DNA of 64,000 nucleotides from a virus (IMGVR_UViG_3300025740_000004:1-64000), one strand, 5' to 3'. Shown: positions 1 through 64,000, numbered from the stretch's first letter. Program-made: numbers and translations. Notes: generated by a model from the letters alone, not told the origin.

Positions 1-2913
1 AGAAGCACTTATAGAAGTTCCTTTTAATTGTCCTGTTAAAGTTCCTCCAGATAGTGGTAAATATGCTAATGACGGTAAATCTGAAGAAACCAATGGAGAA
101 CTTGTCAACAACCCTGAAGAATTTGATCGAACAAAACCATTAGCAGAAAGATTTAAAATAGTTACTGGACCACCCATTTCAACAGGTCTTTTTATTGCAT
201 CCGTTCCTAGCCTGATTCTTGATCCGACTTTTTCTATAATTAATGGATAGTCAATTATACTCCCATCAGTGTTTTGATTTACAAAAAGAAACATATGAGT
301 TCCTACAGTAAATCTACCAAATGCCGAAGAATTTATTCCAAAATTTAGTGAACCAGGAATCACTAAATTTTGAGCAGAAATATTTCCAGAAGCACTTATA
401 GACGTTCCTCGCATTTGTCCATAAAGTTGCCCACCAGATAAAGGAAGATAATAATTTGAAATTGGAGGAATGTCTGAAGAGGTTAATTTTCTAAATGTTG
501 GTATAGATGCTGCTCCAGAAATAGACCCTGCTAAAAATGTTCCTGAAGATTGTGCTGAAAGATCTATTGTAAAAGTTCCTGCATTTGTGATAGGAGATCC
601 AGCAATAGAAAAAATTGGATTAGCAGAAAGTCCTACAGATGTCACAGTACCAGTTCCACCAATAATACTTCCAGTTGATACTAATTGATTTCTATAATCT
701 GTAACATCAACAATTCTAGCATAAAAAGGATTTCCAGTATATGATGCATTTGTCTGTACAATTATTCTATATAAAAGTTTAGCTTCTACTATAGGAAAAT
801 CATTAAGTGAAAGAGTTCCTTGGATATTATTATTTTGAGCATTTATTAATGAAGTATCTTGTCTTTGACCTTGAACAGCTATAACAGGTTGATGCATTTC
901 ATCAGTCGCATATATATAATAAGCCACAAAATTATTATTTGAAGTTTCTGTTTGTTTCCAAATAGTCCCAGATAATTCATTAAATGTTACTCTTGTACCT
1001 GCTCCTAAATTTTTATATGGAAAAATAATTGCTGGATCTTTTCTCCAAGTGCCTAGACCATCAGAACCAGATCTATAAAATACTGGAAAATAACCCGGAT
1101 AATTTATTTGTTGTGTGAAATAATTTCCAGAAGATCCTTGCGAGATACTTATTCTTAAATCTTCATCAGAAATTATACCATTAGAAACACCAAAATATGC
1201 AGAAGAATCATTTGATAATGTATATGTAGAATTAAATCCACTTTCGTATCTAGTTCCAAAAGTGTTGTGAAGATATTCATGTGTAGCGCAATCCATAACA
1301 GTCCCATGTCTTTCATCACATAATCCCAAAGACTTAGTTCCTGTCCAATATACAACCGCTACTTGAATCGTTGTTAAAAGATCCCAAGCAATATTATTTA
1401 ATTGACTTAAAACGCCAGCAGAAGAATAATATATAAAATGTAATCCAGAAATATTTGGAATAACTATACTTTCCGTAGTTTTTGTAAATTTATTTCCTCT
1501 ATAATATACATCAAAAGAACTTGTTAAAGCAGATATTGTAAAAGTTCTTGTAGCATCATTAAATAAAATTTTTGTATCAGTTCTGTTTATAAATCCCGTT
1601 GGTTCTTGTAAAATATTTAATAAATCTTTTGGAACTTTTGATTCCAATTGTTGTTGAATATCTGCTGAAACTGCTGAAAGATATCCAAATGTACTTGCAG
1701 AAACGTGATAATAATTTCCAGAACTTCCACCCTGAAGATTTAACAAATTATTATGATTTGATGGAGATCCTGCGGAAGAAACTTTAGAATTTAATTGTTG
1801 CTGAATATCTGCGGAAACTGCGGAAAGATACGAAAAAGTATTTGCAGAAACGTGATAATAATTTCCTACAGATCCTCCTTGAATATTTGCTAAATCATTA
1901 TGGTTTTGTATAGATGTTGTAGAAAATGTTACATCAGCAATATTTTCTACTAATCCAGAAGAAGCATTATATTCTACTATAATTCTAGCAATTAATATAC
2001 AATGCTTTCGTAATACAATTGGTAAATCGCTTCTAGGATTTTCTAATCTCGCATCCGAAATATTATTATACTGATTTAATCCTAATACATAAAAAGTTTG
2101 TTTAATATCACCAATAGATCTATAAAACCATCTAACAGCATATTTATTATTACCAATTGTTTGTAAATTAGTACCATCATCATATTGAGTATTATTATAG
2201 ATTAAATTATCTTGATATAACCAATCCCCACCAGAATGATAAGCTAATGTTAATCTATCTATAGAAGAATCAAATGCTCCAATTTCATTTCTAATAACTC
2301 CAGCATACACATTAGCACTTGTAATTAATACAGTTCTAGGATTTGGTATGATACTTTCGGATAAAATTAATCCACCATCTATAGATTTTCTATATGGAAT
2401 AGTATCTGTAATCGATAAAGATATTTTATTTGGTAATCCTAATGCCTTTGAATCAGTACCTATACTATGAATTTCATTTCCTTGTCTCCAACAACAATAT
2501 ACACAAATAACATTAGATTCATTTATTTGATTTTTATCATTCTCTACATAAAATATAGGAGTTCCAGAATTGTATTTAATGCATATATATTGTTCTGTTC
2601 CATCAGTTAAAGTAAATGTTGCACTCGGTATAGAGTATTCTAAAAGAGTCCCAGTAAAATTATTTGTAGAATATACTCTAGCAGTTGCAGATAAAATTGA
2701 ACAAGTACCATCTCCATTATCTATTAAATCACTTAAAGGGTAAGATGAAATACCAGCATTATCATAATAATTTAAATATCTATAAACTCCATTTTCATCT
2801 ACAGTATATGGTATATTGTCTGTATTAATTGATAGTTTTATAAAATCATTTGGTGCAGCAGAAAGTAAATTCTTTTTCTTTAATTCAATAGCACCTTGAG
2901 AAAAGCCAGCCAT
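1..2913 (-). CDS. Long tail-fibre-like structural protein, 3' end runs off the window (missing from ORF track)
   Basis: ATG at 2913 with GGAG RBS, begins MAGFSQGAIELKKK. Same frame reaches base 1. Fibre motifs YLPLSGGTLTG and YLPLSGGQLYG, and a duplicated GGSxGNYYHVSAxTFxYLSAVSADIQQQL block. Confidence 0.8.
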   Translation of the reverse strand, partial: MAGFSQGAIELKKKNLLSAAPNDFIKLSINTDNIPYTVDENGVYRYLNYYDNAGISSYPLSDLIDNGDGTCSILSATARVYSTNNFTGTLLEYSIPSATFTLTDGTEQYICIKYNSGTPIFYVENDKNQINESNVICVYCCWRQGNEIHSIGTDSKALGLPNKISLSITDTIPYRKSIDGGLILSESIIPNPRTVLITSANVYAGVIRNEIGAFDSSIDRLTLAYHSGGDWLYQDNLIYNNTQYDDGTNLQTIGNNKYAVRWFYRSIGDIKQTFYVLGLNQYNNISDARLENPRSDLPIVLRKHCILIARIIVEYNASSGLVENIADVTFSTTSIQNHNDLANIQGGSVGNYYHVSANTFSYLSAVSADIQQQLNSKVSSAGSPSNHNNLLNLQGGSSGNYYHVSASTFGYLSAVSADIQQQLESKVPKDLLNILQEPTGFINRTDTKILFNDATRTFTISALTSSFDVYYRGNKFTKTTESIVIPNISGLHFIYYSSAGVLSQLNNIAWDLLTTIQVAVVYWTGTKSLGLCDERHGTVMDCATHEYLHNTFGTRYESGFNSTYTLSNDSSAYFGVSNGIISDEDLRISISQGSSGNYFTQQINYPGYFPVFYRSGSDGLGTWRKDPAIIFPYKNLGAGTRVTFNELSGTIWKQTETSNNNFVAYYIYATDEMHQPVIAVQGQRQDTSLINAQNNNIQGTLSLNDFPIVEAKLLYRIIVQTNASYTGNPFYARIVDVTDYRNQLVSTGSIIGGTGTVTSVGLSANPIFSIAGSPITNAGTFTIDLSAQSSGTFLAGSISGAASIPTFRKLTSSDIPPISNYYLPLSGGQLYGQMRGTSISASGNISAQNLVIPGSLNFGINSSAFGRFTVGTHMFLFVNQNTDGSIIDYPLIIEKVGSRIRLGTDAIKRPVEMGGPVTILNLSANGFVRSNSSGLLTSSPLVSSDLPSLAYLPLSGGTLTGQLKGTSISAS

Positions 2914-2977
2914 AATATTCTCCAAAAGGACGCCCGAAGGCAATATCTAGAGTATTTATGATAAATTTATATAAAAG

Positions 2978-3760
2978 TTATTCAGAAACTTCTACATAAG
3001 CAGTTGCAGAAGGATTTATAGAAAACGTCCAATTATAATTTATAGGAGGATTTGCAGATGTCGGTAAACCAGATGTAGAATATGTTTCTTTATCAATATC
3101 AGAATAATGATAATTTGTCTTGATAAATTTAATTATACTTTCTTGGGAAATTGGTCTATGAATAATACCATCAACTTTAAATCTAATTTTAGCTGAGAAA
3201 TATCTAGATTCATCTTCCGCTAAACTTTGTTGTTGATCTATATTAACATCAGTCAATTCTACTCTAAGATTTCTTTCTATATTTAAAAAATCAAACTCTT
3301 TAATTCTTAAATGATTTGTTGGATTAAAATATGCACAAATATTTTCAATTAATTGATATAAATGATCCCAAGATTCTGTATACAATTCTAATGTATAAAA
3401 ATAATCATAAGGAGTTGGAATAACATCTTGCCAAAATTCATCACTATCATATATATTTAAATTCGTATCATACCAAGACCTTATTTCATTAACAGAAGAA
3501 GCTCTATCAGAAGAATAACTTAAATTATCCATAGAAACTTGCATAGAAGGAACTTTAGGATAATATTTTTTTCCAGACTCTTGTTGTAAATTAAACAAAT
3601 ATTCTTTAGAAGCTAATCCAAACTTTATAGGAACTTTTATAATTTTTTCTACTGTATTAGATGTGCCTGATGTATAATTGTACACATACATATCATTAAA
3701 AAAATCTAAGAATGCTACTAAGATTTTTCTAGATATTCTACAATAGTAAAAAATTTCCAT
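2978..3760 (-). CDS. gp15: Tail completion / sheath terminator, T4 gp15-like
   Basis: LVAFLDFFNDM..IKVPIKFG..K, P.PYD..Y.L and QLIENICAYFNP match gp15 family motifs. Confidence 0.8.
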   Translation of the reverse strand: MEIFYYCRISRKILVAFLDFFNDMYVYNYTSGTSNTVEKIIKVPIKFGLASKEYLFNLQQESGKKYYPKVPSMQVSMDNLSYSSDRASSVNEIRSWYDTNLNIYDSDEFWQDVIPTPYDYFYTLELYTESWDHLYQLIENICAYFNPTNHLRIKEFDFLNIERNLRVELTDVNIDQQQSLAEDESRYFSAKIRFKVDGIIHRPISQESIIKFIKTNYHYSDIDKETYSTSGLPTSANPPINYNWTFSINPSATAYVEVSE

Positions 3761-3762
3761 TC

Positions 3763-4149
3763 TTACCCACCAAAAACCTTGGATAAAATATTCCCGACAT
3801 TTACCCCAAGAACTGTAAACAAAGCCAATAGAGCCATCGCAGTGACGAATACAGATACTGTAGCAGTAGAAGCAATAAAAGAAATTTCAGATACTTGTAT
3901 TTTCCAAGTTTTTATCTTACTTTCTTTATCTTTCTTATCTACTTCTAATACACCAATTCTATTTTCATGGTTTTCAATTTTATTCTCGAAATCTTTATTG
4001 TTAAGTTTTGTCTCAGTTTTAAAAGAAGAAACTTCATCTTTAATATCATCAAGTTTTTTGTTTATTTGCTCGAAAAATTTGGTGAGTAAGTCTGTAGACA
4101 ATTGAGTATCCTCGTATTTATTATTATTTATATTTGTTTTGTCAGTCAT
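3763..4149 (-). CDS. Coiled-coil protein with C-terminal transmembrane segment (possible holin-like)
   Basis: IENHENRIGVLE coiled coil followed by a long hydrophobic C-terminus. Confidence 0.45.
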   Translation of the reverse strand: MTDKTNINNNKYEDTQLSTDLLTKFFEQINKKLDDIKDEVSSFKTETKLNNKDFENKIENHENRIGVLEVDKKDKESKIKTWKIQVSEISFIASTATVSVFVTAMALLALFTVLGVNVGNILSKVFGG

Positions 4150-4154
4150 AAAAC

Positions 4155-4547
4155 TTAATCCTTATCAAAAGTTTCTAATTTATCATAATAGTCTGGAAGT
4201 TTCTTTATATGATCCAATGCTATTATCTTTGCAATTTCTCTATCTTTAGTGTGTTCATATTCATGTTCAATACCTTTTTCTAATTGCTTCCTATCAAAAT
4301 CAAATTCATCATCTCTATATAAAAAGTTATTAAATATTTCTGCAATTTTTAAATATAAATCTGTAATACCAATACCATTATCTTTAGCAAATCTTTCTAA
4401 ACCATCCTCAGAAACTTCTTTAGTATTCATAAAAGTTATTATATTATGTTTTAATAAAGCTTCTTTGTCTTTAGCTTCTTGAATCGAATTTGTTTTCTCT
4501 GTTAAAAATTTGTTAAACTTACTCATTATACTCTCCATTAAAACCAA
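4155..4547 (-). CDS. Phage protein with DUF5661-like domain
   Basis: QLEKGIEHEYEHTKDREIAKIIALDHIKKLPDYYDKL motif. Confidence 0.65.
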   Translation of the reverse strand: MVLMESIMSKFNKFLTEKTNSIQEAKDKEALLKHNIITFMNTKEVSEDGLERFAKDNGIGITDLYLKIAEIFNNFLYRDDEFDFDRKQLEKGIEHEYEHTKDREIAKIIALDHIKKLPDYYDKLETFDKD

Positions 4548-5221
4548 TCATTAAAAGGATCTCTAGGCGAACATTCCGAAATAGTTGGCTTATATACTAT
4601 CCCTTCTTTATATTCATTTATAAACTGACCAATATTAAATATATCTTCATTTCCTACATATTGACTTAAATCATTAAAATCTCCAGATGTACTAGGATTA
4701 AATGAAAAAGATTTGTCTCTGTAAACTTTAACAACAAAATCATATGAATGTTGATGTTGTAAAAACTGTTCCTCTTGCATTTTTACAGATATAATTTCAT
4801 AAAACATATTGTTATAATCTGTAGAAAGAAAATCTCCAACTCTAGGAATATATGAAGGATATGCAGAAGTTCCAGAAAAATCAAATTTAGAAGCTGTATT
4901 AAAATGTCTGATAGAAGCATATATATGAAATACATCAGTCCAACCAATTCCACCATTATTAAAAGTTCTGGTTTCTTTTGGTAAATCAAAATATGTCATT
5001 AATTTAAATCTTCGTTCAAATCTTCTATTATTATCTTCACCAAAAAGCTTATCATAATTTGTATTAAATGTTGTCACAATATACGAACAACAAACACCAT
5101 GTTTATTATATCCCTCAGTAATTAATAAATCATATAATAATCTTTCATTATCATAATTTGGATTGAAATGATTAAAATATACATCACTTGGTAATCTGGT
5201 AAAATAATCAAAATTAGCCAT
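4538..5221 (-). CDS. gp14: Neck / head-completion protein, T4 gp14-like (paralogue B)
   Basis: ERLLYDLLITEGYNKHG, DKLFGED, PRVGDFL, YEIISV motifs. Start refined to MANFDY (5221) from the paralogue start and an upstream late-promoter box. Confidence 0.7.
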   Translation of the reverse strand: MANFDYFTRLPSDVYFNHFNPNYDNERLLYDLLITEGYNKHGVCCSYIVTTFNTNYDKLFGEDNNRRFERRFKLMTYFDLPKETRTFNNGGIGWTDVFHIYASIRHFNTASKFDFSGTSAYPSYIPRVGDFLSTDYNNMFYEIISVKMQEEQFLQHQHSYDFVVKVYRDKSFSFNPSTSGDFNDLSQYVGNEDIFNIGQFINEYKEGIVYKPTISECSPRDPFNDWF

Positions 5222-5300
5222 ACTTATATTTATTAAAAAATTATTCAAAAAGAAAAGGACTCATTTTACTGAATCCTTTCTAAATATTTTCAAAAAATTT

Positions 5301-5609
5301 TTAAATCTTCTTAGGTCTTCCTCTACCACGTTTTTGTTCATTTAATGGAATCAATCCACGATCAATTTCTTCAGATTCAAAAAAACCATCATTCGAATTC
5401 TCTGTTTCAAATAGTTCAGAATCTCTTTCACCAACTCCTCTTACCAAACGACTCTCAGAAACTAATGGAATTAATGTCCCAGCATAAGCCCCATTCTCTA
5501 ATCCTTCTGGCATATTTGGTGTAAGCCCCTGTGGTTGAATTATATATCTCTCATTCAAAACAGTATTAACAATTTCTATAGCAAATGGTCTAATATTCTT
5601 GTAAATCAT
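5301..5609 (-). CDS. Hypothetical protein with C-terminal AT-hook-like motif
   Basis: Ends KRGRGRPKKI. AGGAG RBS. Confidence 0.6.
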   Translation of the reverse strand: MIYKNIRPFAIEIVNTVLNERYIIQPQGLTPNMPEGLENGAYAGTLIPLVSESRLVRGVGERDSELFETENSNDGFFESEEIDRGLIPLNEQKRGRGRPKKI

Positions 5610-5953
5610 TTCAATTCTCCTTTAATATCTTCAATGTAATCTCTCAACTCTTTATATTTATTATGCTTATTGTTTAAATTATTTTTCTTCTCAACTTCAG
5701 AAATCAATTCAGATAAATTTCCCATATTCTTGAAAATAATTTCCGCAAAAGACTTTCTTAATTTCTCGTCTAATATTTTTATTGTAATCGAATAAAACTT
5801 CTTTAAAACTCTGTTGTGAAAATCTTTAGAATAATCTATCTTGTTACCTTTACGAACTTGATTAAATTTTCTTATCTCATCACTTGAAGGAATATATTTA
5901 ATATCATCACTTTCTAAAATTGTTTTTAAGAAATAAATTTGCGAAAACTTCAT
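5606..5953 (-). CDS. Hypothetical protein
   Basis: ORF in operon orientation with ATAAATA box 7 nt upstream. Confidence 0.6.
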   Translation of the reverse strand: MKFSQIYFLKTILESDDIKYIPSSDEIRKFNQVRKGNKIDYSKDFHNRVLKKFYSITIKILDEKLRKSFAEIIFKNMGNLSELISEVEKKNNLNNKHNKYKELRDYIEDIKGELK

Positions 5954-5959
5954 ATGGAA

Positions 5960-7150
5960 TTATTTATTATGAAACGATGATTTAGATTCTTTCACATAAG
6001 CAAATTTATCATTACCTAAATCAATTTCTTTTTTCATCTTCATTCGTATGTTCTTTCTAGCTTTACCAATCATTCTAGAACATTCTGAAATAGATTCGTA
6101 ATAAACACCATCATATAAAATACCTTTACCAAAATATTCTTTCAAAGTCTGTTTAGTCTCTTCTGTATGATGCTTTCCGAAAAATGAATTCTTTTCTCCC
6201 ATCTTACATTCTGATAGATATCGCATAAGTTCTTCAGACGCTCTTTCTGGTTTAAATTTTATTTTATCAATATGAATTTCTCGTTCTTCATCAGTCAAAG
6301 AATCATAGAAAATTTTCAAACCGATAGAAATATTCTTTTTATGATCTTCTTTTAATGGAACGTCTTTAAATAATGATCTAAGATATTCTTTATTTTCTTC
6401 TGTATGATGCTTACCAAACATGTAATGATCTTCACCACGTTTATGATTTTTAAAATATTCTTCCTTTTCTTCTTCTGTCATATTTTTGTGAAGTTCTAAC
6501 AATGCATTAGAAATTTTTTCTTTATGTTCTTCTGAAAATTCATGAGTTTTCCAATAACCATCATTAGTTTCGTAAAATTTTTTCATACTTATAGATATTA
6601 TTTCTTTTCGTTCATCAGACATAGGACCAAAAATTCTACCCTTATTAGAACCATCATGTGTTTTATAATATTCTATAGCTCTATTAGACATTTCTTTTAG
6701 CGCTTCTGGATGATCTATATAATATTGTTTCATATACAAAGACATAACATCTTTAAATTCTGGATTATCTTCATGAAATTTCTTCATTCTTTTAGATATA
6801 TCATCTCGCATTTCTTGTGTATAAACTCTTTGTTTATTAAGTTCTCCAAATTGTTTTCTAACTTCATCAAACTCTTTAGAATTTTTTATATCTCTCAATC
6901 CATTATCATAAGTACACATACAAAAATATCCAAGAAATAATTTTCTATCATCTGGATACGCTTTATGTAAAAGTTTATGTGCTAAGAAATGTTCTCTACC
7001 AGTTAATAAAACCAAGTTAGATTTATGATTAGATCCTCCCTTACATTTCGGTATGATGTGATGTTTTTCGTAATATATTCCTTTATTTTTCTTTCTATTT
7101 TGTTTTTTAGCATTTTCAATTATTTCATCATATATTCTTTGATAATTCAT
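5960..7150 (-). CDS. Free-standing HNH homing endonuclease with NUMOD3-type repeats
   Basis: YEKHHIIPKCKGGSNHKSNLVLLTGREHFLAH and repeated FGKHHTEE.K / SEEHKEKIS motifs. Confidence 0.85.
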   Translation of the reverse strand: MNYQRIYDEIIENAKKQNRKKNKGIYYEKHHIIPKCKGGSNHKSNLVLLTGREHFLAHKLLHKAYPDDRKLFLGYFCMCTYDNGLRDIKNSKEFDEVRKQFGELNKQRVYTQEMRDDISKRMKKFHEDNPEFKDVMSLYMKQYYIDHPEALKEMSNRAIEYYKTHDGSNKGRIFGPMSDERKEIISISMKKFYETNDGYWKTHEFSEEHKEKISNALLELHKNMTEEEKEEYFKNHKRGEDHYMFGKHHTEENKEYLRSLFKDVPLKEDHKKNISIGLKIFYDSLTDEEREIHIDKIKFKPERASEELMRYLSECKMGEKNSFFGKHHTEETKQTLKEYFGKGILYDGVYYESISECSRMIGKARKNIRMKMKKEIDLGNDKFAYVKESKSSFHNK

Positions 7151-7189
7151 TTTTACATATTTTTCCTTTGTTATTTTTGTTTAGAAACT

Positions 7190-7214
7190 AAAAAGAGCCT
7201 ATTTCTAGACTCTT
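7190..7214 (-). terminator. Intrinsic terminator after major capsid gene
   Basis: Minus strand AAGAGTCTAG-AAA-TAGGCTCTT followed by a T run. Confidence 0.55.
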
Positions 7215-7216
7215 AT

Positions 7217-7245
7217 ATCTTCCAATATTTAATTTAACTTGTCAA
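7217..7245 (-). promoter_or_regulatory. Sigma70-like promoter with conserved ATTAAA spacer element (HNH gene)
   Basis: TTGAC-aagttaa-ATTAAA-tattg-GAAGAT. Confidence 0.7.
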
Positions 7246-7279
7246 GAACTTTTTAGGTTCTTTAGATTAAATTTATAAC

Positions 7280-8569
7280 TTATGCACCAATAACCTTATC
7301 AAGATTGGTAAACTTGATGGTTCTGTAATATCTACCAGCACCAAGTAATGAGTCAGTAATTGCGTAGCGCGAGAGGACGCCCACGTTCACCCCGAAGTCA
7401 TCGGGTCGAACTGCTTTATTAGTTAATCCGGTGATATAGTCAGAGAGAATAATACCAGTATCATTAATACCAGGACCTTTATATCCTAGAAGTGCATAAT
7501 CAATAGGAGCCTGACTATCACGATAAACAGTCATTGTACCATTAATCTTACCAATTTCAGTAACAGTTGTAGACGCATTTACATCAGCAGTATTAGCTGT
7601 GAACTGGGGACTGCACGATTGTAAGGCGGTAGCAACTCTGTTGGAAACGATGACGAACGTAGCTGCACCACGGAAAGTTGCTTGAGCAATTTCATTTGAT
7701 ACTTGAGTAATAACGTTTATAATGTTACTAAACTTTTCTTGACTCCAGCGCCCGTCTGAGCCGCTGCAATCGTGCAAGTAGTAAGCGCGGCCGCCAATTG
7801 CCGTATTAACAGAAGCTTGCATCATTCTACCAATAATTTCTCTATCTCTTTCAGCAGGAATTTCAGCAGCAAGAATTTCTAACATTTCTCGTTCGATATC
7901 AATATTCTGCATTGACTTAAGATCTTGTGCAGCTTCAAGTGAGAACGATGCGGCAAGTTTACGAGTCTTGGCTTCAATAGCAACCTTGTCCATGAATAGA
8001 CGAAGGGATGGCATTGTAGTACCAATCTTCCAAGCTTGAGCAGCAGAAGTAACAGCACCAGTACCAAACATACCAAAAGCTGAAGAAGTTGGATCATAAA
8101 TTGCAGAAGTAGGAGTGGTTAGAGCAGATCCTGCTTGTGAACCAGTATATCCAGAATATTCATTCATCGCACGGAAAGCAGCTTCGTAAGAATCGGATCC
8201 GCCGAGATATGAACTTGGACCAGGAAGACCAGGAATGTCATAAACCTTACGGAGAGCATAAGCTAAACCGACGGGGCCTTGCATAGTCTGGAAACCGATA
8301 CACTTGTGTGCAAAGTGTTCGTAATAACTTCTACGAACAAGTGCAAGAGTGATTGGTGAGAATCGAGCGCCATCACCACCATTTGAACCGAAGTTTGTGA
8401 CGCCAGTATCTGATTCGAAAAGATCTCCGGTATTTGCAGTCATTTGGTTTTCTAAAAGAACTGCCATATTCATTCTGAGATCGGCATCTGGGATAGAAGC
8501 TACTGAAAGCTTTCCCTTAACATTCATCCATTTTTCTAGGATTTGTTGAGCATTTTTTACATTATCCAT
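7280..8569 (-). CDS. gp23: Major capsid protein, T4 gp23-like
   Basis: AVLLENQ, LVRR, GFQTMQGPVGLAYALR, IEAKTRKL, SLEAAQDLKS, EIPAERDREII, VLSRYAI. Confidence 0.95.
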   Translation of the reverse strand: MDNVKNAQQILEKWMNVKGKLSVASIPDADLRMNMAVLLENQMTANTGDLFESDTGVTNFGSNGGDGARFSPITLALVRRSYYEHFAHKCIGFQTMQGPVGLAYALRKVYDIPGLPGPSSYLGGSDSYEAAFRAMNEYSGYTGSQAGSALTTPTSAIYDPTSSAFGMFGTGAVTSAAQAWKIGTTMPSLRLFMDKVAIEAKTRKLAASFSLEAAQDLKSMQNIDIEREMLEILAAEIPAERDREIIGRMMQASVNTAIGGRAYYLHDCSGSDGRWSQEKFSNIINVITQVSNEIAQATFRGAATFVIVSNRVATALQSCSPQFTANTADVNASTTVTEIGKINGTMTVYRDSQAPIDYALLGYKGPGINDTGIILSDYITGLTNKAVRPDDFGVNVGVLSRYAITDSLLGAGRYYRTIKFTNLDKVIGA

Positions 8570-8602
8570 TTTATATCTCTCCTTAAGAGTTGTTAAAATT
8601 AT

Positions 8603-9580
8603 TTATTTAATTAAGCGATTTATTTTTTCCAGATTTACCAAACTAATTTCAGAACCATTTTCATCATCATCTTCTGCATTTTCTTGAATGGTTTCTGATT
8701 CTTCTTCTATATCTAGATCAGCAAAGATATCTTCATTTAATGATTGTTTCTTTGAAGTTTTTTTAGAACCTTTTGCTGGAGTGTCTATAAAATCCATTTC
8801 AGATTCGTTTAAGACATCTACGAAGGTATCAATTTTAGCATTTACTTCATCAAAAGATTTTCCTTCAAACATAGAAATAACTCTTGACTTTTGTTTTTCA
8901 GTTAATCCATCACATTTTGAAGCAATGAGTAAACCAGTTTTAAGTGTATCTACTTTAGCTTGTAATTGAATTTTTTCTGAAATTGATTCATTCAGTTTTG
9001 ATTCAGTAAGTTTAACTTTTTCTTGAGCTTCCTTGATTTGTTTTTCACCATCTTGAGGAAGTGCTACTAAGTTATTTTCGAAAAGACTTAAGATACCCGT
9101 GATAATAGGTTCATGAGCTTTATACTTAGCAACTGATTCAAAAATCTCATCTGAAATCTTTGAAGTAATTTCTAACTCTAAGAACTTATCAAGATTTTCA
9201 AGAACTGATTCCTCTAATGATTGAATCTTTTCTTCAAACTTTTCATCAAGCTCTTTATTCTTTAGTTCTACAGCTTCATCAATCTTTTCTTGAACATATT
9301 TTTCAGCAAGAGTTTGTAATTGTTCTGTAGCAACTTCCTTAAACTCTTTTACCTTTGCTTCATACTCTTCATTAAGTTTTGCCTTCTCAGTTTCTAAACG
9401 GTTTTTGACTTCCATTTCACAAAACTCTTCGGCAAGTTCTTCAAGTCTAAGCTTTTCCTCTTCTACAATCATCTCAACTCTGATCTTAGCCTTTTCCTCA
9501 ATTAAACTCTGAATAGACTCTTCAATAGAAGCATACTGTTCAGGAGTTAACGAGTCTTTAAATGTATCTAATACTTTCAT
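8603..9580 (-). CDS. gp22: Prohead core scaffold protein, T4 gp22-like
   Basis: Acidic coiled coil between protease and capsid, with DGLTEKQKSRV motif. GGAG RBS before MKVLDT at 9580. Confidence 0.8.
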   Translation of the reverse strand: MKVLDTFKDSLTPEQYASIEESIQSLIEEKAKIRVEMIVEEEKLRLEELAEEFCEMEVKNRLETEKAKLNEEYEAKVKEFKEVATEQLQTLAEKYVQEKIDEAVELKNKELDEKFEEKIQSLEESVLENLDKFLELEITSKISDEIFESVAKYKAHEPIITGILSLFENNLVALPQDGEKQIKEAQEKVKLTESKLNESISEKIQLQAKVDTLKTGLLIASKCDGLTEKQKSRVISMFEGKSFDEVNAKIDTFVDVLNESEMDFIDTPAKGSKKTSKKQSLNEDIFADLDIEEESETIQENAEDDDENGSEISLVNLEKINRLIK

Positions 9581-9711
9581 CTTTTTCTCCCCATTAAGGT
9601 TATGAAAATATTTAGTCAATTTGAAAAATAAATTTTTATACTGGGAAATTTTTTTGGAAAGAGATTAATAAATAGGAAATAAAATTAGTTTTAGAATATC
9701 TTGATTAAAAT

Positions 9712-9743
9712 AAAAATGACCAACTTTTAGTTTGGTCATTTTT
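9712..9743. terminator. Hairpin flanked by A and T runs
   Basis: AAAAATGACCAA...TTGGTCATTTTT. Confidence 0.55.
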
Positions 9744-9761
9744 GAAATATTTAAAGTCTTT

Positions 9762-10421
9762 TTATATTTTTCTAGAGAGACTTTTTAGAAAATTATTTAA
9801 ATCTTCATATAAATTCCTGGTACCATTCTTAGAAAGATTCTTATTAAATTCTTCCATATTAATTGCTACTAATTTATCATCTTGAATTATATACTCTTGA
9901 TTTTCTAAAATACTTTCTACAAATGCAATTTGACAACTAGGGTCTGATACTATGTCAGCCGTCAAAAATTTGTAGTTATTTCCTACGTTACCCAGGCTGT
10001 CGAGTGAGCCAACCCCCCTTGTACTGACAGCTAATTGAATTTTAGCATCAATTAGAACTTTAACATTTCTACCATAAGGTTGTGTGTCAAGTATTTCTGC
10101 TTTTCCGTAAACAATATTATTATCAATTTTCATTTCAGTTATAACGTGAGACGCTTCTGATGCTAATACCGTAGACTCCAATTTTGGATGATCGCAACGT
10201 CCGAGGGCTCGTCTAGTATTGACTTTTTCTTTAACGAATCTATTAATTTCTGGTATTATAACTTCGGCTTCATATATTCTTCCATTGCGATTTTTTTTAG
10301 ATAATTCCATGAAGGGACCAGATATGAAATATTTTTTGGAAGATATATCACCCTGACCTTCAGTTAAATATTCTAAATCATCATATCCAGTCATTTCTAT
10401 CAATAGTTTTCCAGGAGTCAT
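9762..10421 (-). CDS. gp21: Prohead protease, T4 gp21-like
   Basis: KNRNGRIY, ALGRCDHP, SHVIT, AVSTRGVGS, ADIVSDPS. Confidence 0.93.
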   Translation of the reverse strand: MTPGKLLIEMTGYDDLEYLTEGQGDISSKKYFISGPFMELSKKNRNGRIYEAEVIIPEINRFVKEKVNTRRALGRCDHPKLESTVLASEASHVITEMKIDNNIVYGKAEILDTQPYGRNVKVLIDAKIQLAVSTRGVGSLDSLGNVGNNYKFLTADIVSDPSCQIAFVESILENQEYIIQDDKLVAINMEEFNKNLSKNGTRNLYEDLNNFLKSLSRKI

Positions 10422-10436
10422 TTCCTATACTCCTTC

Positions 10437-10595
10437 TTATACTTTTTTGCCAAACTTATTCTTCATAGATTCGGTATATTCTTGTTTCTTTTTTTCTACC
10501 AATTTTACGAGAACGTTTGCGGCATGTTTTTCAAGAATAGGTTTAGCATTTACATAATCTTGTTCATTCATTAGTTCTACAAGTCTTTTTTCCAT
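10437..10595 (-). CDS. Small prohead core protein, gp67-like (52 aa, below ORF-track cut-off)
   Basis: MEKRLVELMNEQDYVNAKPILEKHAANVLVKLVEKKKQEYTESMKNKFGKKV with GAGGA RBS. Lies between portal and protease as gp67 does in T4. Confidence 0.6.
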   Translation of the reverse strand: MEKRLVELMNEQDYVNAKPILEKHAANVLVKLVEKKKQEYTESMKNKFGKKV

Positions 10596-10623
10596 AATTT
10601 AAAATCCTCTTTAATTATATTTA

Positions 10624-10782
10624 TTAATTTTGTTTTACATTTTTAGGGAATTTCATTTTTCCTTGAGGGAGATCTAGGAATGTTTCATTAGAATCTTTTT
10701 TATATTTCTTTTGGATTCTTTTTATGATCTCTTTTATCTTAGGATCTTTAGAGTTTGTTTTTAGAAATTCTAGGAGTTTCAT
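10624..10782 (-). CDS. Small basic hypothetical protein (52 aa), apparently leaderless
   Basis: MKLLEFLKTNSKDPKIKEIIKRIQKKYKKD..., ATG 5 nt after TATAAATA. Confidence 0.45.
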   Translation of the reverse strand: MKLLEFLKTNSKDPKIKEIIKRIQKKYKKDSNETFLDLPQGKMKFPKNVKQN

Positions 10783-10787
10783 AATTA

Positions 10788-10795
10788 TATTTATA
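10788..10795 (-). promoter_or_regulatory. T4-type late promoter
   Basis: Exact TATAAATA directly after a terminator-like hairpin (10798-10827). A gp55 gene is present in the window. Confidence 0.7.
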
Positions 10796-10849
10796 AGAAA
10801 AGCCCATCTTATTAGGATAGGCTTTTTGGAAAGGCTTTTTAAAATTAAG

Positions 10850-12604
10850 TTATATTACATATTTATAAACATACTCTGGATATACAGTTATATTATAAAT
10901 TCCTTGTGGTAAATTAGCTATAGCAAAGTAACAATGTGTACTAGTTCCAAACGTAGACGAATTATTTGGCATTGCATTTTGTGCTAGATAATCAATCCAT
11001 CCATTAACAGTTTTAGTAAATGTGTCTTCATAAATGATATAATTAGTATTTGCTGATGTGTATGGTCTAAAACGTCTAGAAAATAAAACATCATCGACCG
11101 CAGTACCATTAGTATTTTGAATAAATATCTTATATCTTACAAAAAAATTATCACCAGATGTTAATGCACTTAAAACCTCGGCTCTAAAATTTACTATAGA
11201 TACTTGTAATGTATTACTATTAGAACTAGTTTCATATACCAAATTCCATTTATCTAAAGTTACTGAAGATGATGACAAAATTAAACTATTAGTTAAATTG
11301 ATATTTCTATTAAGTGGTTTAGCATAACCAGCGGTAGTTGTAAAGTTTGCATAATCTCTAATAGTATCATATGGCATTGTTAAATTTAATGTATTTGCTA
11401 CATACAACTTTCGAATTTCGATATCTTCCAATTCAGACAACTTAAACCCACCATATTCTGTCATATGTATACCATCATTAGACATTCCGGGTAAAAATCT
11501 GAAATTCTCGACTATCGTTCCTTCGCAATCCAAAAATCTCCACAATGGGTCGGATAAACTTTCATTTAAAATTAATTGTTTTATTATACTACATGACAAA
11601 ACTCTATTCCTAATAATATCCGTATATGTAGCACTTAGATTAGAAAATCCAAGAATACCAGTATCTATAACTGGAATACCAGAATCAGTAACTAATTTGA
11701 CTAATTGTTTATATTGATTAAAATAAAAGTTAGAGGCTGATACAATTTCTTCATAAGTACTATTACCATTAATTGATAGTAATATATCATTTAAATTTCC
11801 TCTAAATAACATAACATCAGGTTTTTTTGAAATTATATCTTGTATTGCTCGTCTATCGTTTGTATATGCTGATCTTGATCTACTAATCATTTGAGATGTT
11901 GATTGTCCAGAACGACCACCATTAGCAACTGCAATATAATTTTTACGAAGCTTTAACCATAATTTGTCTTTAGTAAATAATATGGATGAATTCGCACTAG
12001 TTATTGGAACGTACCAATTCTCAGTATCAGTTTTCACCAAAGGCCCTGACATAACCCAATCAGCTTTACTATCTCCGAAGGTAGCAATTCTAATTGGTCT
12101 GTCTAGATATCTAGTTGGTAATGAATATTTTGTAAGAACTGGTTTTTCAGAAGCTACATAAGAAGATTCTGCTGAAAAATTTCCAACTATAGGATTTGAG
12201 CTAATTTCTCTACGGACTTCTTGTACACCGACACCAGACCCTCCAGCAGCACCTCTAGGGCCTTGAGCGCCATCTTTTAAATAAGCTTCCCAGAGATTGT
12301 CTACTGACTTTCTATAAACAACTCCATTTTTTCTATACATTGCGTTTGGACCATATTCTAATGGGTTTGGATCGAAGTTTTTCTCACCAAGGTATCCGTC
12401 AAATAATTGTTCAACTTTTTGCTCAGGCTCAATTTCTTCAATGTCTAAATCAAAGTCTTCAGAAAGATTTTTAGAAACTGTTTCTGAAAAGTCTAGATCT
12501 AAACCTTCTAGGATATCATTTTCTTCAACATGTTTAGATGTTTCTGTAGACTTAATACCAGAAACATCATCTATAATTTTACTAGCAAGATTTTTAAAAT
12601 CCAT
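10850..12604 (-). CDS. Virion fibre/decoration-like protein: anchor module, short collagen-like linker, SGNH/GDSL hydrolase domain
   Basis: GAQGPRGAAGGSG linker. SGNH blocks FGDS, GRSG, GNLND, DGIH. GGAG RBS before MDFKNL. Confidence 0.75.
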   Translation of the reverse strand: MDFKNLASKIIDDVSGIKSTETSKHVEENDILEGLDLDFSETVSKNLSEDFDLDIEEIEPEQKVEQLFDGYLGEKNFDPNPLEYGPNAMYRKNGVVYRKSVDNLWEAYLKDGAQGPRGAAGGSGVGVQEVRREISSNPIVGNFSAESSYVASEKPVLTKYSLPTRYLDRPIRIATFGDSKADWVMSGPLVKTDTENWYVPITSANSSILFTKDKLWLKLRKNYIAVANGGRSGQSTSQMISRSRSAYTNDRRAIQDIISKKPDVMLFRGNLNDILLSINGNSTYEEIVSASNFYFNQYKQLVKLVTDSGIPVIDTGILGFSNLSATYTDIIRNRVLSCSIIKQLILNESLSDPLWRFLDCEGTIVENFRFLPGMSNDGIHMTEYGGFKLSELEDIEIRKLYVANTLNLTMPYDTIRDYANFTTTAGYAKPLNRNINLTNSLILSSSSVTLDKWNLVYETSSNSNTLQVSIVNFRAEVLSALTSGDNFFVRYKIFIQNTNGTAVDDVLFSRRFRPYTSANTNYIIYEDTFTKTVNGWIDYLAQNAMPNNSSTFGTSTHCYFAIANLPQGIYNITVYPEYVYKYVI

Positions 12605-12629
12605 TTTTATCTCCATGATTTAAATATAT

Positions 12630-14339
12630 TTATGGTAATTGTATTTGATTTGTTCCAGCTTCTTCTCCAGGAATTTGTTCATTAGATCCTTCTGGAGTTT
12701 CTGGTGCAGTTTCTTCTTCAGCATTTTTCTCTTGGTTTGCTTGATTTTGTGTTTGAGAAATTTTAGGAGTTGGTTCTTGAGTTTCTTCCTCTTCATCACC
12801 AGGACCAGGAACATTTTCTTCAGGTTCATTTGCACGTTGTTCTGAAAGTTCTTCTTGGATTTCGTTTTGAAGTTTTAAATATTCTTCTTCATTCATTCCA
12901 TAGATTTCTCTCATTAAATATCTTCTTGACCAAAGTCCATTAGGATTATCTTTAGAAGCCATATCAGCAGTAGCCATAGAAAGAACTTCATATTTTGATT
13001 TGATGTTCATTAATTTCTTTTGTTCTGCAAATAGATTTTCTTCACAGTATTCAATATCAAATAATGATTCTCTTCTAAACTTAGCATCGACTTGATTTGA
13101 TAGTTCTAATTGTGTACAAAGAAGATCTATGAAAAGTTTCTTAAATCTATTTCTAAGTCTTCCTACAAATTTAGAAAAATCTAATTCATCTCTAGTTAGT
13201 TCACCTGGAGCACCAATTGTAGTAACTGAATTTATATTATCTTCCCAACGACTTTTAGGAATTTGTAAAGATTTATATAAAGAAGTTTTAAACATATTGA
13301 TATCATCTAAAGAACCAATATTCATAGTCGATTCAAGATTATCTACAGTTGTTCCTTGACCTTCTCTTTTAATAAACCAATAATCATCAGTTAAAGATTG
13401 GAAAAGTTTTGAAGAATCTATATTTCCTTTTTCCGGATTGTAATCATAATTTTTCTTATATTTGGCTATTAATTGTTTTAGAAACTCTTCGGCTTTTCCT
13501 GGAGGTAAACGACTAGCTTCTACGTTCCAAAGTCTTCTAGTAGGCGCTCTGACCAATCGATAGATAATTAAAGAATCTTGTAAATTTTTATATTGACTCC
13601 AAGTTCTGATAGCTGGTTCTAAATATCCTCTAACATCCATCTTAGAAAGAACATAATCATCATAATGGATATAACAAACTTGATTGGATTCAAATGTAGT
13701 TTCAGTATTTGTATTTCTAACATCATTATAAGTTCGCCTTTTAGTTGTTTGTACAAATTTTTTAATAACATTTCCATCATATATTGGATAAGTATTTGTT
13801 GCTGGAAGAATTTTTATACCAATTATTCTAGTACCTTCATCATTCATAATTTTTTCTACAAACAATTCAGATTCTACCATCCAAGTTCTAAACATTTTCC
13901 ATCCACGTTCATCAAATTTAAGAACTTCAGAAACTATATAATCAAAAACTTTTCTAATATGTTTTTCTTCTCTTGCTGGAATATCTTTTTTAATTCTTAA
14001 CTTTACAAAATTTCCTTTATCATCTGCTGTTATAGCTTCATTACAAATCATATTCAAAGCATCTACAATTTCTGGGAAAAAGGACATTTCTCTATATATG
14101 GAAATCTTTTGAAATTTATTGGAGAAAATTGATCTAAACGCTTGAGCTTGGTTTACTGTGAAATTTCCAGCGGGTTGATAATAATTATTTGCGTAAAGAT
14201 TATTTTGAGCATCTATTAACATCAATTCTTCTTGAGAAGTTCCTTGAGAGTTTCTAGATATTTGTTCGTCAGCTAGTTCATCTTTTCGATTTTTAGCTTT
14301 CATAAACTTATCACTAAAGATGTTTATAGAAAAATTCAT
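12630..14339 (-). CDS. gp20: Portal vertex protein, T4 gp20-like (copy 1)
   Basis: YREMSFFPEIVDAL..ICNEAI, DSLIIYRLVRAP.RR, DDYWFIKREG, LYKSLQIPKSR, TRDELDFSKFV.RLR. Confidence 0.95.
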   Translation of the reverse strand: MNFSINIFSDKFMKAKNRKDELADEQISRNSQGTSQEELMLIDAQNNLYANNYYQPAGNFTVNQAQAFRSIFSNKFQKISIYREMSFFPEIVDALNMICNEAITADDKGNFVKLRIKKDIPAREEKHIRKVFDYIVSEVLKFDERGWKMFRTWMVESELFVEKIMNDEGTRIIGIKILPATNTYPIYDGNVIKKFVQTTKRRTYNDVRNTNTETTFESNQVCYIHYDDYVLSKMDVRGYLEPAIRTWSQYKNLQDSLIIYRLVRAPTRRLWNVEASRLPPGKAEEFLKQLIAKYKKNYDYNPEKGNIDSSKLFQSLTDDYWFIKREGQGTTVDNLESTMNIGSLDDINMFKTSLYKSLQIPKSRWEDNINSVTTIGAPGELTRDELDFSKFVGRLRNRFKKLFIDLLCTQLELSNQVDAKFRRESLFDIEYCEENLFAEQKKLMNIKSKYEVLSMATADMASKDNPNGLWSRRYLMREIYGMNEEEYLKLQNEIQEELSEQRANEPEENVPGPGDEEEETQEPTPKISQTQNQANQEKNAEEETAPETPEGSNEQIPGEEAGTNQIQLP

Positions 14340-14348
14340 TTTTTACCT

Positions 14349-14852
14349 TTAATCCGATTCAAATTCACTTATATTTATCTTTAGATATTTAGCAGTCATT
14401 TCTATAGATCGTTCAATTATTTCTTCAGAATCATCTAATCTATCTGAATAAAAGTTTAACATTTCAGACATTATATCATCTAAATCTTGATCTTGATAAT
14501 TTGGAAGAACATATGTAAAAGCTGGAAATACTTTAGAATAATTTAATTTTTTCTTTTTAGATTTCTTTTCTTTTTTTTCTTTAATTTCTCTAGTGAATGG
14601 AGGTTGCATTTTTTGAGCAAATGTATAATCCCCTATATTTTGAACACCCATATCTTCTTCTTTGACTTCTTTAGGAGGTAAATCTAAAAGATTCTTCAAG
14701 ACCCCAACCACTAATGGATAGAATCTTGAAGACTTCTCATCTATATCATATTCTTTTTTTACAATCTTCTCACATTTTTTCCAAAGCTTTTCTACAGTTT
14801 TTGGCTTTTTTCCAGATTGTTCAGCAAATGATTTCATTAATGGAGTTGGCAT
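14349..14852 (-). CDS. Hypothetical head-operon protein (copy 1)
   Basis: MPTPLMKSFAEQSGK..VEKLWKK domain, tightly packed upstream of the portal gene. Confidence 0.7.
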   Translation of the reverse strand: MPTPLMKSFAEQSGKKPKTVEKLWKKCEKIVKKEYDIDEKSSRFYPLVVGVLKNLLDLPPKEVKEEDMGVQNIGDYTFAQKMQPPFTREIKEKKEKKSKKKKLNYSKVFPAFTYVLPNYQDQDLDDIMSEMLNFYSDRLDDSEEIIERSIEMTAKYLKINISEFESD

Positions 14853-14889
14853 AAGACTAAAACCCTTTTATAGGTATTTAGTCTTAGTT

Positions 14890-16443
14890 TTATAGATATG
14901 GATTAGTATTTTGAGTCATAGATGCAGAAACCACCAAAGCTCTATCTGATGGTGGATTTGCAATTATATCTATATCTTGTCTATTATCTAATTGAAGATC
15001 TATAGCTGCCCATCCTTGAGAACCGTATTGATCTGCATCACAATATCCAAAATATGACCACACCCAATTCCATTCATCAAAAATATCAATTAAATCCCTT
15101 AACCATTGTGCTGTAGAATTTTTCCATCTATGTGTTGCAAATTCTCCTACAAATACTGATGGATACTTATATGCTAATTGATAGTCTCTTAATGGTTGTA
15201 ATATTTTATAGAAAAATGCTTTATTTACAACTTCGCCATTGACTAATAGACCTGGATATACTAAAGTAGAATCATTTGCTGTAAATTCTCCCGGTTCGTA
15301 AATATGTACTGACGGATAACAATTATCAAAAGGAAATTTATCTAATCCGTCAAATCTATAACAACTAGCATAATTATTTGTTTCGAAAATTAATGTTCTT
15401 GTAGGATCTATTTTTCTGATCTCTCTAGCAGCATCTACTTGACAATCCCACCAAGTTTTTTCAGATGGGCCATGCGATCTGGGCCACCAAGCATCAGCAG
15501 GTTCGTTCATCAGATCAAATGCATGAAAAGTATCATTTCCTTTATATTTGTTAGCAATATATTTCCACCAATATATATATCTATCATAAGATAATCCATT
15601 ATATTCTACTATTAAATTTGATTTTGGATATCTATTATTTCCACCTAACATCGTATGCATATCTAATATTATTTTTATATTATTATTTCTAGCATAATTT
15701 ATGGAAAGATCTAATTTAGAAAGTTTATCCAACATCCAAGCGTCATATTGTTGGGCATTATCTAAATCAGTTATCTCTAAATCAAACCCCTCATTATATT
15801 CTAATCCAAACCTCACAACATTAGTATTCCAATTTGTTCGTAATCTTTGATATGCCCCAGAAGTATCTCTAAATTGGGATGGCATATAAAATCCTCTCAT
15901 ATTAAATCCTGGAGGATTAAATGTTGGATCAATAGATGGTCGAGCCTTATTGTGAAGAATTGATGTAAATCTGATTCCATTTAACCAACACTGACCAGTC
16001 GATGGAGATGCTACTATTCGTAATCTTGAGATTGTAGCATCATGTGGAACAAGTATTTCTTGAGAAAATTCTGTCCAATCAGAGGTTCCATTTGGCACAC
16101 TTATCGTAACATATGTTGCAGTTGTTGTTGGTGATGTAAAATCTATAAAAAATTTAGTATCTGCAACAAGCGCAGAAGTTTTATAAAAAAACCTAAATGT
16201 CATATGTTTTCCACAAATCATATTTAGATTTTTTAAATATATCATTTTAGCATCATGCCATGTAGAACTTGTTGCAGAAATATATATACAATCTTTATAT
16301 ATAGGAGCAGCAGATGATTGTAAAATACTTATATTACCAACAACATCATATAATGGATCTTTTAAATTTAAATACCAAACAGTATCATGTATTCTAGCCA
16401 ATTGATCCACCTTCAACATAAACTGTTCCATATGAAATTCCAT
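14890..16443 (-). CDS. Glycoside hydrolase family 5 with N-terminal CBM-like domain (copy 1)
   Basis: NVVRF, IILDMH, DLMNEP (acid/base), SVHIYEP, VFVGEF (nucleophile), WSYF. Likely start is TTG at 16401 after GGTGGA. Confidence 0.85.
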   Translation of the reverse strand: MEFHMEQFMLKVDQLARIHDTVWYLNLKDPLYDVVGNISILQSSAAPIYKDCIYISATSSTWHDAKMIYLKNLNMICGKHMTFRFFYKTSALVADTKFFIDFTSPTTTATYVTISVPNGTSDWTEFSQEILVPHDATISRLRIVASPSTGQCWLNGIRFTSILHNKARPSIDPTFNPPGFNMRGFYMPSQFRDTSGAYQRLRTNWNTNVVRFGLEYNEGFDLEITDLDNAQQYDAWMLDKLSKLDLSINYARNNNIKIILDMHTMLGGNNRYPKSNLIVEYNGLSYDRYIYWWKYIANKYKGNDTFHAFDLMNEPADAWWPRSHGPSEKTWWDCQVDAAREIRKIDPTRTLIFETNNYASCYRFDGLDKFPFDNCYPSVHIYEPGEFTANDSTLVYPGLLVNGEVVNKAFFYKILQPLRDYQLAYKYPSVFVGEFATHRWKNSTAQWLRDLIDIFDEWNWVWSYFGYCDADQYGSQGWAAIDLQLDNRQDIDIIANPPSDRALVVSASMTQNTNPYL

Positions 16444-17272
16444 ATACTGCTAAATGTGTATTTGAATTTTTATTTGATATTATAGAATCTCCAGCCTCTG
16501 CATATAAATCTGTAGAAACAGCAACAGCAGCAGACGTTCCTAATCTGTATCTAAATGGACCAAATCCAGTGAATTTACATTTAACATATGTACCAGAAGG
16601 AATAGCAATTCTTTGTGAAACACCTGCGGATATCGATAGCTCATTAACTAAAGGATTTGATGCACTATATGTTGGTGTAAATACTGGTCCTAATAAATTT
16701 GACCAATCAGTTGCAGATACGGCACTCAAATCAGCTTTATTATTAAATTTATTCCAATCAGAACTTGTTAAAACTCCTGAAGTATTTGTAGACGCTATTG
16801 GCTTATTTGTCAATTGTTCCCAAGTAGACGCTCCAGTTCCAGACACCGAAACAGTTTCTGAAATAATTCTTTTAACTTCTTGAACACCGACACCAGACCC
16901 TCCAGCAACACCTCTAGGGCCTTGAGCACCATCCTTTAAGTAAACTTCCCAGAGGTTATCTACAGACTTTCTATAGACGGTCCCATTCTTTCTGTACATC
17001 GCATTTGGTCCATATTCTAAAGGATTTGGATCAAAATTCTTCTCACCAAGGTATCCGTCAAATAATTGTTCAACTTTTTGAGAACGTTCTTCTGGAATTT
17101 CGTCTTCAATATCTAAATCAAAATCTTCAGAAAGATCTTTAGAAACTGTTTCTGAAAAGTCTAGATCTAAACCTTCTAGGATATCATTTTCTTCAACATG
17201 TTTAGATGTTTCTGTAGACTTAATACCAGAAACATCATCTATAATTTTACTAGCAAGATTTTTAAAATCCAT
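16394..17272 (-). CDS. Hybrid fibre-like protein: N-terminus like 10850-12604, C-terminus identical to 21062-21955
   Basis: Direct comparison of the three translations. Confidence 0.75.
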   Translation of the reverse strand: MDFKNLASKIIDDVSGIKSTETSKHVEENDILEGLDLDFSETVSKDLSEDFDLDIEDEIPEERSQKVEQLFDGYLGEKNFDPNPLEYGPNAMYRKNGTVYRKSVDNLWEVYLKDGAQGPRGVAGGSGVGVQEVKRIISETVSVSGTGASTWEQLTNKPIASTNTSGVLTSSDWNKFNNKADLSAVSATDWSNLLGPVFTPTYSASNPLVNELSISAGVSQRIAIPSGTYVKCKFTGFGPFRYRLGTSAAVAVSTDLYAEAGDSIISNKNSNTHLAVYGISYGTVYVEGGSIG

Positions 17273-17297
17273 TTTTATCTCCATGATTTAAATATAT

Positions 17298-19007
17298 TTA
17301 TGGTAATTGTATTTGATTTGTTCCAGCTTCTTCTCCAGGAATTTGTTCATTAGATCCTTCTGGAGTTTCTGGTGCAGTTTCTTCTTCAGCATTTTTCTCT
17401 TGGTTTGCTTGATTTTGTGTTTGAGAAATTTTAGGAGTTGGTTCTTGAGTTTCTTCCTCTTCATCACCAGGACCAGGAACATTTTCTTCAGGTTCATTTG
17501 CACGTTGTTCTGAAAGTTCTTCTTGGATTTCGTTTTGAAGTTTTAAATATTCTTCTTCATTCATTCCATAGATTTCTCTCATTAAATATCTTCTTGACCA
17601 AAGTCCATTAGGATTATCTTTAGAAGCCATATCAGCAGTAGCCATAGAAAGAACTTCATATTTTGATTTGATGTTCATTAATTTCTTTTGTTCTGCAAAT
17701 AGATTTTCTTCACAGTATTCAATATCAAATAATGATTCTCTTCTAAACTTAGCATCGACTTGATTTGATAGTTCTAATTGTGTACAAAGAAGATCTATGA
17801 AAAGTTTCTTAAATCTATTTCTAAGTCTTCCTACAAATTTAGAAAAATCTAATTCATCTCTAGTTAGTTCACCTGGAGCACCAATTGTAGTAACTGAATT
17901 TATATTATCTTCCCAACGACTTTTAGGAATTTGTAAAGATTTATATAAAGAAGTTTTAAACATATTGATATCATCTAAAGAACCAATATTCATAGTCGAT
18001 TCAAGATTATCTACAGTTGTTCCTTGACCTTCTCTTTTAATAAACCAATAATCATCAGTTAAAGATTGGAAAAGTTTTGAAGAATCTATATTTCCTTTTT
18101 CCGGATTGTAATCATAATTTTTCTTATATTTGGCTATTAATTGTTTTAGAAACTCTTCGGCTTTTCCTGGAGGTAAACGACTAGCTTCTACGTTCCAAAG
18201 TCTTCTAGTAGGCGCTCTGACCAATCGATAGATAATTAAAGAATCTTGTAAATTTTTATATTGACTCCAAGTTCTGATAGCTGGTTCTAAATATCCTCTA
18301 ACATCCATCTTAGAAAGAACATAATCATCATAATGGATATAACAAACTTGATTGGATTCAAATGTAGTTTCAGTATTTGTATTTCTAACATCATTATAAG
18401 TTCGCCTTTTAGTTGTTTGTACAAATTTTTTAATAACATTTCCATCATATATTGGATAAGTATTTGTTGCTGGAAGAATTTTTATACCAATTATTCTAGT
18501 ACCTTCATCATTCATAATTTTTTCTACAAACAATTCAGATTCTACCATCCAAGTTCTAAACATTTTCCATCCACGTTCATCAAATTTAAGAACTTCAGAA
18601 ACTATATAATCAAAAACTTTTCTAATATGTTTTTCTTCTCTTGCTGGAATATCTTTTTTAATTCTTAACTTTACAAAATTTCCTTTATCATCTGCTGTTA
18701 TAGCTTCATTACAAATCATATTCAAAGCATCTACAATTTCTGGGAAAAAGGACATTTCTCTATATATGGAAATCTTTTGAAATTTATTGGAGAAAATTGA
18801 TCTAAACGCTTGAGCTTGGTTTACTGTGAAATTTCCAGCGGGTTGATAATAATTATTTGCGTAAAGATTATTTTGAGCATCTATTAACATCAATTCTTCT
18901 TGAGAAGTTCCTTGAGAGTTTCTAGATATTTGTTCGTCAGCTAGTTCATCTTTTCGATTTTTAGCTTTCATAAACTTATCACTAAAGATGTTTATAGAAA
19001 AATTCAT
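17298..19007 (-). CDS. gp20: Portal vertex protein, T4 gp20-like (copy 2)
   Basis: Identical translation to 12630-14339. Confidence 0.9.
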   Translation of the reverse strand: MNFSINIFSDKFMKAKNRKDELADEQISRNSQGTSQEELMLIDAQNNLYANNYYQPAGNFTVNQAQAFRSIFSNKFQKISIYREMSFFPEIVDALNMICNEAITADDKGNFVKLRIKKDIPAREEKHIRKVFDYIVSEVLKFDERGWKMFRTWMVESELFVEKIMNDEGTRIIGIKILPATNTYPIYDGNVIKKFVQTTKRRTYNDVRNTNTETTFESNQVCYIHYDDYVLSKMDVRGYLEPAIRTWSQYKNLQDSLIIYRLVRAPTRRLWNVEASRLPPGKAEEFLKQLIAKYKKNYDYNPEKGNIDSSKLFQSLTDDYWFIKREGQGTTVDNLESTMNIGSLDDINMFKTSLYKSLQIPKSRWEDNINSVTTIGAPGELTRDELDFSKFVGRLRNRFKKLFIDLLCTQLELSNQVDAKFRRESLFDIEYCEENLFAEQKKLMNIKSKYEVLSMATADMASKDNPNGLWSRRYLMREIYGMNEEEYLKLQNEIQEELSEQRANEPEENVPGPGDEEEETQEPTPKISQTQNQANQEKNAEEETAPETPEGSNEQIPGEEAGTNQIQLP

Positions 19008-19016
19008 TTTTTACCT

Positions 19017-19520
19017 TTAATCCGATTCAAATTCACTTATATTTATCTTTAGATATTTAGCAGTCATTTCTATAGATCGTTCAATTATTTCTTCAGAATC
19101 ATCTAATCTATCTGAATAAAAGTTTAACATTTCAGACATTATATCATCTAAATCTTGATCTTGATAATTTGGAAGAACATATGTAAAAGCTGGAAATACT
19201 TTAGAATAATTTAATTTTTTCTTTTTAGATTTCTTTTCTTTTTTTTCTTTAATTTCTCTAGTGAATGGAGGTTGCATTTTTTGAGCAAATGTATAATCCC
19301 CTATATTTTGAACACCCATATCTTCTTCTTTGACTTCTTTAGGAGGTAAATCTAAAAGATTCTTCAAGACCCCAACCACTAATGGATAGAATCTTGAAGA
19401 CTTCTCATCTATATCATATTCTTTTTTTACAATCTTCTCACATTTTTTCCAAAGCTTTTCTACAGTTTTTGGCTTTTTTCCAGATTGTTCAGCAAATGAT
19501 TTCATTAATGGAGTTGGCAT
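19017..19520 (-). CDS. Hypothetical head-operon protein (copy 2)
   Basis: Identical to 14349-14852. Confidence 0.7.
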   Translation of the reverse strand: MPTPLMKSFAEQSGKKPKTVEKLWKKCEKIVKKEYDIDEKSSRFYPLVVGVLKNLLDLPPKEVKEEDMGVQNIGDYTFAQKMQPPFTREIKEKKEKKSKKKKLNYSKVFPAFTYVLPNYQDQDLDDIMSEMLNFYSDRLDDSEEIIERSIEMTAKYLKINISEFESD

Positions 19521-19557
19521 AAGACTAAAACCCTTTTATAGGTATTTAGTCTTAGTT

Positions 19558-21111
19558 TTATAGATATGGATTAGTATTTTGAGTCATAGATGCAGAAACC
19601 ACCAAAGCTCTATCTGATGGTGGATTTGCAATTATATCTATATCTTGTCTATTATCTAATTGAAGATCTATAGCTGCCCATCCTTGAGAACCGTATTGAT
19701 CTGCATCACAATATCCAAAATATGACCACACCCAATTCCATTCATCAAAAATATCAATTAAATCCCTTAACCATTGTGCTGTAGAATTTTTCCATCTATG
19801 TGTTGCAAATTCTCCTACAAATACTGATGGATACTTATATGCTAATTGATAGTCTCTTAATGGTTGTAATATTTTATAGAAAAATGCTTTATTTACAACT
19901 TCGCCATTGACTAATAGACCTGGATATACTAAAGTAGAATCATTTGCTGTAAATTCTCCCGGTTCGTAAATATGTACTGACGGATAACAATTATCAAAAG
20001 GAAATTTATCTAATCCGTCAAATCTATAACAACTAGCATAATTATTTGTTTCGAAAATTAATGTTCTTGTAGGATCTATTTTTCTGATCTCTCTAGCAGC
20101 ATCTACTTGACAATCCCACCAAGTTTTTTCAGATGGGCCATGCGATCTGGGCCACCAAGCATCAGCAGGTTCGTTCATCAGATCAAATGCATGAAAAGTA
20201 TCATTTCCTTTATATTTGTTAGCAATATATTTCCACCAATATATATATCTATCATAAGATAATCCATTATATTCTACTATTAAATTTGATTTTGGATATC
20301 TATTATTTCCACCTAACATCGTATGCATATCTAATATTATTTTTATATTATTATTTCTAGCATAATTTATGGAAAGATCTAATTTAGAAAGTTTATCCAA
20401 CATCCAAGCGTCATATTGTTGGGCATTATCTAAATCAGTTATCTCTAAATCAAACCCCTCATTATATTCTAATCCAAACCTCACAACATTAGTATTCCAA
20501 TTTGTTCGTAATCTTTGATATGCCCCAGAAGTATCTCTAAATTGGGATGGCATATAAAATCCTCTCATATTAAATCCTGGAGGATTAAATGTTGGATCAA
20601 TAGATGGTCGAGCCTTATTGTGAAGAATTGATGTAAATCTGATTCCATTTAACCAACACTGACCAGTCGATGGAGATGCTACTATTCGTAATCTTGAGAT
20701 TGTAGCATCATGTGGAACAAGTATTTCTTGAGAAAATTCTGTCCAATCAGAGGTTCCATTTGGCACACTTATCGTAACATATGTTGCAGTTGTTGTTGGT
20801 GATGTAAAATCTATAAAAAATTTAGTATCTGCAACAAGCGCAGAAGTTTTATAAAAAAACCTAAATGTCATATGTTTTCCACAAATCATATTTAGATTTT
20901 TTAAATATATCATTTTAGCATCATGCCATGTAGAACTTGTTGCAGAAATATATATACAATCTTTATATATAGGAGCAGCAGATGATTGTAAAATACTTAT
21001 ATTACCAACAACATCATATAATGGATCTTTTAAATTTAAATACCAAACAGTATCATGTATTCTAGCCAATTGATCCACCTTCAACATAAACTGTTCCATA
21101 TGAAATTCCAT
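19558..21111 (-). CDS. Glycoside hydrolase family 5 with CBM-like domain (copy 2)
   Basis: Identical to 14890-16443. Confidence 0.85.
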   Translation of the reverse strand: MEFHMEQFMLKVDQLARIHDTVWYLNLKDPLYDVVGNISILQSSAAPIYKDCIYISATSSTWHDAKMIYLKNLNMICGKHMTFRFFYKTSALVADTKFFIDFTSPTTTATYVTISVPNGTSDWTEFSQEILVPHDATISRLRIVASPSTGQCWLNGIRFTSILHNKARPSIDPTFNPPGFNMRGFYMPSQFRDTSGAYQRLRTNWNTNVVRFGLEYNEGFDLEITDLDNAQQYDAWMLDKLSKLDLSINYARNNNIKIILDMHTMLGGNNRYPKSNLIVEYNGLSYDRYIYWWKYIANKYKGNDTFHAFDLMNEPADAWWPRSHGPSEKTWWDCQVDAAREIRKIDPTRTLIFETNNYASCYRFDGLDKFPFDNCYPSVHIYEPGEFTANDSTLVYPGLLVNGEVVNKAFFYKILQPLRDYQLAYKYPSVFVGEFATHRWKNSTAQWLRDLIDIFDEWNWVWSYFGYCDADQYGSQGWAAIDLQLDNRQDIDIIANPPSDRALVVSASMTQNTNPYL

Positions 21112-21955
21112 ATACTGCTAAATGTGTATTTGAATTTTTATTTGATATTATAGAATCTCCAGCCTCTGCATATAAATCTGTAGAAACAGCAACAGCAGCA
21201 GACGTTCCTAATCTGTATCTAAATGGACCAAATCCAGTGAATTTACATTTAACATATGTACCAGAAGGAATAGCAATTCTTTGTGAAACACCTGCGGATA
21301 TCGATAGCTCATTAACTAAAGGATTTGATGCACTATATGTTGGTGTAAATACTGGTCCTAATAAATTTGACCAATCAGTTGCAGATACGGCACTCAAATC
21401 AGCTTTATTATTAAATTTATTCCAATCAGAACTTGTTAAAACTCCTGAAGTATTTGTAGACGCTATTGGCTTATTTGTCAATTGTTCCCAAGTAGACGCT
21501 CCAGTTCCAGACACCGAAACAGTTTCTGAAATAATTCTTTTAACTTCTTGAACACCGACACCAGACCCTCCAGCAACACCTCTAGGGCCTTGAGCACCAT
21601 CCTTTAAGTAAACTTCCCAGAGGTTATCTACAGACTTTCTATAGACGGTCCCATTCTTTCTGTACATCGCATTTGGTCCATATTCTAAAGGATTTGGATC
21701 AAAATTCTTCTCACCAAGGTATCCGTCAAATAATTGTTCAACTTTTTGAGAATTATCTTCACTTGAATCAAAGTCTACATCAAAGTCTTCTGTTATTTTC
21801 AAAGGTTTCTTTTCAATTTTTGTAGGTTTAATAACAGACTCATCAATCTTTTTAATATTAATTGATGGTTCTACTTTAACTTCCTTTTTACTTGGAACAT
21901 AATCTTTAGAAAATACTTCGTTAGCAAGTTTATCTAGTGATAATTTAATATTCAT
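21062..21955 (-). CDS. Fibre/decoration-like protein with shared anchor module
   Basis: KVEQLFDGYLGEKNFDPNP...GAQGPRG anchor. Fibre motifs WEQLTNKP and GVLTSSDWNKFNNK. Confidence 0.7.
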   Translation of the reverse strand: MNIKLSLDKLANEVFSKDYVPSKKEVKVEPSINIKKIDESVIKPTKIEKKPLKITEDFDVDFDSSEDNSQKVEQLFDGYLGEKNFDPNPLEYGPNAMYRKNGTVYRKSVDNLWEVYLKDGAQGPRGVAGGSGVGVQEVKRIISETVSVSGTGASTWEQLTNKPIASTNTSGVLTSSDWNKFNNKADLSAVSATDWSNLLGPVFTPTYSASNPLVNELSISAGVSQRIAIPSGTYVKCKFTGFGPFRYRLGTSAAVAVSTDLYAEAGDSIISNKNSNTHLAVYGISYGTVYVEGGSIG

Positions 21956-21977
21956 ATAAAATCCTATTTAAATATAT

Positions 21978-22661
21978 TTATGTCCAATCATTAAACGGAT
22001 CTCTTGGAGAACATTCTGTAGGAATTTGTTGATATAGATAATTAACTTTTTCTAGTTCAATTTGATCATCTATATCAAAAATATCTTCTACATTTATAAT
22101 TGTTTGAATTGGATCATTTGAAAGTCCTGAAAGTTCTGGTCCTAATGTATATCCTTTATCTCGGAAATTTTCTAAAAATAATGTATAAGTATGTTTTCCT
22201 TGTAAAAATATATCATCTTCTCTTTTTACCATATTAACTCTATAAAATTGTTTATTATACTTAGCATAAACAATATCACCAATTTTAGGTTCATATGCAG
22301 GATAAATTCCAGATGTTCCAGATGAGTCAAATTGAGAAACATAGTTATAATGAATAATTGAAATATATATAGGAAAATTGTCAGTACCTATAATTCCCAT
22401 CAATCCTACAGTTCTACCTTCATTTGGTAATTCATAATAAGCCATATAATCAAATGCCCTAGTAAGTGTCAAATTATTATTTTCTCCAAACAAAATATCT
22501 GGATTAGTCATGTCTAAAACATAATATCTCATCTGAACACCAAACTTATTATATGCTTCCATTTCTAATACATCATATAGCTCTCTTTCACAATCATATG
22601 CTGAAACACATTTTGTAAAGAAAGCATTTGGCATATCAGAATATTCAGTATAATTTGCCAT
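21978..22661 (-). CDS. gp14: Neck / head-completion protein, T4 gp14-like (paralogue A)
   Basis: ERELYDVLEMEAYNKFG, DILFGEN, EPKIGDIVY. Downstream of gp13. Confidence 0.72.
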   Translation of the reverse strand: MANYTEYSDMPNAFFTKCVSAYDCERELYDVLEMEAYNKFGVQMRYYVLDMTNPDILFGENNNLTLTRAFDYMAYYELPNEGRTVGLMGIIGTDNFPIYISIIHYNYVSQFDSSGTSGIYPAYEPKIGDIVYAKYNKQFYRVNMVKREDDIFLQGKHTYTLFLENFRDKGYTLGPELSGLSNDPIQTIINVEDIFDIDDQIELEKVNYLYQQIPTECSPRDPFNDWT

Positions 22662-22665
22662 AATT

Positions 22666-23106
22666 TTACATCAACATATCCGCAAAAGACATAGCATCAG
22701 CATCTTCTTTAGAAATCTTACCATCTTCTACCATCTTCTCTACTGGAATTTCTCTAGATACTGCTGTTCCATAAGAAACTCTTCCTTTCAAATTTCCACC
22801 AGCTTGAAAATGTGCTTCTAAAATTGCATTAGCTCTTTGTTCTTCATTCATTTCTTCTAAAGGAACTTTTTTTTGAATAGGTTTCTGAACAGGTTTTTGT
22901 TGAACTTGTTGTGTTGGTTTTTGAACTGGTTTTGAAACTGATTCTTTAATAGATGGTTTATATTCTTTTATAACATTTAATAAAGAAGAGATCTTAGATA
23001 ATGTTTCTGAATCTCCTTTAATAATTGTTACTAATTGAATTATATTGGAAATTGTTTTCTTATCGCCATTTTTAATTAATTCTGCTAAAAGTTTTTCTAA
23101 ATCCAT
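22666..23106 (-). CDS. Hypothetical protein
   Basis: In-operon ORF with a QKPVQ low-complexity linker. Confidence 0.65.
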   Translation of the reverse strand: MDLEKLLAELIKNGDKKTISNIIQLVTIIKGDSETLSKISSLLNVIKEYKPSIKESVSKPVQKPTQQVQQKPVQKPIQKKVPLEEMNEEQRANAILEAHFQAGGNLKGRVSYGTAVSREIPVEKMVEDGKISKEDADAMSFADMLM

Positions 23107-23108
23107 TT

Positions 23109-23864
23109 TTAACCTACCTGAAATTGAACTGGAAAAGATTCCATCTGCATATCATTTATTGTTTTTTCTTCTAAAGCTGTTCCACGATCTAACCATATTT
23201 GATAATTTATATTTCCGCCACCAGGAAGATTTATCGCATATTTTCCTAAATGAAATCCTAATTGTATCATAGACTTCGCTAATGCTAAATTTTTTACATG
23301 ATAACTGTTTAGGAGACTTTGCACTTCCTCTTTTTTCCAAACTAAAAGCATCGCAACACAGTCTACTTCAGGAGTCGGCCAAACTCTTAACATATGCGTA
23401 TTTGGAGAAAATTGGCAGGTATATTTCTTTTCGAAAAAATCTGATATTTCTTTTAGGTAAATCATTGAAATATTATATTCAGATAATGTATTCATTCCAC
23501 CTAAAGTTCTTGGACCAGCTAAACCTTGACCAGTTCCACCGACCAAAGTTCCATTCATAAATTGTGGATATAATAAATTATGCTGTGCCGTGAACAATTC
23601 ATTTATACTACCATTATTTGTAGAAAGTTTTATATCAACTACTGAATCAATTGCTGATGTTAATTGATATGCTGAAACATTTGCTGATAAATTTATTGTT
23701 AAAGCATCTCTGTAAGTACTTTCTCCATATGTATATCTATGAAAAGTTTGAATAGAGTCTTCAATAATCTGAACAAATTGAGTATCATCTATTTCAATAT
23801 TTGTTACAGGAGCACCCATTCTTAATTTTAAATAACTTATGAAATCTGAAACATTACTTATCAT
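23109..23864 (-). CDS. gp13: Neck protein, T4 gp13-like
   Basis: YLKLRMGAPVTNIEIDDTQ..IEDSIQ.F and LGKY..NLPGGGNIN motifs. Confidence 0.88.
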   Translation of the reverse strand: MISNVSDFISYLKLRMGAPVTNIEIDDTQFVQIIEDSIQTFHRYTYGESTYRDALTINLSANVSAYQLTSAIDSVVDIKLSTNNGSINELFTAQHNLLYPQFMNGTLVGGTGQGLAGPRTLGGMNTLSEYNISMIYLKEISDFFEKKYTCQFSPNTHMLRVWPTPEVDCVAMLLVWKKEEVQSLLNSYHVKNLALAKSMIQLGFHLGKYAINLPGGGNINYQIWLDRGTALEEKTINDMQMESFPVQFQVG

Positions 23865-25057
23865 TTATCACCAACCTTTTTCAAACTATTTTCTAAATCG
23901 TCTAAATTTAAATCATTTTCTAATTTTTTAATTATCTCTTTTTTATTCTTAAATTCTGTAGTAGTTCTTTTCATATATTTTAATAATTTGTTTATTGGAA
24001 TTTCTGGAGCGAACATTTTTGGATGATTTAGTTTAATAAAATAATCTACAAATTCATTCTCTACATCTTTTGGTCCTAAAAATGTTAAAGATCTATTAAA
24101 ATAATCTAAAAAGTGTTTATCAATTTCTCTTTCAAAATATTTTTTTAGATAGGAAAATAAATTAAAATTTTGAACTCTAATAGAATATGACAAAGCATCA
24201 AAATCTTTATCATTTGAAATTTTTAAAAGTTTTATTTTATTTTGTTTTATCAATTCATCTATTAAATTTTGGCTATAACCTTTTTCGATAGTATCAATTA
24301 ATCCTTTATCAGTATTTTTTTGTGTTTTATGATATCTAGCTTCAGTGTCTACAAATTCTTCACCAACAACTTTATAAGATTTTGGATTTAAGAAAACTGC
24401 TTGAGTTGGTTCTGATGGATGAATTGTTCCAGTACCATAATCAATTACAATATCATACCCAAGATCTATTAAAAGTTTTGTCCAAGCTACAGGATTATTT
24501 TTAGTTGGACCAAATACCTTTTTAAAATTTTTTCTAGAATAATAATCCATAGAAAGCATACGAGTAACATTCCATAAAGAACCAAAATTTGTTTGTTTTC
24601 TAGCAGCATCTTCCCAACGTTTGATGTATTTTTCTGGATCAGTTTTTATCTCAGGAGTATAATTACTAGAAGTCTTCATTATCTTTTCAATTTTTTTAAT
24701 TTGTCTTTCATATTCACTATCACTAATTTCATTTGAAAGAACTTTATTAGATAATTGTTTTAAAACTTTAATCTTATTAGGTTTTTGTTCACCTCTAAAT
24801 GGAACATCTTCTTCATCATATATAAAATCTAAAGGATATGTATAAACACCAATTGGAGTATCATATATAGATTTAGGATTTATACCAACTTTATCTTGAT
24901 ATACGAAAGTGACAAAAAGATTATCTGGTTTTTTAAAATTATCTTTTAAATAATCAAACCAAAGTTCTTTATTTTTAAGACCTACCGGAATATCTTCATT
25001 CAATAATTCTGATATATAATTTTCTAAAATATTCATGAAATTATTTATCCTTCTCAA
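23861..25057 (-). CDS. Hypothetical protein, possible internal virion protein with ADP-ribosyltransferase-like motifs
   Basis: GINPKS.YDTPIGVYTYP and LGYDIVID.G.G.IH..EPTQAVF. N-terminal LLNE motif. Confidence 0.45.
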   Translation of the reverse strand: MRRINNFMNILENYISELLNEDIPVGLKNKELWFDYLKDNFKKPDNLFVTFVYQDKVGINPKSIYDTPIGVYTYPLDFIYDEEDVPFRGEQKPNKIKVLKQLSNKVLSNEISDSEYERQIKKIEKIMKTSSNYTPEIKTDPEKYIKRWEDAARKQTNFGSLWNVTRMLSMDYYSRKNFKKVFGPTKNNPVAWTKLLIDLGYDIVIDYGTGTIHPSEPTQAVFLNPKSYKVVGEEFVDTEARYHKTQKNTDKGLIDTIEKGYSQNLIDELIKQNKIKLLKISNDKDFDALSYSIRVQNFNLFSYLKKYFEREIDKHFLDYFNRSLTFLGPKDVENEFVDYFIKLNHPKMFAPEIPINKLLKYMKRTTTEFKNKKEIIKKLENDLNLDDLENSLKKVGDK

Positions 25058-26541
25058 ATTTCCAAATAATAATTTTCATATTCGAATTGTTGTTCATCAT
25101 AATATTTTAATCTATTTTGTTCCCAATGTAAATATGTCCAATTTTTAAATTTCTTTCTACCATCCGAGTAAATTAAATTATCGACCACATCCCATAAAAT
25201 CATACATTCTTTTGATTCATGTTTTCTTAAACCTCTTCCTATAGATTGAAGAATTTTTATTTGAGATTTATAAGAAGAAAATAGAACAACATGATGAAGT
25301 TTTTTCACATTAGCTCCTGTAGAAAATGTCCCGTAAGATGCTACTAAAACTGCTCCAGATTCTTGTTCAAGTCTTTTTCTAATTTCTTCTCTAGCTTCAC
25401 CATCAGTTGCCCCATAAATTTCATAAACTTTTCTTTGTTTAAATTTTGATTCTATATACATTTTAACTTCTCTAAGATAATCAATTTTTGTAATAAGTAT
25501 CAAAACATTTTCTTCTGGTTTACATTGACTTATAATATAATCAATTGCTTTATATCTATCTTTATATGAATTTATATCATCGACTTCTTTTTGGTATGTA
25601 GATCTTCCATGTCTCATAGATTCTGGATATTTTAAAATCAAATTATTAATCTTTATATTTGAAATAACTCCTTTCTCTATAAGTTCGTGTGATTTAATTT
25701 TATGAATAACTTGTCCTAAATATCCTAAAACTGTATGTAAGTCTGCTTCATTTTGTGGTAAACTTCCAGTCAATCCTATACGAAAAGAACAGTTAAAACA
25801 TTTTTTTCCAATTTCTGATAAACTCTTTCCTTGCATAGAGTGAGCTTCGTCTACAATTAATGCATCATATTTTTCGAAAAATTCTCTAGGAAATTTGTAG
25901 ATAGATTGCCAAGTTGTTAGTAAAACATTTTTGGTTAAATCTATTTCTTTCCCTGAGTAATTTAAACAAACATTTTGAAATGCATTATCCCAACCATAAT
26001 CATTTTTGAAATCTGAAAATAATTGTTCTACTAAAGAAATATTTGGAACTATAATTAAAATCTTTTTCTTCTTAGCTATTAAATATCTGACTAAACAATA
26101 TATGATTAAAGATTTTCCAGAAGATGTTGCAAGATTTAAAATTCCTCTTCCAGCTTTGATTGCCCTTAATACAGCTTCTTGTTGATAATCTCTAGGAAAA
26201 ATATTCTTCTCTTGAGGAAACACAATCTCAAAAAATGATTGTAAAGTCTCTTCCGAGATACTATCACCAAAAGATTTCTTATCAAAGTCTAAAGAAACGT
26301 CATAACCTAATTTATCGCATATTAAGATTAAATTTGGTAAAAGACCTATCGGGAAATTTCCTTCACGATCTATGAAAGTCAACTTGCCATTCCATATTGA
26401 AAGCTTGTATCGGGGGTGGTGTTTATAATTATTTGCAAAGAAAGAAAGTTTAGGTGAAATTTCTCTATATTGAGTTTGATCTATATGCGCTTTGAAATAT
26501 ACTTCATCAGTTTTTGTAATTCTTATAATTTGTTTGTTCAT
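25054..26541 (-). CDS. uvsW: SF2 RNA-DNA/DNA helicase UvsW
   Basis: PRDYQ, ATSSGKS, DEAH, GLTGS, ASYGTFSTG, LQSIGRGLR. Confidence 0.92.
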   Translation of the reverse strand: MNKQIIRITKTDEVYFKAHIDQTQYREISPKLSFFANNYKHHPRYKLSIWNGKLTFIDREGNFPIGLLPNLILICDKLGYDVSLDFDKKSFGDSISEETLQSFFEIVFPQEKNIFPRDYQQEAVLRAIKAGRGILNLATSSGKSLIIYCLVRYLIAKKKKILIIVPNISLVEQLFSDFKNDYGWDNAFQNVCLNYSGKEIDLTKNVLLTTWQSIYKFPREFFEKYDALIVDEAHSMQGKSLSEIGKKCFNCSFRIGLTGSLPQNEADLHTVLGYLGQVIHKIKSHELIEKGVISNIKINNLILKYPESMRHGRSTYQKEVDDINSYKDRYKAIDYIISQCKPEENVLILITKIDYLREVKMYIESKFKQRKVYEIYGATDGEAREEIRKRLEQESGAVLVASYGTFSTGANVKKLHHVVLFSSYKSQIKILQSIGRGLRKHESKECMILWDVVDNLIYSDGRKKFKNWTYLHWEQNRLKYYDEQQFEYENYYLEI

Positions 26542-26585
26542 TATATTTTCTCAAGTTTTATATAGTTATTTAGTATGAACATAAA

Positions 26586-26671
26586 TTAAAAATCCCAAAA
26601 GTAAAACTTCTAGGATTTTTTGCGCCGTTCTTCTGAGTGAACCAATGACAATACTCTGAAAATTATCATCT
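26586..26671 (-). ncRNA. Putative small RNA B (late promoter to terminator, about 85 nt)
   Basis: TATAAATA at 26677-26684, terminator hairpin at 26588-26620, no credible ORF. Confidence 0.45.
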
Positions 26672-26688
26672 ATAACTATTTATAAAAC

Positions 26689-26772
26689 TAAAAATGACTC
26701 CCAGAGAAATCTCCAAAAGTCATCCGAAAGGAACAATGAACCACAAGAGACAAGTAGAATAAATCTACCATC
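26689..26772 (-). ncRNA. Putative small RNA A (late promoter to terminator, about 84 nt)
   Basis: ATAAATA at 26778-26784, terminator hairpin at 26694-26723 with T run. Confidence 0.4.
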
Positions 26773-26791
26773 AAAATTATTTATGTAACTT

Positions 26792-27214
26792 TTACTTTTC
26801 TCCTAAAATTTCATCTTCAACATCTGGATTAAGTTCTGGCTCGGGTTCTATTTCAAACGATGGAACCAAATCTCTATCAACTTTATCTTTCAAAATCTTC
26901 AAACTATTTCCAATTTCTCCAACAGATTTCTTTATAGTAGAATCAAATTTTTCTTTATTCTTACTTGCTGAAATTGTTTTTAACTTTGCTTTTATTTTTT
27001 GAATAGCTACTTCGGCCTTTCTAAGATCTTCCGTAACTTTTCCATTTCCATCTACATTTGATTTATTAGACATATCATAAAAAGCATCTGATAAATTTTC
27101 AAATACAGAAGAATATAATTCAAAAACTTCTTTAGATAATTCTATTTCAGAAGCTTCGTTTAATAATCTTTTCTCTTCTACTTTCTCTTCTAAGTATTTT
27201 AATAGATTTTCCAT
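26792..27214 (-). CDS. Hypothetical protein (possible internal head protein)
   Basis: GGAG RBS, ATAAATA box, LLNEA motif. Confidence 0.65.
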   Translation of the reverse strand: MENLLKYLEEKVEEKRLLNEASEIELSKEVFELYSSVFENLSDAFYDMSNKSNVDGNGKVTEDLRKAEVAIQKIKAKLKTISASKNKEKFDSTIKKSVGEIGNSLKILKDKVDRDLVPSFEIEPEPELNPDVEDEILGEK

Positions 27215-27280
27215 TTCTTAAACTCCATTTATCAATATTTATCAGATTTATTTTTAATTAAATTTATAATTTTAGATATA

Positions 27281-27313
27281 AAAAATGCTAGTAAAATTTA
27301 ATACTAGCATTTT
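27281..27313. terminator. Hairpin terminator
   Basis: AAAATGCTAGTA...TACTAGCATTTT. Confidence 0.55.
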
Positions 27314-27321
27314 GATGTATT

Positions 27322-27828
27322 TTATGATGCAAAAATCGTGGGAAGGTAAAGTTTCAAATAGTCTTTCCCTTTTGATGTTAATTTTCCTTCAGTAATTAGA
27401 CCATTTTTTTCAAGAGTTTCATCAATTTCTACAGTTTCATTTATCATAGATTCTGCAATAAAACAATTGTAAAGAGTTCTAAAAGATTTTGGAGAAAGTG
27501 ATAATTCAGATTCTTTAATTTCTTTCTTCATAGTTACTACAACATTTCCAGAAGTAACTTTGTCTTGTTCTTCTCCGAGTTCTGCAATAGCTCTATTAAT
27601 AGCATCTCTTTTATCTTTTGCCGAACCTTCCCAAACTTGTTCTCCATTATTAGTAATTACGAAAACTTCCATATTACTCTTTTCATCTACTTGATCAACA
27701 GTTTCTACACCAGTATCAGTTTGTGTAAATTCTGGTTTAACTGAAGTGATACCAAGCATTCCAACTTCTTCACCTAAAAGATTTTCTACAAGCGACTTAA
27801 TATTATTTCCCATTTTTAGATTCCTCAT
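27322..27828 (-). CDS. Hypothetical protein
   Basis: In-operon ORF. Likely start MGNNIK. Confidence 0.65.
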   Translation of the reverse strand: MRNLKMGNNIKSLVENLLGEEVGMLGITSVKPEFTQTDTGVETVDQVDEKSNMEVFVITNNGEQVWEGSAKDKRDAINRAIAELGEEQDKVTSGNVVVTMKKEIKESELSLSPKSFRTLYNCFIAESMINETVEIDETLEKNGLITEGKLTSKGKDYLKLYLPTIFAS

Positions 27829-28099
27829 CTGTGTTTGGATTATTTATCTTTTGAGGAAACTTTTGCCCAATTTCCTCTACTACATATACAAAAGAATTAT
27901 CAATCTTATTATTCAATTGTTCTAATTCAGTTTTAATATAAGTATCTGCTGCCATTCTTCCTAAAGTTTCTGGATCTATTGATTGATTTTGTGAATAGAT
28001 TTCTCCAGCAATTTGTACAAGAATTTCTACAACTGTCTTATCTTTTGTTTTAATTTCTTTTCCTGTCTCTTTAGTAAAAAATGTTTTGAACTTATTCAT
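27803..28099 (-). CDS. Hypothetical protein, apparently leaderless
   Basis: ATG 5 nt after ATAAATA (28105-28111). Confidence 0.6.
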   Translation of the reverse strand: MNKFKTFFTKETGKEIKTKDKTVVEILVQIAGEIYSQNQSIDPETLGRMAADTYIKTELEQLNNKIDNSFVYVVEEIGQKFPQKINNPNTDEESKNGK

Positions 28100-28107
28100 G
28101 AAATTAT

Positions 28108-28518
28108 TTATCTTTCAGCTTCTAAGAACTTTCTCCAATCTATATAATTTCTAATTGCAAAAGAAAGATTCTTAACATTTTCTAAAGTTTGTTCTAAGAA
28201 AGTTACAATCTCCTGTTGATCATTTATATCTGAAACTATCCTTTGATAAGAAATATCTGAAAACATTTGATTCTCTATTTCATGTTTATTTTCTAATCTT
28301 ATATCTGAATTAAATTTAAGATTCCTATATAAATCAGCATACTTAATATCTTTTTTCAATTTCATATTCTGTAAAACTTTATGTTCCTTTATAAACAATT
28401 TCAGAAAAGTGTCATATATCAAAGGAACTTCAGATAACTTTCCTTGGAAATTATCTTCATTGAAAAATAATTTCTTCTCTGCTATAATTTTAATCTGTTC
28501 AAATTCTTGATTGGTCAT
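28108..28518 (-). CDS. uvsY: Recombination mediator UvsY
   Basis: C-terminal SFAIRNYIDWRKF motif. AAGGA RBS before MTNQEF. uvsW and uvsX are in the window. Confidence 0.8.
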   Translation of the reverse strand: MTNQEFEQIKIIAEKKLFFNEDNFQGKLSEVPLIYDTFLKLFIKEHKVLQNMKLKKDIKYADLYRNLKFNSDIRLENKHEIENQMFSDISYQRIVSDINDQQEIVTFLEQTLENVKNLSFAIRNYIDWRKFLEAER

Positions 28519-28537
28519 GTTTAAATTCCTTCTAGAG

Positions 28538-29011
28538 TTATTTAGTTTGTTCAAGTTGTTGATCAAAAATTTGAAGGAACTCATCTTGATTGGAAAAGTT
28601 TGAATTTAACACTTGATTCAAAACATTCAAAGATTTTAAGTTATGCTCAAATTCTGGTTTAGAGACGTTTTGAGAGTGATCAAATTCTGAAGGAGACTTT
28701 CTAGGTAAAATTGATTTAGATCGATTACAAGGCTTCTTAGGCAGATTGTAGGTAACAGTTATTAGTCTCTTTAATGCATTAGCTTTTTCTTTAGAAAGAT
28801 TAACTTTTATTATTTCAGTTTTAATTAAATTTTGTTCCTTTAGTGATAAAAACTCTGAAAATGAAAAATTTGAATAAAAATATCTATTACTGAAAGCATA
28901 ATTAAAATGATGATAGTTATAGTTACATCCAACTTTTACTGAAATAATTTTATTAATATCAATTTGTCTTAAGACGAAAACATAATAATCATTTATAGTG
29001 AAAAATTCCTT
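28538..29011 (-). pseudogene. 157-codon open frame lacking a canonical start, degenerate GIY-YIG-like
   Basis: KEFFTINDYYVFVLRQID..KVG...EIIKVNLSKEKANALKRLI. In-frame TAA immediately upstream. Confidence 0.4.
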
Positions 29012-29039
29012 TTAAGTAATTATTCAACTTAAAAATTAA

Positions 29040-29480
29040 CGAAAATGAAGAACTGGAAATCTGACTGTAAGGAAGATTTTTAGTTCTTCGCGCAGCTTGA
29101 TCAAAATTGTAGAAATATTTTTAAATAAAATTTTGATCAAAGAATCTATTTCCAGATTAATTTATTTTGTCTGAATCGACTGAAAGGAGATTCATGCGAG
29201 TCAACGAGCATTGTAGAAAATATTTAAATTTAAAAGTATTAAACTAATTTATTCCAAAATGATGATAATTTAAAGTTATTATTCAATCTCCTGCGGAGAG
29301 AATTTTATTTTTCCACTGCGCTACAAAATAAAATTCATTTTAAACATTTCTTTAATTTAAATTCTTTTCTACAAAACATTTAAATTTATTTGTATTAAGA
29401 GAAAGTTTTATTTAAAGTAATTATTTCAATTTGTATATGTTTTGATCAATATCGCTCGATGCATCGCGATCTAAAGAGTT
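29040..29480. other. Putative replication origin: palindrome cluster at the strand switch
   Basis: Two hairpins with loop GACTG(T/A)AAGGA, 12 bp inverted repeat TTGATCAAAATT, CG-rich mini-palindromes in very AT-rich non-coding DNA. Confidence 0.45.
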
Positions 29481-29519
29481 TGATTTAATTTTTGATTGAA
29501 TAATTTTTTAGAAATTTAT

Positions 29520-29875
29520 TTTTAGATACAGTTGCCCCTATTGTCCCCAAAATTTTCTTCAATTTTAATGTAAAGAAATTAGGAAAAATAGTAACATGCC
29601 CCTAGAACCAATTTTACAGTTTTCTCCAAAAAGAAATAGAGTTTTACAACATAATTTCTTTAAGAATTGCAACTAACGACATTCATCGAAAATTGATTCT
29701 TGTTGTGATACTCAGTTTCTTTAGTAACTTTATCTTCAATTTTTTAGTATGAAGCTTATTTCTTACCAGAGGTTCTTTTCCACGTTTTTGTTTCAGAAGT
29801 GGCGCCTCAGAGTATCACAACCATTCGATCCTTGCAGATCAAGAGATTCATTAAATTTCTTAACTTACTCTTTCA
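29520..29875 (-). ncRNA. Putative structured non-coding RNA
   Basis: Nested inverted repeats (29702-29713/29810-29821, 29571-29581/29652-29662) downstream of tandem promoters. Confidence 0.45.
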
Positions 29876-29879
29876 AATT

Positions 29880-29918
29880 TATTTATAGTATCTTCCAATC
29901 TTTAATCTTAGTTGTCAA
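29880..29918 (-). promoter_or_regulatory. Tandem sigma70-like promoter and late TATAAATA promoter
   Basis: TTGAC-aactaag-ATTAAA-gattg-GAAGAT (29918-29890), then TATAAATA (29887-29880). Confidence 0.7.
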
Positions 29919-29937
29919 GTATTTTTTAAATTTAATT

Positions 29938-30438
29938 TCAAACATATGAAAAATTTTCTTTTTTATTGATCCATCTATGTAAAGTTGATTTTGGAATGTT
30001 TAGTTCTTTTGCAGCAATTCTTAAACTTTCGTAAATATTTCCACAAATTTTTACCATTTTACTTTTATGATTTCTTTTTCCAGACAAATTTAAAGCATTT
30101 TTGTAGTTAGGATTATTTTCACCAGAGTTATATTTTGAATTTTCTTCTCTAAGTTTTTCATATTGTTTTGGTGTAATTTTTTGTAGATTGTCTTTTTTAG
30201 AAAATGTCATTAAATGATATGCTAGAAATAAGTATTTTTCATTTTTGTAATGTTTATGTAAAAGATGGTGACAAATATAATGTTCTTTTGCTGTTAATAA
30301 AACTAGATTTTCTTTAGAATTATTCCCACCCATGCATTTTGGAATGATATGATGCTTTTCAAAATAACCAAGTTTTCTAGATCTATTTTTTAATTTAGCT
30401 GATTTAATTATTTCGTTATATGCTTTCAAGTGATCCAT
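29938..30438 (-). CDS. HNH homing endonuclease with C-terminal HTH
   Basis: FEKHHIIPKCMGGNNSKENLVLLTAKEHYICH and YESLRIAAKELNIPKSTLHRW. Confidence 0.85.
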   Translation of the reverse strand: MDHLKAYNEIIKSAKLKNRSRKLGYFEKHHIIPKCMGGNNSKENLVLLTAKEHYICHHLLHKHYKNEKYLFLAYHLMTFSKKDNLQKITPKQYEKLREENSKYNSGENNPNYKNALNLSGKRNHKSKMVKICGNIYESLRIAAKELNIPKSTLHRWINKKENFSYV

Positions 30439-30501
30439 TAAAATTATTTATTACGAGAATTTCCAAAATCGATGAAAATAATAATTAAATTTATAAAGTT
30501 C

Positions 30502-30530
30502 TTGACTATACAAATTAAAGATGGTAAGAT
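30502..30530 (+). promoter_or_regulatory. Sigma70-like promoter with ATTAAA spacer element (gp46 operon)
   Basis: TTGAC-tatacaa-ATTAAA-gatgg-TAAGAT. Confidence 0.7.
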
Positions 30531-30551
30531 ACTATTAGTAGAGGTTAGAAC

Positions 30552-32312
30552 ATGTACATAGAATTTGAATATATCATCGTCAAGAACTTTTTATCTTATG
30601 GGAATTCAGAAACAAAATTTAATTTTCAAACAGGATTATCTTTAGTTACTGCTGAAAATGGTTTAGGAAAAAGTACAATTTTACTAGATGCGATTTCTTA
30701 TTGTCTTTATGGAAAACCTTATAGACAAGTTAAGTTAAATGAATTGATCAATAGAAAGAATAAGAAAAATCTTTATACAGAACTTTCTTTTAAAATTGAT
30801 GGAAAAGATTCTTATAAAATTGTTAGAACACTTGCTCCACAAAAGTTATTCATATATAAAAATGGTTCTGATAAAGCTTTAGAATCAGCTTCTTCAAAAC
30901 TATTAGATCAAGAAGAAATTACAAAGCTTCTGGGAATTGATTATGATTTGTTTAAACTTATCATAGCACTTGCACCAAACACTAATCGTCCTTTCCTTTC
31001 TCTAGGCTTACCACAAAAGAGAGAGGTTATGGAATCGATTTTCTCTATCAAGGTCTTCGGAGAAATGTTGAAGAAAGCTAGAGCAAAATTAAATTCAATC
31101 AAAACTGACAAAACAATTTATCAAAGTTCTATAAAAAATGTAGAATCATTAATAATAACTTTAAAGAAACAAATTGATGATACTGAAAATTCTATGAAAG
31201 ACTTTGATGAAAAGAAGATTGAAGAAATTAATATTTTACAAACTAAGAAAGATGATATTCAAAATCAAATTTCACAGATTAATTCTTCTTTAGAAACTTT
31301 AATAAAAGAGTTTTCCAAAATTTCTTTAGATGAACATGATTACTCCAAAGAACAGATTGAAGCTTCTGGAAATATTAAGATTGAAGAAAACACTATTAAA
31401 GAAAAGAAATCTCAAATTAAATTTTTAGAAAAAGGTGGAAAGTGTCCTCTATGCTCTCATGATATTACAGAAGAACATAAGACAGAAGAAATTCAAAAAC
31501 TTAATAACATCATAACAAAATCAGAAACAAAAATTGAAACAAATAAGAAAAAACTTGTTAAGATAAATGAAAAACAATCTGAACAAAGAAGAGTTAAAAA
31601 GATTTATGATGATTCTAAAAATGATATTCAAATAGCTAAAATAAAACTTTCAAATTTAGAAAAAACTTCTTTAGACTTAGATAAACAAATTGAAAATGTA
31701 AAATCTAGAGAATTGAAAATAGATCTTACAAATATTAAAGAAGAATATTCAAATAAAATTGAAACATATAAAGAAGATGTTAAAAAACTTACTACTTTAA
31801 ATAATGATCAAAAGAATTATGAAATTGTTTCTAAGATGCTTTCAGAAGATGGTATTAAATCTTTCTTCTTCAGAATGCTCGTTCCAATTTTAAATAATAA
31901 GATTAATGAATATTTAAATATTTTCGATCTTCCTGTTGCAATTTCTTTTGATGAAACAATGCAAGAAACAATTTCAATCATAGGCTCTTCTGATAAAGAT
32001 GTTTCCTATAATAGTTTTTCTGAAGGTGAAAAGAAAAGAATAGATATTGCAATTTTACTTTCTTTCATAAGCACTACAAAAACAATCTCAAACTGGAATT
32101 GTAATCTTTTAACATTCGATGAAATTTTAGATAGTGCTACAGATCTAAATGGATTGGAAAAAATGTTATCATCTATAAAACAACTAACTTTAAATGATAA
32201 TCAACTATGCTCTTATGTAATTTCCCATAGAGATAGTTTCCAAGACATCTATTCGAGAATCATTAAAATCAAAAAGACAAACGGATTCTCAAAAATCGAG
32301 ATTGATAAATAA
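30552..32312 (+). CDS. gp46: Recombination endonuclease ATPase subunit (SbcC/Rad50-like, T4 gp46)
   Basis: KNFLSYGN, NGLGKST, CPLC zinc hook, FSEGEKKRIDIA, FDEILD, VISH. Confidence 0.93.
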   Translation: MYIEFEYIIVKNFLSYGNSETKFNFQTGLSLVTAENGLGKSTILLDAISYCLYGKPYRQVKLNELINRKNKKNLYTELSFKIDGKDSYKIVRTLAPQKLFIYKNGSDKALESASSKLLDQEEITKLLGIDYDLFKLIIALAPNTNRPFLSLGLPQKREVMESIFSIKVFGEMLKKARAKLNSIKTDKTIYQSSIKNVESLIITLKKQIDDTENSMKDFDEKKIEEINILQTKKDDIQNQISQINSSLETLIKEFSKISLDEHDYSKEQIEASGNIKIEENTIKEKKSQIKFLEKGGKCPLCSHDITEEHKTEEIQKLNNIITKSETKIETNKKKLVKINEKQSEQRRVKKIYDDSKNDIQIAKIKLSNLEKTSLDLDKQIENVKSRELKIDLTNIKEEYSNKIETYKEDVKKLTTLNNDQKNYEIVSKMLSEDGIKSFFFRMLVPILNNKINEYLNIFDLPVAISFDETMQETISIIGSSDKDVSYNSFSEGEKKRIDIAILLSFISTTKTISNWNCNLLTFDEILDSATDLNGLEKMLSSIKQLTLNDNQLCSYVISHRDSFQDIYSRIIKIKKTNGFSKIEIDK

Positions 32313-32335
32313 GTATAGAAAAGAGGAACAAATGT

Positions 32336-32764
32336 ATGGTAACCAAAAGAAAAAAGAAAGCTGGATATTTTAATAATGAAGAAATGTTAGATCTGTTTAT
32401 AGAAAGAAATAGACTAAGAGAAATTTCTGAAAAAACTAAAGAAGAAAATTTACAACTTAAGAAAATAGAAAATAAGATCGGAATTCTATTTTTTAAAATC
32501 TCCGAAGGAATGTTACATAGACCAAATTTTTGTAACTATGATTCAGCAACAAAAGCAGAAATGATATCAGATGCTGTTTATAATTGTCTAAGAGCAGGTG
32601 AAAGATATGACGTAAGCTTTAAAAATCCTTTTGGATACTTTTCTCAAATATCTTGGAATGCATTTATCCTCAATATCAAATCTATGAAAAAACGAACAGG
32701 AATAATGGTAAATATCTCACATGTAGAAAATCTTGATGGTTGTGATGATACTATTGGAGATTAA
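32336..32764 (+). CDS. gp55: Late transcription sigma factor, T4 gp55-like
   Basis: RPNFCNY, EMISDAVYNCL, NPFGYFSQISWNAF. Confidence 0.88.
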   Translation: MVTKRKKKAGYFNNEEMLDLFIERNRLREISEKTKEENLQLKKIENKIGILFFKISEGMLHRPNFCNYDSATKAEMISDAVYNCLRAGERYDVSFKNPFGYFSQISWNAFILNIKSMKKRTGIMVNISHVENLDGCDDTIGD

Positions 32765-32767
32765 GAA

Positions 32768-33805
32768 ATGAATGTTGCTATATTTAACGATCTTCATTTT
32801 GGTATTAAAAGAGGTTCTGAAATTTTTCTACAATCTCAATTAAAGTTTATTAGGAATCAATTTATACCAGAATTAATTGAAAGAAAAATTGATACTATAA
32901 TTATTCCAGGTGATTTTTTTGATAATAGAATTGCGTTAGATAATAAAATTTTAACACATATTTTAGATCTTTTTGATAATGAATTTAAAAACTTTAATAT
33001 TCATATTCTTGTAGGAAATCATGATTCATATTTAAAAAGTTCTATTCATATTAATTCTTTAAGAGTATTTGAATTTTATAAGAATGTAAAAATCTATGAA
33101 AAAAATGAATCTATAACTTTAGGAAATAGAAAAATCTTTATGTGTCCTTGGATTACTGATAATAAAGTTTTCTTAGAAGAATTAGAAACTTTAGAAAATC
33201 ATGATGTTTGTTTTGGACATTTTAACTTTTCAAATTTTCTAATGCATAAAGATCAAGAATCAGATCATGGACTTTCTCCAGAACTTTTCTACAAAAAATT
33301 TAAGAAAACAATCTCAGGACACTTTCATACAAGATCTTCTAAAAAGGTTGGAGAGTCTGAAATCATATATCCAGGAAATCCATTTCATTTTACTAGAAGC
33401 GATATAGATGATGAACGAGGATATTCTATACTAAACTTAGATACCCTTGATTTAGAATTTATAGAAAATAGAGAATCTATAAAGTTTGTAAAGTATTATT
33501 ATCCACAACAATTAGAAGAAAAAGATATTCGAAATAATCATGTAGATATATATGTAAAGTTAGATCAAAATCTAAACGAACAAGAAGTAGATGCTTATTT
33601 CGAAAGGCTTGAGAAATTTGAACCAGCATTTCCTTTGAATAAGAAGACCATAAATATGTTAAATGGTGATTCTCCTGTAGAAATGTCTGCTACTTCAGGT
33701 AGAGAATTAATTGAACAATATGTATTACAGCAGTCTATTGAGAATAAATCAGATATTTTAAAACTTTTATTTGAACTCCATGATGATTGTAAGAACGCTT
33801 TTTGA
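32768..33805 (+). CDS. gp47: Recombination endonuclease nuclease subunit (SbcD/Mre11-like, T4 gp47)
   Basis: DLHFG, GDFFDNR, VGNHD, SGHFH, YPGNP. Confidence 0.93.
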   Translation: MNVAIFNDLHFGIKRGSEIFLQSQLKFIRNQFIPELIERKIDTIIIPGDFFDNRIALDNKILTHILDLFDNEFKNFNIHILVGNHDSYLKSSIHINSLRVFEFYKNVKIYEKNESITLGNRKIFMCPWITDNKVFLEELETLENHDVCFGHFNFSNFLMHKDQESDHGLSPELFYKKFKKTISGHFHTRSSKKVGESEIIYPGNPFHFTRSDIDDERGYSILNLDTLDLEFIENRESIKFVKYYYPQQLEEKDIRNNHVDIYVKLDQNLNEQEVDAYFERLEKFEPAFPLNKKTINMLNGDSPVEMSATSGRELIEQYVLQQSIENKSDILKLLFELHDDCKNAF

Positions 33806-33814
33806 GGTGAATTT

Positions 33815-34000
33815 ATGGGAAAGTATCCAGTAAAGACAGAAGAAGATATAGAGAAAAAAGAATTTGCTAATATGGTTGCTTCTAAATTGATTGAAAATAT
33901 TCAAAAAATTGCTAAAGAAAAAAACTTAAATGAAGCAAAAGATTTTAGGAAAATAATGAGAATACTTAAAAAAGAGGAAAAGTTGAATGAACCTAAATGA
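33815..34000 (+). CDS. Small hypothetical protein
   Basis: GAGGTG RBS, in operon. Confidence 0.55.
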   Translation: MGKYPVKTEEDIEKKEFANMVASKLIENIQKIAKEKNLNEAKDFRKIMRILKKEEKLNEPK

Positions 34001-35189
34001 TTATAAAAAATCTATAGATGAAATTAAAGATCAAAAAGTTGAAGTAGTAAGATCACAAAATACTTCTAATTATGTTTCTGTAAAAAAGAATATTTTATTG
34101 TCTTATGTATCTGATGCAACTGGTTGTGGACATATTAGAAATATTTTTCCTATGACATATCTTAATGCTATTTTTGGAAAAGAACAACAAGTTATGCCAA
34201 TTATTTCACCAATCTTTATTTGGCAAGAAGATATCCTAGCAAGAACTAAATCAATTCTATTCCAAAGACAAATGGCTCCAGAACATTATAATCTAATCCT
34301 AAGATATAAAGAACTCCAACCAAAATATGGATTCAAAATGGTTTATGATATAGATGATTTTATTTGGGGACATAATGAGAAACAAGGTGGAGATAAAGAA
34401 GATGGCGTTCCTTCTTATAACTTTGGATGGCATGGAATTACAGAACCAGTTAAAAAGTATTCTGTAGAAATTATGAAACTTATGGACAAGATTACTGTAA
34501 CAAGCGAATATCTTAGATTTTATATTAATAAAGTTCTTGATGTAAATGTTCCAGTAGAAATTGTTCCAAATGCTATTCCTATGTACTTTTGGGGAAATAC
34601 TAAAAGAAAACAAATTAAGAAACCTATCACAAAACCAAGAATAGTTTATACAGGTTCACCAACACATTACTCAAACCAAGAAAGACTTTTAGGAGATTTT
34701 GAAAATGCATTTAAAGAATTTATTATTAAAAACGTACTTGAAAATAAAATTGAATTTGTTGTTATGGGGGATTGTCCTTGGTTTTTCGAAGGAATCAAAG
34801 ACAAAATTCAAGTAATAGGTTGGTTAAATTCTTATCAATATCATCTTGGTGTAAAAGCTATTAATGCAGATTTTGCTATCGGACCTCTTGTAAGAAACAA
34901 TTTCAATTACTCTAAATCTTATATCAAATATCAAGAAATGTGTGCAATTGGCGTTCCATTTATAGGATCAGTATTTACAAATGGAAAACCTTCTCCTTAT
35001 GATATTTGTGAATTAAAAGTTACTGATAATTGTAAAGTAGAAGACATAGAAAAAATAGTATTCAATCTTTCTAATAATATAGATGAATATAATAATGTCA
35101 TGAAGAAACAATATGACTGGATGGATCGTTCTGGAGGATATCTAGAATCTCCAAAATATGTTCAAATGCTTTTAGATAATTACTTCTAA
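33987..35189 (+). CDS. Glycosyltransferase (GT-B, GT4-like)
   Basis: DATGCGHIR, YDIDD, ITVTSEYL, VPNAIP, YTGSPTH, PL..NNFN.SKSYIKYQE. Confidence 0.75.
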   Translation: MNLNDYKKSIDEIKDQKVEVVRSQNTSNYVSVKKNILLSYVSDATGCGHIRNIFPMTYLNAIFGKEQQVMPIISPIFIWQEDILARTKSILFQRQMAPEHYNLILRYKELQPKYGFKMVYDIDDFIWGHNEKQGGDKEDGVPSYNFGWHGITEPVKKYSVEIMKLMDKITVTSEYLRFYINKVLDVNVPVEIVPNAIPMYFWGNTKRKQIKKPITKPRIVYTGSPTHYSNQERLLGDFENAFKEFIIKNVLENKIEFVVMGDCPWFFEGIKDKIQVIGWLNSYQYHLGVKAINADFAIGPLVRNNFNYSKSYIKYQEMCAIGVPFIGSVFTNGKPSPYDICELKVTDNCKVEDIEKIVFNLSNNIDEYNNVMKKQYDWMDRSGGYLESPKYVQMLLDNYF

Positions 35190-35204
35190 GAGATAGATTC
35201 TAAA

Positions 35205-35237
35205 AGGTTGTGAGATTAATTTTTCACAACCTCTTTT
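35205..35237 (+). terminator. Intrinsic terminator
   Basis: AGGTTGTGA...TCACAACCT followed by CTTTT. Confidence 0.55.
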
Positions 35238-35253
35238 CAAAAAGGAATTTAAA

Positions 35254-35652
35254 ATGGCTAGAAAAAAGAAAGAACAATATCCAATCGGTCTATGTGGAAC
35301 ATTTTTTTCTACAAAATTTTTGGAAGAATTGAAAGAAGAAGTTTTAGAAGAAGTTAATGATAAAATTGAATTGAAAGATTTTTATAGTGAATTCATAGGA
35401 GCATTTGATTTTAAAGATTATGAACATGTTAAAAACTTTGTTATGATCCATTCTAAAAATGTAAAATTCTATGATAATGAAGAAATTGAAGATGGTTATT
35501 TCATAGGCGTAAATATTTTTGATGTGCCTGAACATTTCTCTATGAAAAGAATTAAAATAGATGTTAGAAATGTTATGGAACAAATAGGTTTAATTTATCA
35601 TGATGAAGATCCAGAAACTATTCAAATCATTCCTCAAATTATCTCAATCTAA
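35254..35652 (+). CDS. Hypothetical protein
   Basis: AAGGA RBS, in operon. Confidence 0.65.
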   Translation: MARKKKEQYPIGLCGTFFSTKFLEELKEEVLEEVNDKIELKDFYSEFIGAFDFKDYEHVKNFVMIHSKNVKFYDNEEIEDGYFIGVNIFDVPEHFSMKRIKIDVRNVMEQIGLIYHDEDPETIQIIPQIISI

Positions 35653-36395
35653 TGATTAGACTTTTTAAAAATGATTGTCTTAAAGAAATGGAAAATATAG
35701 AAGATAAATCTATTGATATGATTCTTTGTGATCTTCCTTATGGGACTACAAACTGTTCCTGGGATATAATAATTCCTTTTAATAAATTATGGGAACATTA
35801 TAATAGAATAATTAAAGATCATCATGCTATTGTTTTATTTGGCAGTGAACCTTTTTCTTCAAATCTTAGAGTTAGTAATATAAAAAACTATAAATATGAT
35901 TGGATTTGGGATAAGAAAAAACCAAGCAATTTTCCTTTAGCAAAAATTCAACCAATGAAATATCATGAAAATATATCCGTGTTTAATTCTAAAATTTATT
36001 ATCCAATTATGGTGAAAGTTCCAGGAAGACATGCTAAAAAAGGAAAGAATGAAACTCCAGAAATTTTTAATGGAGGACTTTCTGATAAAAAATATTTAGA
36101 AAAAATATATACTGATAAATATCCTTCTACAATTTTGGAATTTAGTAATGCTGATCAAACAAATAGATTTCATCCGACACAAAAACCAGTAGAACTTTTA
36201 GAATATCTTATAAAAACTTATACCAAAGAGAATGAAACAATATTAGATAATTGTATGGGATCTGGCTCTACTGGAATTGCTTGCCTTAATACAAATAGAA
36301 ATTTTATCGGTATAGAAAATGATGAAAAATATTTTGATATAGCTTGTAATAGGATTTATAAACATGAAAAAAATATTAAACTTATCGAAATCTAA
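35652..36395 (+). CDS. DNA N6-adenine/N4-cytosine methyltransferase (beta class)
   Basis: DLPY, HPTQKPVELLEYLI, LDNCMGSGSTG. Confidence 0.9.
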   Translation: MIRLFKNDCLKEMENIEDKSIDMILCDLPYGTTNCSWDIIIPFNKLWEHYNRIIKDHHAIVLFGSEPFSSNLRVSNIKNYKYDWIWDKKKPSNFPLAKIQPMKYHENISVFNSKIYYPIMVKVPGRHAKKGKNETPEIFNGGLSDKKYLEKIYTDKYPSTILEFSNADQTNRFHPTQKPVELLEYLIKTYTKENETILDNCMGSGSTGIACLNTNRNFIGIENDEKYFDIACNRIYKHEKNIKLIEI

Positions 36396-36642
36396 ATTAG
36401 AATTTGTTTTGAAATATGTTTGGTCATATCTTTCTGCTAAATTTGGGCCAAGAACAGATTTCAAAACTTATCTAGAAAGATTGAATAAATGCAATGATTG
36501 TAAATGGAAAATTGAAAAAGAAAATTTAGCATATTGTAAAAGTTGTTTTTGTCCCACCTCAAAAGCGTTTCCTGACAGTATATTATGGAATAAATGCAGA
36601 ATGAAAAACTCAAAATGTCCGATGAAACTTTGGAATAAATAA
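36364..36642 (+). CDS. Small Cys-rich (zinc-binding) protein
   Basis: ERLNKCNDC, CKSCFC, SKCPMKLW. Confidence 0.6.
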   Translation: MKKILNLSKSKLEFVLKYVWSYLSAKFGPRTDFKTYLERLNKCNDCKWKIEKENLAYCKSCFCPTSKAFPDSILWNKCRMKNSKCPMKLWNK

Positions 36643-36660
36643 TTATAAAAGAGGATTATT

Positions 36661-37296
36661 ATGAAAACTTCTGAAATACAAAAAGATATTGTTAACATTT
36701 CTAAAGATCATATGAAGAAGAAAATGAAAGCTATTCATATTGGAGATCTTCTGGATGGATTACTTAAAAAATATGGGATTAAAAGATTTGAAGATGAGGG
36801 TTCTGATTTTAAAGATCGATTTTCTGATATTATTGATTCTATGAAAAAATCTGAAATTATTAAAGAAGTTCCAATAGGATATATTGTTGTTATTCCTGGT
36901 GGTGAAAAACTTATAAAAGAATCTAGAACATTTTCAGAACATTTAAAATTTTTGGTTGAAGGAAAATTAAACGAAGCTACTAATGATTTTTCAGATACAG
37001 CTTTTGACGAACTTAAGAAAATGAATTTTAAGTTTAACGGTAGTAAAGGAGTTTTTTCTAAAGATGTTTTTGCAGATTCTAAAATTTCAAAAATTCTTGT
37101 AATAGCTCCTACAGACGATGAAGATGAAGTTGAACTAAAAATTTATAATTATAAGCTAGATGAAGATAATCTATACTTAGAAGGGTATACAATCCCAACA
37201 TCCAAACTTTCTAATATAAGTAAAATTGTAACATCTTTAGAAAAATTTGCAGATGAAGAAACTAAATTTCTTAAAGTCTGGGGAAGTAGGTTTTAA
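36661..37296 (+). CDS. Hypothetical late protein, possible internal head protein
   Basis: ATAAATA (36635-36641) plus GAGGA RBS. Internal TFSEHLKFLVEGKLNEA. Confidence 0.65.
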   Translation: MKTSEIQKDIVNISKDHMKKKMKAIHIGDLLDGLLKKYGIKRFEDEGSDFKDRFSDIIDSMKKSEIIKEVPIGYIVVIPGGEKLIKESRTFSEHLKFLVEGKLNEATNDFSDTAFDELKKMNFKFNGSKGVFSKDVFADSKISKILVIAPTDDEDEVELKIYNYKLDEDNLYLEGYTIPTSKLSNISKIVTSLEKFADEETKFLKVWGSRF

Positions 37297-37297
37297 T

Positions 37298-37684
37298 ATG
37301 AGTACATTTTCAGAACATTTAAAATTTTTAGTTGAAGGGAAATTAAACGAAGCAGATTCCAAGGATTTTCACCCAGATGTGAAAGAAGTTTTAGAAGAGT
37401 TACCATATATTACTTTTAATAAAGATGCTTTAGGAAAAACAGCAATTGCTAAACTAGATGATGTGAAACGAGTTGGGGCTTATTCTTGTAACATCTATCC
37501 AAATTCTGAAAAAGATATTGCTGTGACTATTTCTCTCAAACCAGTAGATTCTAATAAGATCATAACTCTTTCGGAAAGATTAATTAATACTGAAGATAGT
37601 GCTTGGGAAAAGAACTTTAAGAAATTCATTAACGAAGCAAGAAAAATTGTAGAGAAATTATCTGAACTAAATCAAGCAGACTAA
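37298..37684 (+). CDS. Hypothetical late protein, possible internal head protein
   Basis: Begins MSTFSEHLKFLVEGKLNEA. A 50 bp segment is repeated from the previous gene. Confidence 0.65.
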   Translation: MSTFSEHLKFLVEGKLNEADSKDFHPDVKEVLEELPYITFNKDALGKTAIAKLDDVKRVGAYSCNIYPNSEKDIAVTISLKPVDSNKIITLSERLINTEDSAWEKNFKKFINEARKIVEKLSELNQAD

Positions 37685-37726
37685 TCAGAAATTTAATCTC
37701 ACATCTTAATTAAATTTATAAACCTC

Positions 37727-37755
37727 TTGACATTCCTGATTAAATATTGGATAAT
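37727..37755 (+). promoter_or_regulatory. Sigma70-like promoter with ATTAAA spacer element (DHH-polymerase operon)
   Basis: TTGAC-attcctg-ATTAAA-tattg-GATAAT. Confidence 0.7.
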
Positions 37756-37778
37756 CAGATTAATGGAAAGAGGTTTTA

Positions 37779-38687
37779 ATGTCTTTAACAGATAATTGGA
37801 AAAAAATATTAAATAGAAATGGAAGAATATTAAGTGCCTCACATGCTGATCTTGATGGTGTAGGTTGTTCTATAGTACTCCAAAACATTTATAAAAATAT
37901 AGAATTCAAATCTTTAAAATATGGTGAAGTAGATAGTTTCTTAAAAACTGTAAATTTCAAAAATTATGATTGTGTGATTTTAACAGACATATCTCCAGAG
38001 TTTAAAGAAACATTTGATTTGTCTGATAAAATTTTCTTATTAGACCATCATGAATCCGCAGTAAAATATCATAATCCTGAAAGAAATTTATTAGTCAACA
38101 CGAAAAATTCTGCATCAGTTTTTGTGAAAGAGTTTTTTGAAAAGTTATTTAATCTAGATCTTTATTATTTAAATGATCTAATTTCTATAATAGATGATTT
38201 TGATTTATGGAAACTTCAAGACCCAAGATCAAAATATTTTAATGAACTTTATTTTAAAATGTATGAATCAGATTTTCGAAGAAGGTTTGGAAATGGAAAT
38301 ACAAAACTTACTCAAGAAGAAATTGATTATGTATTAGAAAGAAAGAAACAATTTAAAGAAACTTATGAAAAATTAGATATATATGAATTTGATTCTATAA
38401 ATGCATGTTTCTTTATCTCTACAAATTTCGTAAATGATATATGTCACAAACTGATGGAAGAAAAAGGATATCAATTAACTATCTGTATAAATCCTAAATC
38501 AAGATCCTGCTCAGTAAGAACCAAAGAAGATTGTCTAGATGTTGGAAAAGTTTTAGAAATTTTAGGACTTGGTGCCGGACATAAAAAAAGTGCTGGTTTT
38601 AGACTTTTAGAAAATGAAGAACCATCTACAAAAATTGATATGATTGAGAAATACCTTTATTACAATTATGAGGATATTAGAAAATGA
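37779..38687 (+). CDS. DHH/DHHA1 phosphoesterase
   Basis: SHADLDG, TDIS, LDHH, GAGHKKSAG. Confidence 0.88.
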   Translation: MSLTDNWKKILNRNGRILSASHADLDGVGCSIVLQNIYKNIEFKSLKYGEVDSFLKTVNFKNYDCVILTDISPEFKETFDLSDKIFLLDHHESAVKYHNPERNLLVNTKNSASVFVKEFFEKLFNLDLYYLNDLISIIDDFDLWKLQDPRSKYFNELYFKMYESDFRRRFGNGNTKLTQEEIDYVLERKKQFKETYEKLDIYEFDSINACFFISTNFVNDICHKLMEEKGYQLTICINPKSRSCSVRTKEDCLDVGKVLEILGLGAGHKKSAGFRLLENEEPSTKIDMIEKYLYYNYEDIRK

Positions 38688-41608
38688 GAACGTTTAAAAA
38701 CATTTATTACGACTCTTGGAAAAACAAAATGTATCTTTGGGAATATGACTCGGATACTGATAGAACTGAAATGAAAGAATTTGATCATGAAATTGAATAT
38801 TATGTTTTAGATAAATCTGGAAAGAGTTCTATAAAAAGTATCTATGGTGATCCTGTAATAAGAAGAGTCACAAAGTCTAAAGATAAATTAAAAGAACTTA
38901 AAGAATCTGGGGAAAAATTATTCGAATCAGATCTATCAGAAGAAGTTAAATTTCTACATAAAAGATATGATCCTGAAGAAGATTTATTAGTTGATTATAA
39001 TAAATTCGTTATAGCAAATATAGATATAGAAATTCAAACAGAAGGAGTATTTCCAAAACCTGAAGAAGCTCTATTTCCAATTAATCTAGTAACAATTCAA
39101 TTATTAAGAACTGGAGAAATTTATACTCTAGGCTTGAATCCATATACAGGAAATAAATTAGATAAATCTGTAAATTACCTTCATTGTAAATCTGAAGAAC
39201 AATTAATACAAAATCTATGTAAAATATTAAAACACAAAAAAGTTACCTCTATCACTGGTTGGAATACGAGTGGTGATTTAGGTGGTTTTGATATTCCTTA
39301 TATAGTAAATCGTATCGAAAGACTTAATCTAGATTGTTCCTTATCACCTATGAATAAACATATTAAAAAATATAATGGTGATATAGAAATTCCTGGTATT
39401 GCAGATTTTGATTTACTAAAACTTTATAAGAAATATACATATGTAAATCAACCATCATATTCTCTAAACTATATTGGACTCTTAGAAGTAAATGAAGGAA
39501 AGTTAGATACTGAAGGTTCTATCCAAGACTTATGGAAAAGAGATTGGAATTTATTTGTAGAGTATAATATTCAAGACGTTTTACTAGTTTCTAAAATTGA
39601 AAAGAAAAAGAAATTAATAGAACAAGCAATTAACTTCTATACTCTTACTAGAACTCCTCCAAATAAAGTATGTTCTACTGTGGCAGTTGCTGAAGGATAT
39701 ATTAAAAAATTCTTGATGAGAAGAAATTTAGTAATCCCAAATAGAAAAGAAATTACTTCAAATGAAAAAATTAAAGGAGCTTTCGTATCAGCTATTCCAG
39801 GATTTTATCTATACTCAATTAATATAGATGCTACAAGTCTTTATCCTTCTTTAATGAGACAATTTAATATCAGTCCAGAAACTCAAAGACTCTATCCAAA
39901 AGATATTGAAGGACTTATTAAAACAAATATGGATGGATTGTATTATATAAAAGAACAAGGCATCATTCCAGAAATTGTTACGGAAATGTTTAACCTAAGA
40001 AAGTATCACAAAGAATTGGCATCAAAATATGAATTAGAAGGAGATGTAGAAAAATTTGAATATCATGATTCACAACAATTAATTTATAAAATTTTCATCA
40101 ACTCAATCTATGGGGCTTTTCTAGAAAAAAGTTTTCATTTCTTTGATATTAATAATGGATCTTGTATTACATCAATGGGAAGAGAAATTATTCAATATGT
40201 TGCAAAAAATGTAAATAATTTTCTTATAAATGAATTTCCTACATTTGCAAAACAACATTATCCCAACTTTAAAAATAGTATCACAAAAAAGAATAAAATT
40301 TCGGTTATAGATACGGATTCGGTCGCTGGTTCTTCTTTAATAAATACTGATAGTGGTGATATTAAGATAGAGGATATATTCGATAACTATTCATATAATA
40401 AACAAGAAAAATCTCAAGATAATTTTATAGCATCTGTAGATAATTTAAAAACATTATCATTCAATAAAGATACTAAAAAGTCTGAATATAAAGATATAAA
40501 ATATATTAAGAAACATAAAGTTAAAAAAAGATTATTCAAAGTCAAACATATGAATGATGAAGTTATAGTTACAGAAGATCATTCTATAATAATTGAACGT
40601 AACGGAAAATACTTAGATATATCAGTAAAAGATTTAATCAAAGGAGATAAAATAATAAAATCTTCTTTAATACATTCTAATGATTTTGAAATTAAAGATT
40701 TGGGAATTCAAGAAGAATGGGTTTATGATATTGAAGTAGATAATAATCATAACTTTTTTGCAAACAATATCTTAGTACATAATTCAAATTATATTAATCT
40801 TGAAGAAATTTTTATATCATGTAATACTGGATTAGATTTCCTACATTTTACTTTAGACTTTGAGGAAAAAATCCTACAGCCTTTCTTGAATAAAATTATG
40901 AAAGAATTTGCAGAAAAATATGACACAGAAAATCTTATTCAATTCAAAAGAGAAAAGATAATTCTAAAACAATATGTGCAATGTAAAAAGAAATATATAA
41001 CACAAATTATAGCAAACGAAAAGAAAATCTATAAAGAACCTATAGTGAAAATTACAGGAATCGAACTTAATAAATCAGATCTTTGTAAATTCTCTAAAGA
41101 TAGTCTTGGTAAACTTTGTGAAATAATGTTCCAAGGAGAAAGGCCAAATAAACAAAATATGCTAAATCATATCCGACAAGCATTTAATGAATTCAAAACT
41201 CATAATATAAATGAAATATCTACCCCAAAAGGTGTTAAAGATTATGATGCATATAGCATAGAACTTGATCAATCTTATTCAAATTTCAAACCACATACAC
41301 CAATTCATAATAGAGCTTCCATCATTTATAACCAAACTATAAAAGATAATAATCTACCATATATGGAAATCTTTAATGGAACTAAATTGAAATATATCTA
41401 TACAAAAGAAAATAATAAGTATAAATCAAATATCATAGGATTTATAGGAAACTATCCAAAAGAATTCGAATCAATTTTTACTATAGATTATGAAGAACAA
41501 TTTAACACTCAGTATCTAAATATCGCCCAAAGATTCTTCGATACTCTAGGTTTTGGACAAGTTACCCTAAAAGATTCTAAACTATTGAGGCTAATTGAAG
41601 AGGAATAA
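38684..41608 (+). CDS. gp43: Family B DNA polymerase (T4 gp43-like), intein-containing
   Basis: DIE, FDIPY, YNIQDV exonuclease motifs. DATSLYPS, KIFINSIYG, DTD/S, KKKY polymerase motifs. Confidence 0.96.
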   Translation: MRTFKNIYYDSWKNKMYLWEYDSDTDRTEMKEFDHEIEYYVLDKSGKSSIKSIYGDPVIRRVTKSKDKLKELKESGEKLFESDLSEEVKFLHKRYDPEEDLLVDYNKFVIANIDIEIQTEGVFPKPEEALFPINLVTIQLLRTGEIYTLGLNPYTGNKLDKSVNYLHCKSEEQLIQNLCKILKHKKVTSITGWNTSGDLGGFDIPYIVNRIERLNLDCSLSPMNKHIKKYNGDIEIPGIADFDLLKLYKKYTYVNQPSYSLNYIGLLEVNEGKLDTEGSIQDLWKRDWNLFVEYNIQDVLLVSKIEKKKKLIEQAINFYTLTRTPPNKVCSTVAVAEGYIKKFLMRRNLVIPNRKEITSNEKIKGAFVSAIPGFYLYSINIDATSLYPSLMRQFNISPETQRLYPKDIEGLIKTNMDGLYYIKEQGIIPEIVTEMFNLRKYHKELASKYELEGDVEKFEYHDSQQLIYKIFINSIYGAFLEKSFHFFDINNGSCITSMGREIIQYVAKNVNNFLINEFPTFAKQHYPNFKNSITKKNKISVIDTDSVAGSSLINTDSGDIKIEDIFDNYSYNKQEKSQDNFIASVDNLKTLSFNKDTKKSEYKDIKYIKKHKVKKRLFKVKHMNDEVIVTEDHSIIIERNGKYLDISVKDLIKGDKIIKSSLIHSNDFEIKDLGIQEEWVYDIEVDNNHNFFANNILVHNSNYINLEEIFISCNTGLDFLHFTLDFEEKILQPFLNKIMKEFAEKYDTENLIQFKREKIILKQYVQCKKKYITQIIANEKKIYKEPIVKITGIELNKSDLCKFSKDSLGKLCEIMFQGERPNKQNMLNHIRQAFNEFKTHNINEISTPKGVKDYDAYSIELDQSYSNFKPHTPIHNRASIIYNQTIKDNNLPYMEIFNGTKLKYIYTKENNKYKSNIIGFIGNYPKEFESIFTIDYEEQFNTQYLNIAQRFFDTLGFGQVTLKDSKLLRLIEEE
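40319..40783 (+). mobile_element. Mini-intein (155 aa) in polymerase motif C
   Basis: DTD|SVAGSSLI...VTEDHS...VYDIEVDNNHNFFANNILVHN|S. No endonuclease domain. Confidence 0.93.
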
Positions 41609-41676
41609 ATATAGTTGATCTATGGAAATTCTATTAGATCATTTCTAAAAATCATAATAAAACATAAAGGAAAAAT

Positions 41677-42819
41677 ATGGCAAAAGAAAAAGTATTAGGA
41701 AACAATTTGAATAAAGCTTCAAATTTGATGGAAAGATTATTAAAAAATAGTACACTAAAACATGCTGCAAGACTTGACGAATCTGAAATATTAAATGAAA
41801 TTCCAGCAGTCCCGACAAGAATTCCGATGTTAAATTTGGCACTTAATGGAAGAATTGATGGTGGAATCGAACGTGGACTTACAATGTTAGCAGGTCCGTC
41901 TAAAAGTTTCAAGACAAGTTTTTCGCTAGAAATGATTTCGGCGTATTTAAAAGCAAAACCAAACGCGGTATGTTTATTTTTTGATGGAGAATTTGGTGCT
42001 AAGAAATCATATTTTGAACAATTTGATGTACCAACCCACAAAATCCTACATTTGCCGTTCGAAAATATCGAGGAATTAAAATTTGAAATGGCAAATCAGT
42101 TAACAAATGTGGAATTGGGAGAAGATGTTATATGTTTTGTGGATAGTATTGGTAATGCTGCTTCAAAAAAAGAAGTTGAAGATAGCATTGATCAAAAGTC
42201 TGTCGCAGACCTTTCGAGAGCAAAATCGCTTGCTAGTTTATTTAGAATTATTACTCCAAAGTTATATCTTAAAAGAATTCCTTGTATTATTGTTAATCAT
42301 ACAATGAAGACGATGGATTTTTATCCTGTCGATTTGCCGAAAGGAGGAAATGGAGGAATCTATAGTTCGAATACTATTTGGCTAATTGGTAAAAATAAAC
42401 TTAAGGAAAAGGAAGAACATACTGGTTATAAATTTCTAATCAAGATGTATAAGAGTAGAGATATTAAAGATAATGCTATGTTTCCAATTACCGTAAGATT
42501 TGAAGGCGGTATTGCTAAATGGTCTGGATTAGATGAATTAGCATTACAATTAGGTATTATTGAAAAATGTAAAGAAGGAAGATCATCGGCATATCAATAT
42601 CAATCAATTAGTGGGGAAATTTTTAAGGTTTTAGAAAAGGATGTTGATGTTGATGATGCATTTTGGGAAAGGATTTTTAAGGAAACTGATTTTCAATATA
42701 GAGTAGAATGTTTATATCAATTTGGAAAACACTCTGAAGATAAAGTTCATTTCGATTCTTCTGAAGTCGATGAAATTATTAAAAATGCTGTAGTAATTGA
42801 TTTGAATAAACCAGAATAA
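41677..42819 (+). CDS. uvsX: RecA-like recombinase UvsX
   Basis: LAGPSKSFKT, DSIGNAASKKE, SRAK.L.SLFRIITP. Confidence 0.93.
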   Translation: MAKEKVLGNNLNKASNLMERLLKNSTLKHAARLDESEILNEIPAVPTRIPMLNLALNGRIDGGIERGLTMLAGPSKSFKTSFSLEMISAYLKAKPNAVCLFFDGEFGAKKSYFEQFDVPTHKILHLPFENIEELKFEMANQLTNVELGEDVICFVDSIGNAASKKEVEDSIDQKSVADLSRAKSLASLFRIITPKLYLKRIPCIIVNHTMKTMDFYPVDLPKGGNGGIYSSNTIWLIGKNKLKEKEEHTGYKFLIKMYKSRDIKDNAMFPITVRFEGGIAKWSGLDELALQLGIIEKCKEGRSSAYQYQSISGEIFKVLEKDVDVDDAFWERIFKETDFQYRVECLYQFGKHSEDKVHFDSSEVDEIIKNAVVIDLNKPE

Positions 42820-42921
42820 AATATTTCTAATATAGGGTCTATTTTTTAATTTTTATAGACCTTATATTAGATCTTAAAAATTAATTAAAGACTTATCGGA
42901 TAAATTAAATTTCTAAAGGTC

Positions 42922-42950
42922 TTGACTCTTGAAATTAAAGATTGTAAGAT
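42922..42950 (+). promoter_or_regulatory. Sigma70-like promoter with ATTAAA spacer element (helicase operon)
   Basis: TTGAC-tcttgaa-ATTAAA-gattg-TAAGAT. Confidence 0.7.
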
Positions 42951-42972
42951 ATGTATATAAGAGGTGCGATAA

Positions 42973-44358
42973 GTGCAAGAAGAATTTACTAAAGCATTAT
43001 ATGAGAAGTTATTAATTCAGTACATGTTTAATAATGAGAGAGTTCGAGAAAAGTTAGTTCCGTTTTTAGATAGTTCTGTATTTTTTTATCAAATGAATTC
43101 TCAGGTTATTGAAAGTATTTTAGGATTTATAAAGAGTCATGAACATTTTCCTAGAATTAATGAGATGAAGTTATATATAAAATCTAATGAATTATATGAA
43201 CATTTGATGGAGATAATGAATACTGATTCTTCTGAATATGATGAGGAATTTATTTTAGGAGAGTTAGAGGAATTTTACAGGAAGAGTTTGATTTCAAAAG
43301 TTATTATAGAATCTCATGAAAAGTTAAATAAAGATTCTAATGAGATGCAGGATTTACCGGATGAGTTATTGAATGCATTATCATTTACTTTTGATACTAA
43401 TATTGGAACTTCTTTAATAGATGATGAAGATAAGTTTTTTGAACAGCTTCACAATAAAGAAAATTTCATACCGACTAATATAAAGACATTGGATAGATTA
43501 ATTGATGGTGGATGTCATGAGAAGACTTTGAATGGAATTTTGGCTGGAACTGGTGTAGGAAAGAGTTTAGCATTATGTTCTTTAGCATGTAATTTTATTT
43601 TACAGAACAAGAATGTATTATATATTACTTTAGAGATGAGTGAGCAGAAGATTCAAGAAAGAATTTTAGCTAACTTATTTGATATAGAAATCTCATCTTT
43701 AAAGAATCTTTCTAAAGCTCAATATAAAGAATATTACAAAACATTAAAGAATAGAATTAAAGCAAATTTACATATTGTAGAGTATCCAGAGAAAACAATT
43801 TCAGCAAATAGAATTGATGCGATTGTTAAAGAATTCCAGACAAAGAAGAATATAAAGTTTGATGTCTTAGTTTTAGATTATATGGCATTGATGTGTACAA
43901 ATACTAAAATGAGAGATGTAAATTCTTATCATGAACTAGGATTGATTTCACAAGAATTGAGAGGATGTGCTAAAAAACATTCATTTCCAGTATGGACGGC
44001 CTACCAATCCAACAGAGGAAATATGACAAAAATTGACATCGAAATTGACAGTATTGCCGAAAGTTCAAAAATTCTTCATACATTAGATTTATTATTTGCA
44101 TTAACTTCTTCAGATGAGTTGAGAGAAGCTGGAAAATATAAAGCAACAATTTTGAAGAATAGATATGGCACTCCAAATTTTTCATTTTATGTTGGTGTAG
44201 ATTATCCGAAAATGAGGATATTTGATTTGGAAGATGAATTAAGTAAGCAAGAAATTTACAAGCCAAAATCAGTTGTAGATGAAGCTGCTGTAGAAGTTTT
44301 GAAAACGATGCAATCAAATGTAAATGAAAAAAGAAAGAAAATTACAGGAATAGAATAA
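42973..44358 (+). CDS. gp41: Replicative DnaB-like helicase, T4 gp41-like
   Basis: LAGTGVGKS, YITLEMSE, LDYM, ELRG, Q.NR, LKNRYG. Confidence 0.93.
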   Translation: MQEEFTKALYEKLLIQYMFNNERVREKLVPFLDSSVFFYQMNSQVIESILGFIKSHEHFPRINEMKLYIKSNELYEHLMEIMNTDSSEYDEEFILGELEEFYRKSLISKVIIESHEKLNKDSNEMQDLPDELLNALSFTFDTNIGTSLIDDEDKFFEQLHNKENFIPTNIKTLDRLIDGGCHEKTLNGILAGTGVGKSLALCSLACNFILQNKNVLYITLEMSEQKIQERILANLFDIEISSLKNLSKAQYKEYYKTLKNRIKANLHIVEYPEKTISANRIDAIVKEFQTKKNIKFDVLVLDYMALMCTNTKMRDVNSYHELGLISQELRGCAKKHSFPVWTAYQSNRGNMTKIDIEIDSIAESSKILHTLDLLFALTSSDELREAGKYKATILKNRYGTPNFSFYVGVDYPKMRIFDLEDELSKQEIYKPKSVVDEAAVEVLKTMQSNVNEKRKKITGIE

Positions 44359-44367
44359 GGAACAATT

Positions 44368-44769
44368 ATGGACAATTTAACAGAATTTTATCAACCATCT
44401 CTTACACCAAAACGTGAGAACAATTTCGAAAAGAATACTGAGAATGATATTGTGAGATCATGTTTGAAGACAAGATTTTTCGATAAACTTTCTTTAGAAA
44501 ATTTAGATTTAGATATTGTTTCTAATGGTAAGAGAAATAGAAATGAGCAGTTTCATAGATTTAATTTATTCATTAAGATGATGTATGAGAAACATAGAAT
44601 TTTAATGCATGATATGGTACAGTTTTTAGAAGAAGATTGGTTTGATTATAAGTCTGTTTTGCAATGTTTAAATGAAGAAAATTATTTTATTTTAAGAGAA
44701 GAGTTGCAGATAAAGTATCATAGAAAACAAAAAAGAAGCAAATTAGAATTATTGATTGAGGAAGAATGA
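44368..44769 (+). CDS. Hypothetical protein, possibly gp33-like late coactivator
   Basis: Synteny with the T4 33-59-32 block and size. Sequence resemblance is weak. Confidence 0.35.
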   Translation: MDNLTEFYQPSLTPKRENNFEKNTENDIVRSCLKTRFFDKLSLENLDLDIVSNGKRNRNEQFHRFNLFIKMMYEKHRILMHDMVQFLEEDWFDYKSVLQCLNEENYFILREELQIKYHRKQKRSKLELLIEEE

Positions 44770-45323
44770 CAGAAGCTAAATTAGATCATTTTTACATATT
44801 CTATACAAAAGTAAAAAAAGCATTAGATGGATATAAAGTAAAATGGGATTTTCAAAAAGGAATTGTTGGAAAAAGAAGTATTCCGTGGATTGTTAAAAAA
44901 CTTACGGAATTTTATGCATGTTACAGATCTAATCATTTTACAGAACTAGATTTTCAACTTTATTTTTTAGAGAATGTATTAAAGAATGAGAAATTTTTAG
45001 AAAATTGCAGTCTATGGAATGTTAGAGATGTGAAAAAGATATCGAGAATAGAAATGACTGAAATGATTGTAAAAGATCAAGAATTCATTTTGAAAGTATC
45101 TAAGAGTTCAGGTGTTAAAGACCCTCAGATATTTTTCGATATAAATAATAATGGAGAGAGTTTGATATCTTCTTTTTATGAGAAGGGACTAATTTCAATC
45201 CATTTTTTGGTAAAGTATTGTATGTACTTTATTGAATCAGAAAACGAGACAGAAAAACACAAAAAACTAGTAAAAATTTCTAAAATAATAAAAGAAATAT
45301 TACAAAACTATAAGGAAAACTAA
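44766..45323 (+). CDS. Hypothetical protein, possibly gp59-like helicase loader
   Basis: Position directly upstream of gp32 and similar size. Weak motif support. Confidence 0.4.
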   Translation: MTEAKLDHFYIFYTKVKKALDGYKVKWDFQKGIVGKRSIPWIVKKLTEFYACYRSNHFTELDFQLYFLENVLKNEKFLENCSLWNVRDVKKISRIEMTEMIVKDQEFILKVSKSSGVKDPQIFFDINNNGESLISSFYEKGLISIHFLVKYCMYFIESENETEKHKKLVKISKIIKEILQNYKEN

Positions 45324-45325
45324 TC

Positions 45326-46237
45326 ATGGCAGTAAGAAAAATTAATTGGGAAAATGTTGCAAGTGAAATGTCAAATGTTGGTAAGAAGCCTGCTTTCGAA
45401 AAGAAGGTTGATGCAAATCTTTACAAGTATAAGGCAAAGAATGGAGAATCTACAGTTCTTCTAAGATTTCTTCCAGCACCTGTAGGAGATATTGAGCTTC
45501 CTTACGCAGAAGTATTTCATCACTCATATAAGAATAATGGGAAACTTCTTTTAGAAAAGTGTCCTCAATCTATGTCTAAGACTAATAAGTGTCCTGTGTG
45601 TGAATATGGAACGAAGCTTTGGAGAAATGGTGACAAGGAAGTTGCGAAGCAATTTTTCCATCAAGTTTCATATTATGTAAATGTTCTTATCATCAATGAC
45701 ATCAATACTCCAGAAAATAATGGAAAGATTTTTGTACTAAAGCTTGGTAAGAGTTTATTCAAGAAGATTAAGGATAAGATGGCTCCTTCAGAAGAGGATA
45801 AGGAACTTGGTGCAACTCCTGTAAATATCTTTGATTATGAAGAAGGTCTTAACTTTAAACTTAAGATTTCTGAAACTCTTATCAAGGAAAAGAGAAATGG
45901 AGAAGAATATTCTTATACTGTTCCTAGATATGATGGCTCAACTTGGGTAGACGTTCCTACAAAGATTGGAATTGATCCTAAGAAGCCTTTTACAGAACAA
46001 GAAATTGAAGAAAAGGTTGAGCAAAATCTTATCCCACTCAAGCCTTATATTTTCGATGATCAGAAGGAATACAGTGCTCTCCAGGAGCGTTTAAACAGGG
46101 TTCTAGGACGTTCTGACGAGTCTGTTGAACATTCCGATGGGTTTGAAAAGACTATGGCTCAAACAAGCTCTGATAAGTATGCAGCAACTAATGAAGACGA
46201 TGACAAGGAATTTCTGAAGAACCTTTTGGGTGGATAA
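45326..46237 (+). CDS. gp32: Single-stranded DNA binding protein, T4 gp32-like
   Basis: LRFLPAP, CP..CPVCE, YYVNVLIIND..PENNGK, FDYEEG.NFKLK, acidic tail. Confidence 0.93.
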   Translation: MAVRKINWENVASEMSNVGKKPAFEKKVDANLYKYKAKNGESTVLLRFLPAPVGDIELPYAEVFHHSYKNNGKLLLEKCPQSMSKTNKCPVCEYGTKLWRNGDKEVAKQFFHQVSYYVNVLIINDINTPENNGKIFVLKLGKSLFKKIKDKMAPSEEDKELGATPVNIFDYEEGLNFKLKISETLIKEKRNGEEYSYTVPRYDGSTWVDVPTKIGIDPKKPFTEQEIEEKVEQNLIPLKPYIFDDQKEYSALQERLNRVLGRSDESVEHSDGFEKTMAQTSSDKYAATNEDDDKEFLKNLLGG

Positions 46238-46257
46238 TTTAGAAATTTAATTTTTGG

Positions 46258-46286
46258 AAAGCTCTGGAGAAATCTGGAGCTTTTTT
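46258..46286 (+). terminator. Intrinsic terminator after gp32
   Basis: AAAGCTC...GAGCTTTTTT. Confidence 0.6.
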
Positions 46287-46306
46287 AATTTTAATTTGAG
46301 AAAGGC

Positions 46307-46335
46307 TTGACAAAACAAATTAAAGGTGTTATTAT
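46307..46335 (+). promoter_or_regulatory. Sigma70-like promoter with ATTAAA spacer element (primase, leaderless)
   Basis: TTGAC-aaaacaa-ATTAAA-ggtgt-TATTAT with the ATG 6 nt downstream. Confidence 0.7.
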
Positions 46336-46341
46336 AAGTTT

Positions 46342-47340
46342 ATGTTAGAACAAGATCCAGAAATTTTATTAAGGTTTGTAGAAAGAGCTATAGAATCTTT
46401 TGATACAAATGCTCATCATTCTAGAAATTATATAAACTTTAAGTGTAATTGTTGTGGTGAAAATAATAGAAGAGATAAGAAAGCATATGTTTTAAAAAAT
46501 AGTTACAAACATAATGATAGGATTACGATATATTGTCATAAAGCAAGTTGTGTATTAAATTCTGGAAAGTCTGGACAAAATTGGTTGAAAGAATTTTTTC
46601 CACAAATGTATTCAGAATATCGTAGAGAATCTTTTCTAAACTTTTGTGAAAAATCTCCTAAGAAGCAAACTGTAAAATATGTAGAAAAAAAGATTGAAGA
46701 AAAAGATGATGTTAAATTTTTCGTTCCTATTCTAAAAGGTGAAGGAGAATTATTTCAAACTGCTATAGAATATTGTGTTTCTAGAAAGCTATCTGAAAAT
46801 GTTTGGAAGAAATTTTTTGTAGCAACTGGTGGATTTTTTCAAGGAAGATTGATTATACCTTTTCTAGATGCTGAAGATAAAATTTATTATTATCAAGGAA
46901 GAACTTTATTAAACTCTAAACCAAAATATTTAAATAGAAGAGTTGGTGATAAGGCTATATATAACATTTTCAATATAGATAAAAGTCTTCCTGTAATTAT
47001 TGTAGAAGGTCCGATTGATTCATCCTTTGTAAAAAATTCTATAGCTATTGTAGGATTGATTGGTAAAAGAATGTCTGAAAATGTTTATGAACAGATTAAA
47101 GACTTGAAGAAATTTTATATGTTAGATAATGATGAAGAGGGTAAGAAAAACTCTATTCAATTATTACAAAATGGTGAGAGAGTTTTTAATTGGACTAGAT
47201 TTTTAAAAGATCATGAAATTGTTGGTAAGATTAAAGATGTGAATGATTTTATTTTAGCTTCTGGAAAGGAGTTTTTAGAATTTAAAGATTTAGAAAAATA
47301 TTTCACGAATGATTATATAGATGTTATATATTTCAAATGA
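46342..47340 (+). CDS. gp61: DNA primase, T4 gp61-like
   Basis: NFKCNCCGE zinc finger, RLIIPF, YQGR, VEGPIDS, DND..G, KDVND. Confidence 0.92.
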   Translation: MLEQDPEILLRFVERAIESFDTNAHHSRNYINFKCNCCGENNRRDKKAYVLKNSYKHNDRITIYCHKASCVLNSGKSGQNWLKEFFPQMYSEYRRESFLNFCEKSPKKQTVKYVEKKIEEKDDVKFFVPILKGEGELFQTAIEYCVSRKLSENVWKKFFVATGGFFQGRLIIPFLDAEDKIYYYQGRTLLNSKPKYLNRRVGDKAIYNIFNIDKSLPVIIVEGPIDSSFVKNSIAIVGLIGKRMSENVYEQIKDLKKFYMLDNDEEGKKNSIQLLQNGERVFNWTRFLKDHEIVGKIKDVNDFILASGKEFLEFKDLEKYFTNDYIDVIYFK

Positions 47341-47563
47341 GGTTTTGATGAATTATGCAGAAGAAATCACAAAACAAGTTACTCAGATAATTTTAGAATC
47401 TGGTGATATAGAAGGCTTTGATGTAGAGTCTTGGGTTAAAAATTGGATAAATTCTCCTACTCCTTGTTTGGGAGGAAGATGTCCTATAGAATTTTTAGAA
47501 GATGAAAAAGGGTATAAGATGATTTCAGATACAATTTCTAGAATCCAAAGCGGAGCATTTTAA
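47321..47563 (+). CDS. Xre/MbcA/ParS-type antitoxin C-terminal domain protein (DUF2384-like)
   Basis: WINSPTPCLGGRCPIEFL..E.G...I...I.RIQSGAF. Confidence 0.75.
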   Translation: MLYISNEVLMNYAEEITKQVTQIILESGDIEGFDVESWVKNWINSPTPCLGGRCPIEFLEDEKGYKMISDTISRIQSGAF

Positions 47564-47648
47564 TGAAAAAATTTGAAGAAAGCGTTTTAGGAAATGTTTT
47601 GTTATTCCCAATTATGATAGGATTATTAATTTTGTTTTGGATCTTTTC

Positions 47649-47981
47649 ATGATCTTTACTAGTAATTTTTCTAAGAATGGTTATAATGAAAATGCTGTTG
47701 CTATTTGTGGAAAGTCTCCTGAATGGTATTTTGGTAAAGAATATAAGAAACTTGCTCCGAAATATTGGTTCTTCAAAAAGTATAAAGAAGATCATGATGA
47801 AGACTTTTATATTAAACATTACTATGCAGAAGTTTTATCACAATTAGATCCTAAGAAAGTTTATGAAGAACTTGATGGAAAGATTTTATTATGTTATGAA
47901 AAAGAAACCGATTTTTGTCATAGATTTTTAGTAGCAGATTGGTTAGAATATAATTTAGGAATTGAGGTAAAAGAAATATGA
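47649..47981 (+). CDS. DUF488-like protein
   Basis: IFTSNF, P.WY.G.EYKKLAP, LLCYEK..DFCHRFLVA.WL. Confidence 0.7.
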   Translation: MIFTSNFSKNGYNENAVAICGKSPEWYFGKEYKKLAPKYWFFKKYKEDHDEDFYIKHYYAEVLSQLDPKKVYEELDGKILLCYEKETDFCHRFLVADWLEYNLGIEVKEI

Positions 47982-50148
47982 ATAGATATGAAGTCGGTTA
48001 TGAAGATGAAATGATTGGTATTTATTATGGTAAAGATGAATTAGAAGCCATACAAAATTGTAAAAAAGATATTAAACAAAGTAATTTTATTCCAGACACT
48101 CCATTTAAAAATCGAGTATTAAAAGGAATGATTGCAAATAAAATAGATTATTAATATGAAGACTAGAAAACCAAGAACTACTGGATCAAGTTTAAGATTT
48201 GAATTAAGTCATCAATTTGGAAGAGAAGATATTGGAATTTATTCACCAGCAAATTCTAAATTAACTAAAAGATTATTAGAAGGTCTTTGCTTAGGATGTG
48301 GTAAAAAGATTTGTAAATGTAAATCTAAAGGAAATATAAAATGAATTTGACAGTCCTAATTGAAGCAAAGTATATTCCAAATGGCTCTAAAGTTTATAAA
48401 GCTTCTGGAACATATCCATCTATATTAAAAGATAAAATTTCTGTTTATAATGAATCTGGGAAATCAGAAAGTATAGTTACAAATGGATGTAAATTTTTAA
48501 TATCAGATACTGGAAATATTAATGCAATATCTGAAAATTTAATATTAAAATGGGAAACGGATTTACATACTTTGAACTGTTTATTTGGTGAGGATGTTGA
48601 CGATGTTTAACTTTATATGTTGTTTGTTTGGGTTTAATAAGTTTGAATTTATCGTTGAGAGTGAATTTAAAACGGATTCTTGTAAATGTAAAAATTGTGG
48701 TTTTGTAAAATGACGACGTTATTATGATAGTAGAAATAATATTATAATGTTGTATAGTGAAGAGTAGTAAAAAGGAAATATAAAAATGTTAGTAAAAGAT
48801 TTAATAGATTATCTAAAAAAATTTGATCCAGAATTTGAGGTATTAATAGAAAAAGATTTTGGTTGTTTTACTATTACATTTGATGAGATTATAATACGAG
48901 ATGAAAATAGTAGAAATAATACAAACTAAAGAAATTGGATTAACTGACGGAAAGTATGATGAAGAAAATCCTTTGTTAAATGTTTTCACTAAAAATGGAT
49001 ATAAAAAAGTTACTTTGAAAGAAATAGTTTTTATAGATTGGTTGGAAGATTTAACAAAAGATGAATTGAAACAATATAAGAAATTGAACAAACTTTTAAG
49101 GAAATAAAAATGGGTGATTGGATTGAAATGAGTAATAAGTTTTGTTTGTGGATGATTATAATGTGTGTTATTACAGTTGGATTTTGTATTTTATGTATAT
49201 GTACATTATAATGGATATTGTTAAATGAAACCATATAAGAAATTGAACAAAATTTTAAGGAGATAAAAATGGGAATTGATTATGATGGAGTTGGTGGAAT
49301 TGGTATAGAATTAACCGAAGAAATCATTCAAAGATTTATTGCTGCTGAATATTTTACAGAGGATGAATGGAATGAAAGTTATGAAGATTGTTTAGAAACA
49401 ATTGGTGAAAAGTTTAACATTTCTTTTACTTCTGGTGGAAATTTTTATTCCGGAGATATTGTTCATTATCTTTTAGTAGATGGTGAAAATCTCAAAGAAA
49501 TTAATGAAAATTCTAAAACATTTATAGAGAAGTTAAAGATTATTGGTTTAGAACTTTCCGAAGAATCTTTAAAAGTAATTTCTGATTATAAGGTTTGGTA
49601 AATGAAGATTGAAAATATAAATGGTGAAGATTTTAGAAGCATTCCAAAATTATTTGAAGATAGAATTTCTCAAAGATTAATTGAAGAAGTTTTATTGCAT
49701 TGTATTAATAATTGGAATTTTGAATATGATGAATTTGAACTTTCTAATAATAGTTCAATGAAGACTTTTAAATTTTGGTTAGTTATGGATGATAGATGTT
49801 ATATAAATATAGATTATTATGAAAACGCTAAATTTTTTGATATAGAATTTTCTTATAAAAGATTTGGTGAAGATTTTTATAGAAATAGTTTAAAAACTCA
49901 TCAAATAGAAATTGTATTAAGTTGTTTAAATTGTATTTCAAATATTATAAATCGAGGATAAAATGAAAGCAAGTGAATTGATAAAAGAGTTACAGAAACA
50001 AATCTCAAAATATGGTGATTTAGAATTTATGAGATACGATCCAATAGATTCTAAATACCTTGGGATTACTATGCTTGAAATTCATGCTTTAGAAAATCCT
50101 ACACCAGATGATGAAGATGATGAAATTGATGTATTTGTATTGGAGTAA
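47978..50148 (+). other. Cluster of short hypothetical ORFs (e.g. 48156-48344, 48341-48610, 48901-49107, 49269-49601, 49602-49961, 49963-50148)
   Basis: Tightly packed plus-strand ORFs, several with RBS, no recognisable family. Confidence 0.6.
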
Positions 50149-50150
50149 AT

Positions 50151-50915
50151 ATGATTAAAATTTTAACTGGATGGGGAAATCCAGGTGGAAGTACGACCGC
50201 ACATATAAATTTAGTAAATGCTTTTAATGAATATGGTTTAGAAGCAAAATTATATTCACCTCATACATACCATTTTGATAAGTGTCCTTCTGGAAGTTTA
50301 CAAGAAGTTAATATTCAAAAGAGTGATATTGTAATTGGGCATTTTATTAATTTACCAAAGTTGAATTGTAAAAAAATGATATATTCTTGTCACGAATCAG
50401 ATTTAGATCCATTATGGAAAAAGGATTTATCTATGTATTCAAAAGTTCATTATGTTAGTAGATGGCAACAGCAATTTCATAACATAAAGAAATCGTATAT
50501 TATTATTCCAAATGTATTAGAAGATCTTAAACCTAATGAAAAATCCAATATTAAAATTGGTGGTGTTATAGGTTCTATAGATTATAATAAACAAACACAT
50601 TTATCTATATTACAAGCTTTAGAAGATGGTTGTGAAAAAGTTTATTTGTTTGGAAAGGTTACTGATGAAAACTATTTTAATAATCATGTAAAATCTTTAA
50701 TTTCTGATAAAGTTATTTTATATGGATATTGTGAGAGTAAACAATTAATGTATGATATGATTACTGATGTTTATCAAAATTCTATTAAAGAAACTTGGGG
50801 TTATGTTGCTGGGGAATGTCAATTAACTGGGACTAAATATCATAGTACTGGTATGTGTAATTTTGAATTCATGTCTAAGAATGAAATAATTGAAAAATGG
50901 AGAAAAATACTGTGA
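50151..50915 (+). CDS. Glycosyltransferase (GT-B, GT4-like)
   Basis: PGGST, SCHES, IIPNV, IGSIDYNKQ, ETWGYV..EC. Confidence 0.7.
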   Translation: MIKILTGWGNPGGSTTAHINLVNAFNEYGLEAKLYSPHTYHFDKCPSGSLQEVNIQKSDIVIGHFINLPKLNCKKMIYSCHESDLDPLWKKDLSMYSKVHYVSRWQQQFHNIKKSYIIIPNVLEDLKPNEKSNIKIGGVIGSIDYNKQTHLSILQALEDGCEKVYLFGKVTDENYFNNHVKSLISDKVILYGYCESKQLMYDMITDVYQNSIKETWGYVAGECQLTGTKYHSTGMCNFEFMSKNEIIEKWRKIL

Positions 50916-51628
50916 ATTGGATTGAAATAACAACTAAAATTGGGTGTAAGAATATGTGTTCTTATTGCCCACAAACTAAGTTTTTGAAAGAATATAAAGA
51001 CACTAAGAAATTAATGACACTAGACGATTTTAAGTTTTTCCTTTCAAAAATTAATAACAAAGAAACAAAAATTCATTTTTCTGGTTTTTCGGAATCTTTT
51101 ATTAATGATGAAAGTGTTGATATGATGATACACGCTTTCAATTCTGGTTTTGGTGTTATTTTGTACACTACATTGGTTGGATTTACTTTAGAGAAAGCTA
51201 AGAAGTTGAAAGAATCTGGAATGATTTTTGAACAAACTAGAATGCATGAATTTGATGGTGTTGGTTTTAATAGAGAAGTTTTTAACAACTCTGAAGTTAT
51301 GTTTAGAGAAAATGTAAAAAGTCTAGATCATAGAATTGTTAGAGTTGATAATCCGATGTCTAGAGGTGGTTCTTTGTTTGAGGTTCATCACAAACTTGGA
51401 AAAATTAGATGTGTCGAAAATAGATATTTCAATAATGTTTTATTGCCAAATGGTGATTTATATATGTGTTGTTCTGATTGGTTACTAAAACATAAGATTG
51501 GTAATTTGAATGAAGATATATATTCTAGCAATGAATTAAATGAAAATAGAATTAAAAATATAAAGTTGTGTGACTCATATGATTCTGATATCATTTGTAG
51601 AGATTGTGAATGGAGTTACAATGTTTGA
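50897..51628 (+). CDS. Radical SAM protein with SPASM/Twitch domain
   Basis: CKNMCSYC, NGDLYMCCSDW, IGNL, CRDC. Confidence 0.85.
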   Translation: MEKNTVNWIEITTKIGCKNMCSYCPQTKFLKEYKDTKKLMTLDDFKFFLSKINNKETKIHFSGFSESFINDESVDMMIHAFNSGFGVILYTTLVGFTLEKAKKLKESGMIFEQTRMHEFDGVGFNREVFNNSEVMFRENVKSLDHRIVRVDNPMSRGGSLFEVHHKLGKIRCVENRYFNNVLLPNGDLYMCCSDWLLKHKIGNLNEDIYSSNELNENRIKNIKLCDSYDSDIICRDCEWSYNV

Positions 51629-52355
51629 AAATGTTTACTATGTAATTGTTCATAGAGATAGTGACGAAAAAAGAACTAGAAATTTAATTTATACATGCAA
51701 ATATATTCGTTCTTTAGGTCTTAATGTTTTAGTTATTGAACAAGACACAGAAAAGAAAATAGAATTGTTGTGCAAATCTTTGGATGTTGAATATGCATTT
51801 ATTAAAAATTCTGGTTTGTTTAATAGAGCTTGGGGATTTAATTGCTTCAGGAATTTCATAAAAAGCGATAAGGTATTTTTAGCAGACAATGATATAATTT
51901 TAGACAAAGATGTTATTTACAACACAATAAAACTTTTAGATACTTACGATGTTGTTCGTCCTTTTAATGGTGTTGTTTCTTATTATGATGAATCTGCGAC
52001 GGACAAACTTTTCAAAACAAATGAAAGGACATTAGACAAACAATTTAAACTAGTCAACATTTTTAATTTGTCTGGTGGTATTTGTGCTTTTAGAACAGAT
52101 TCTTTTTACAATAAACTTGGTGGATTTGATGAAAGATTTGAGGGTTGGGGTGGTGAAGACGATGAAATGCACAAACATATACTTCAACTTGGTTTGGATG
52201 TTTTTTCGTTTACTTCAGTTGGAATTCATATGAATCATGAAAGAAATCATAATGAAGGAAATTGGCAACCGAATTATAATAAAAATTTGGTTTATATAAA
52301 TGATAATAAGAGAAATGAAAACATTTCTATAGGAAACATTAATAGGTATGAGTAA
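51570..52355 (+). CDS. Glycosyltransferase (GT2/GT7 galactosyltransferase-like)
   Basis: FNRAWGFN, ADND, GGFDERFEGWGGEDDE. Likely start MFENV at 51621. Confidence 0.85.
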   Translation: MTHMILISFVEIVNGVTMFENVYYVIVHRDSDEKRTRNLIYTCKYIRSLGLNVLVIEQDTEKKIELLCKSLDVEYAFIKNSGLFNRAWGFNCFRNFIKSDKVFLADNDIILDKDVIYNTIKLLDTYDVVRPFNGVVSYYDESATDKLFKTNERTLDKQFKLVNIFNLSGGICAFRTDSFYNKLGGFDERFEGWGGEDDEMHKHILQLGLDVFSFTSVGIHMNHERNHNEGNWQPNYNKNLVYINDNKRNENISIGNINRYE

Positions 52356-52977
52356 AGAAATTTTCACAAACATTTATAATAATCATTCTTGGGGTGGTGT
52401 TAGTAAATCTGGTCCTGGAAGTGATTTAGAACAGACGAAAGTTTTGATAGAAGAACTTCCAAGACTTTTTATGAAACATGATATTAAAACATTTTTAGAT
52501 GCTCCTTGTGGAGATTTTCATTGGATGAAGTTTGTAGATAAAACAAATGTTAAGTATATTGGTGGTGATATTGTATCTAATGTAATATCTTCTAATAAAA
52601 AGAATTTTGAAACAGATGATATTAGTTTTTTGGAATTGGATATCATTAACGACAAATTACCAAAAGCAGATGTCATATTTGTTAGAGATTGTTTGGTTCA
52701 TTTTCCTATACAATCTATATATAAATTTTTGTTCAATCTTATTTCAAGCGACATTAGATATTTGATGACAACTACATTTGTTAATAGAAATGTTAATTAT
52801 GATATTAACTTTGGTGAATGGAGACAGTTAAATTTGTTGGTATCTCCTTTCAATTTTCCAAAACCATTAGAGATTATAAATGAGGGTTGTACAGAAAACA
52901 ATAACTCCAACGCAGATAAGTCTATGTGTTTGTGGAATGTTTCTGATATCGAAAAGATTTTATTGAGAGCTAGATAA
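52348..52977 (+). CDS. Class I SAM-dependent methyltransferase
   Basis: SGPGS, LDAPCGDFHWM, YIGGDIV, RDCLVH. Confidence 0.85.
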   Translation: MSKEIFTNIYNNHSWGGVSKSGPGSDLEQTKVLIEELPRLFMKHDIKTFLDAPCGDFHWMKFVDKTNVKYIGGDIVSNVISSNKKNFETDDISFLELDIINDKLPKADVIFVRDCLVHFPIQSIYKFLFNLISSDIRYLMTTTFVNRNVNYDINFGEWRQLNLLVSPFNFPKPLEIINEGCTENNNSNADKSMCLWNVSDIEKILLRAR

Positions 52978-53816
52978 TGATCAGAGTTAAGTTTCATCAA
53001 AATTTTGAAGCAGACGAACAGATATACTATAAAGTTTTATCTATGTCACCAAATAACAAAAATATATGGAAAAATATTAAAGTTGTTTCTGATGATGATT
53101 ATGATATTTTTGTCATATTGAATTGTCCTACTCATCAAAATTATGATAGATCTAGAACAATAGTTTTTAATTGCGAAACAAAAAGCACAAGAGATAATCT
53201 TTCTACTTTTTATAAGGGAATTGAGTCTGAATTTCTTTATATTCATGATACCGAAAATCATTTTAATGTAGATCTTTGGTATCATGGTTTAACTTTTGAT
53301 CAATTAAATAATGAAGAAATGTTTCAAAAGAATAAAAATTTTAGTGTTATAAATTCAAATCTTAATAATTTATCTGGGCATATTATTAGAAATAATTTTA
53401 TAAAGTATATGTGTGATAGAATTGAATATGATTTGTTTGGTAGATTTCCAACAAATGATAAAAATTATAAAGGAAGATTGGTTAATAAATATGATGGTTT
53501 GATTGGTTATAAATACACATTCAATCATGAAAACGATATAGAAAATAATTACTTTACAGAAAAACTTTTGGATGGAATTTTTTGCGAATGTTTAACTTTT
53601 TATGGTGGTTGTCCTAATATAGAAAAATTCATAAACCCAAATTCTTTCATAAAACTTAATCTTGAAAACTTTGAAGAATCGTTCAATGTGATTCGAGATG
53701 TCATATCAAATGATTTGTGGAAAGATTATGTAAAAGATATCAAAGAAGAAAAAAGAAGAATCATGGTAGATTATAATATTTTAAATATAGTGAGCAATAT
53801 ATTGGAGAAAATTTGA
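52977..53816 (+). CDS. Glycosyltransferase family 10 (fucosyltransferase-like)
   Basis: YKYTFNHEN..NNYFTEKL.D....C.TFYGGCPNI. Confidence 0.8.
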   Translation: MIRVKFHQNFEADEQIYYKVLSMSPNNKNIWKNIKVVSDDDYDIFVILNCPTHQNYDRSRTIVFNCETKSTRDNLSTFYKGIESEFLYIHDTENHFNVDLWYHGLTFDQLNNEEMFQKNKNFSVINSNLNNLSGHIIRNNFIKYMCDRIEYDLFGRFPTNDKNYKGRLVNKYDGLIGYKYTFNHENDIENNYFTEKLLDGIFCECLTFYGGCPNIEKFINPNSFIKLNLENFEESFNVIRDVISNDLWKDYVKDIKEEKRRIMVDYNILNIVSNILEKI

Positions 53817-54733
53817 TGGATCTAGCGATTAATTTTTTACCACACAACAGAAGATATTTGATGTTACATACGTTGAAAGAATTTTCTAAGACAAACGAAA
53901 AATACAAAAACAAATTTAAGATTTATATTCATGATAATATTGACAACGATTATGTAAAAGATATTCTTAAAGACATAAATTATGAAATTGTTAATCATGG
54001 AACACACAATTATATTACAAAAATAAACTATGCTATAAATTTACATCATGCTTATTCTATGAAAATTGATGAAGATATTTTTATGAATCATCATGTTTTA
54101 GAATATGTATTAGACAATTTAAATTTGATTTCTGATGAGAATTTTATACTATCTCCTATTTTATCTACAGGAATCCCAAGCACCGAAATGTTTGTTGATG
54201 ATTTTTGTCCAGAAGAAAAAGAAAATATTTTTAAAATGTTTTGTGATACACATGTTTGTAATTTATGGGGAGCAAACTATTCTTCGTTAAATTATAACAA
54301 ATCGCGTTGGTGTGCTAATGAATATTATGATAAAGTAAATCAATTAGATCATTATTATAAAGGAATCCATCCAATAAGAATAAATGTTAGTATTCAAAAT
54401 TTTCTATTAAATGTAATCAAAAACAAAAAACAAAAATTATACGAAAAACAAGAATATTATACAGAGTCAAAACAAATTCCTTATATTTGTAATTCGTTGT
54501 TTGTTATAAAAACCGATGAATGGAAAAAGATTATAACAAATGGTTCTTTGTATAGAGATGAATATGACGAAGTTCCTTTAAATCTTTATATGAAACAATT
54601 TGATAAGAATGTTTTGTTTGTGCGAAATGCTAATTGTATTCATCCAGTATATAATACAGTAGATGTTTTTAATCAAGGTATGTATAATTCTTTGTCTATT
54701 GAATGGAATAAAATTTTGGAGGAATCTGTATGA
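53813..54733 (+). CDS. Putative GT-A glycosyltransferase
   Basis: KIDEDIF DxD-like motif and island context. Confidence 0.5.
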   Translation: MMDLAINFLPHNRRYLMLHTLKEFSKTNEKYKNKFKIYIHDNIDNDYVKDILKDINYEIVNHGTHNYITKINYAINLHHAYSMKIDEDIFMNHHVLEYVLDNLNLISDENFILSPILSTGIPSTEMFVDDFCPEEKENIFKMFCDTHVCNLWGANYSSLNYNKSRWCANEYYDKVNQLDHYYKGIHPIRINVSIQNFLLNVIKNKKQKLYEKQEYYTESKQIPYICNSLFVIKTDEWKKIITNGSLYRDEYDEVPLNLYMKQFDKNVLFVRNANCIHPVYNTVDVFNQGMYNSLSIEWNKILEESV

Positions 54734-55083
54734 AAACAATTTTTTGTGATATTGATGGGACTCTTCTTAAACATACAGGTGATATTTCAAAACAACACAA
54801 AATAAATGGTGACGTAATTCTTCTTCCAGGAACATTACAAAAATTAAAAGAGTGGGACAAAAAAGGTTATAGAATTATCTTAACAACAGGAAGAAGAGAA
54901 AGTACTAGAAAAAGAACAGAAGAACAACTGTTAGAAGCTGGTATATTTTACGATTTGTTGATTATGGGTCTTAGTAATGGCAATAGAGTTTTAATCAATG
55001 ACAGAAAGGTAGATTCTGTTTTGGATACTGCGTTTGGTATAAATATAGATAGAAATGTAGGTATTGAAAATGTTGAAATCTGA
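54730..55083 (+). CDS. Small HAD-family phosphatase
   Basis: FCDIDGTL, LTTGR, YDLLIMG, LINDR. Confidence 0.8.
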   Translation: MKTIFCDIDGTLLKHTGDISKQHKINGDVILLPGTLQKLKEWDKKGYRIILTTGRRESTRKRTEEQLLEAGIFYDLLIMGLSNGNRVLINDRKVDSVLDTAFGINIDRNVGIENVEI

Positions 55084-55426
55084 TATAAAAATAATTGAAA
55101 AACCTTGGGGTAAAGAAGAGTTATTAGAAAAAAATGATTTTTATGTCGTTAAAAGATTGTATATGAAATGTGGACACAAATGTTCTATGCAATATCATGT
55201 AGATAAAATCGAAACAATATATGTTTTAAGCGGAGCTTTGAAAATTTATATTGGAGAATCTTTAGAAAATATTAAAGAAGAAAACTATCATGAAGGAGAT
55301 TTTGTAACTATCAAAAACAATATGATTCATAGAATGGAAGGTGTTACAGATTGTGTTTATTTAGAATCATCAACTACTCAATTGGACGATGTTGTTAGGA
55401 TTTCTGATGTCTACTCAAGAATATAA
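55064..55426 (+). CDS. Cupin (sugar isomerase-like)
   Basis: EKPWGKE, SMQYH..K.ET.YVLSG, IHRM. Confidence 0.8.
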   Translation: MKMLKSDIKIIEKPWGKEELLEKNDFYVVKRLYMKCGHKCSMQYHVDKIETIYVLSGALKIYIGESLENIKEENYHEGDFVTIKNNMIHRMEGVTDCVYLESSTTQLDDVVRISDVYSRI

Positions 55427-56948
55427 AGTTTTAATAACTGTTAGTGGTTTGGGTTCAAGATTAGGAGATTTGACAAAGTATATTAACAAATCTTTAATTA
55501 AGGTCGGGAAGAAGCCAGCAATATCATACATTATAGAATCGTATCCTAAAGAAACACAATTTGTTATTACTCTTGGTCATATGGGAAATGTTGTTAAGCA
55601 ATTTTTAGAATTGGTTTATTCTGATAGATTTTTTGAGTTTGTTTATGTTGACAAGTATGAAGGAACTGGTAGCAGTCTTTTGTATTCTATAAATTGTGCT
55701 AAAGAAAATCTACAATGCCCTTTTATTTTTCATGCTTGCGACACTATAACAGATGATATTAAATTTTCTGGAAATTGTTTATATTTAAGTAAATCTTTTG
55801 AAAACATAAATGAATACAGAACAGTTAATATAGATAAAAATATAATTCTAGAAAAATCAAATCATGCTAATTCATATCCTTACATTGGAGTTTGTTCTAT
55901 AAATGATTATAAATCTTTTTGGAAATCTCTTCAAGTTACATTAAATGGTGAATTTGAACAAAGTGATTGTAGTGTTATTAATGCAATGCTAAACAGTGGT
56001 ATAAAGTTTGATTATAAATTTGTAGAGAAATGGTTTGATGTTGGTAATTTAGAAAGTTTAAATCGTGCTAGGAAAAATATAGAAGATAGATTTGATATTC
56101 TAGACAAATTACAAGAAAGTATTTACATTTTTAAAGATTTCGTAGTTAAATATTTCTATGATAAAAATCTGATCAAAAATAGAGTAGATCGAACAAAATC
56201 ATTAAATGGAACTGTTCCCGACATAATAGGACAAACTGAAAATTTTTATAAGTATTCTTTCGTGTTTGGTGATGAATATTCCCATATAGTGAACGATGAT
56301 AATTTTTTAGAATTGTTAAGTTTCACTAATAACAAATTGTGGAAAATTAAAGGACCAAATATAAAGAATGAGTGTTTGAAATTTTATAAAAACAAAACAA
56401 ATGATAGACTGAAAGAGTATTTTTCTCGTTTTAATTTACAAGACACATCATATGAAATTAATGGGATTATTGTACCATCAACAAAAGAATTATTATCTAA
56501 TATAAATTTTGAAGAATTTTGCGATATCGAATCTTCAAAATTTCATGGTGACTTTATTTTAGAAAATATTATAAAAGGTGAATATATAGCATTGATTGAT
56601 TGGCGACAAGATTTTGGTGGATGTTTGGAATATGGAGATTTGTATTATGATTTGGCGAAAATGAATCATAATTTAATCATAGACCATTCGATTGTTTATA
56701 GAAATTTGTTCACATTAAATAATACTGATAGTGGTGTGGATATTGATATTCATGTTTCTTTTAAGAATATTTCTTTGAAACAAGTTTTTGACAAATTTTT
56801 GAACGAAAATAATTATGATAAAAATAGAGTTGAAATTCTCACTGGGTTAATTTGGTTGAATATGTCTCCATTACACGATGATAATTTTTCTAAATTTATT
56901 TTCAATATGGGCAAATTAAAATTATATAGGAGTTTGTATGGTAAGTAG
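55389..56948 (+). CDS. Sugar nucleotidyltransferase fused to APH/choline-kinase-like phosphotransferase
   Basis: SGLGSRL..LTK..NKSL and WFDVGN in the N-terminal half. HGDFILENI, IDWR and YYDLAK in the C-terminal half. Confidence 0.8.
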   Translation: MLLGFLMSTQEYKVLITVSGLGSRLGDLTKYINKSLIKVGKKPAISYIIESYPKETQFVITLGHMGNVVKQFLELVYSDRFFEFVYVDKYEGTGSSLLYSINCAKENLQCPFIFHACDTITDDIKFSGNCLYLSKSFENINEYRTVNIDKNIILEKSNHANSYPYIGVCSINDYKSFWKSLQVTLNGEFEQSDCSVINAMLNSGIKFDYKFVEKWFDVGNLESLNRARKNIEDRFDILDKLQESIYIFKDFVVKYFYDKNLIKNRVDRTKSLNGTVPDIIGQTENFYKYSFVFGDEYSHIVNDDNFLELLSFTNNKLWKIKGPNIKNECLKFYKNKTNDRLKEYFSRFNLQDTSYEINGIIVPSTKELLSNINFEEFCDIESSKFHGDFILENIIKGEYIALIDWRQDFGGCLEYGDLYYDLAKMNHNLIIDHSIVYRNLFTLNNTDSGVDIDIHVSFKNISLKQVFDKFLNENNYDKNRVEILTGLIWLNMSPLHDDNFSKFIFNMGKLKLYRSLYGK

Positions 56949-57492
56949 TATAGAATATTCTTGTGGCCTGTTGAACGAAAAGTATAAAGACATTTTAGAA
57001 TTTGGTGTATATCAAGGAACAACAATCAGAAAAATAGTTGATTGTGTAAATGGGTTTAGAATTTTTGGATTTGATACGTTTGAAGGATTGCCAGAAGATT
57101 GGAAAGGAACTGTTTGTGATAAAGGTTTCTTTTCTACAAATGGATTAATTCCAGATATTAAAGGTGTTCATTTTTTCAAAGGGTTGTTTTCTGACACTCT
57201 AAAAGAATATCTATTAGACCCAAAAGACATTTCATTGCTTCATATTGACTGTGATTTATATTCATCAACAAAAGATGTTTTATATGGTTTGAATGAATAT
57301 ATAAAAGAAGGAACAATAATTTGTTTTGATGAATGGTTATATTGTGGTATTGATGGAACTATGAAAAATGATTGTGAACAAAAATGTTTTTATGAATGGG
57401 TGTCTGATTTTGATAGGTCTTTTGAATTTGTTGATTTCGTAGACAATACTGCTTGTGGACACGAACGAAAGATTGTAAGGATCATCAAATGA
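56938..57492 (+). CDS. TylF/MycF-like sugar O-methyltransferase
   Basis: LEFGVYQG, GFDTFEGLPEDW, HIDCDLYSST, FDE. Confidence 0.82.
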   Translation: MVSSIEYSCGLLNEKYKDILEFGVYQGTTIRKIVDCVNGFRIFGFDTFEGLPEDWKGTVCDKGFFSTNGLIPDIKGVHFFKGLFSDTLKEYLLDPKDISLLHIDCDLYSSTKDVLYGLNEYIKEGTIICFDEWLYCGIDGTMKNDCEQKCFYEWVSDFDRSFEFVDFVDNTACGHERKIVRIIK

Positions 57493-58442
57493 AATATTGT
57501 ATAGGACCAATGAGTAAAAATGTTGTTGATTCTGTTATTGATTTCGTTAATAATAATAATGTAGAAATTGGTTTGATTCCATCTAGAAGACAAGTTGATT
57601 ATTTTGGTGGATATGTTAACCATTGGAACACTAAAACTTTTGTAGATTATGTTAAATCTAAAACACATAATATAAAAATTATAAGAGATCATGGTGGAGA
57701 ATTTCAAGGAAGTGTTGAAGATGATGGTGTTGTTTCATTTTTTATAGATTCTGTTTTTGTTGATGGTATTCATGTTGATGTCTGGAAAAAGAATAAAAAT
57801 TTAGAAGATGCAATTTTATCTACAATTAAAAATATAAAACATTGCTTGACCATAAACGATAATCTATTTTTTGAAATTGGAACAGAACAATCAATTAGAG
57901 AATATAGTGCCGATGAATTAGATTATTTTATAGAAAATGTTAAAAATGGTCTTGCTGACGATTTTTGTAAAGTGAAATATGCGGTCATTCAATGCGGAAC
58001 TTCTTTAAAATCAAACATCAACACTGGAAATTATTCAGAAACAAAACTTATAGATATGTTAAGCGTAGTAAAAAAACATGGTTTGATGTCAAAAGAACAC
58101 AATGGAGATTATACTACAAAAGATATTAAATATAAAAAATTTTCAAATGGTTTAGATTGTATAAACATCGCTCCAGAATTTGGTCTTATTGAAACAGAAA
58201 CTATTTTAGAAAGTATGAAAGAATATGAGTTTCAAACATATTTTGATATTTGCTATTCTTCAAACAAATGGAAAAAATGGGTGAATGAAGATTTTGATCC
58301 ACATAACAACAAAAATGAACTTATAAAAATTTGTGGTCATTATGTAAGAACAGATTCTTGGGTTGATAATTATGTTGTTGAAAATAATTTAAATGATGTG
58401 ATAAAAACAAACATATATTCTTTTTTGGAGAGCCTTTATTAA
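57453..58442 (+). CDS. TIM-barrel sugar epimerase/aldolase-like protein
   Basis: IGPMS, RDHGG, IHVD, FEIGTE, KEHNGDY, NIAPEFG. Likely start MKYCIG at 57489. Confidence 0.55.
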   Translation: MWTRTKDCKDHQMKYCIGPMSKNVVDSVIDFVNNNNVEIGLIPSRRQVDYFGGYVNHWNTKTFVDYVKSKTHNIKIIRDHGGEFQGSVEDDGVVSFFIDSVFVDGIHVDVWKKNKNLEDAILSTIKNIKHCLTINDNLFFEIGTEQSIREYSADELDYFIENVKNGLADDFCKVKYAVIQCGTSLKSNINTGNYSETKLIDMLSVVKKHGLMSKEHNGDYTTKDIKYKKFSNGLDCINIAPEFGLIETETILESMKEYEFQTYFDICYSSNKWKKWVNEDFDPHNNKNELIKICGHYVRTDSWVDNYVVENNLNDVIKTNIYSFLESLY

Positions 58443-59116
58443 TGTTCTGTATTCCTTGTAAATATAATAAAACAAGTAATAACATAATTGAATTAGTTAA
58501 ACAAATAAGACATTTTCATAAAAACGAAAAGATTGTTGTCGTTGATTCTTGTTCAGAAGATAAATCTTATTTCGAAGAATTGGAAGTTTATGATGCTATT
58601 GTTTTAGATGTGAATAATACTAATTGGATGGTTGGTGCGTATCCAAACGAAGAGCATTACTATTTCATCCACGATTCTACAAAAATAAAAGCTTCTTTAG
58701 ATTATTTGAAAACAGACGAGTTAACTTTAATCGCAACGTTTGATAAGAGTGTTGGTAATTTTAATGGATTGAATGAAGAAATCAGACAAAAAACAAAGTA
58801 CAAAAATATAAAAGATTTTGGGTTTGGTTGTTATGGTCCTATGTTTTTTTGTAAAGGAAAATTGATGAATAAATTGTATGATAACGATTTTCATTTAATA
58901 TTACCAAACAACAAACAAGAAACTGGTTGGATGGAAGGTGCATTTGGTGCCGTGTTTGAGGAAGAAGGTTTTGATTTAATGAAGTGTTCTCTTTATGGAA
59001 ACATTTTAGAACATGAATCTCTAGGAGGAAAATCATATCCACACCCTTTTAACACATCTTGGCAGTTTCCAATTGAAAAATTTTATGCATCACATTTAGA
59101 CATATCGAGGTTATGA
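58442..59116 (+). CDS. Putative GT-A glycosyltransferase
   Basis: IVVVDSCSED and FIHDS. Confidence 0.55.
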   Translation: MFCIPCKYNKTSNNIIELVKQIRHFHKNEKIVVVDSCSEDKSYFEELEVYDAIVLDVNNTNWMVGAYPNEEHYYFIHDSTKIKASLDYLKTDELTLIATFDKSVGNFNGLNEEIRQKTKYKNIKDFGFGCYGPMFFCKGKLMNKLYDNDFHLILPNNKQETGWMEGAFGAVFEEEGFDLMKCSLYGNILEHESLGGKSYPHPFNTSWQFPIEKFYASHLDISRL

Positions 59117-59811
59117 TGGGGATTACTTTCGGAATAATAACAAATGGCGATAGAGATATTTCTGATGTTCTTCAGTCTATAGTGGATAATAACATAGAAC
59201 ATTTTGAAATAATAGTTGTTGGTGGATTTAGAAAATATGAAAATTTTAAAGTTACTTATATTGAATTTGATGAGTCTATAAAACCAGCGTGGATAACTAG
59301 AAAGAAAAATTTAATAACAAAATATGCAAAATATGAAGATATTGTTTATATGCATGATTATATATTATTATCAAAAGATTGGTACAAAAACTATAACACA
59401 AATTATGATATCTGCTGTAATAGAATATTGAATTCTGATAAGACAAGATTTAGAGATTGGTGTTTGAATGAATTACACATGAATACTTTTAGATATATCG
59501 GTATGAAACTTTATAATAGAAATATGATAATACCTTATAACTACAACTTCAGCAAATTCATGTACATATCTGGTTCGTATTTTTTGGCTAAGAAGTATGT
59601 GATGGAAGAATTTCCTTTAGACGAAAACTTAGTTTGGGGTCAAGGCGAAGATGTTTATTGGTCTATGAATGTGTTGTCTAAATATAATTTTACAATGAAC
59701 GAAAGATGTGAAGTTTATCTTACAAAATACAAAGAACTTGCTTTAGATTTTATAGATGAAACTGATTTGAAATTGATAGACGATAATTACAAAAATTTGA
59801 CAAGGGGTTGA
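59113..59811 (+). CDS. Putative GT2-like glycosyltransferase
   Basis: EIIVVG, WITRKKN, YMHDY, LDENLVWGQGEDVYWS. Confidence 0.7.
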   Translation: MMGITFGIITNGDRDISDVLQSIVDNNIEHFEIIVVGGFRKYENFKVTYIEFDESIKPAWITRKKNLITKYAKYEDIVYMHDYILLSKDWYKNYNTNYDICCNRILNSDKTRFRDWCLNELHMNTFRYIGMKLYNRNMIIPYNYNFSKFMYISGSYFLAKKYVMEEFPLDENLVWGQGEDVYWSMNVLSKYNFTMNERCEVYLTKYKELALDFIDETDLKLIDDNYKNLTRG

Positions 59812-59812
59812 T

Positions 59813-60358
59813 ATGGAAAACATTTTAGAAGAACTCGCTATAAAATATGGAACAGACAAGCAAATTAAAAATGGTCATGGATATACTCAATTATACAATG
59901 ATCTTTTTAAAGACATAAGATTAAATGAGTTAAATTTTTTTGAACTTGGTGTTAGAGGAGGTTGGTCTATTAACATGTGGGCAGAATATTTTCCTAATTC
60001 TAAAATATGGTGTATTGATAATGATTTTGAAAAATTGTGTCCAGAAAAATTTGAAAATGATAGGATTAATTTTACAATATGTGATCAAGATGATTCGAAC
60101 AAATTGTCAGAAATTCATAATTTTTCAGGAGATTTTGATATCATTATAGACAACTGTTCTCATATATCACACTTAACAATTAAAAGTTTTGAAATTCTAT
60201 TTCATTTCTTAAAAAAAGATGGTATGTATGTTATAGAAGATTTGCATACATGCGATTTTAAAAACTATACACCACATGGTCCAACAACATTAGAATACTT
60301 CAGAGCAAGTAATTATAATGTAGAATATTTTGGAAAGGTTTGTGTTGTTAGAAAATAA
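59813..60358 (+). CDS. Class I SAM-dependent (MycE-like sugar O-) methyltransferase
   Basis: YGTDK..HGY..Y, ELGVRGGWS..MW.EYFP, FDIIID..SH, YVIEDL. Confidence 0.8.
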   Translation: MENILEELAIKYGTDKQIKNGHGYTQLYNDLFKDIRLNELNFFELGVRGGWSINMWAEYFPNSKIWCIDNDFEKLCPEKFENDRINFTICDQDDSNKLSEIHNFSGDFDIIIDNCSHISHLTIKSFEILFHFLKKDGMYVIEDLHTCDFKNYTPHGPTTLEYFRASNYNVEYFGKVCVVRK

Positions 60359-60893
60359 TATAAAAGTATTTTTTCACATATATGATTATCCAAAATCAAA
60401 AGATATTGTTGATGAAATGTTATCATATTTTGACAATGAATTAAAACAGAAAATTGAATTTAGTCATAATATAGATGAGCTTGATACATTAAATCAGTTA
60501 CACAATTTCTCAAAAGCAAATGCAGATTATAAAATTCTTTATATTCATACTAAAGGTGCTGTTAATCGAAACGAAAATGTAGATTCTTGGCGAAAGTATA
60601 TGTGCAGATATTTGATCAATAATTACAAAGAATGTTTATTAAGTTTATATGATCATGATGTTTGTGGTGTTGATTTTAGAAAGGAACCTCAGTCGCATTT
60701 TTCTGGAAATTTTTGGTGGGCGAATTGTCAGTATCTAAATAAATTAGAAGAACCAGAAAAAACATATTCGTCATTAACTCCAAGACATCGTTCTGAATTT
60801 TGGATAGGTACAAAAAGTCCAAAAGTATGTTCTATGATGGATTGTGGTGTTGGTGTTTATGAAAGACATCTGTATAACTATGATAATTTTTAG
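60330..60893 (+). CDS. Glycan-cluster protein of unknown function
   Basis: ILYIHTKG, WRKYM, HFSGNFWWA, EFWIG. Confidence 0.55.
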   Translation: MERFVLLENNIKVFFHIYDYPKSKDIVDEMLSYFDNELKQKIEFSHNIDELDTLNQLHNFSKANADYKILYIHTKGAVNRNENVDSWRKYMCRYLINNYKECLLSLYDHDVCGVDFRKEPQSHFSGNFWWANCQYLNKLEEPEKTYSSLTPRHRSEFWIGTKSPKVCSMMDCGVGVYERHLYNYDNF

Positions 60894-60900
60894 GTGATAT

Positions 60901-62286
60901 ATGAACAAAAAATTGATAATATTCGATCTTGATGGTGTTATAATTGATTCTAGACAACTTCATTTTGATGCTTTAAATAATGCTTTAAGAGAAGTATCTG
61001 AACAGTTTGTCATTTCTACAGAAGATCATAACAAAAGATTTGATGGTCTTCCTACAAACAAAAAATTAGAAATACTAACTTCTGAAAGAGGATTGTCTAA
61101 AGAACTTCATTCAAAAATATGGAAAGATAAACAAGAAAAAACATTTGAATCAATTAAACATACCGTTGTTAAAGACGAAAAACTTATAGATATTTTCAAT
61201 AATCTTAAATCAATTGGTTGTAAAATTTGTGTTGCTTCTAATTCTATCGCACTTACAATTGAACTTATATTGAAACAAAAAGAAATTTATGATTTGGTTG
61301 ATTTGGTTGTATCTAATGAAGATGTTAAATTTCCAAAACCAAATCCTCAGATGTATTTAAAGTGTATGACAACTTTCGGGATTTCTCCAAGGGACACAAT
61401 TATAGTAGAAGATTCTTTTGTTGGTAGACAGGCTGCATTTGATTCTGGGGCTGTTGTGTGTCCTGTAAAAAATACAAAAGAAGTAACATTTGAAAGAATT
61501 TATAATTACATAGATAGGAAAAAAGATAAAATGAAATGGACAAACAAAAATTTAAATGTGTTGATTCCTATGGCAGGAGAAGGATCTAGGTTTTCAAAAG
61601 CTGGTTATACATTTCCAAAACCAATCATAGAAGTAAATGGAAAACCTATGATTCAATTGGTTGTAGAAAACCTAAACTTAGATGCCAATTACATTTATAT
61701 TATTAGAAAAGAACACAATGAAAAGTTTGGAATTTCTAGTATGTTGAATCAAATTACTCCTGGTTGTAAGATCGTAGAAGTAGACTATCTCACAGAAGGA
61801 GCAGCATATACAACTCTATTAGCAAAAGAGTTTATAGACAATGATATGGAGCTTCTTATTGCTAATTCGGATCAATATGTAGAATGGGAATCTGGAGAAT
61901 TTTATCATACAATTAACAATCCAAATATAGATGGTGCAATTTTATGTTTCGAGAACACTAATCCAAAATGGTCTTATGTTAAATTGAATTCTGATGGAAA
62001 TGTTTCTGAAGTTAAAGAGAAAGAAGTCATTAGTAATTTAGCAACAATAGGAATTTATTATTGGGCTTCTGGTAAAGATTATGTTAAATATGCAGAACAA
62101 ATGATTTCTAAAGATATTCGATATGGACAATTATTTAATGGACGAAGAGAATTTTATGTAGCTCCTGTATACAATGAAGCATTTTTAGAAAACAAAATTG
62201 TGAAACCATATACTGTTCAAAAAATGTATGGCCTTGGAACACCAGAAGATCTTGAAATTTTTGTGAGAAATTATGAACCTAAATGA
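60901..62286 (+). CDS. HAD phosphatase fused to nucleotidyltransferase (GT-A fold)
   Basis: FDLDGV, KPNP, VEDS in the N-terminal half. IPMAGEGSRF..AGY..PKP, ANSDQ, GLGTPEDL in the C-terminal half. Confidence 0.85.
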   Translation: MNKKLIIFDLDGVIIDSRQLHFDALNNALREVSEQFVISTEDHNKRFDGLPTNKKLEILTSERGLSKELHSKIWKDKQEKTFESIKHTVVKDEKLIDIFNNLKSIGCKICVASNSIALTIELILKQKEIYDLVDLVVSNEDVKFPKPNPQMYLKCMTTFGISPRDTIIVEDSFVGRQAAFDSGAVVCPVKNTKEVTFERIYNYIDRKKDKMKWTNKNLNVLIPMAGEGSRFSKAGYTFPKPIIEVNGKPMIQLVVENLNLDANYIYIIRKEHNEKFGISSMLNQITPGCKIVEVDYLTEGAAYTTLLAKEFIDNDMELLIANSDQYVEWESGEFYHTINNPNIDGAILCFENTNPKWSYVKLNSDGNVSEVKEKEVISNLATIGIYYWASGKDYVKYAEQMISKDIRYGQLFNGRREFYVAPVYNEAFLENKIVKPYTVQKMYGLGTPEDLEIFVRNYEPK

Positions 62287-62584
62287 TTTTACAAAAGGAT
62301 GGTTGGTTGGGGATTTTGTTCCAGCTATTATAAATTCAAAAGATATAGAAGTTGGTGTAAAAAAATATAAAAAAGGAGATGTTGAAAATACGCATGTTCA
62401 CAATATCATAACAGAATACACAATCATATTGATAGGAAAAGTTAAAATGCTTGATAAAATATTTTTTGAAAACGATGTTGTGAAAATTGATCCAGGCATT
62501 CCTACAAGTTTTGAATGTTTAGAAGATTGTATAACTCTTGTGATAAAAACACCAAGCATTCCATCTGATAAAGAAATTCTATAA
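62273..62584 (+). CDS. Small cupin-like protein
   Basis: KGWLVGDF.P, H.H....EYT, VIKTPS. Confidence 0.65.
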   Translation: MNLNDFTKGWLVGDFVPAIINSKDIEVGVKKYKKGDVENTHVHNIITEYTIILIGKVKMLDKIFFENDVVKIDPGIPTSFECLEDCITLVIKTPSIPSDKEIL

Positions 62585-62704
62585 TCTCTTTTCTATAAAG
62601 TCTTGTTTGATTAAAGGAAATTTGTTTGTTTTTGTAGTATGAGTTAATACATGTTGTTCTATAGGAGTTAGATCGTTTAATTCTAATAATCCAAATGCTA
62701 ATCT
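62579..62704 (-). pseudogene. 3' fragment of a divergent homologue of the RuvC-like gene at 63423
   Basis: Translates ...EQHVLTHTTKTNKFPLIKQDFIEKRL* versus YKHVLTHTTPKNKIPLIRRDFIQKKV*. Confidence 0.75.
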
Positions 62705-62705
62705 A

Positions 62706-62986
62706 GTTGGAAATGGTGGTTTAGTCTTAGATCTAAAAAAATATTAGAACTTCCATCGGTAAAGAATATTAAATTAATATCTACTAATGATATGCCTTAT
62801 CCAGTAGAAGATATTAATTATTGTGCGTATAATTTGAAGACATTTTTGGATAATAATATAAAATATGTGCCTATACAATTGGCTTCCAAATTTTCAACAG
62901 AAATTAATATACCAAGTATTTCTAGAGAATCTTTTGGGTTTCATAGCTTTAAATTTAATCCGCAATATTCAAATATATTAATTTAA
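62706..62986 (+). pseudogene. 5'-truncated, frameshifted DUF5672-like (glycosyltransferase-associated) remnant
   Basis: VGNGG, then a 1 nt deletion before SLRSKK, then ED...C, A.KFSTE, FGFH. Confidence 0.65.
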
Positions 62987-63015
62987 CTTTCTTTTGAAAA
63001 TTTTAAAAAAATCCC

Positions 63016-63044
63016 TTGACAACCAAAATTAAATGTGCTATCTT
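63016..63044 (+). promoter_or_regulatory. Sigma70-like promoter with ATTAAA spacer element
   Basis: TTGAC-aaccaaa-ATTAAA-tgtgc-TATCTT. Confidence 0.7.
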
Positions 63045-63066
63045 ATGTTTAGAAAAGGAACCAATT

Positions 63067-63414
63067 ATGAAAAATTACTCTATTAAAACTCTAGTGTCTA
63101 AAAATCTTATCGATCCAAATGAATATAAATTCTTCTATACTCCAGAAGATGGGATAATATTAAACTATATTGATATCGAAAAGTATAATAATTCTCTATC
63201 AAATATTGAAAATGTTTCGTTTGAACCTGTATGCGATGATACTTATGAAAAATTCGAATTTAATAACAAACAAGAATATCAAGTTGTTAAGAGTATTATT
63301 GTTGATAAACTTAATGCTCTAGGATTTCATCATGATCTAGTGACTCAAAAATACTATGACGATATTTTAGAAACAGAAGATGATGTAGAATATTGTTGTG
63401 TGACGTATTGGTAA
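63067..63414 (+). CDS. Hypothetical protein
   Basis: AAGGA RBS before MKNYSI. The track start at 63016 coincides with the -35 box. Confidence 0.6.
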   Translation: MKNYSIKTLVSKNLIDPNEYKFFYTPEDGIILNYIDIEKYNNSLSNIENVSFEPVCDDTYEKFEFNNKQEYQVVKSIIVDKLNALGFHHDLVTQKYYDDILETEDDVEYCCVTYW

Positions 63415-63422
63415 AATTTTAG

Positions 63423-64000
63423 TCAAACTTTCTTTTGGATAAAGTCTCTTCTAATCAAAGGGATTTTATTTTTTGGAGTAGTATGTGTAAGAACGTGTTT
63501 ATATTTTTCTGATAAACATTCTACATCAATTGTATGAGTCTTTACCAAAAGTTCATTGTAAAGTAAATAACACATCCAAAAAGAGTCTATGAGATCACTG
63601 CGAGGAGATATCCCATTACGATCTCTTAAATTTACAAACTTTCCTCTTTTATGAATAGGAATTTCTGGTAAATATGAAACATCAATTTTTTGAACATCTA
63701 GTTTATTAAATTCATCTTCCATATCTGGTTTTTCATGTTTACCATTTCCAGCAAATTGTTTAACTTGTAATGGACTGATCAATCTTATTTTAGTTCCTTG
63801 TCTTAATAATTGAAATTTAACTTGTGAACAAAACTCTGCAATTTCAGTGATATCACCATTCCCAGCAAACGCATAGTCTTCCAAAATTGCATAGTCTACA
63901 TCTTTAATAAAATCAAAAATATATTCATCCATCATAATTGTTCTATTAAAGAAATCATATTTTTCTTTTTCGTAACTTATAATATCTTTATATTCAGGAA
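63423..64000 (-). CDS. RuvC-like (RNase H fold) nuclease/resolvase, 5' end outside the window
   Basis: ILEDYAF, IAE...VK..L, SP.QVKQFA.NG..EK..M, DLIDSF. Frame is open to the window end. Confidence 0.7.
   Translation of the reverse strand, partial: PEYKDIISYEKEKYDFFNRTIMMDEYIFDFIKDVDYAILEDYAFAGNGDITEIAEFCSQVKFQLLRQGTKIRLISPLQVKQFAGNGKHEKPDMEDEFNKLDVQKIDVSYLPEIPIHKRGKFVNLRDRNGISPRSDLIDSFWMCYLLYNELLVKTHTIDVECLSEKYKHVLTHTTPKNKIPLIRRDFIQKKV

Follow-up and report, generated by a model that had tools for sequence, protein, structure and literature searches.

What a lytic phage would make with a contiguous set of sugar genes, and to what it would attach the product, is the question raised by positions 50151-62584 of the window, the whole stretch of 64,000 nucleotides analysed here. 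The DNA comes from activated sludge and belongs to a large T4-like phage, lying on a 92-kb contig that represents approximately 37% of the genome. The block is very probably a genuine 12-kb set of 17 soluble enzymes that both supplies the activated sugars and assembles them into a methylated chain. Our leading reading is that of a self-contained cytoplasmic sugar-chain kit, swapped as a cassette, with a protein of the phage particle as the acceptor, and this statement as a whole is given a probability of about 0.35.

Organisation of the gene block

A preliminary description of this DNA reported 17 tightly packed or overlapping genes in the block, and this was borne out by our ORF listing. All 17 ORFs are found on the plus strand. 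Fifteen of the island junctions are overlaps of 1-59 nt, and at two others the genes are separated by 1 and 7 nt, so that spacing is at most 7 nt throughout. The GC content of the island (0.26-0.28) is the same as that of the remainder of the phage. None of the 17 proteins has a membrane segment (the highest 19-residue Kyte-Doolittle mean is 1.54), and no flippase, polymerase, ligase, priming phosphoglycosyl transferase or ABC exporter was found among the 17 genes by family searches and hydropathy. The earlier statement that the window contains no recognisable flippase, polymerase or membrane glycosyltransferase is thus upheld for the 17 genes. The absence of lipid-carrier machinery fits assembly on a cytoplasmic acceptor.

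The island follows the primase gene within the replication module and not within the structural module. No clear intergenic late promoter was observed before the island; sigma70-like sites are present upstream, and a TATAAATA box is located 26 nt before the start of g08.

Glycosyltransferases and methyltransferases

About six glycosyltransferases of GT4-, GT2/GT7- and GT10-like types had been proposed, of which g03, g05 and g13 are firm while g01 (the GT4-like one), g06 and g12 are only probable. The g03 product (51570-52355) is a GT2/GT7-like GT-A enzyme that matches Glyco_transf_7C (2.9e-12, 46.5 bits against a cut-off of 23) and the galactosyl transferase family phrog_1721 (2.2e-11). A GT10-like, fucosyltransferase-type enzyme is encoded by g05 (52977-53816), where the Glyco_transf_10 C-terminal domain was matched at 1.6e-6 (28.4 bits against a cut-off of 23.9), and its homologues occur in eight related loci. 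The assignment of g13 (59113-59811) to the GT-A fold comes from its AF2 model (pLDDT 87), for which Foldseek retrieved K4CP, TarS, WrtF, GalNAc-T2 and TarP at E 6e-9 to 1e-7; PBCV-1 A064R was not among the top matches. This gene is also the commonest neighbour of g16 homologues, adjoining them in 38 of 80 loci.

Among the probable enzymes, g01 (50151-50915) is a candidate compact GT4-like (GT-B) glycosyltransferase whose Atlas features lead to Glycos_transf_1 clusters. Its homologue P0208 matches PF00534 (Glycos_transf_1) at 2.6e-5, which is under the cut-off, and the best PDB matches of its profile are BshA (E 0.17) and GT group 1 (E up to 0.28). The g06 product (53813-54733) is probably a GT-A enzyme and weakly GT31-like (Galactosyl_T 3.9e-4, under the cut-off), with a D-x-D motif that is invariant in a four-sequence alignment; its profile found no match among PDB sequences. 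Similarly, g12 (58442-59116) probably encodes a GT2-like GT-A enzyme with conserved N-terminal VVVDSDS and HDS motifs. One of its homologues matches Glycos_transf_2 at E 0.0075, and the g12 profile gave nothing meaningful against the PDB.

Two of the three methyltransferases proposed earlier hold, while the third is weak. The first, g04 (52348-52977), is of the class I SAM type (phrog_3382 at 1.3e-38, with weak matches to Methyltransf_31/23/25), and the second, g10 (56938-57492), is of the TylF/Methyltransf_24 type (TylF 8.3e-12; Methyltransf_24 5.9e-8) and therefore a candidate sugar O-methyltransferase. The weak one, g14 (59813-60358), probably belongs to the SAM methyltransferases on matches to Methyltransf_31/24 (E ~0.002) and to the BC85_0335 family (0.0013). 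The proposed radical SAM enzyme is g02 (50897-51628), a small radical SAM/SPASM protein of 243 aa. Its Radical_SAM score (25.2, E 2e-5) is below the Pfam cut-off of 29.5, but SPASM (2.4e-4) scores right at its cut-off and a C-x3-C-x2-C motif is found close to the N-terminus. No family match was obtained for g15 (60330-60893), a conserved protein with no function assigned that has homologues of 31-39% identity within the islands of L040, L046, L023 and L014.

In the proposed assembly, the six soluble transferases g01, g03, g05, g06, g12 and g13 would add sugars in succession, and the sugars would be methylated by g04, g10 and perhaps g14. The chemistry of LPS/LOS outer cores and O-antigens typically involves enzymes of the GT10, GT31, GT2/7 and GT4 types together with methyl caps. 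The island has these enzyme types, and LPS core transferases can do without a membrane segment; both points favour a reading that we regard as possible though rather doubtful, in which the transferases work at the inner membrane face, lengthening or capping a lipid-linked glycan of the host (LPS/LOS core, O-unit or wall polymer), and the host exports the product. Against it stand the missing priming transferase, flippase, polymerase and ligase, and the apparently strictly lytic, T4-like nature of the phage; to our knowledge, surface conversion has been demonstrated only in temperate phages with one to three genes. If the host envelope were the target, the surface of the infected cell would be altered so that, for example, other phages are blocked or re-adsorption of progeny is stopped.

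Envelope remodelling is also the function usually predicted for the homologous 'LPS / cell-wall synthesis and modification' clusters of the cyanomyoviruses P-SSM2, S-SCSM1 and S-SCSM2R (PMC12801897). Together with that of S-CAM9, these clusters resemble the island in that T4-like myophages carry many soluble glycosyltransferases with nucleotide-sugar enzymes, the function being predicted in both cases. For example, the S-SCSM2R cluster has 13 glycosyltransferases with GT10- and GT2-type enzymes among them (PMC12801897), and gp067 of the S-CAM9 cluster, from a cultured cyanomyovirus, is orthologous to g16 (54% identity) and is preceded by a 217-aa gene in the usual place of g13 homologues. The island in turn adds the radical SAM protein, TylF-type methyltransferases and the g07-g08-g09-g11 activation cassette, which was found in no cultured cyanophage, whereas the cyanomyovirus clusters have SDR epimerases and Kds genes that the island is without. 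The phages also differ in habitat (activated sludge for the island) and in GC content, which is 27% here.

Sugar-activation enzymes

Two nucleotidyltransferase fusions and a HAD protein had been recognised from the sequence, and all three were recovered. The first fusion, g09 (55389-56948), is a bifunctional AfhE-like protein with an N-terminal sugar-1-P nucleotidyltransferase (NTP_transferase) and a C-terminal APH/choline-kinase-like kinase (APH), and its best PDB matches are LicC (1jyk) and RmlA. The HAD is g07 (54730-55083), an AfhF-like small phosphatase, predicted to act on sugar bisphosphates, that matches several HAD Pfam families. In the second fusion, g16 (60901-62286), a HAD of the beta-phosphoglucomutase family (HAD_2 1.5e-26; TIGR02009 5.7e-28) is joined to a sugar-1-P nucleotidyltransferase (NTP_transferase 1.6e-10), and at least 591 homologues were found in IMG/VR.

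As regards the two proposed cupins, g08 (55064-55426) is of the mannose-6-phosphate isomerase type (MannoseP_isomer 2e-10; Cupin_2 8e-8; C-terminal part of TIGR01479 at 3.8e-10), a candidate ketose-P/aldose-P isomerase, while g17 (62273-62584) is assigned as a small cupin from an H-x-H...E motif kept in a nine-sequence alignment and a weak match to YhhW/pirin (E 0.013). The latter is the regular downstream partner of g16 and follows a g16 homologue in 10 loci. What had been described as an epimerase-like barrel is g11 (57453-58442, with the real start probably at 57489). The barrel stands, and it is of the class II aldolase/GatZ-KbaZ TIM-barrel kind: the AF2 model (pLDDT 89) matches 2fiq by Foldseek (E 1.5e-12, TMq 0.79) and next the class II FBP/TBP aldolases, making it a candidate ketose-phosphate aldolase or 4-epimerase. 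More than 2400 homologues, mostly viral, have invariant His/Asp/Glu columns.

By analogy with AfhE/AfhF we infer a first route in which the metal-dependent barrel g11 would make or 4-epimerise a ketose phosphate, the cupin g08 would turn this ketose form into an aldose phosphate, C1 would receive a phosphate from the kinase half of g09, g07 would take off the distal phosphate and the N-terminal half of g09 would form the NDP-sugar, a phosphomutase thereby being bypassed. In a second route the beta-phosphoglucomutase-type domain of g16 would shift the phosphate to C1 for activation by the fused nucleotidyltransferase, and the cupin g17 may afterwards modify the activated sugar.

The closest characterised parallel to the first route is the UDP-arabinose pathway for arabinosylated 5-hydroxycytosine DNA, which comprises gp51, gp52:53 and gp55 in RB69, gp81-83 in DLP3 and AfhE/AfhF in HY126 (PMC13326640). 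Both have a fused nucleotidyltransferase/APH-like kinase with a small HAD phosphatase, and both share PHROG families 4098 and 1238. The g09 protein matches phrog_4098 across its full length (2e-9), the family of RB69 gp53 and gp52 (1e-118 and 1e-169), and g07 matches phrog_1238 (6.7e-6), the family of RB69 gp51 (1.9e-42) and of phage 9183 ORF046 (2.4e-28). In hhalign, g09 aligned with gp53 (86.5%, E 4.6e-6) and gp52 (82%, E 1e-5) with both domains collinear, and BLAST found no similarity. Judged from these comparisons, g09 and g07 are remotely homologous to enzymes of the AfhE/AfhF type, and the two pathways likely follow the same logic (sugar-P, sugar-1,n-bisphosphate, sugar-1-P, NDP-sugar). 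The SIS arabinose-5-P isomerase of the arabinose route is replaced in the island by the g08 cupin and the g11 barrel, and the sugar is therefore probably different from arabinose.

Search for DNA base-modification genes

The homology of g09 and g07 to makers of UDP-arabinose (PMC13326640) is a pointer to an unlikely alternative, in which glycosyltransferases would use unusual NDP-sugars to assemble an oligosaccharide on hydroxylated bases of the phage genome as protection from restriction, CRISPR and DNA glycosylases, with the base enzyme located in the other 63% of the genome or of a novel kind. In Enterococcus phage 9183 a pair of the g09/g07 type adjoins a dCMP-hydroxymethylase-like ThyA homologue (D at 177), a dUTPase and a dTMP kinase. 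In addition, T4 and RB69 hold their DNA-modification genes in the plastic portion of the replication module (PMC6024577), which is also the location of the island. GT-A folds are among those of the transferases that act on DNA, and such transferases are found together with APH kinases and epimerases (bioRxiv 10.1101/2023.12.21.572611).

The gene content of the contig argues the other way. As described earlier, the window has no thymidylate-synthase-like base hydroxymethylase; the only ThyA homologue on the 92-kb contig lies outside it (83186-84109), next to DHFR. It keeps L143, D169 and N177 and reaches 150.7 bits on the thymidylate synthase equivalog (cut-off 108), from which it is classed as a canonical thymidylate synthase. 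The preliminary description had named a dCMP/dUMP hydroxymethylase elsewhere as a competing explanation for the glycosyltransferases; none was found on the contig, where our search gave no match to Tet_JBP, ThyX, AGT (alpha-glucosyltransferase), C5-methylase, SIS or MazG, and the DNA methylase present is of the N6/N4 type. ThyA variants of the N169/D177 type were detected by the same search when used as controls. Likewise, only canonical ThyA and no Tet_JBP was found in island-bearing relatives of 42-58% completeness, and in a complete 362-kb genome with g16, g17 and a g19-like gene. The island also has no neighbouring N169/D177 ThyA homologue, nucleotide kinase or dCTPase, unlike the arabinosylating phages, and in known pathways the base enzyme usually adjoins the transferases (bioRxiv 10.1101/2023.12.21.572611). 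The replacement of the SIS isomerase by g08 and g11 also counts against modified DNA. On this evidence the DNA reading could not be confirmed. Furthermore, described DNA glycans reach three sugars (PMC13326640), so that six transferases plus O-methylation exceed any of them, which speaks for a virion acceptor instead.

Cassette replacement

The island is a replaceable cassette exchanged among related phages. In strain L102 the flanks are 97-98% identical and a different 6-kb gene set occupies the same site, with L102 rejoining the window sequence from 62674 at 97.8%. The left flank is conserved as g01, which is 96-97% identical in L102 even though the interior differs; the genes shared with the window are 67% (g03) and 60% (g05) identical as proteins, compared with 96-98% for the protein and DNA sequences of the flanks. 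The right boundary (62585-62986, plus strand), defined by comparison with L102 and with the X3 contig, which diverges from the window at 62628, includes a 64-codon remnant ORF (62792-62986) that shares 95% identity with the C-terminal end of a 215-aa L102 gene. These break points (~50.75-50.9 kb and 62.63-62.67 kb) define a natural recombination unit that nearly coincides with 50151-62584. The g02 gene is absent from L102 and from a variant in run X8, whose contig joins 50905 to 51621.

Alternative gene sets between conserved flanks, with shared genes far more diverged inside than outside, are also seen in bacterial O-antigen and capsule loci, and such swapping is a hallmark of surface-polysaccharide loci that lends support to an envelope target. 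The island differs from those loci in having no Wzx/Wzy, ABC exporter, priming transferase or membrane protein and in residing in a lytic phage. DNA glycan genes, too, differ between close T-even relatives, and the swapping fits their variability.

The variability could also mean that there is no single product, the block being a mosaic of sugar genes that were gained independently and serve several targets, or else making a free or small-molecule-linked oligosaccharide. Gene content is strongly variable among relatives, with only subsets in common in L012, L102, L040 and L014, and g10 sits as an insertion between g09 and g11, being missing from the otherwise conserved four-gene block g07-g08-g09-g11 of L005, L040 and L023. 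Elsewhere g01 is accompanied by a GT2_5 gene and by one of 142 aa, both of which are 37 kb away here. We consider a mosaic improbable, as translational coupling links the whole set of 17 genes on a single strand, 11 of them recur as a single island in other large, distant phage contigs (31-58% identity), and the same cassette was recovered at ~96% identity, collinear over 11.4 kb, from wastewater sampled nine years later. Coupling, collinearity and retention of eleven genes are what a single pathway whose steps can be exchanged would show. The conservation of the block, including the g07-g08-g09-g11 genes that stay together in L005, L040, L046 and L023, supports our leading reading.

The acceptor of the glycan

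The preliminary description held that a multi-sugar glycan on virion proteins fits better than a DNA sugar or a host O-antigen change. Its inventory and the soluble, self-supplied nature of the glycan are well founded; a positive pointer to the virion did not emerge. Among the capsid and other late proteins encoded in the 92 kb (~37% of the genome), none showed Ser/Thr-rich runs or tags or C-terminal tails. The position in the replication module and the lack of a late promoter count against a virion acceptor, as does the company of g16 homologues: of 80 related loci, 14-23 have the homologue no more than 10 kb from gp43, UvsX or gp41, and none has it next to capsid or portal genes. All characterised relatives of g09 and g07 function in DNA glycosylation, which points the same way.

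A protein of the phage particle nevertheless remains our leading guess for the acceptor, placed tentatively and by a narrow margin before the host envelope and then DNA. The precedents are found in giant viruses and mycobacteriophages. Chlorovirus PBCV-1 capsid glycans and mimivirus fibril glycans are products of autonomous virus-encoded glycosylation; as generally described, these systems resemble the island in combining nucleotide-sugar synthesis, several soluble GT-A/GT-B enzymes and sugar methyltransferases, and in operating with neither a lipid carrier nor the secretory machinery of the host, although their hosts are eukaryotic. In the mycobacteriophages Che8, Corndog and Myrna (Freeman et al. 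2023), virion glycosylation is described as involving a few genes, with C-termini of capsid and tail tube proteins as acceptors (PMC12619734). Going by that description, soluble phage-encoded transferases could decorate capsid or tail proteins in the cytoplasm in both cases, whereas the island has 17 genes including its own sugar activation and no visible tag-like acceptor.

The replacement of the cassette between conserved flanks indicates diversifying selection on its product. If the acceptor is indeed a virion protein, cassette swapping would give rise to different glycan types among strains of this phage.

Genome context and island layout

Seventeen open reading frames on the + strand at 50151-62584 (g01-g17, in order) form the island; 15 junctions overlap, and the genes at the remaining two are separated by 1 and 7 nt. 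Located after the primase in the replication module, the island is part of a 92,374-bp IMG/VR contig, of which the window is the first 64 kb and whose completeness is 37% (CheckV). The source phage is a distant T4-like myophage with a major capsid protein (7280-8569) 33% identical to its cyanomyovirus counterparts and with recognisable T4-like genes for the portal, scaffold, gp46/47, family-B polymerase, UvsX, gp41, gp32 and primase. Fibre proteins are encoded at 10850-12616 and 16394-17284. The GC content is 27% all along and no tRNA genes were found in the window. Sequencing runs bearing the island are from activated-sludge and wastewater metagenomes. Megablast of the island against cultured phages gave no match, a first IMG/VR scan with g09 gave no confirmed relative, and the contigs of relatives reached via the primase stop short of the island.

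Several neighbouring genes are marked by clear TATAAATA-type boxes located 18-33 nt before their start codons, and all ten boxes in the window were observed to share the orientation of the local genes. The boxes of the island itself are all intragenic with one exception 26 nt before g08, and no clear late promoter was found upstream of the island. For a RuvC-like gene (phrog_159) at 63423-64157 on the - strand, convergent with the island, the distance between the TATAAATA box and the start is 22 nt. The promoter and terminator scan found no terminators, and sigma70-like sites were not more frequent than in shuffled sequence.

The small ORFs between the primase and the island (47340-50150) form a mosaic region: a relative at ~94% identity (L008) is without 47353-47557 and 48344-48770, and contigs of a 2025 wastewater run (X3) omit 49106-49265 and 50003-50151. 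Elsewhere in the window, a four-gene block (portal, 569 aa, followed by genes of 167 aa, 517 aa and 296/297 aa) is present as a tandem duplicate at 12630-17284 and 17298-21955 with equal ORF lengths in both copies, and could be genuine or an assembly artefact. We also noticed that in many aquatic contigs (L103, L109-L111, L118-L123, L131-L133) genes for a Glyco_tranf_2_5 transferase and a small protein lie directly upstream of the g01 homologue. The counterparts of these two partners are located here at contig positions 87011-87439 and 90828-91541 (L003, the part beyond the window), near the clamp loader and 37-40 kb from g01, so that the three-gene unit appears to be split in this genome.

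Enzymes of the island

Three of the proteins are firm glycosyltransferases, namely g03 (Glyco_transf_7C/GT2), g05 (GT10 C-terminal domain) and g13 (GT-A fold; AF2 pLDDT 87, Foldseek E ~1e-8), and three are probable ones, namely g01 (GT4-like), g06 (an invariant D-x-D and a weak GT31 match) and g12 (GT2 motifs). Methyltransferases were assigned to g04 (phrog_3382), g10 (TylF/Methyltransf_24) and the weakly supported g14, and g02 (243 aa) is a radical SAM/SPASM protein with a C-x3-C-x2-C motif. No family match was found for g15, Pfam gave no match for the homologues of g06, g15 and g17, and PDB sequence and profile searches returned nothing usable for g12, g06 or, as a single sequence, g11. Families of flippases or exporters, polymerases and priming transferases had no match in Pfam and NCBIfam scans of the island, and a hydrophobic segment is absent from all 17 proteins. 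The enzyme inventory of the preliminary description was essentially right as judged by family, fold and motif evidence, and these scans bore out its statement that flippase, polymerase and membrane glycosyltransferase are lacking; of its 'epimerase-like barrel' (g11) the barrel stands, and the more exact identity from AF2 and Foldseek is class II aldolase/GatZ-type.

Sugar-activation modules

The first candidate module consists of g07 (HAD), g08 (cupin), g09 and g11. In g09 (519 aa), an N-terminal nucleotidyltransferase, with LicC (1jyk) and RmlA as top PDB sequence matches, is followed by a C-terminal APH-like kinase (Pfam NTP_transferase, APH). Its match to phrog_4098 spans the entire protein (residues 13-502 against 3-486 of 559), and RB69 gp53 and gp52, the halves of one gene, belong to that family (1e-118 and 1e-169). 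A profile of g09 and four homologues was found to be collinear with gp53 (hhalign 86.5%, E 4.6e-6) and gp52 (82%, E 1e-5), where the gp52 alignment takes in the kinase motifs H-G-D...D-x-R...Y-D-x-A-K. This relationship is visible by profile methods only; when the island proteins were compared with the RB69 cluster by tblastn, no match was below E 0.05. The HAD protein g07 (117 aa), encoded two genes upstream of g09, matches phrog_1238, the family of RB69 gp51, at 6.7e-6, a weak match confined to the N-terminal 75 residues.

The remote counterparts of g09 and g07 are AfhE and AfhF, where the kinase domain phosphorylates arabinose-5-phosphate at C1, the HAD enzyme takes off the 5-phosphate and the N-terminal domain of AfhE yields UDP-arabinose for the arabinosylation of 5-hydroxycytosine in DNA (PMC13326640). 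The fused nucleotidyltransferase-APH kinase and the nearby HAD are shared with the AfhE/AfhF-type pathway (RB69 gp51-gp55), whereas the SIS isomerase (PF01380) of its arabinose-5-phosphate step has no match on the 92-kb contig. In its place are g08, a mannose-6-phosphate isomerase-type cupin, and the g11 barrel. The g11 model (AF2 pLDDT 89) resembles GatZ (2fiq; Foldseek E 1.5e-12, TMq 0.79), 3txv (E ~1e-12) and then the class II FBP/TBP aldolases, and a comparison of 27 sequences showed no variation at H80, H107, H216, H296, D79, D109 and E141. On this model, g11 is a TIM barrel of the class II aldolase/GatZ-KbaZ superfamily and a predicted enzyme. Its homologues, more than 2400 at ~50% identity, come almost entirely from viruses or environmental sequences. 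A SnoaL-like domain is fused to some of them, and the source name of some is 'fructose/tagatose bisphosphate aldolase'.

The arrangement g07-g08-g09-g11 recurs in L005, a virus obtained from a single marine cell, and in the IMG/VR contigs L040, L046 and L023, and the window version has the methyltransferase g10 inserted between g09 and g11. These four genes may represent a version of the AfhE/AfhF pathway that serves another sugar, a link which is new. The block of L005 (Marine virus AG-345-E15, MH319741, 1-31539) was observed to lie among more than 30 co-directional, mostly overlapping genes, and this stretch from the virus of a single marine cell is a putative sugar island larger still than that of the window.

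The second module is formed by g16, a beta-phosphoglucomutase-family HAD fused to a nucleotidyltransferase, and g17, a 103-aa cupin which is found downstream of the g16 homologue in ten loci. At least 591 homologues of g16 were confirmed in IMG/VR, and in 38 of 80 loci the g16 homologue has g13 as its neighbour on the upstream side. Furthermore, S-CAM9 gp067 shares 54% identity with g16 and sits in a 10-kb cluster where an epimerase, a HAD and four glycosyltransferases are annotated.

In the proposed mechanism, central sugar phosphates would be converted to two activated sugars with no need for a phosphomutase, soluble transferases would attach these one at a time, and methyl groups would be added. 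We consider this enzymology well supported at the level of family and fold; the order of the reactions and the identity of the sugars are inferred.

Replacement of the cassette between strains

Replacement of the whole cassette between near-identical strains is documented here as a new observation. A 7,050-bp metagenome contig (L102) matches the window at 50438-50905 with 97.4% identity and again at 62674-63165 with 97.8%, and the interval between these flanks is only 6.1 kb long. This interior contains a g03-like gene (67% aa identity), a g05-like gene (60%), two more transferase-like genes, an SDR epimerase-like gene and three others; the radical SAM gene, the methyltransferases and both activation modules are all absent from it. 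The 64 codons at 62792-62986 of the window are the 3' remnant of a 215-aa L102 gene.

Gaps in contig cover were counted as evidence only where a contig bridges or leaves the stretch. In X8, a run from a separate study of 2016 sludge, both flanks are present at ~100% identity with almost no interior, and one contig joins 50905 to 51621. In the 2025 wastewater runs X3 and X6, an 11.4-kb contig is collinear with 50748-62124 at ~96% identity and the next contig departs from the window at 62628. In the more distant relative L012, a further, different set of genes occupies the same site (order gp41, gp32, DNA methylase, island, RuvC-like late gene). Hence g02-g17 are one among several alternative cassettes, set between g01 and the downstream genes as conserved anchors.

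Bacterial O-antigen loci have the same pattern of alternative gene sets between conserved anchors. The exchange of the island as a unit between near-identical strains implies diversifying selection on its product, and in turn that something recognises the product. Such recognition narrows the question to three targets, the virion, the host surface and DNA.

Acceptor of the glycan

We rank a phage protein of the virion first as acceptor, by a small margin and with a probability of roughly one in three. To our knowledge, the only viruses with a proven counterpart of such a cluster, large, self-supplied and rich in soluble transferases and methyltransferases, are those that glycosylate their particles (chloroviruses, mimiviruses), and the virion is placed first because of this, because lipid-carrier machinery is absent and because no base-hydroxylating enzyme was found. 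Mycobacteriophages are further particle-glycosylating viruses, where the O-linked glycan is reported to be on C-terminal or Ser/Thr-rich parts of the capsid and tail tube (PMC12619734). The capsid and other late proteins of the contig have no Ser/Thr runs of four or more, no [ST]-G-[ST] and no C-terminal tails, the tail tube and most tail genes being located off the contig. The absence of such tags and of a clear late promoter before the island was counted for DNA, or at least against the virion.

A glycan of the host envelope, ranked second, is a possible, if rather doubtful, acceptor. The cassette swaps resemble those of O-antigen loci, whereas the priming transferase, flippase or exporter, polymerase and membrane proteins of Wzx/Wzy or ABC surface polysaccharide loci are absent here. 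It is improbable, and ranked last, that the island has no single product or a different one.

DNA, ranked third, is an unlikely acceptor of the sugar chain. As the preliminary description had stated, no thymidylate-synthase-like gene is present in the window; the only homologue is located at contig 83186-84109 (PF00303, 224 bits), where it passes the thymidylate synthase equivalog TIGR03284 and keeps L143, D169 and N177. A DHFR gene follows directly as a td-frd pair (contig 83186-84609, L003:5186-6609). This ThyA is rather diverged, for example with G-N-F-H-V-Y versus the usual G-D-x-H-x-Y, and looks like an ordinary thymidylate synthase. Among the comparison variants, RB69 gp48 has N169 and D177, and ORF044 of phage 9183 has D177; since the genome search detects such variants (56 and 83 bits), none would have been missed. 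A dCMP or dUMP hydroxymethylase elsewhere, named earlier as the finding that would speak against virion glycosylation, was sought on the contig (37% of the genome) and only the canonical ThyA with its DHFR was found. The ThyA with D169N and/or N177D, or TET/JBP with a C5-methylase, of glycosylated 5-hydroxy- and 5-hydroxymethyl-pyrimidine systems is absent from this contig, where Tet_JBP, ThyX, SIS, MazG and the alpha-glucosyltransferase family of T-even DNA glucosylation (PF11440) had no match. The DNA methylase, encoded at 35652-36395, belongs to the N6/N4 type. Two island-bearing relatives, one of 206 kb at 58% completeness and one of 94 kb at 42%, each have a single canonical ThyA and no Tet_JBP, and the same was observed for a complete 362-kb genome with g16, g17 and a g19-like gene. 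The lack of a base-hydroxylating enzyme in the contig and its relatives weakens the case for DNA and does not remove it, because 63% of the genome is missing.

Several observations do point to DNA, or at least away from the virion. The sole characterised relatives of g09 and g07 work in DNA glycosylation, and phage 9183 has a g09/g07-type pair beside a dCMP-hydroxymethylase-like gene, a dUTPase and a dTMP kinase. The g16 homologue lies within 10 kb of gp43, UvsX or gp41 in 14-23 of 80 related loci and never adjoins capsid or portal genes. The DNA-modification genes of T4 and RB69 sit in a plastic part of the replication module (PMC6024577), and the site of the island is such a region. The GT-A fold also occurs among DNA glycosyltransferases (bioRxiv 10.1101/2023.12.21.572611) and was counted in the same direction.

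Two further gene arrangements were noticed. In Enterococcus phage 9183 (L006, MT939241), positions 5893-12424 encode, in order, dTMP kinase, the ThyA homologue (D at 177, dCMP-hydroxymethylase-like), dUTPase, an AfhF-like HAD, an AfhE-like 544-aa fusion, a 406-aa protein of unknown function, RNase H and a 'nucleotide sugar synthetase-like' gene, an order that has the appearance of a cluster for DNA glycosylation, so far undescribed, in a phage under cultivation. In the window, a 400-aa glycosyltransferase-like gene (33987-35189; phrog_7162, 1.9e-18) lies directly after gp47, with the N6/N4 DNA methylase 460 nt downstream; it has no detectable similarity to T4 AGT (PDB sequence search), Pfam or NCBIfam. 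In T4, alpha-gt has the same position after gp47 and the same length (400 aa).

Relation to known islands and significance

Sugar islands of T4-like cyanophages have been recognised for about twenty years, and we know of none with an established target. These many-gene islands are a known kind (PMC12801897), and cyanomyovirus examples share with the present one a T4-like core, a run of glycosyltransferases with nucleotide-sugar genes and the g16 orthologue (S-CAM9 gp067). Judged by this direct orthology via g16, the island belongs to them. The feature is genuine, large and widespread. Its kind is not a categorically new one, and its target is not settled by sequence alone. The homology of the four-gene cassette to the recently characterised AfhE/AfhF chemistry provides a concrete, testable route to the putative activated sugar.

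Returning to the virion as acceptor, we suggest tentatively that a methylated hetero-oligosaccharide on particle proteins may be, in phages, the equivalent of what giant viruses achieve by autonomous glycosylation, where cassette swaps would give the phage population several virion 'glycotypes' comparable to bacterial serotypes. If the virion is the target, large phages of aquatic and wastewater habitats would bear variable sugar coats, with consequences for how they adsorb, how stable they are and any use made of them.
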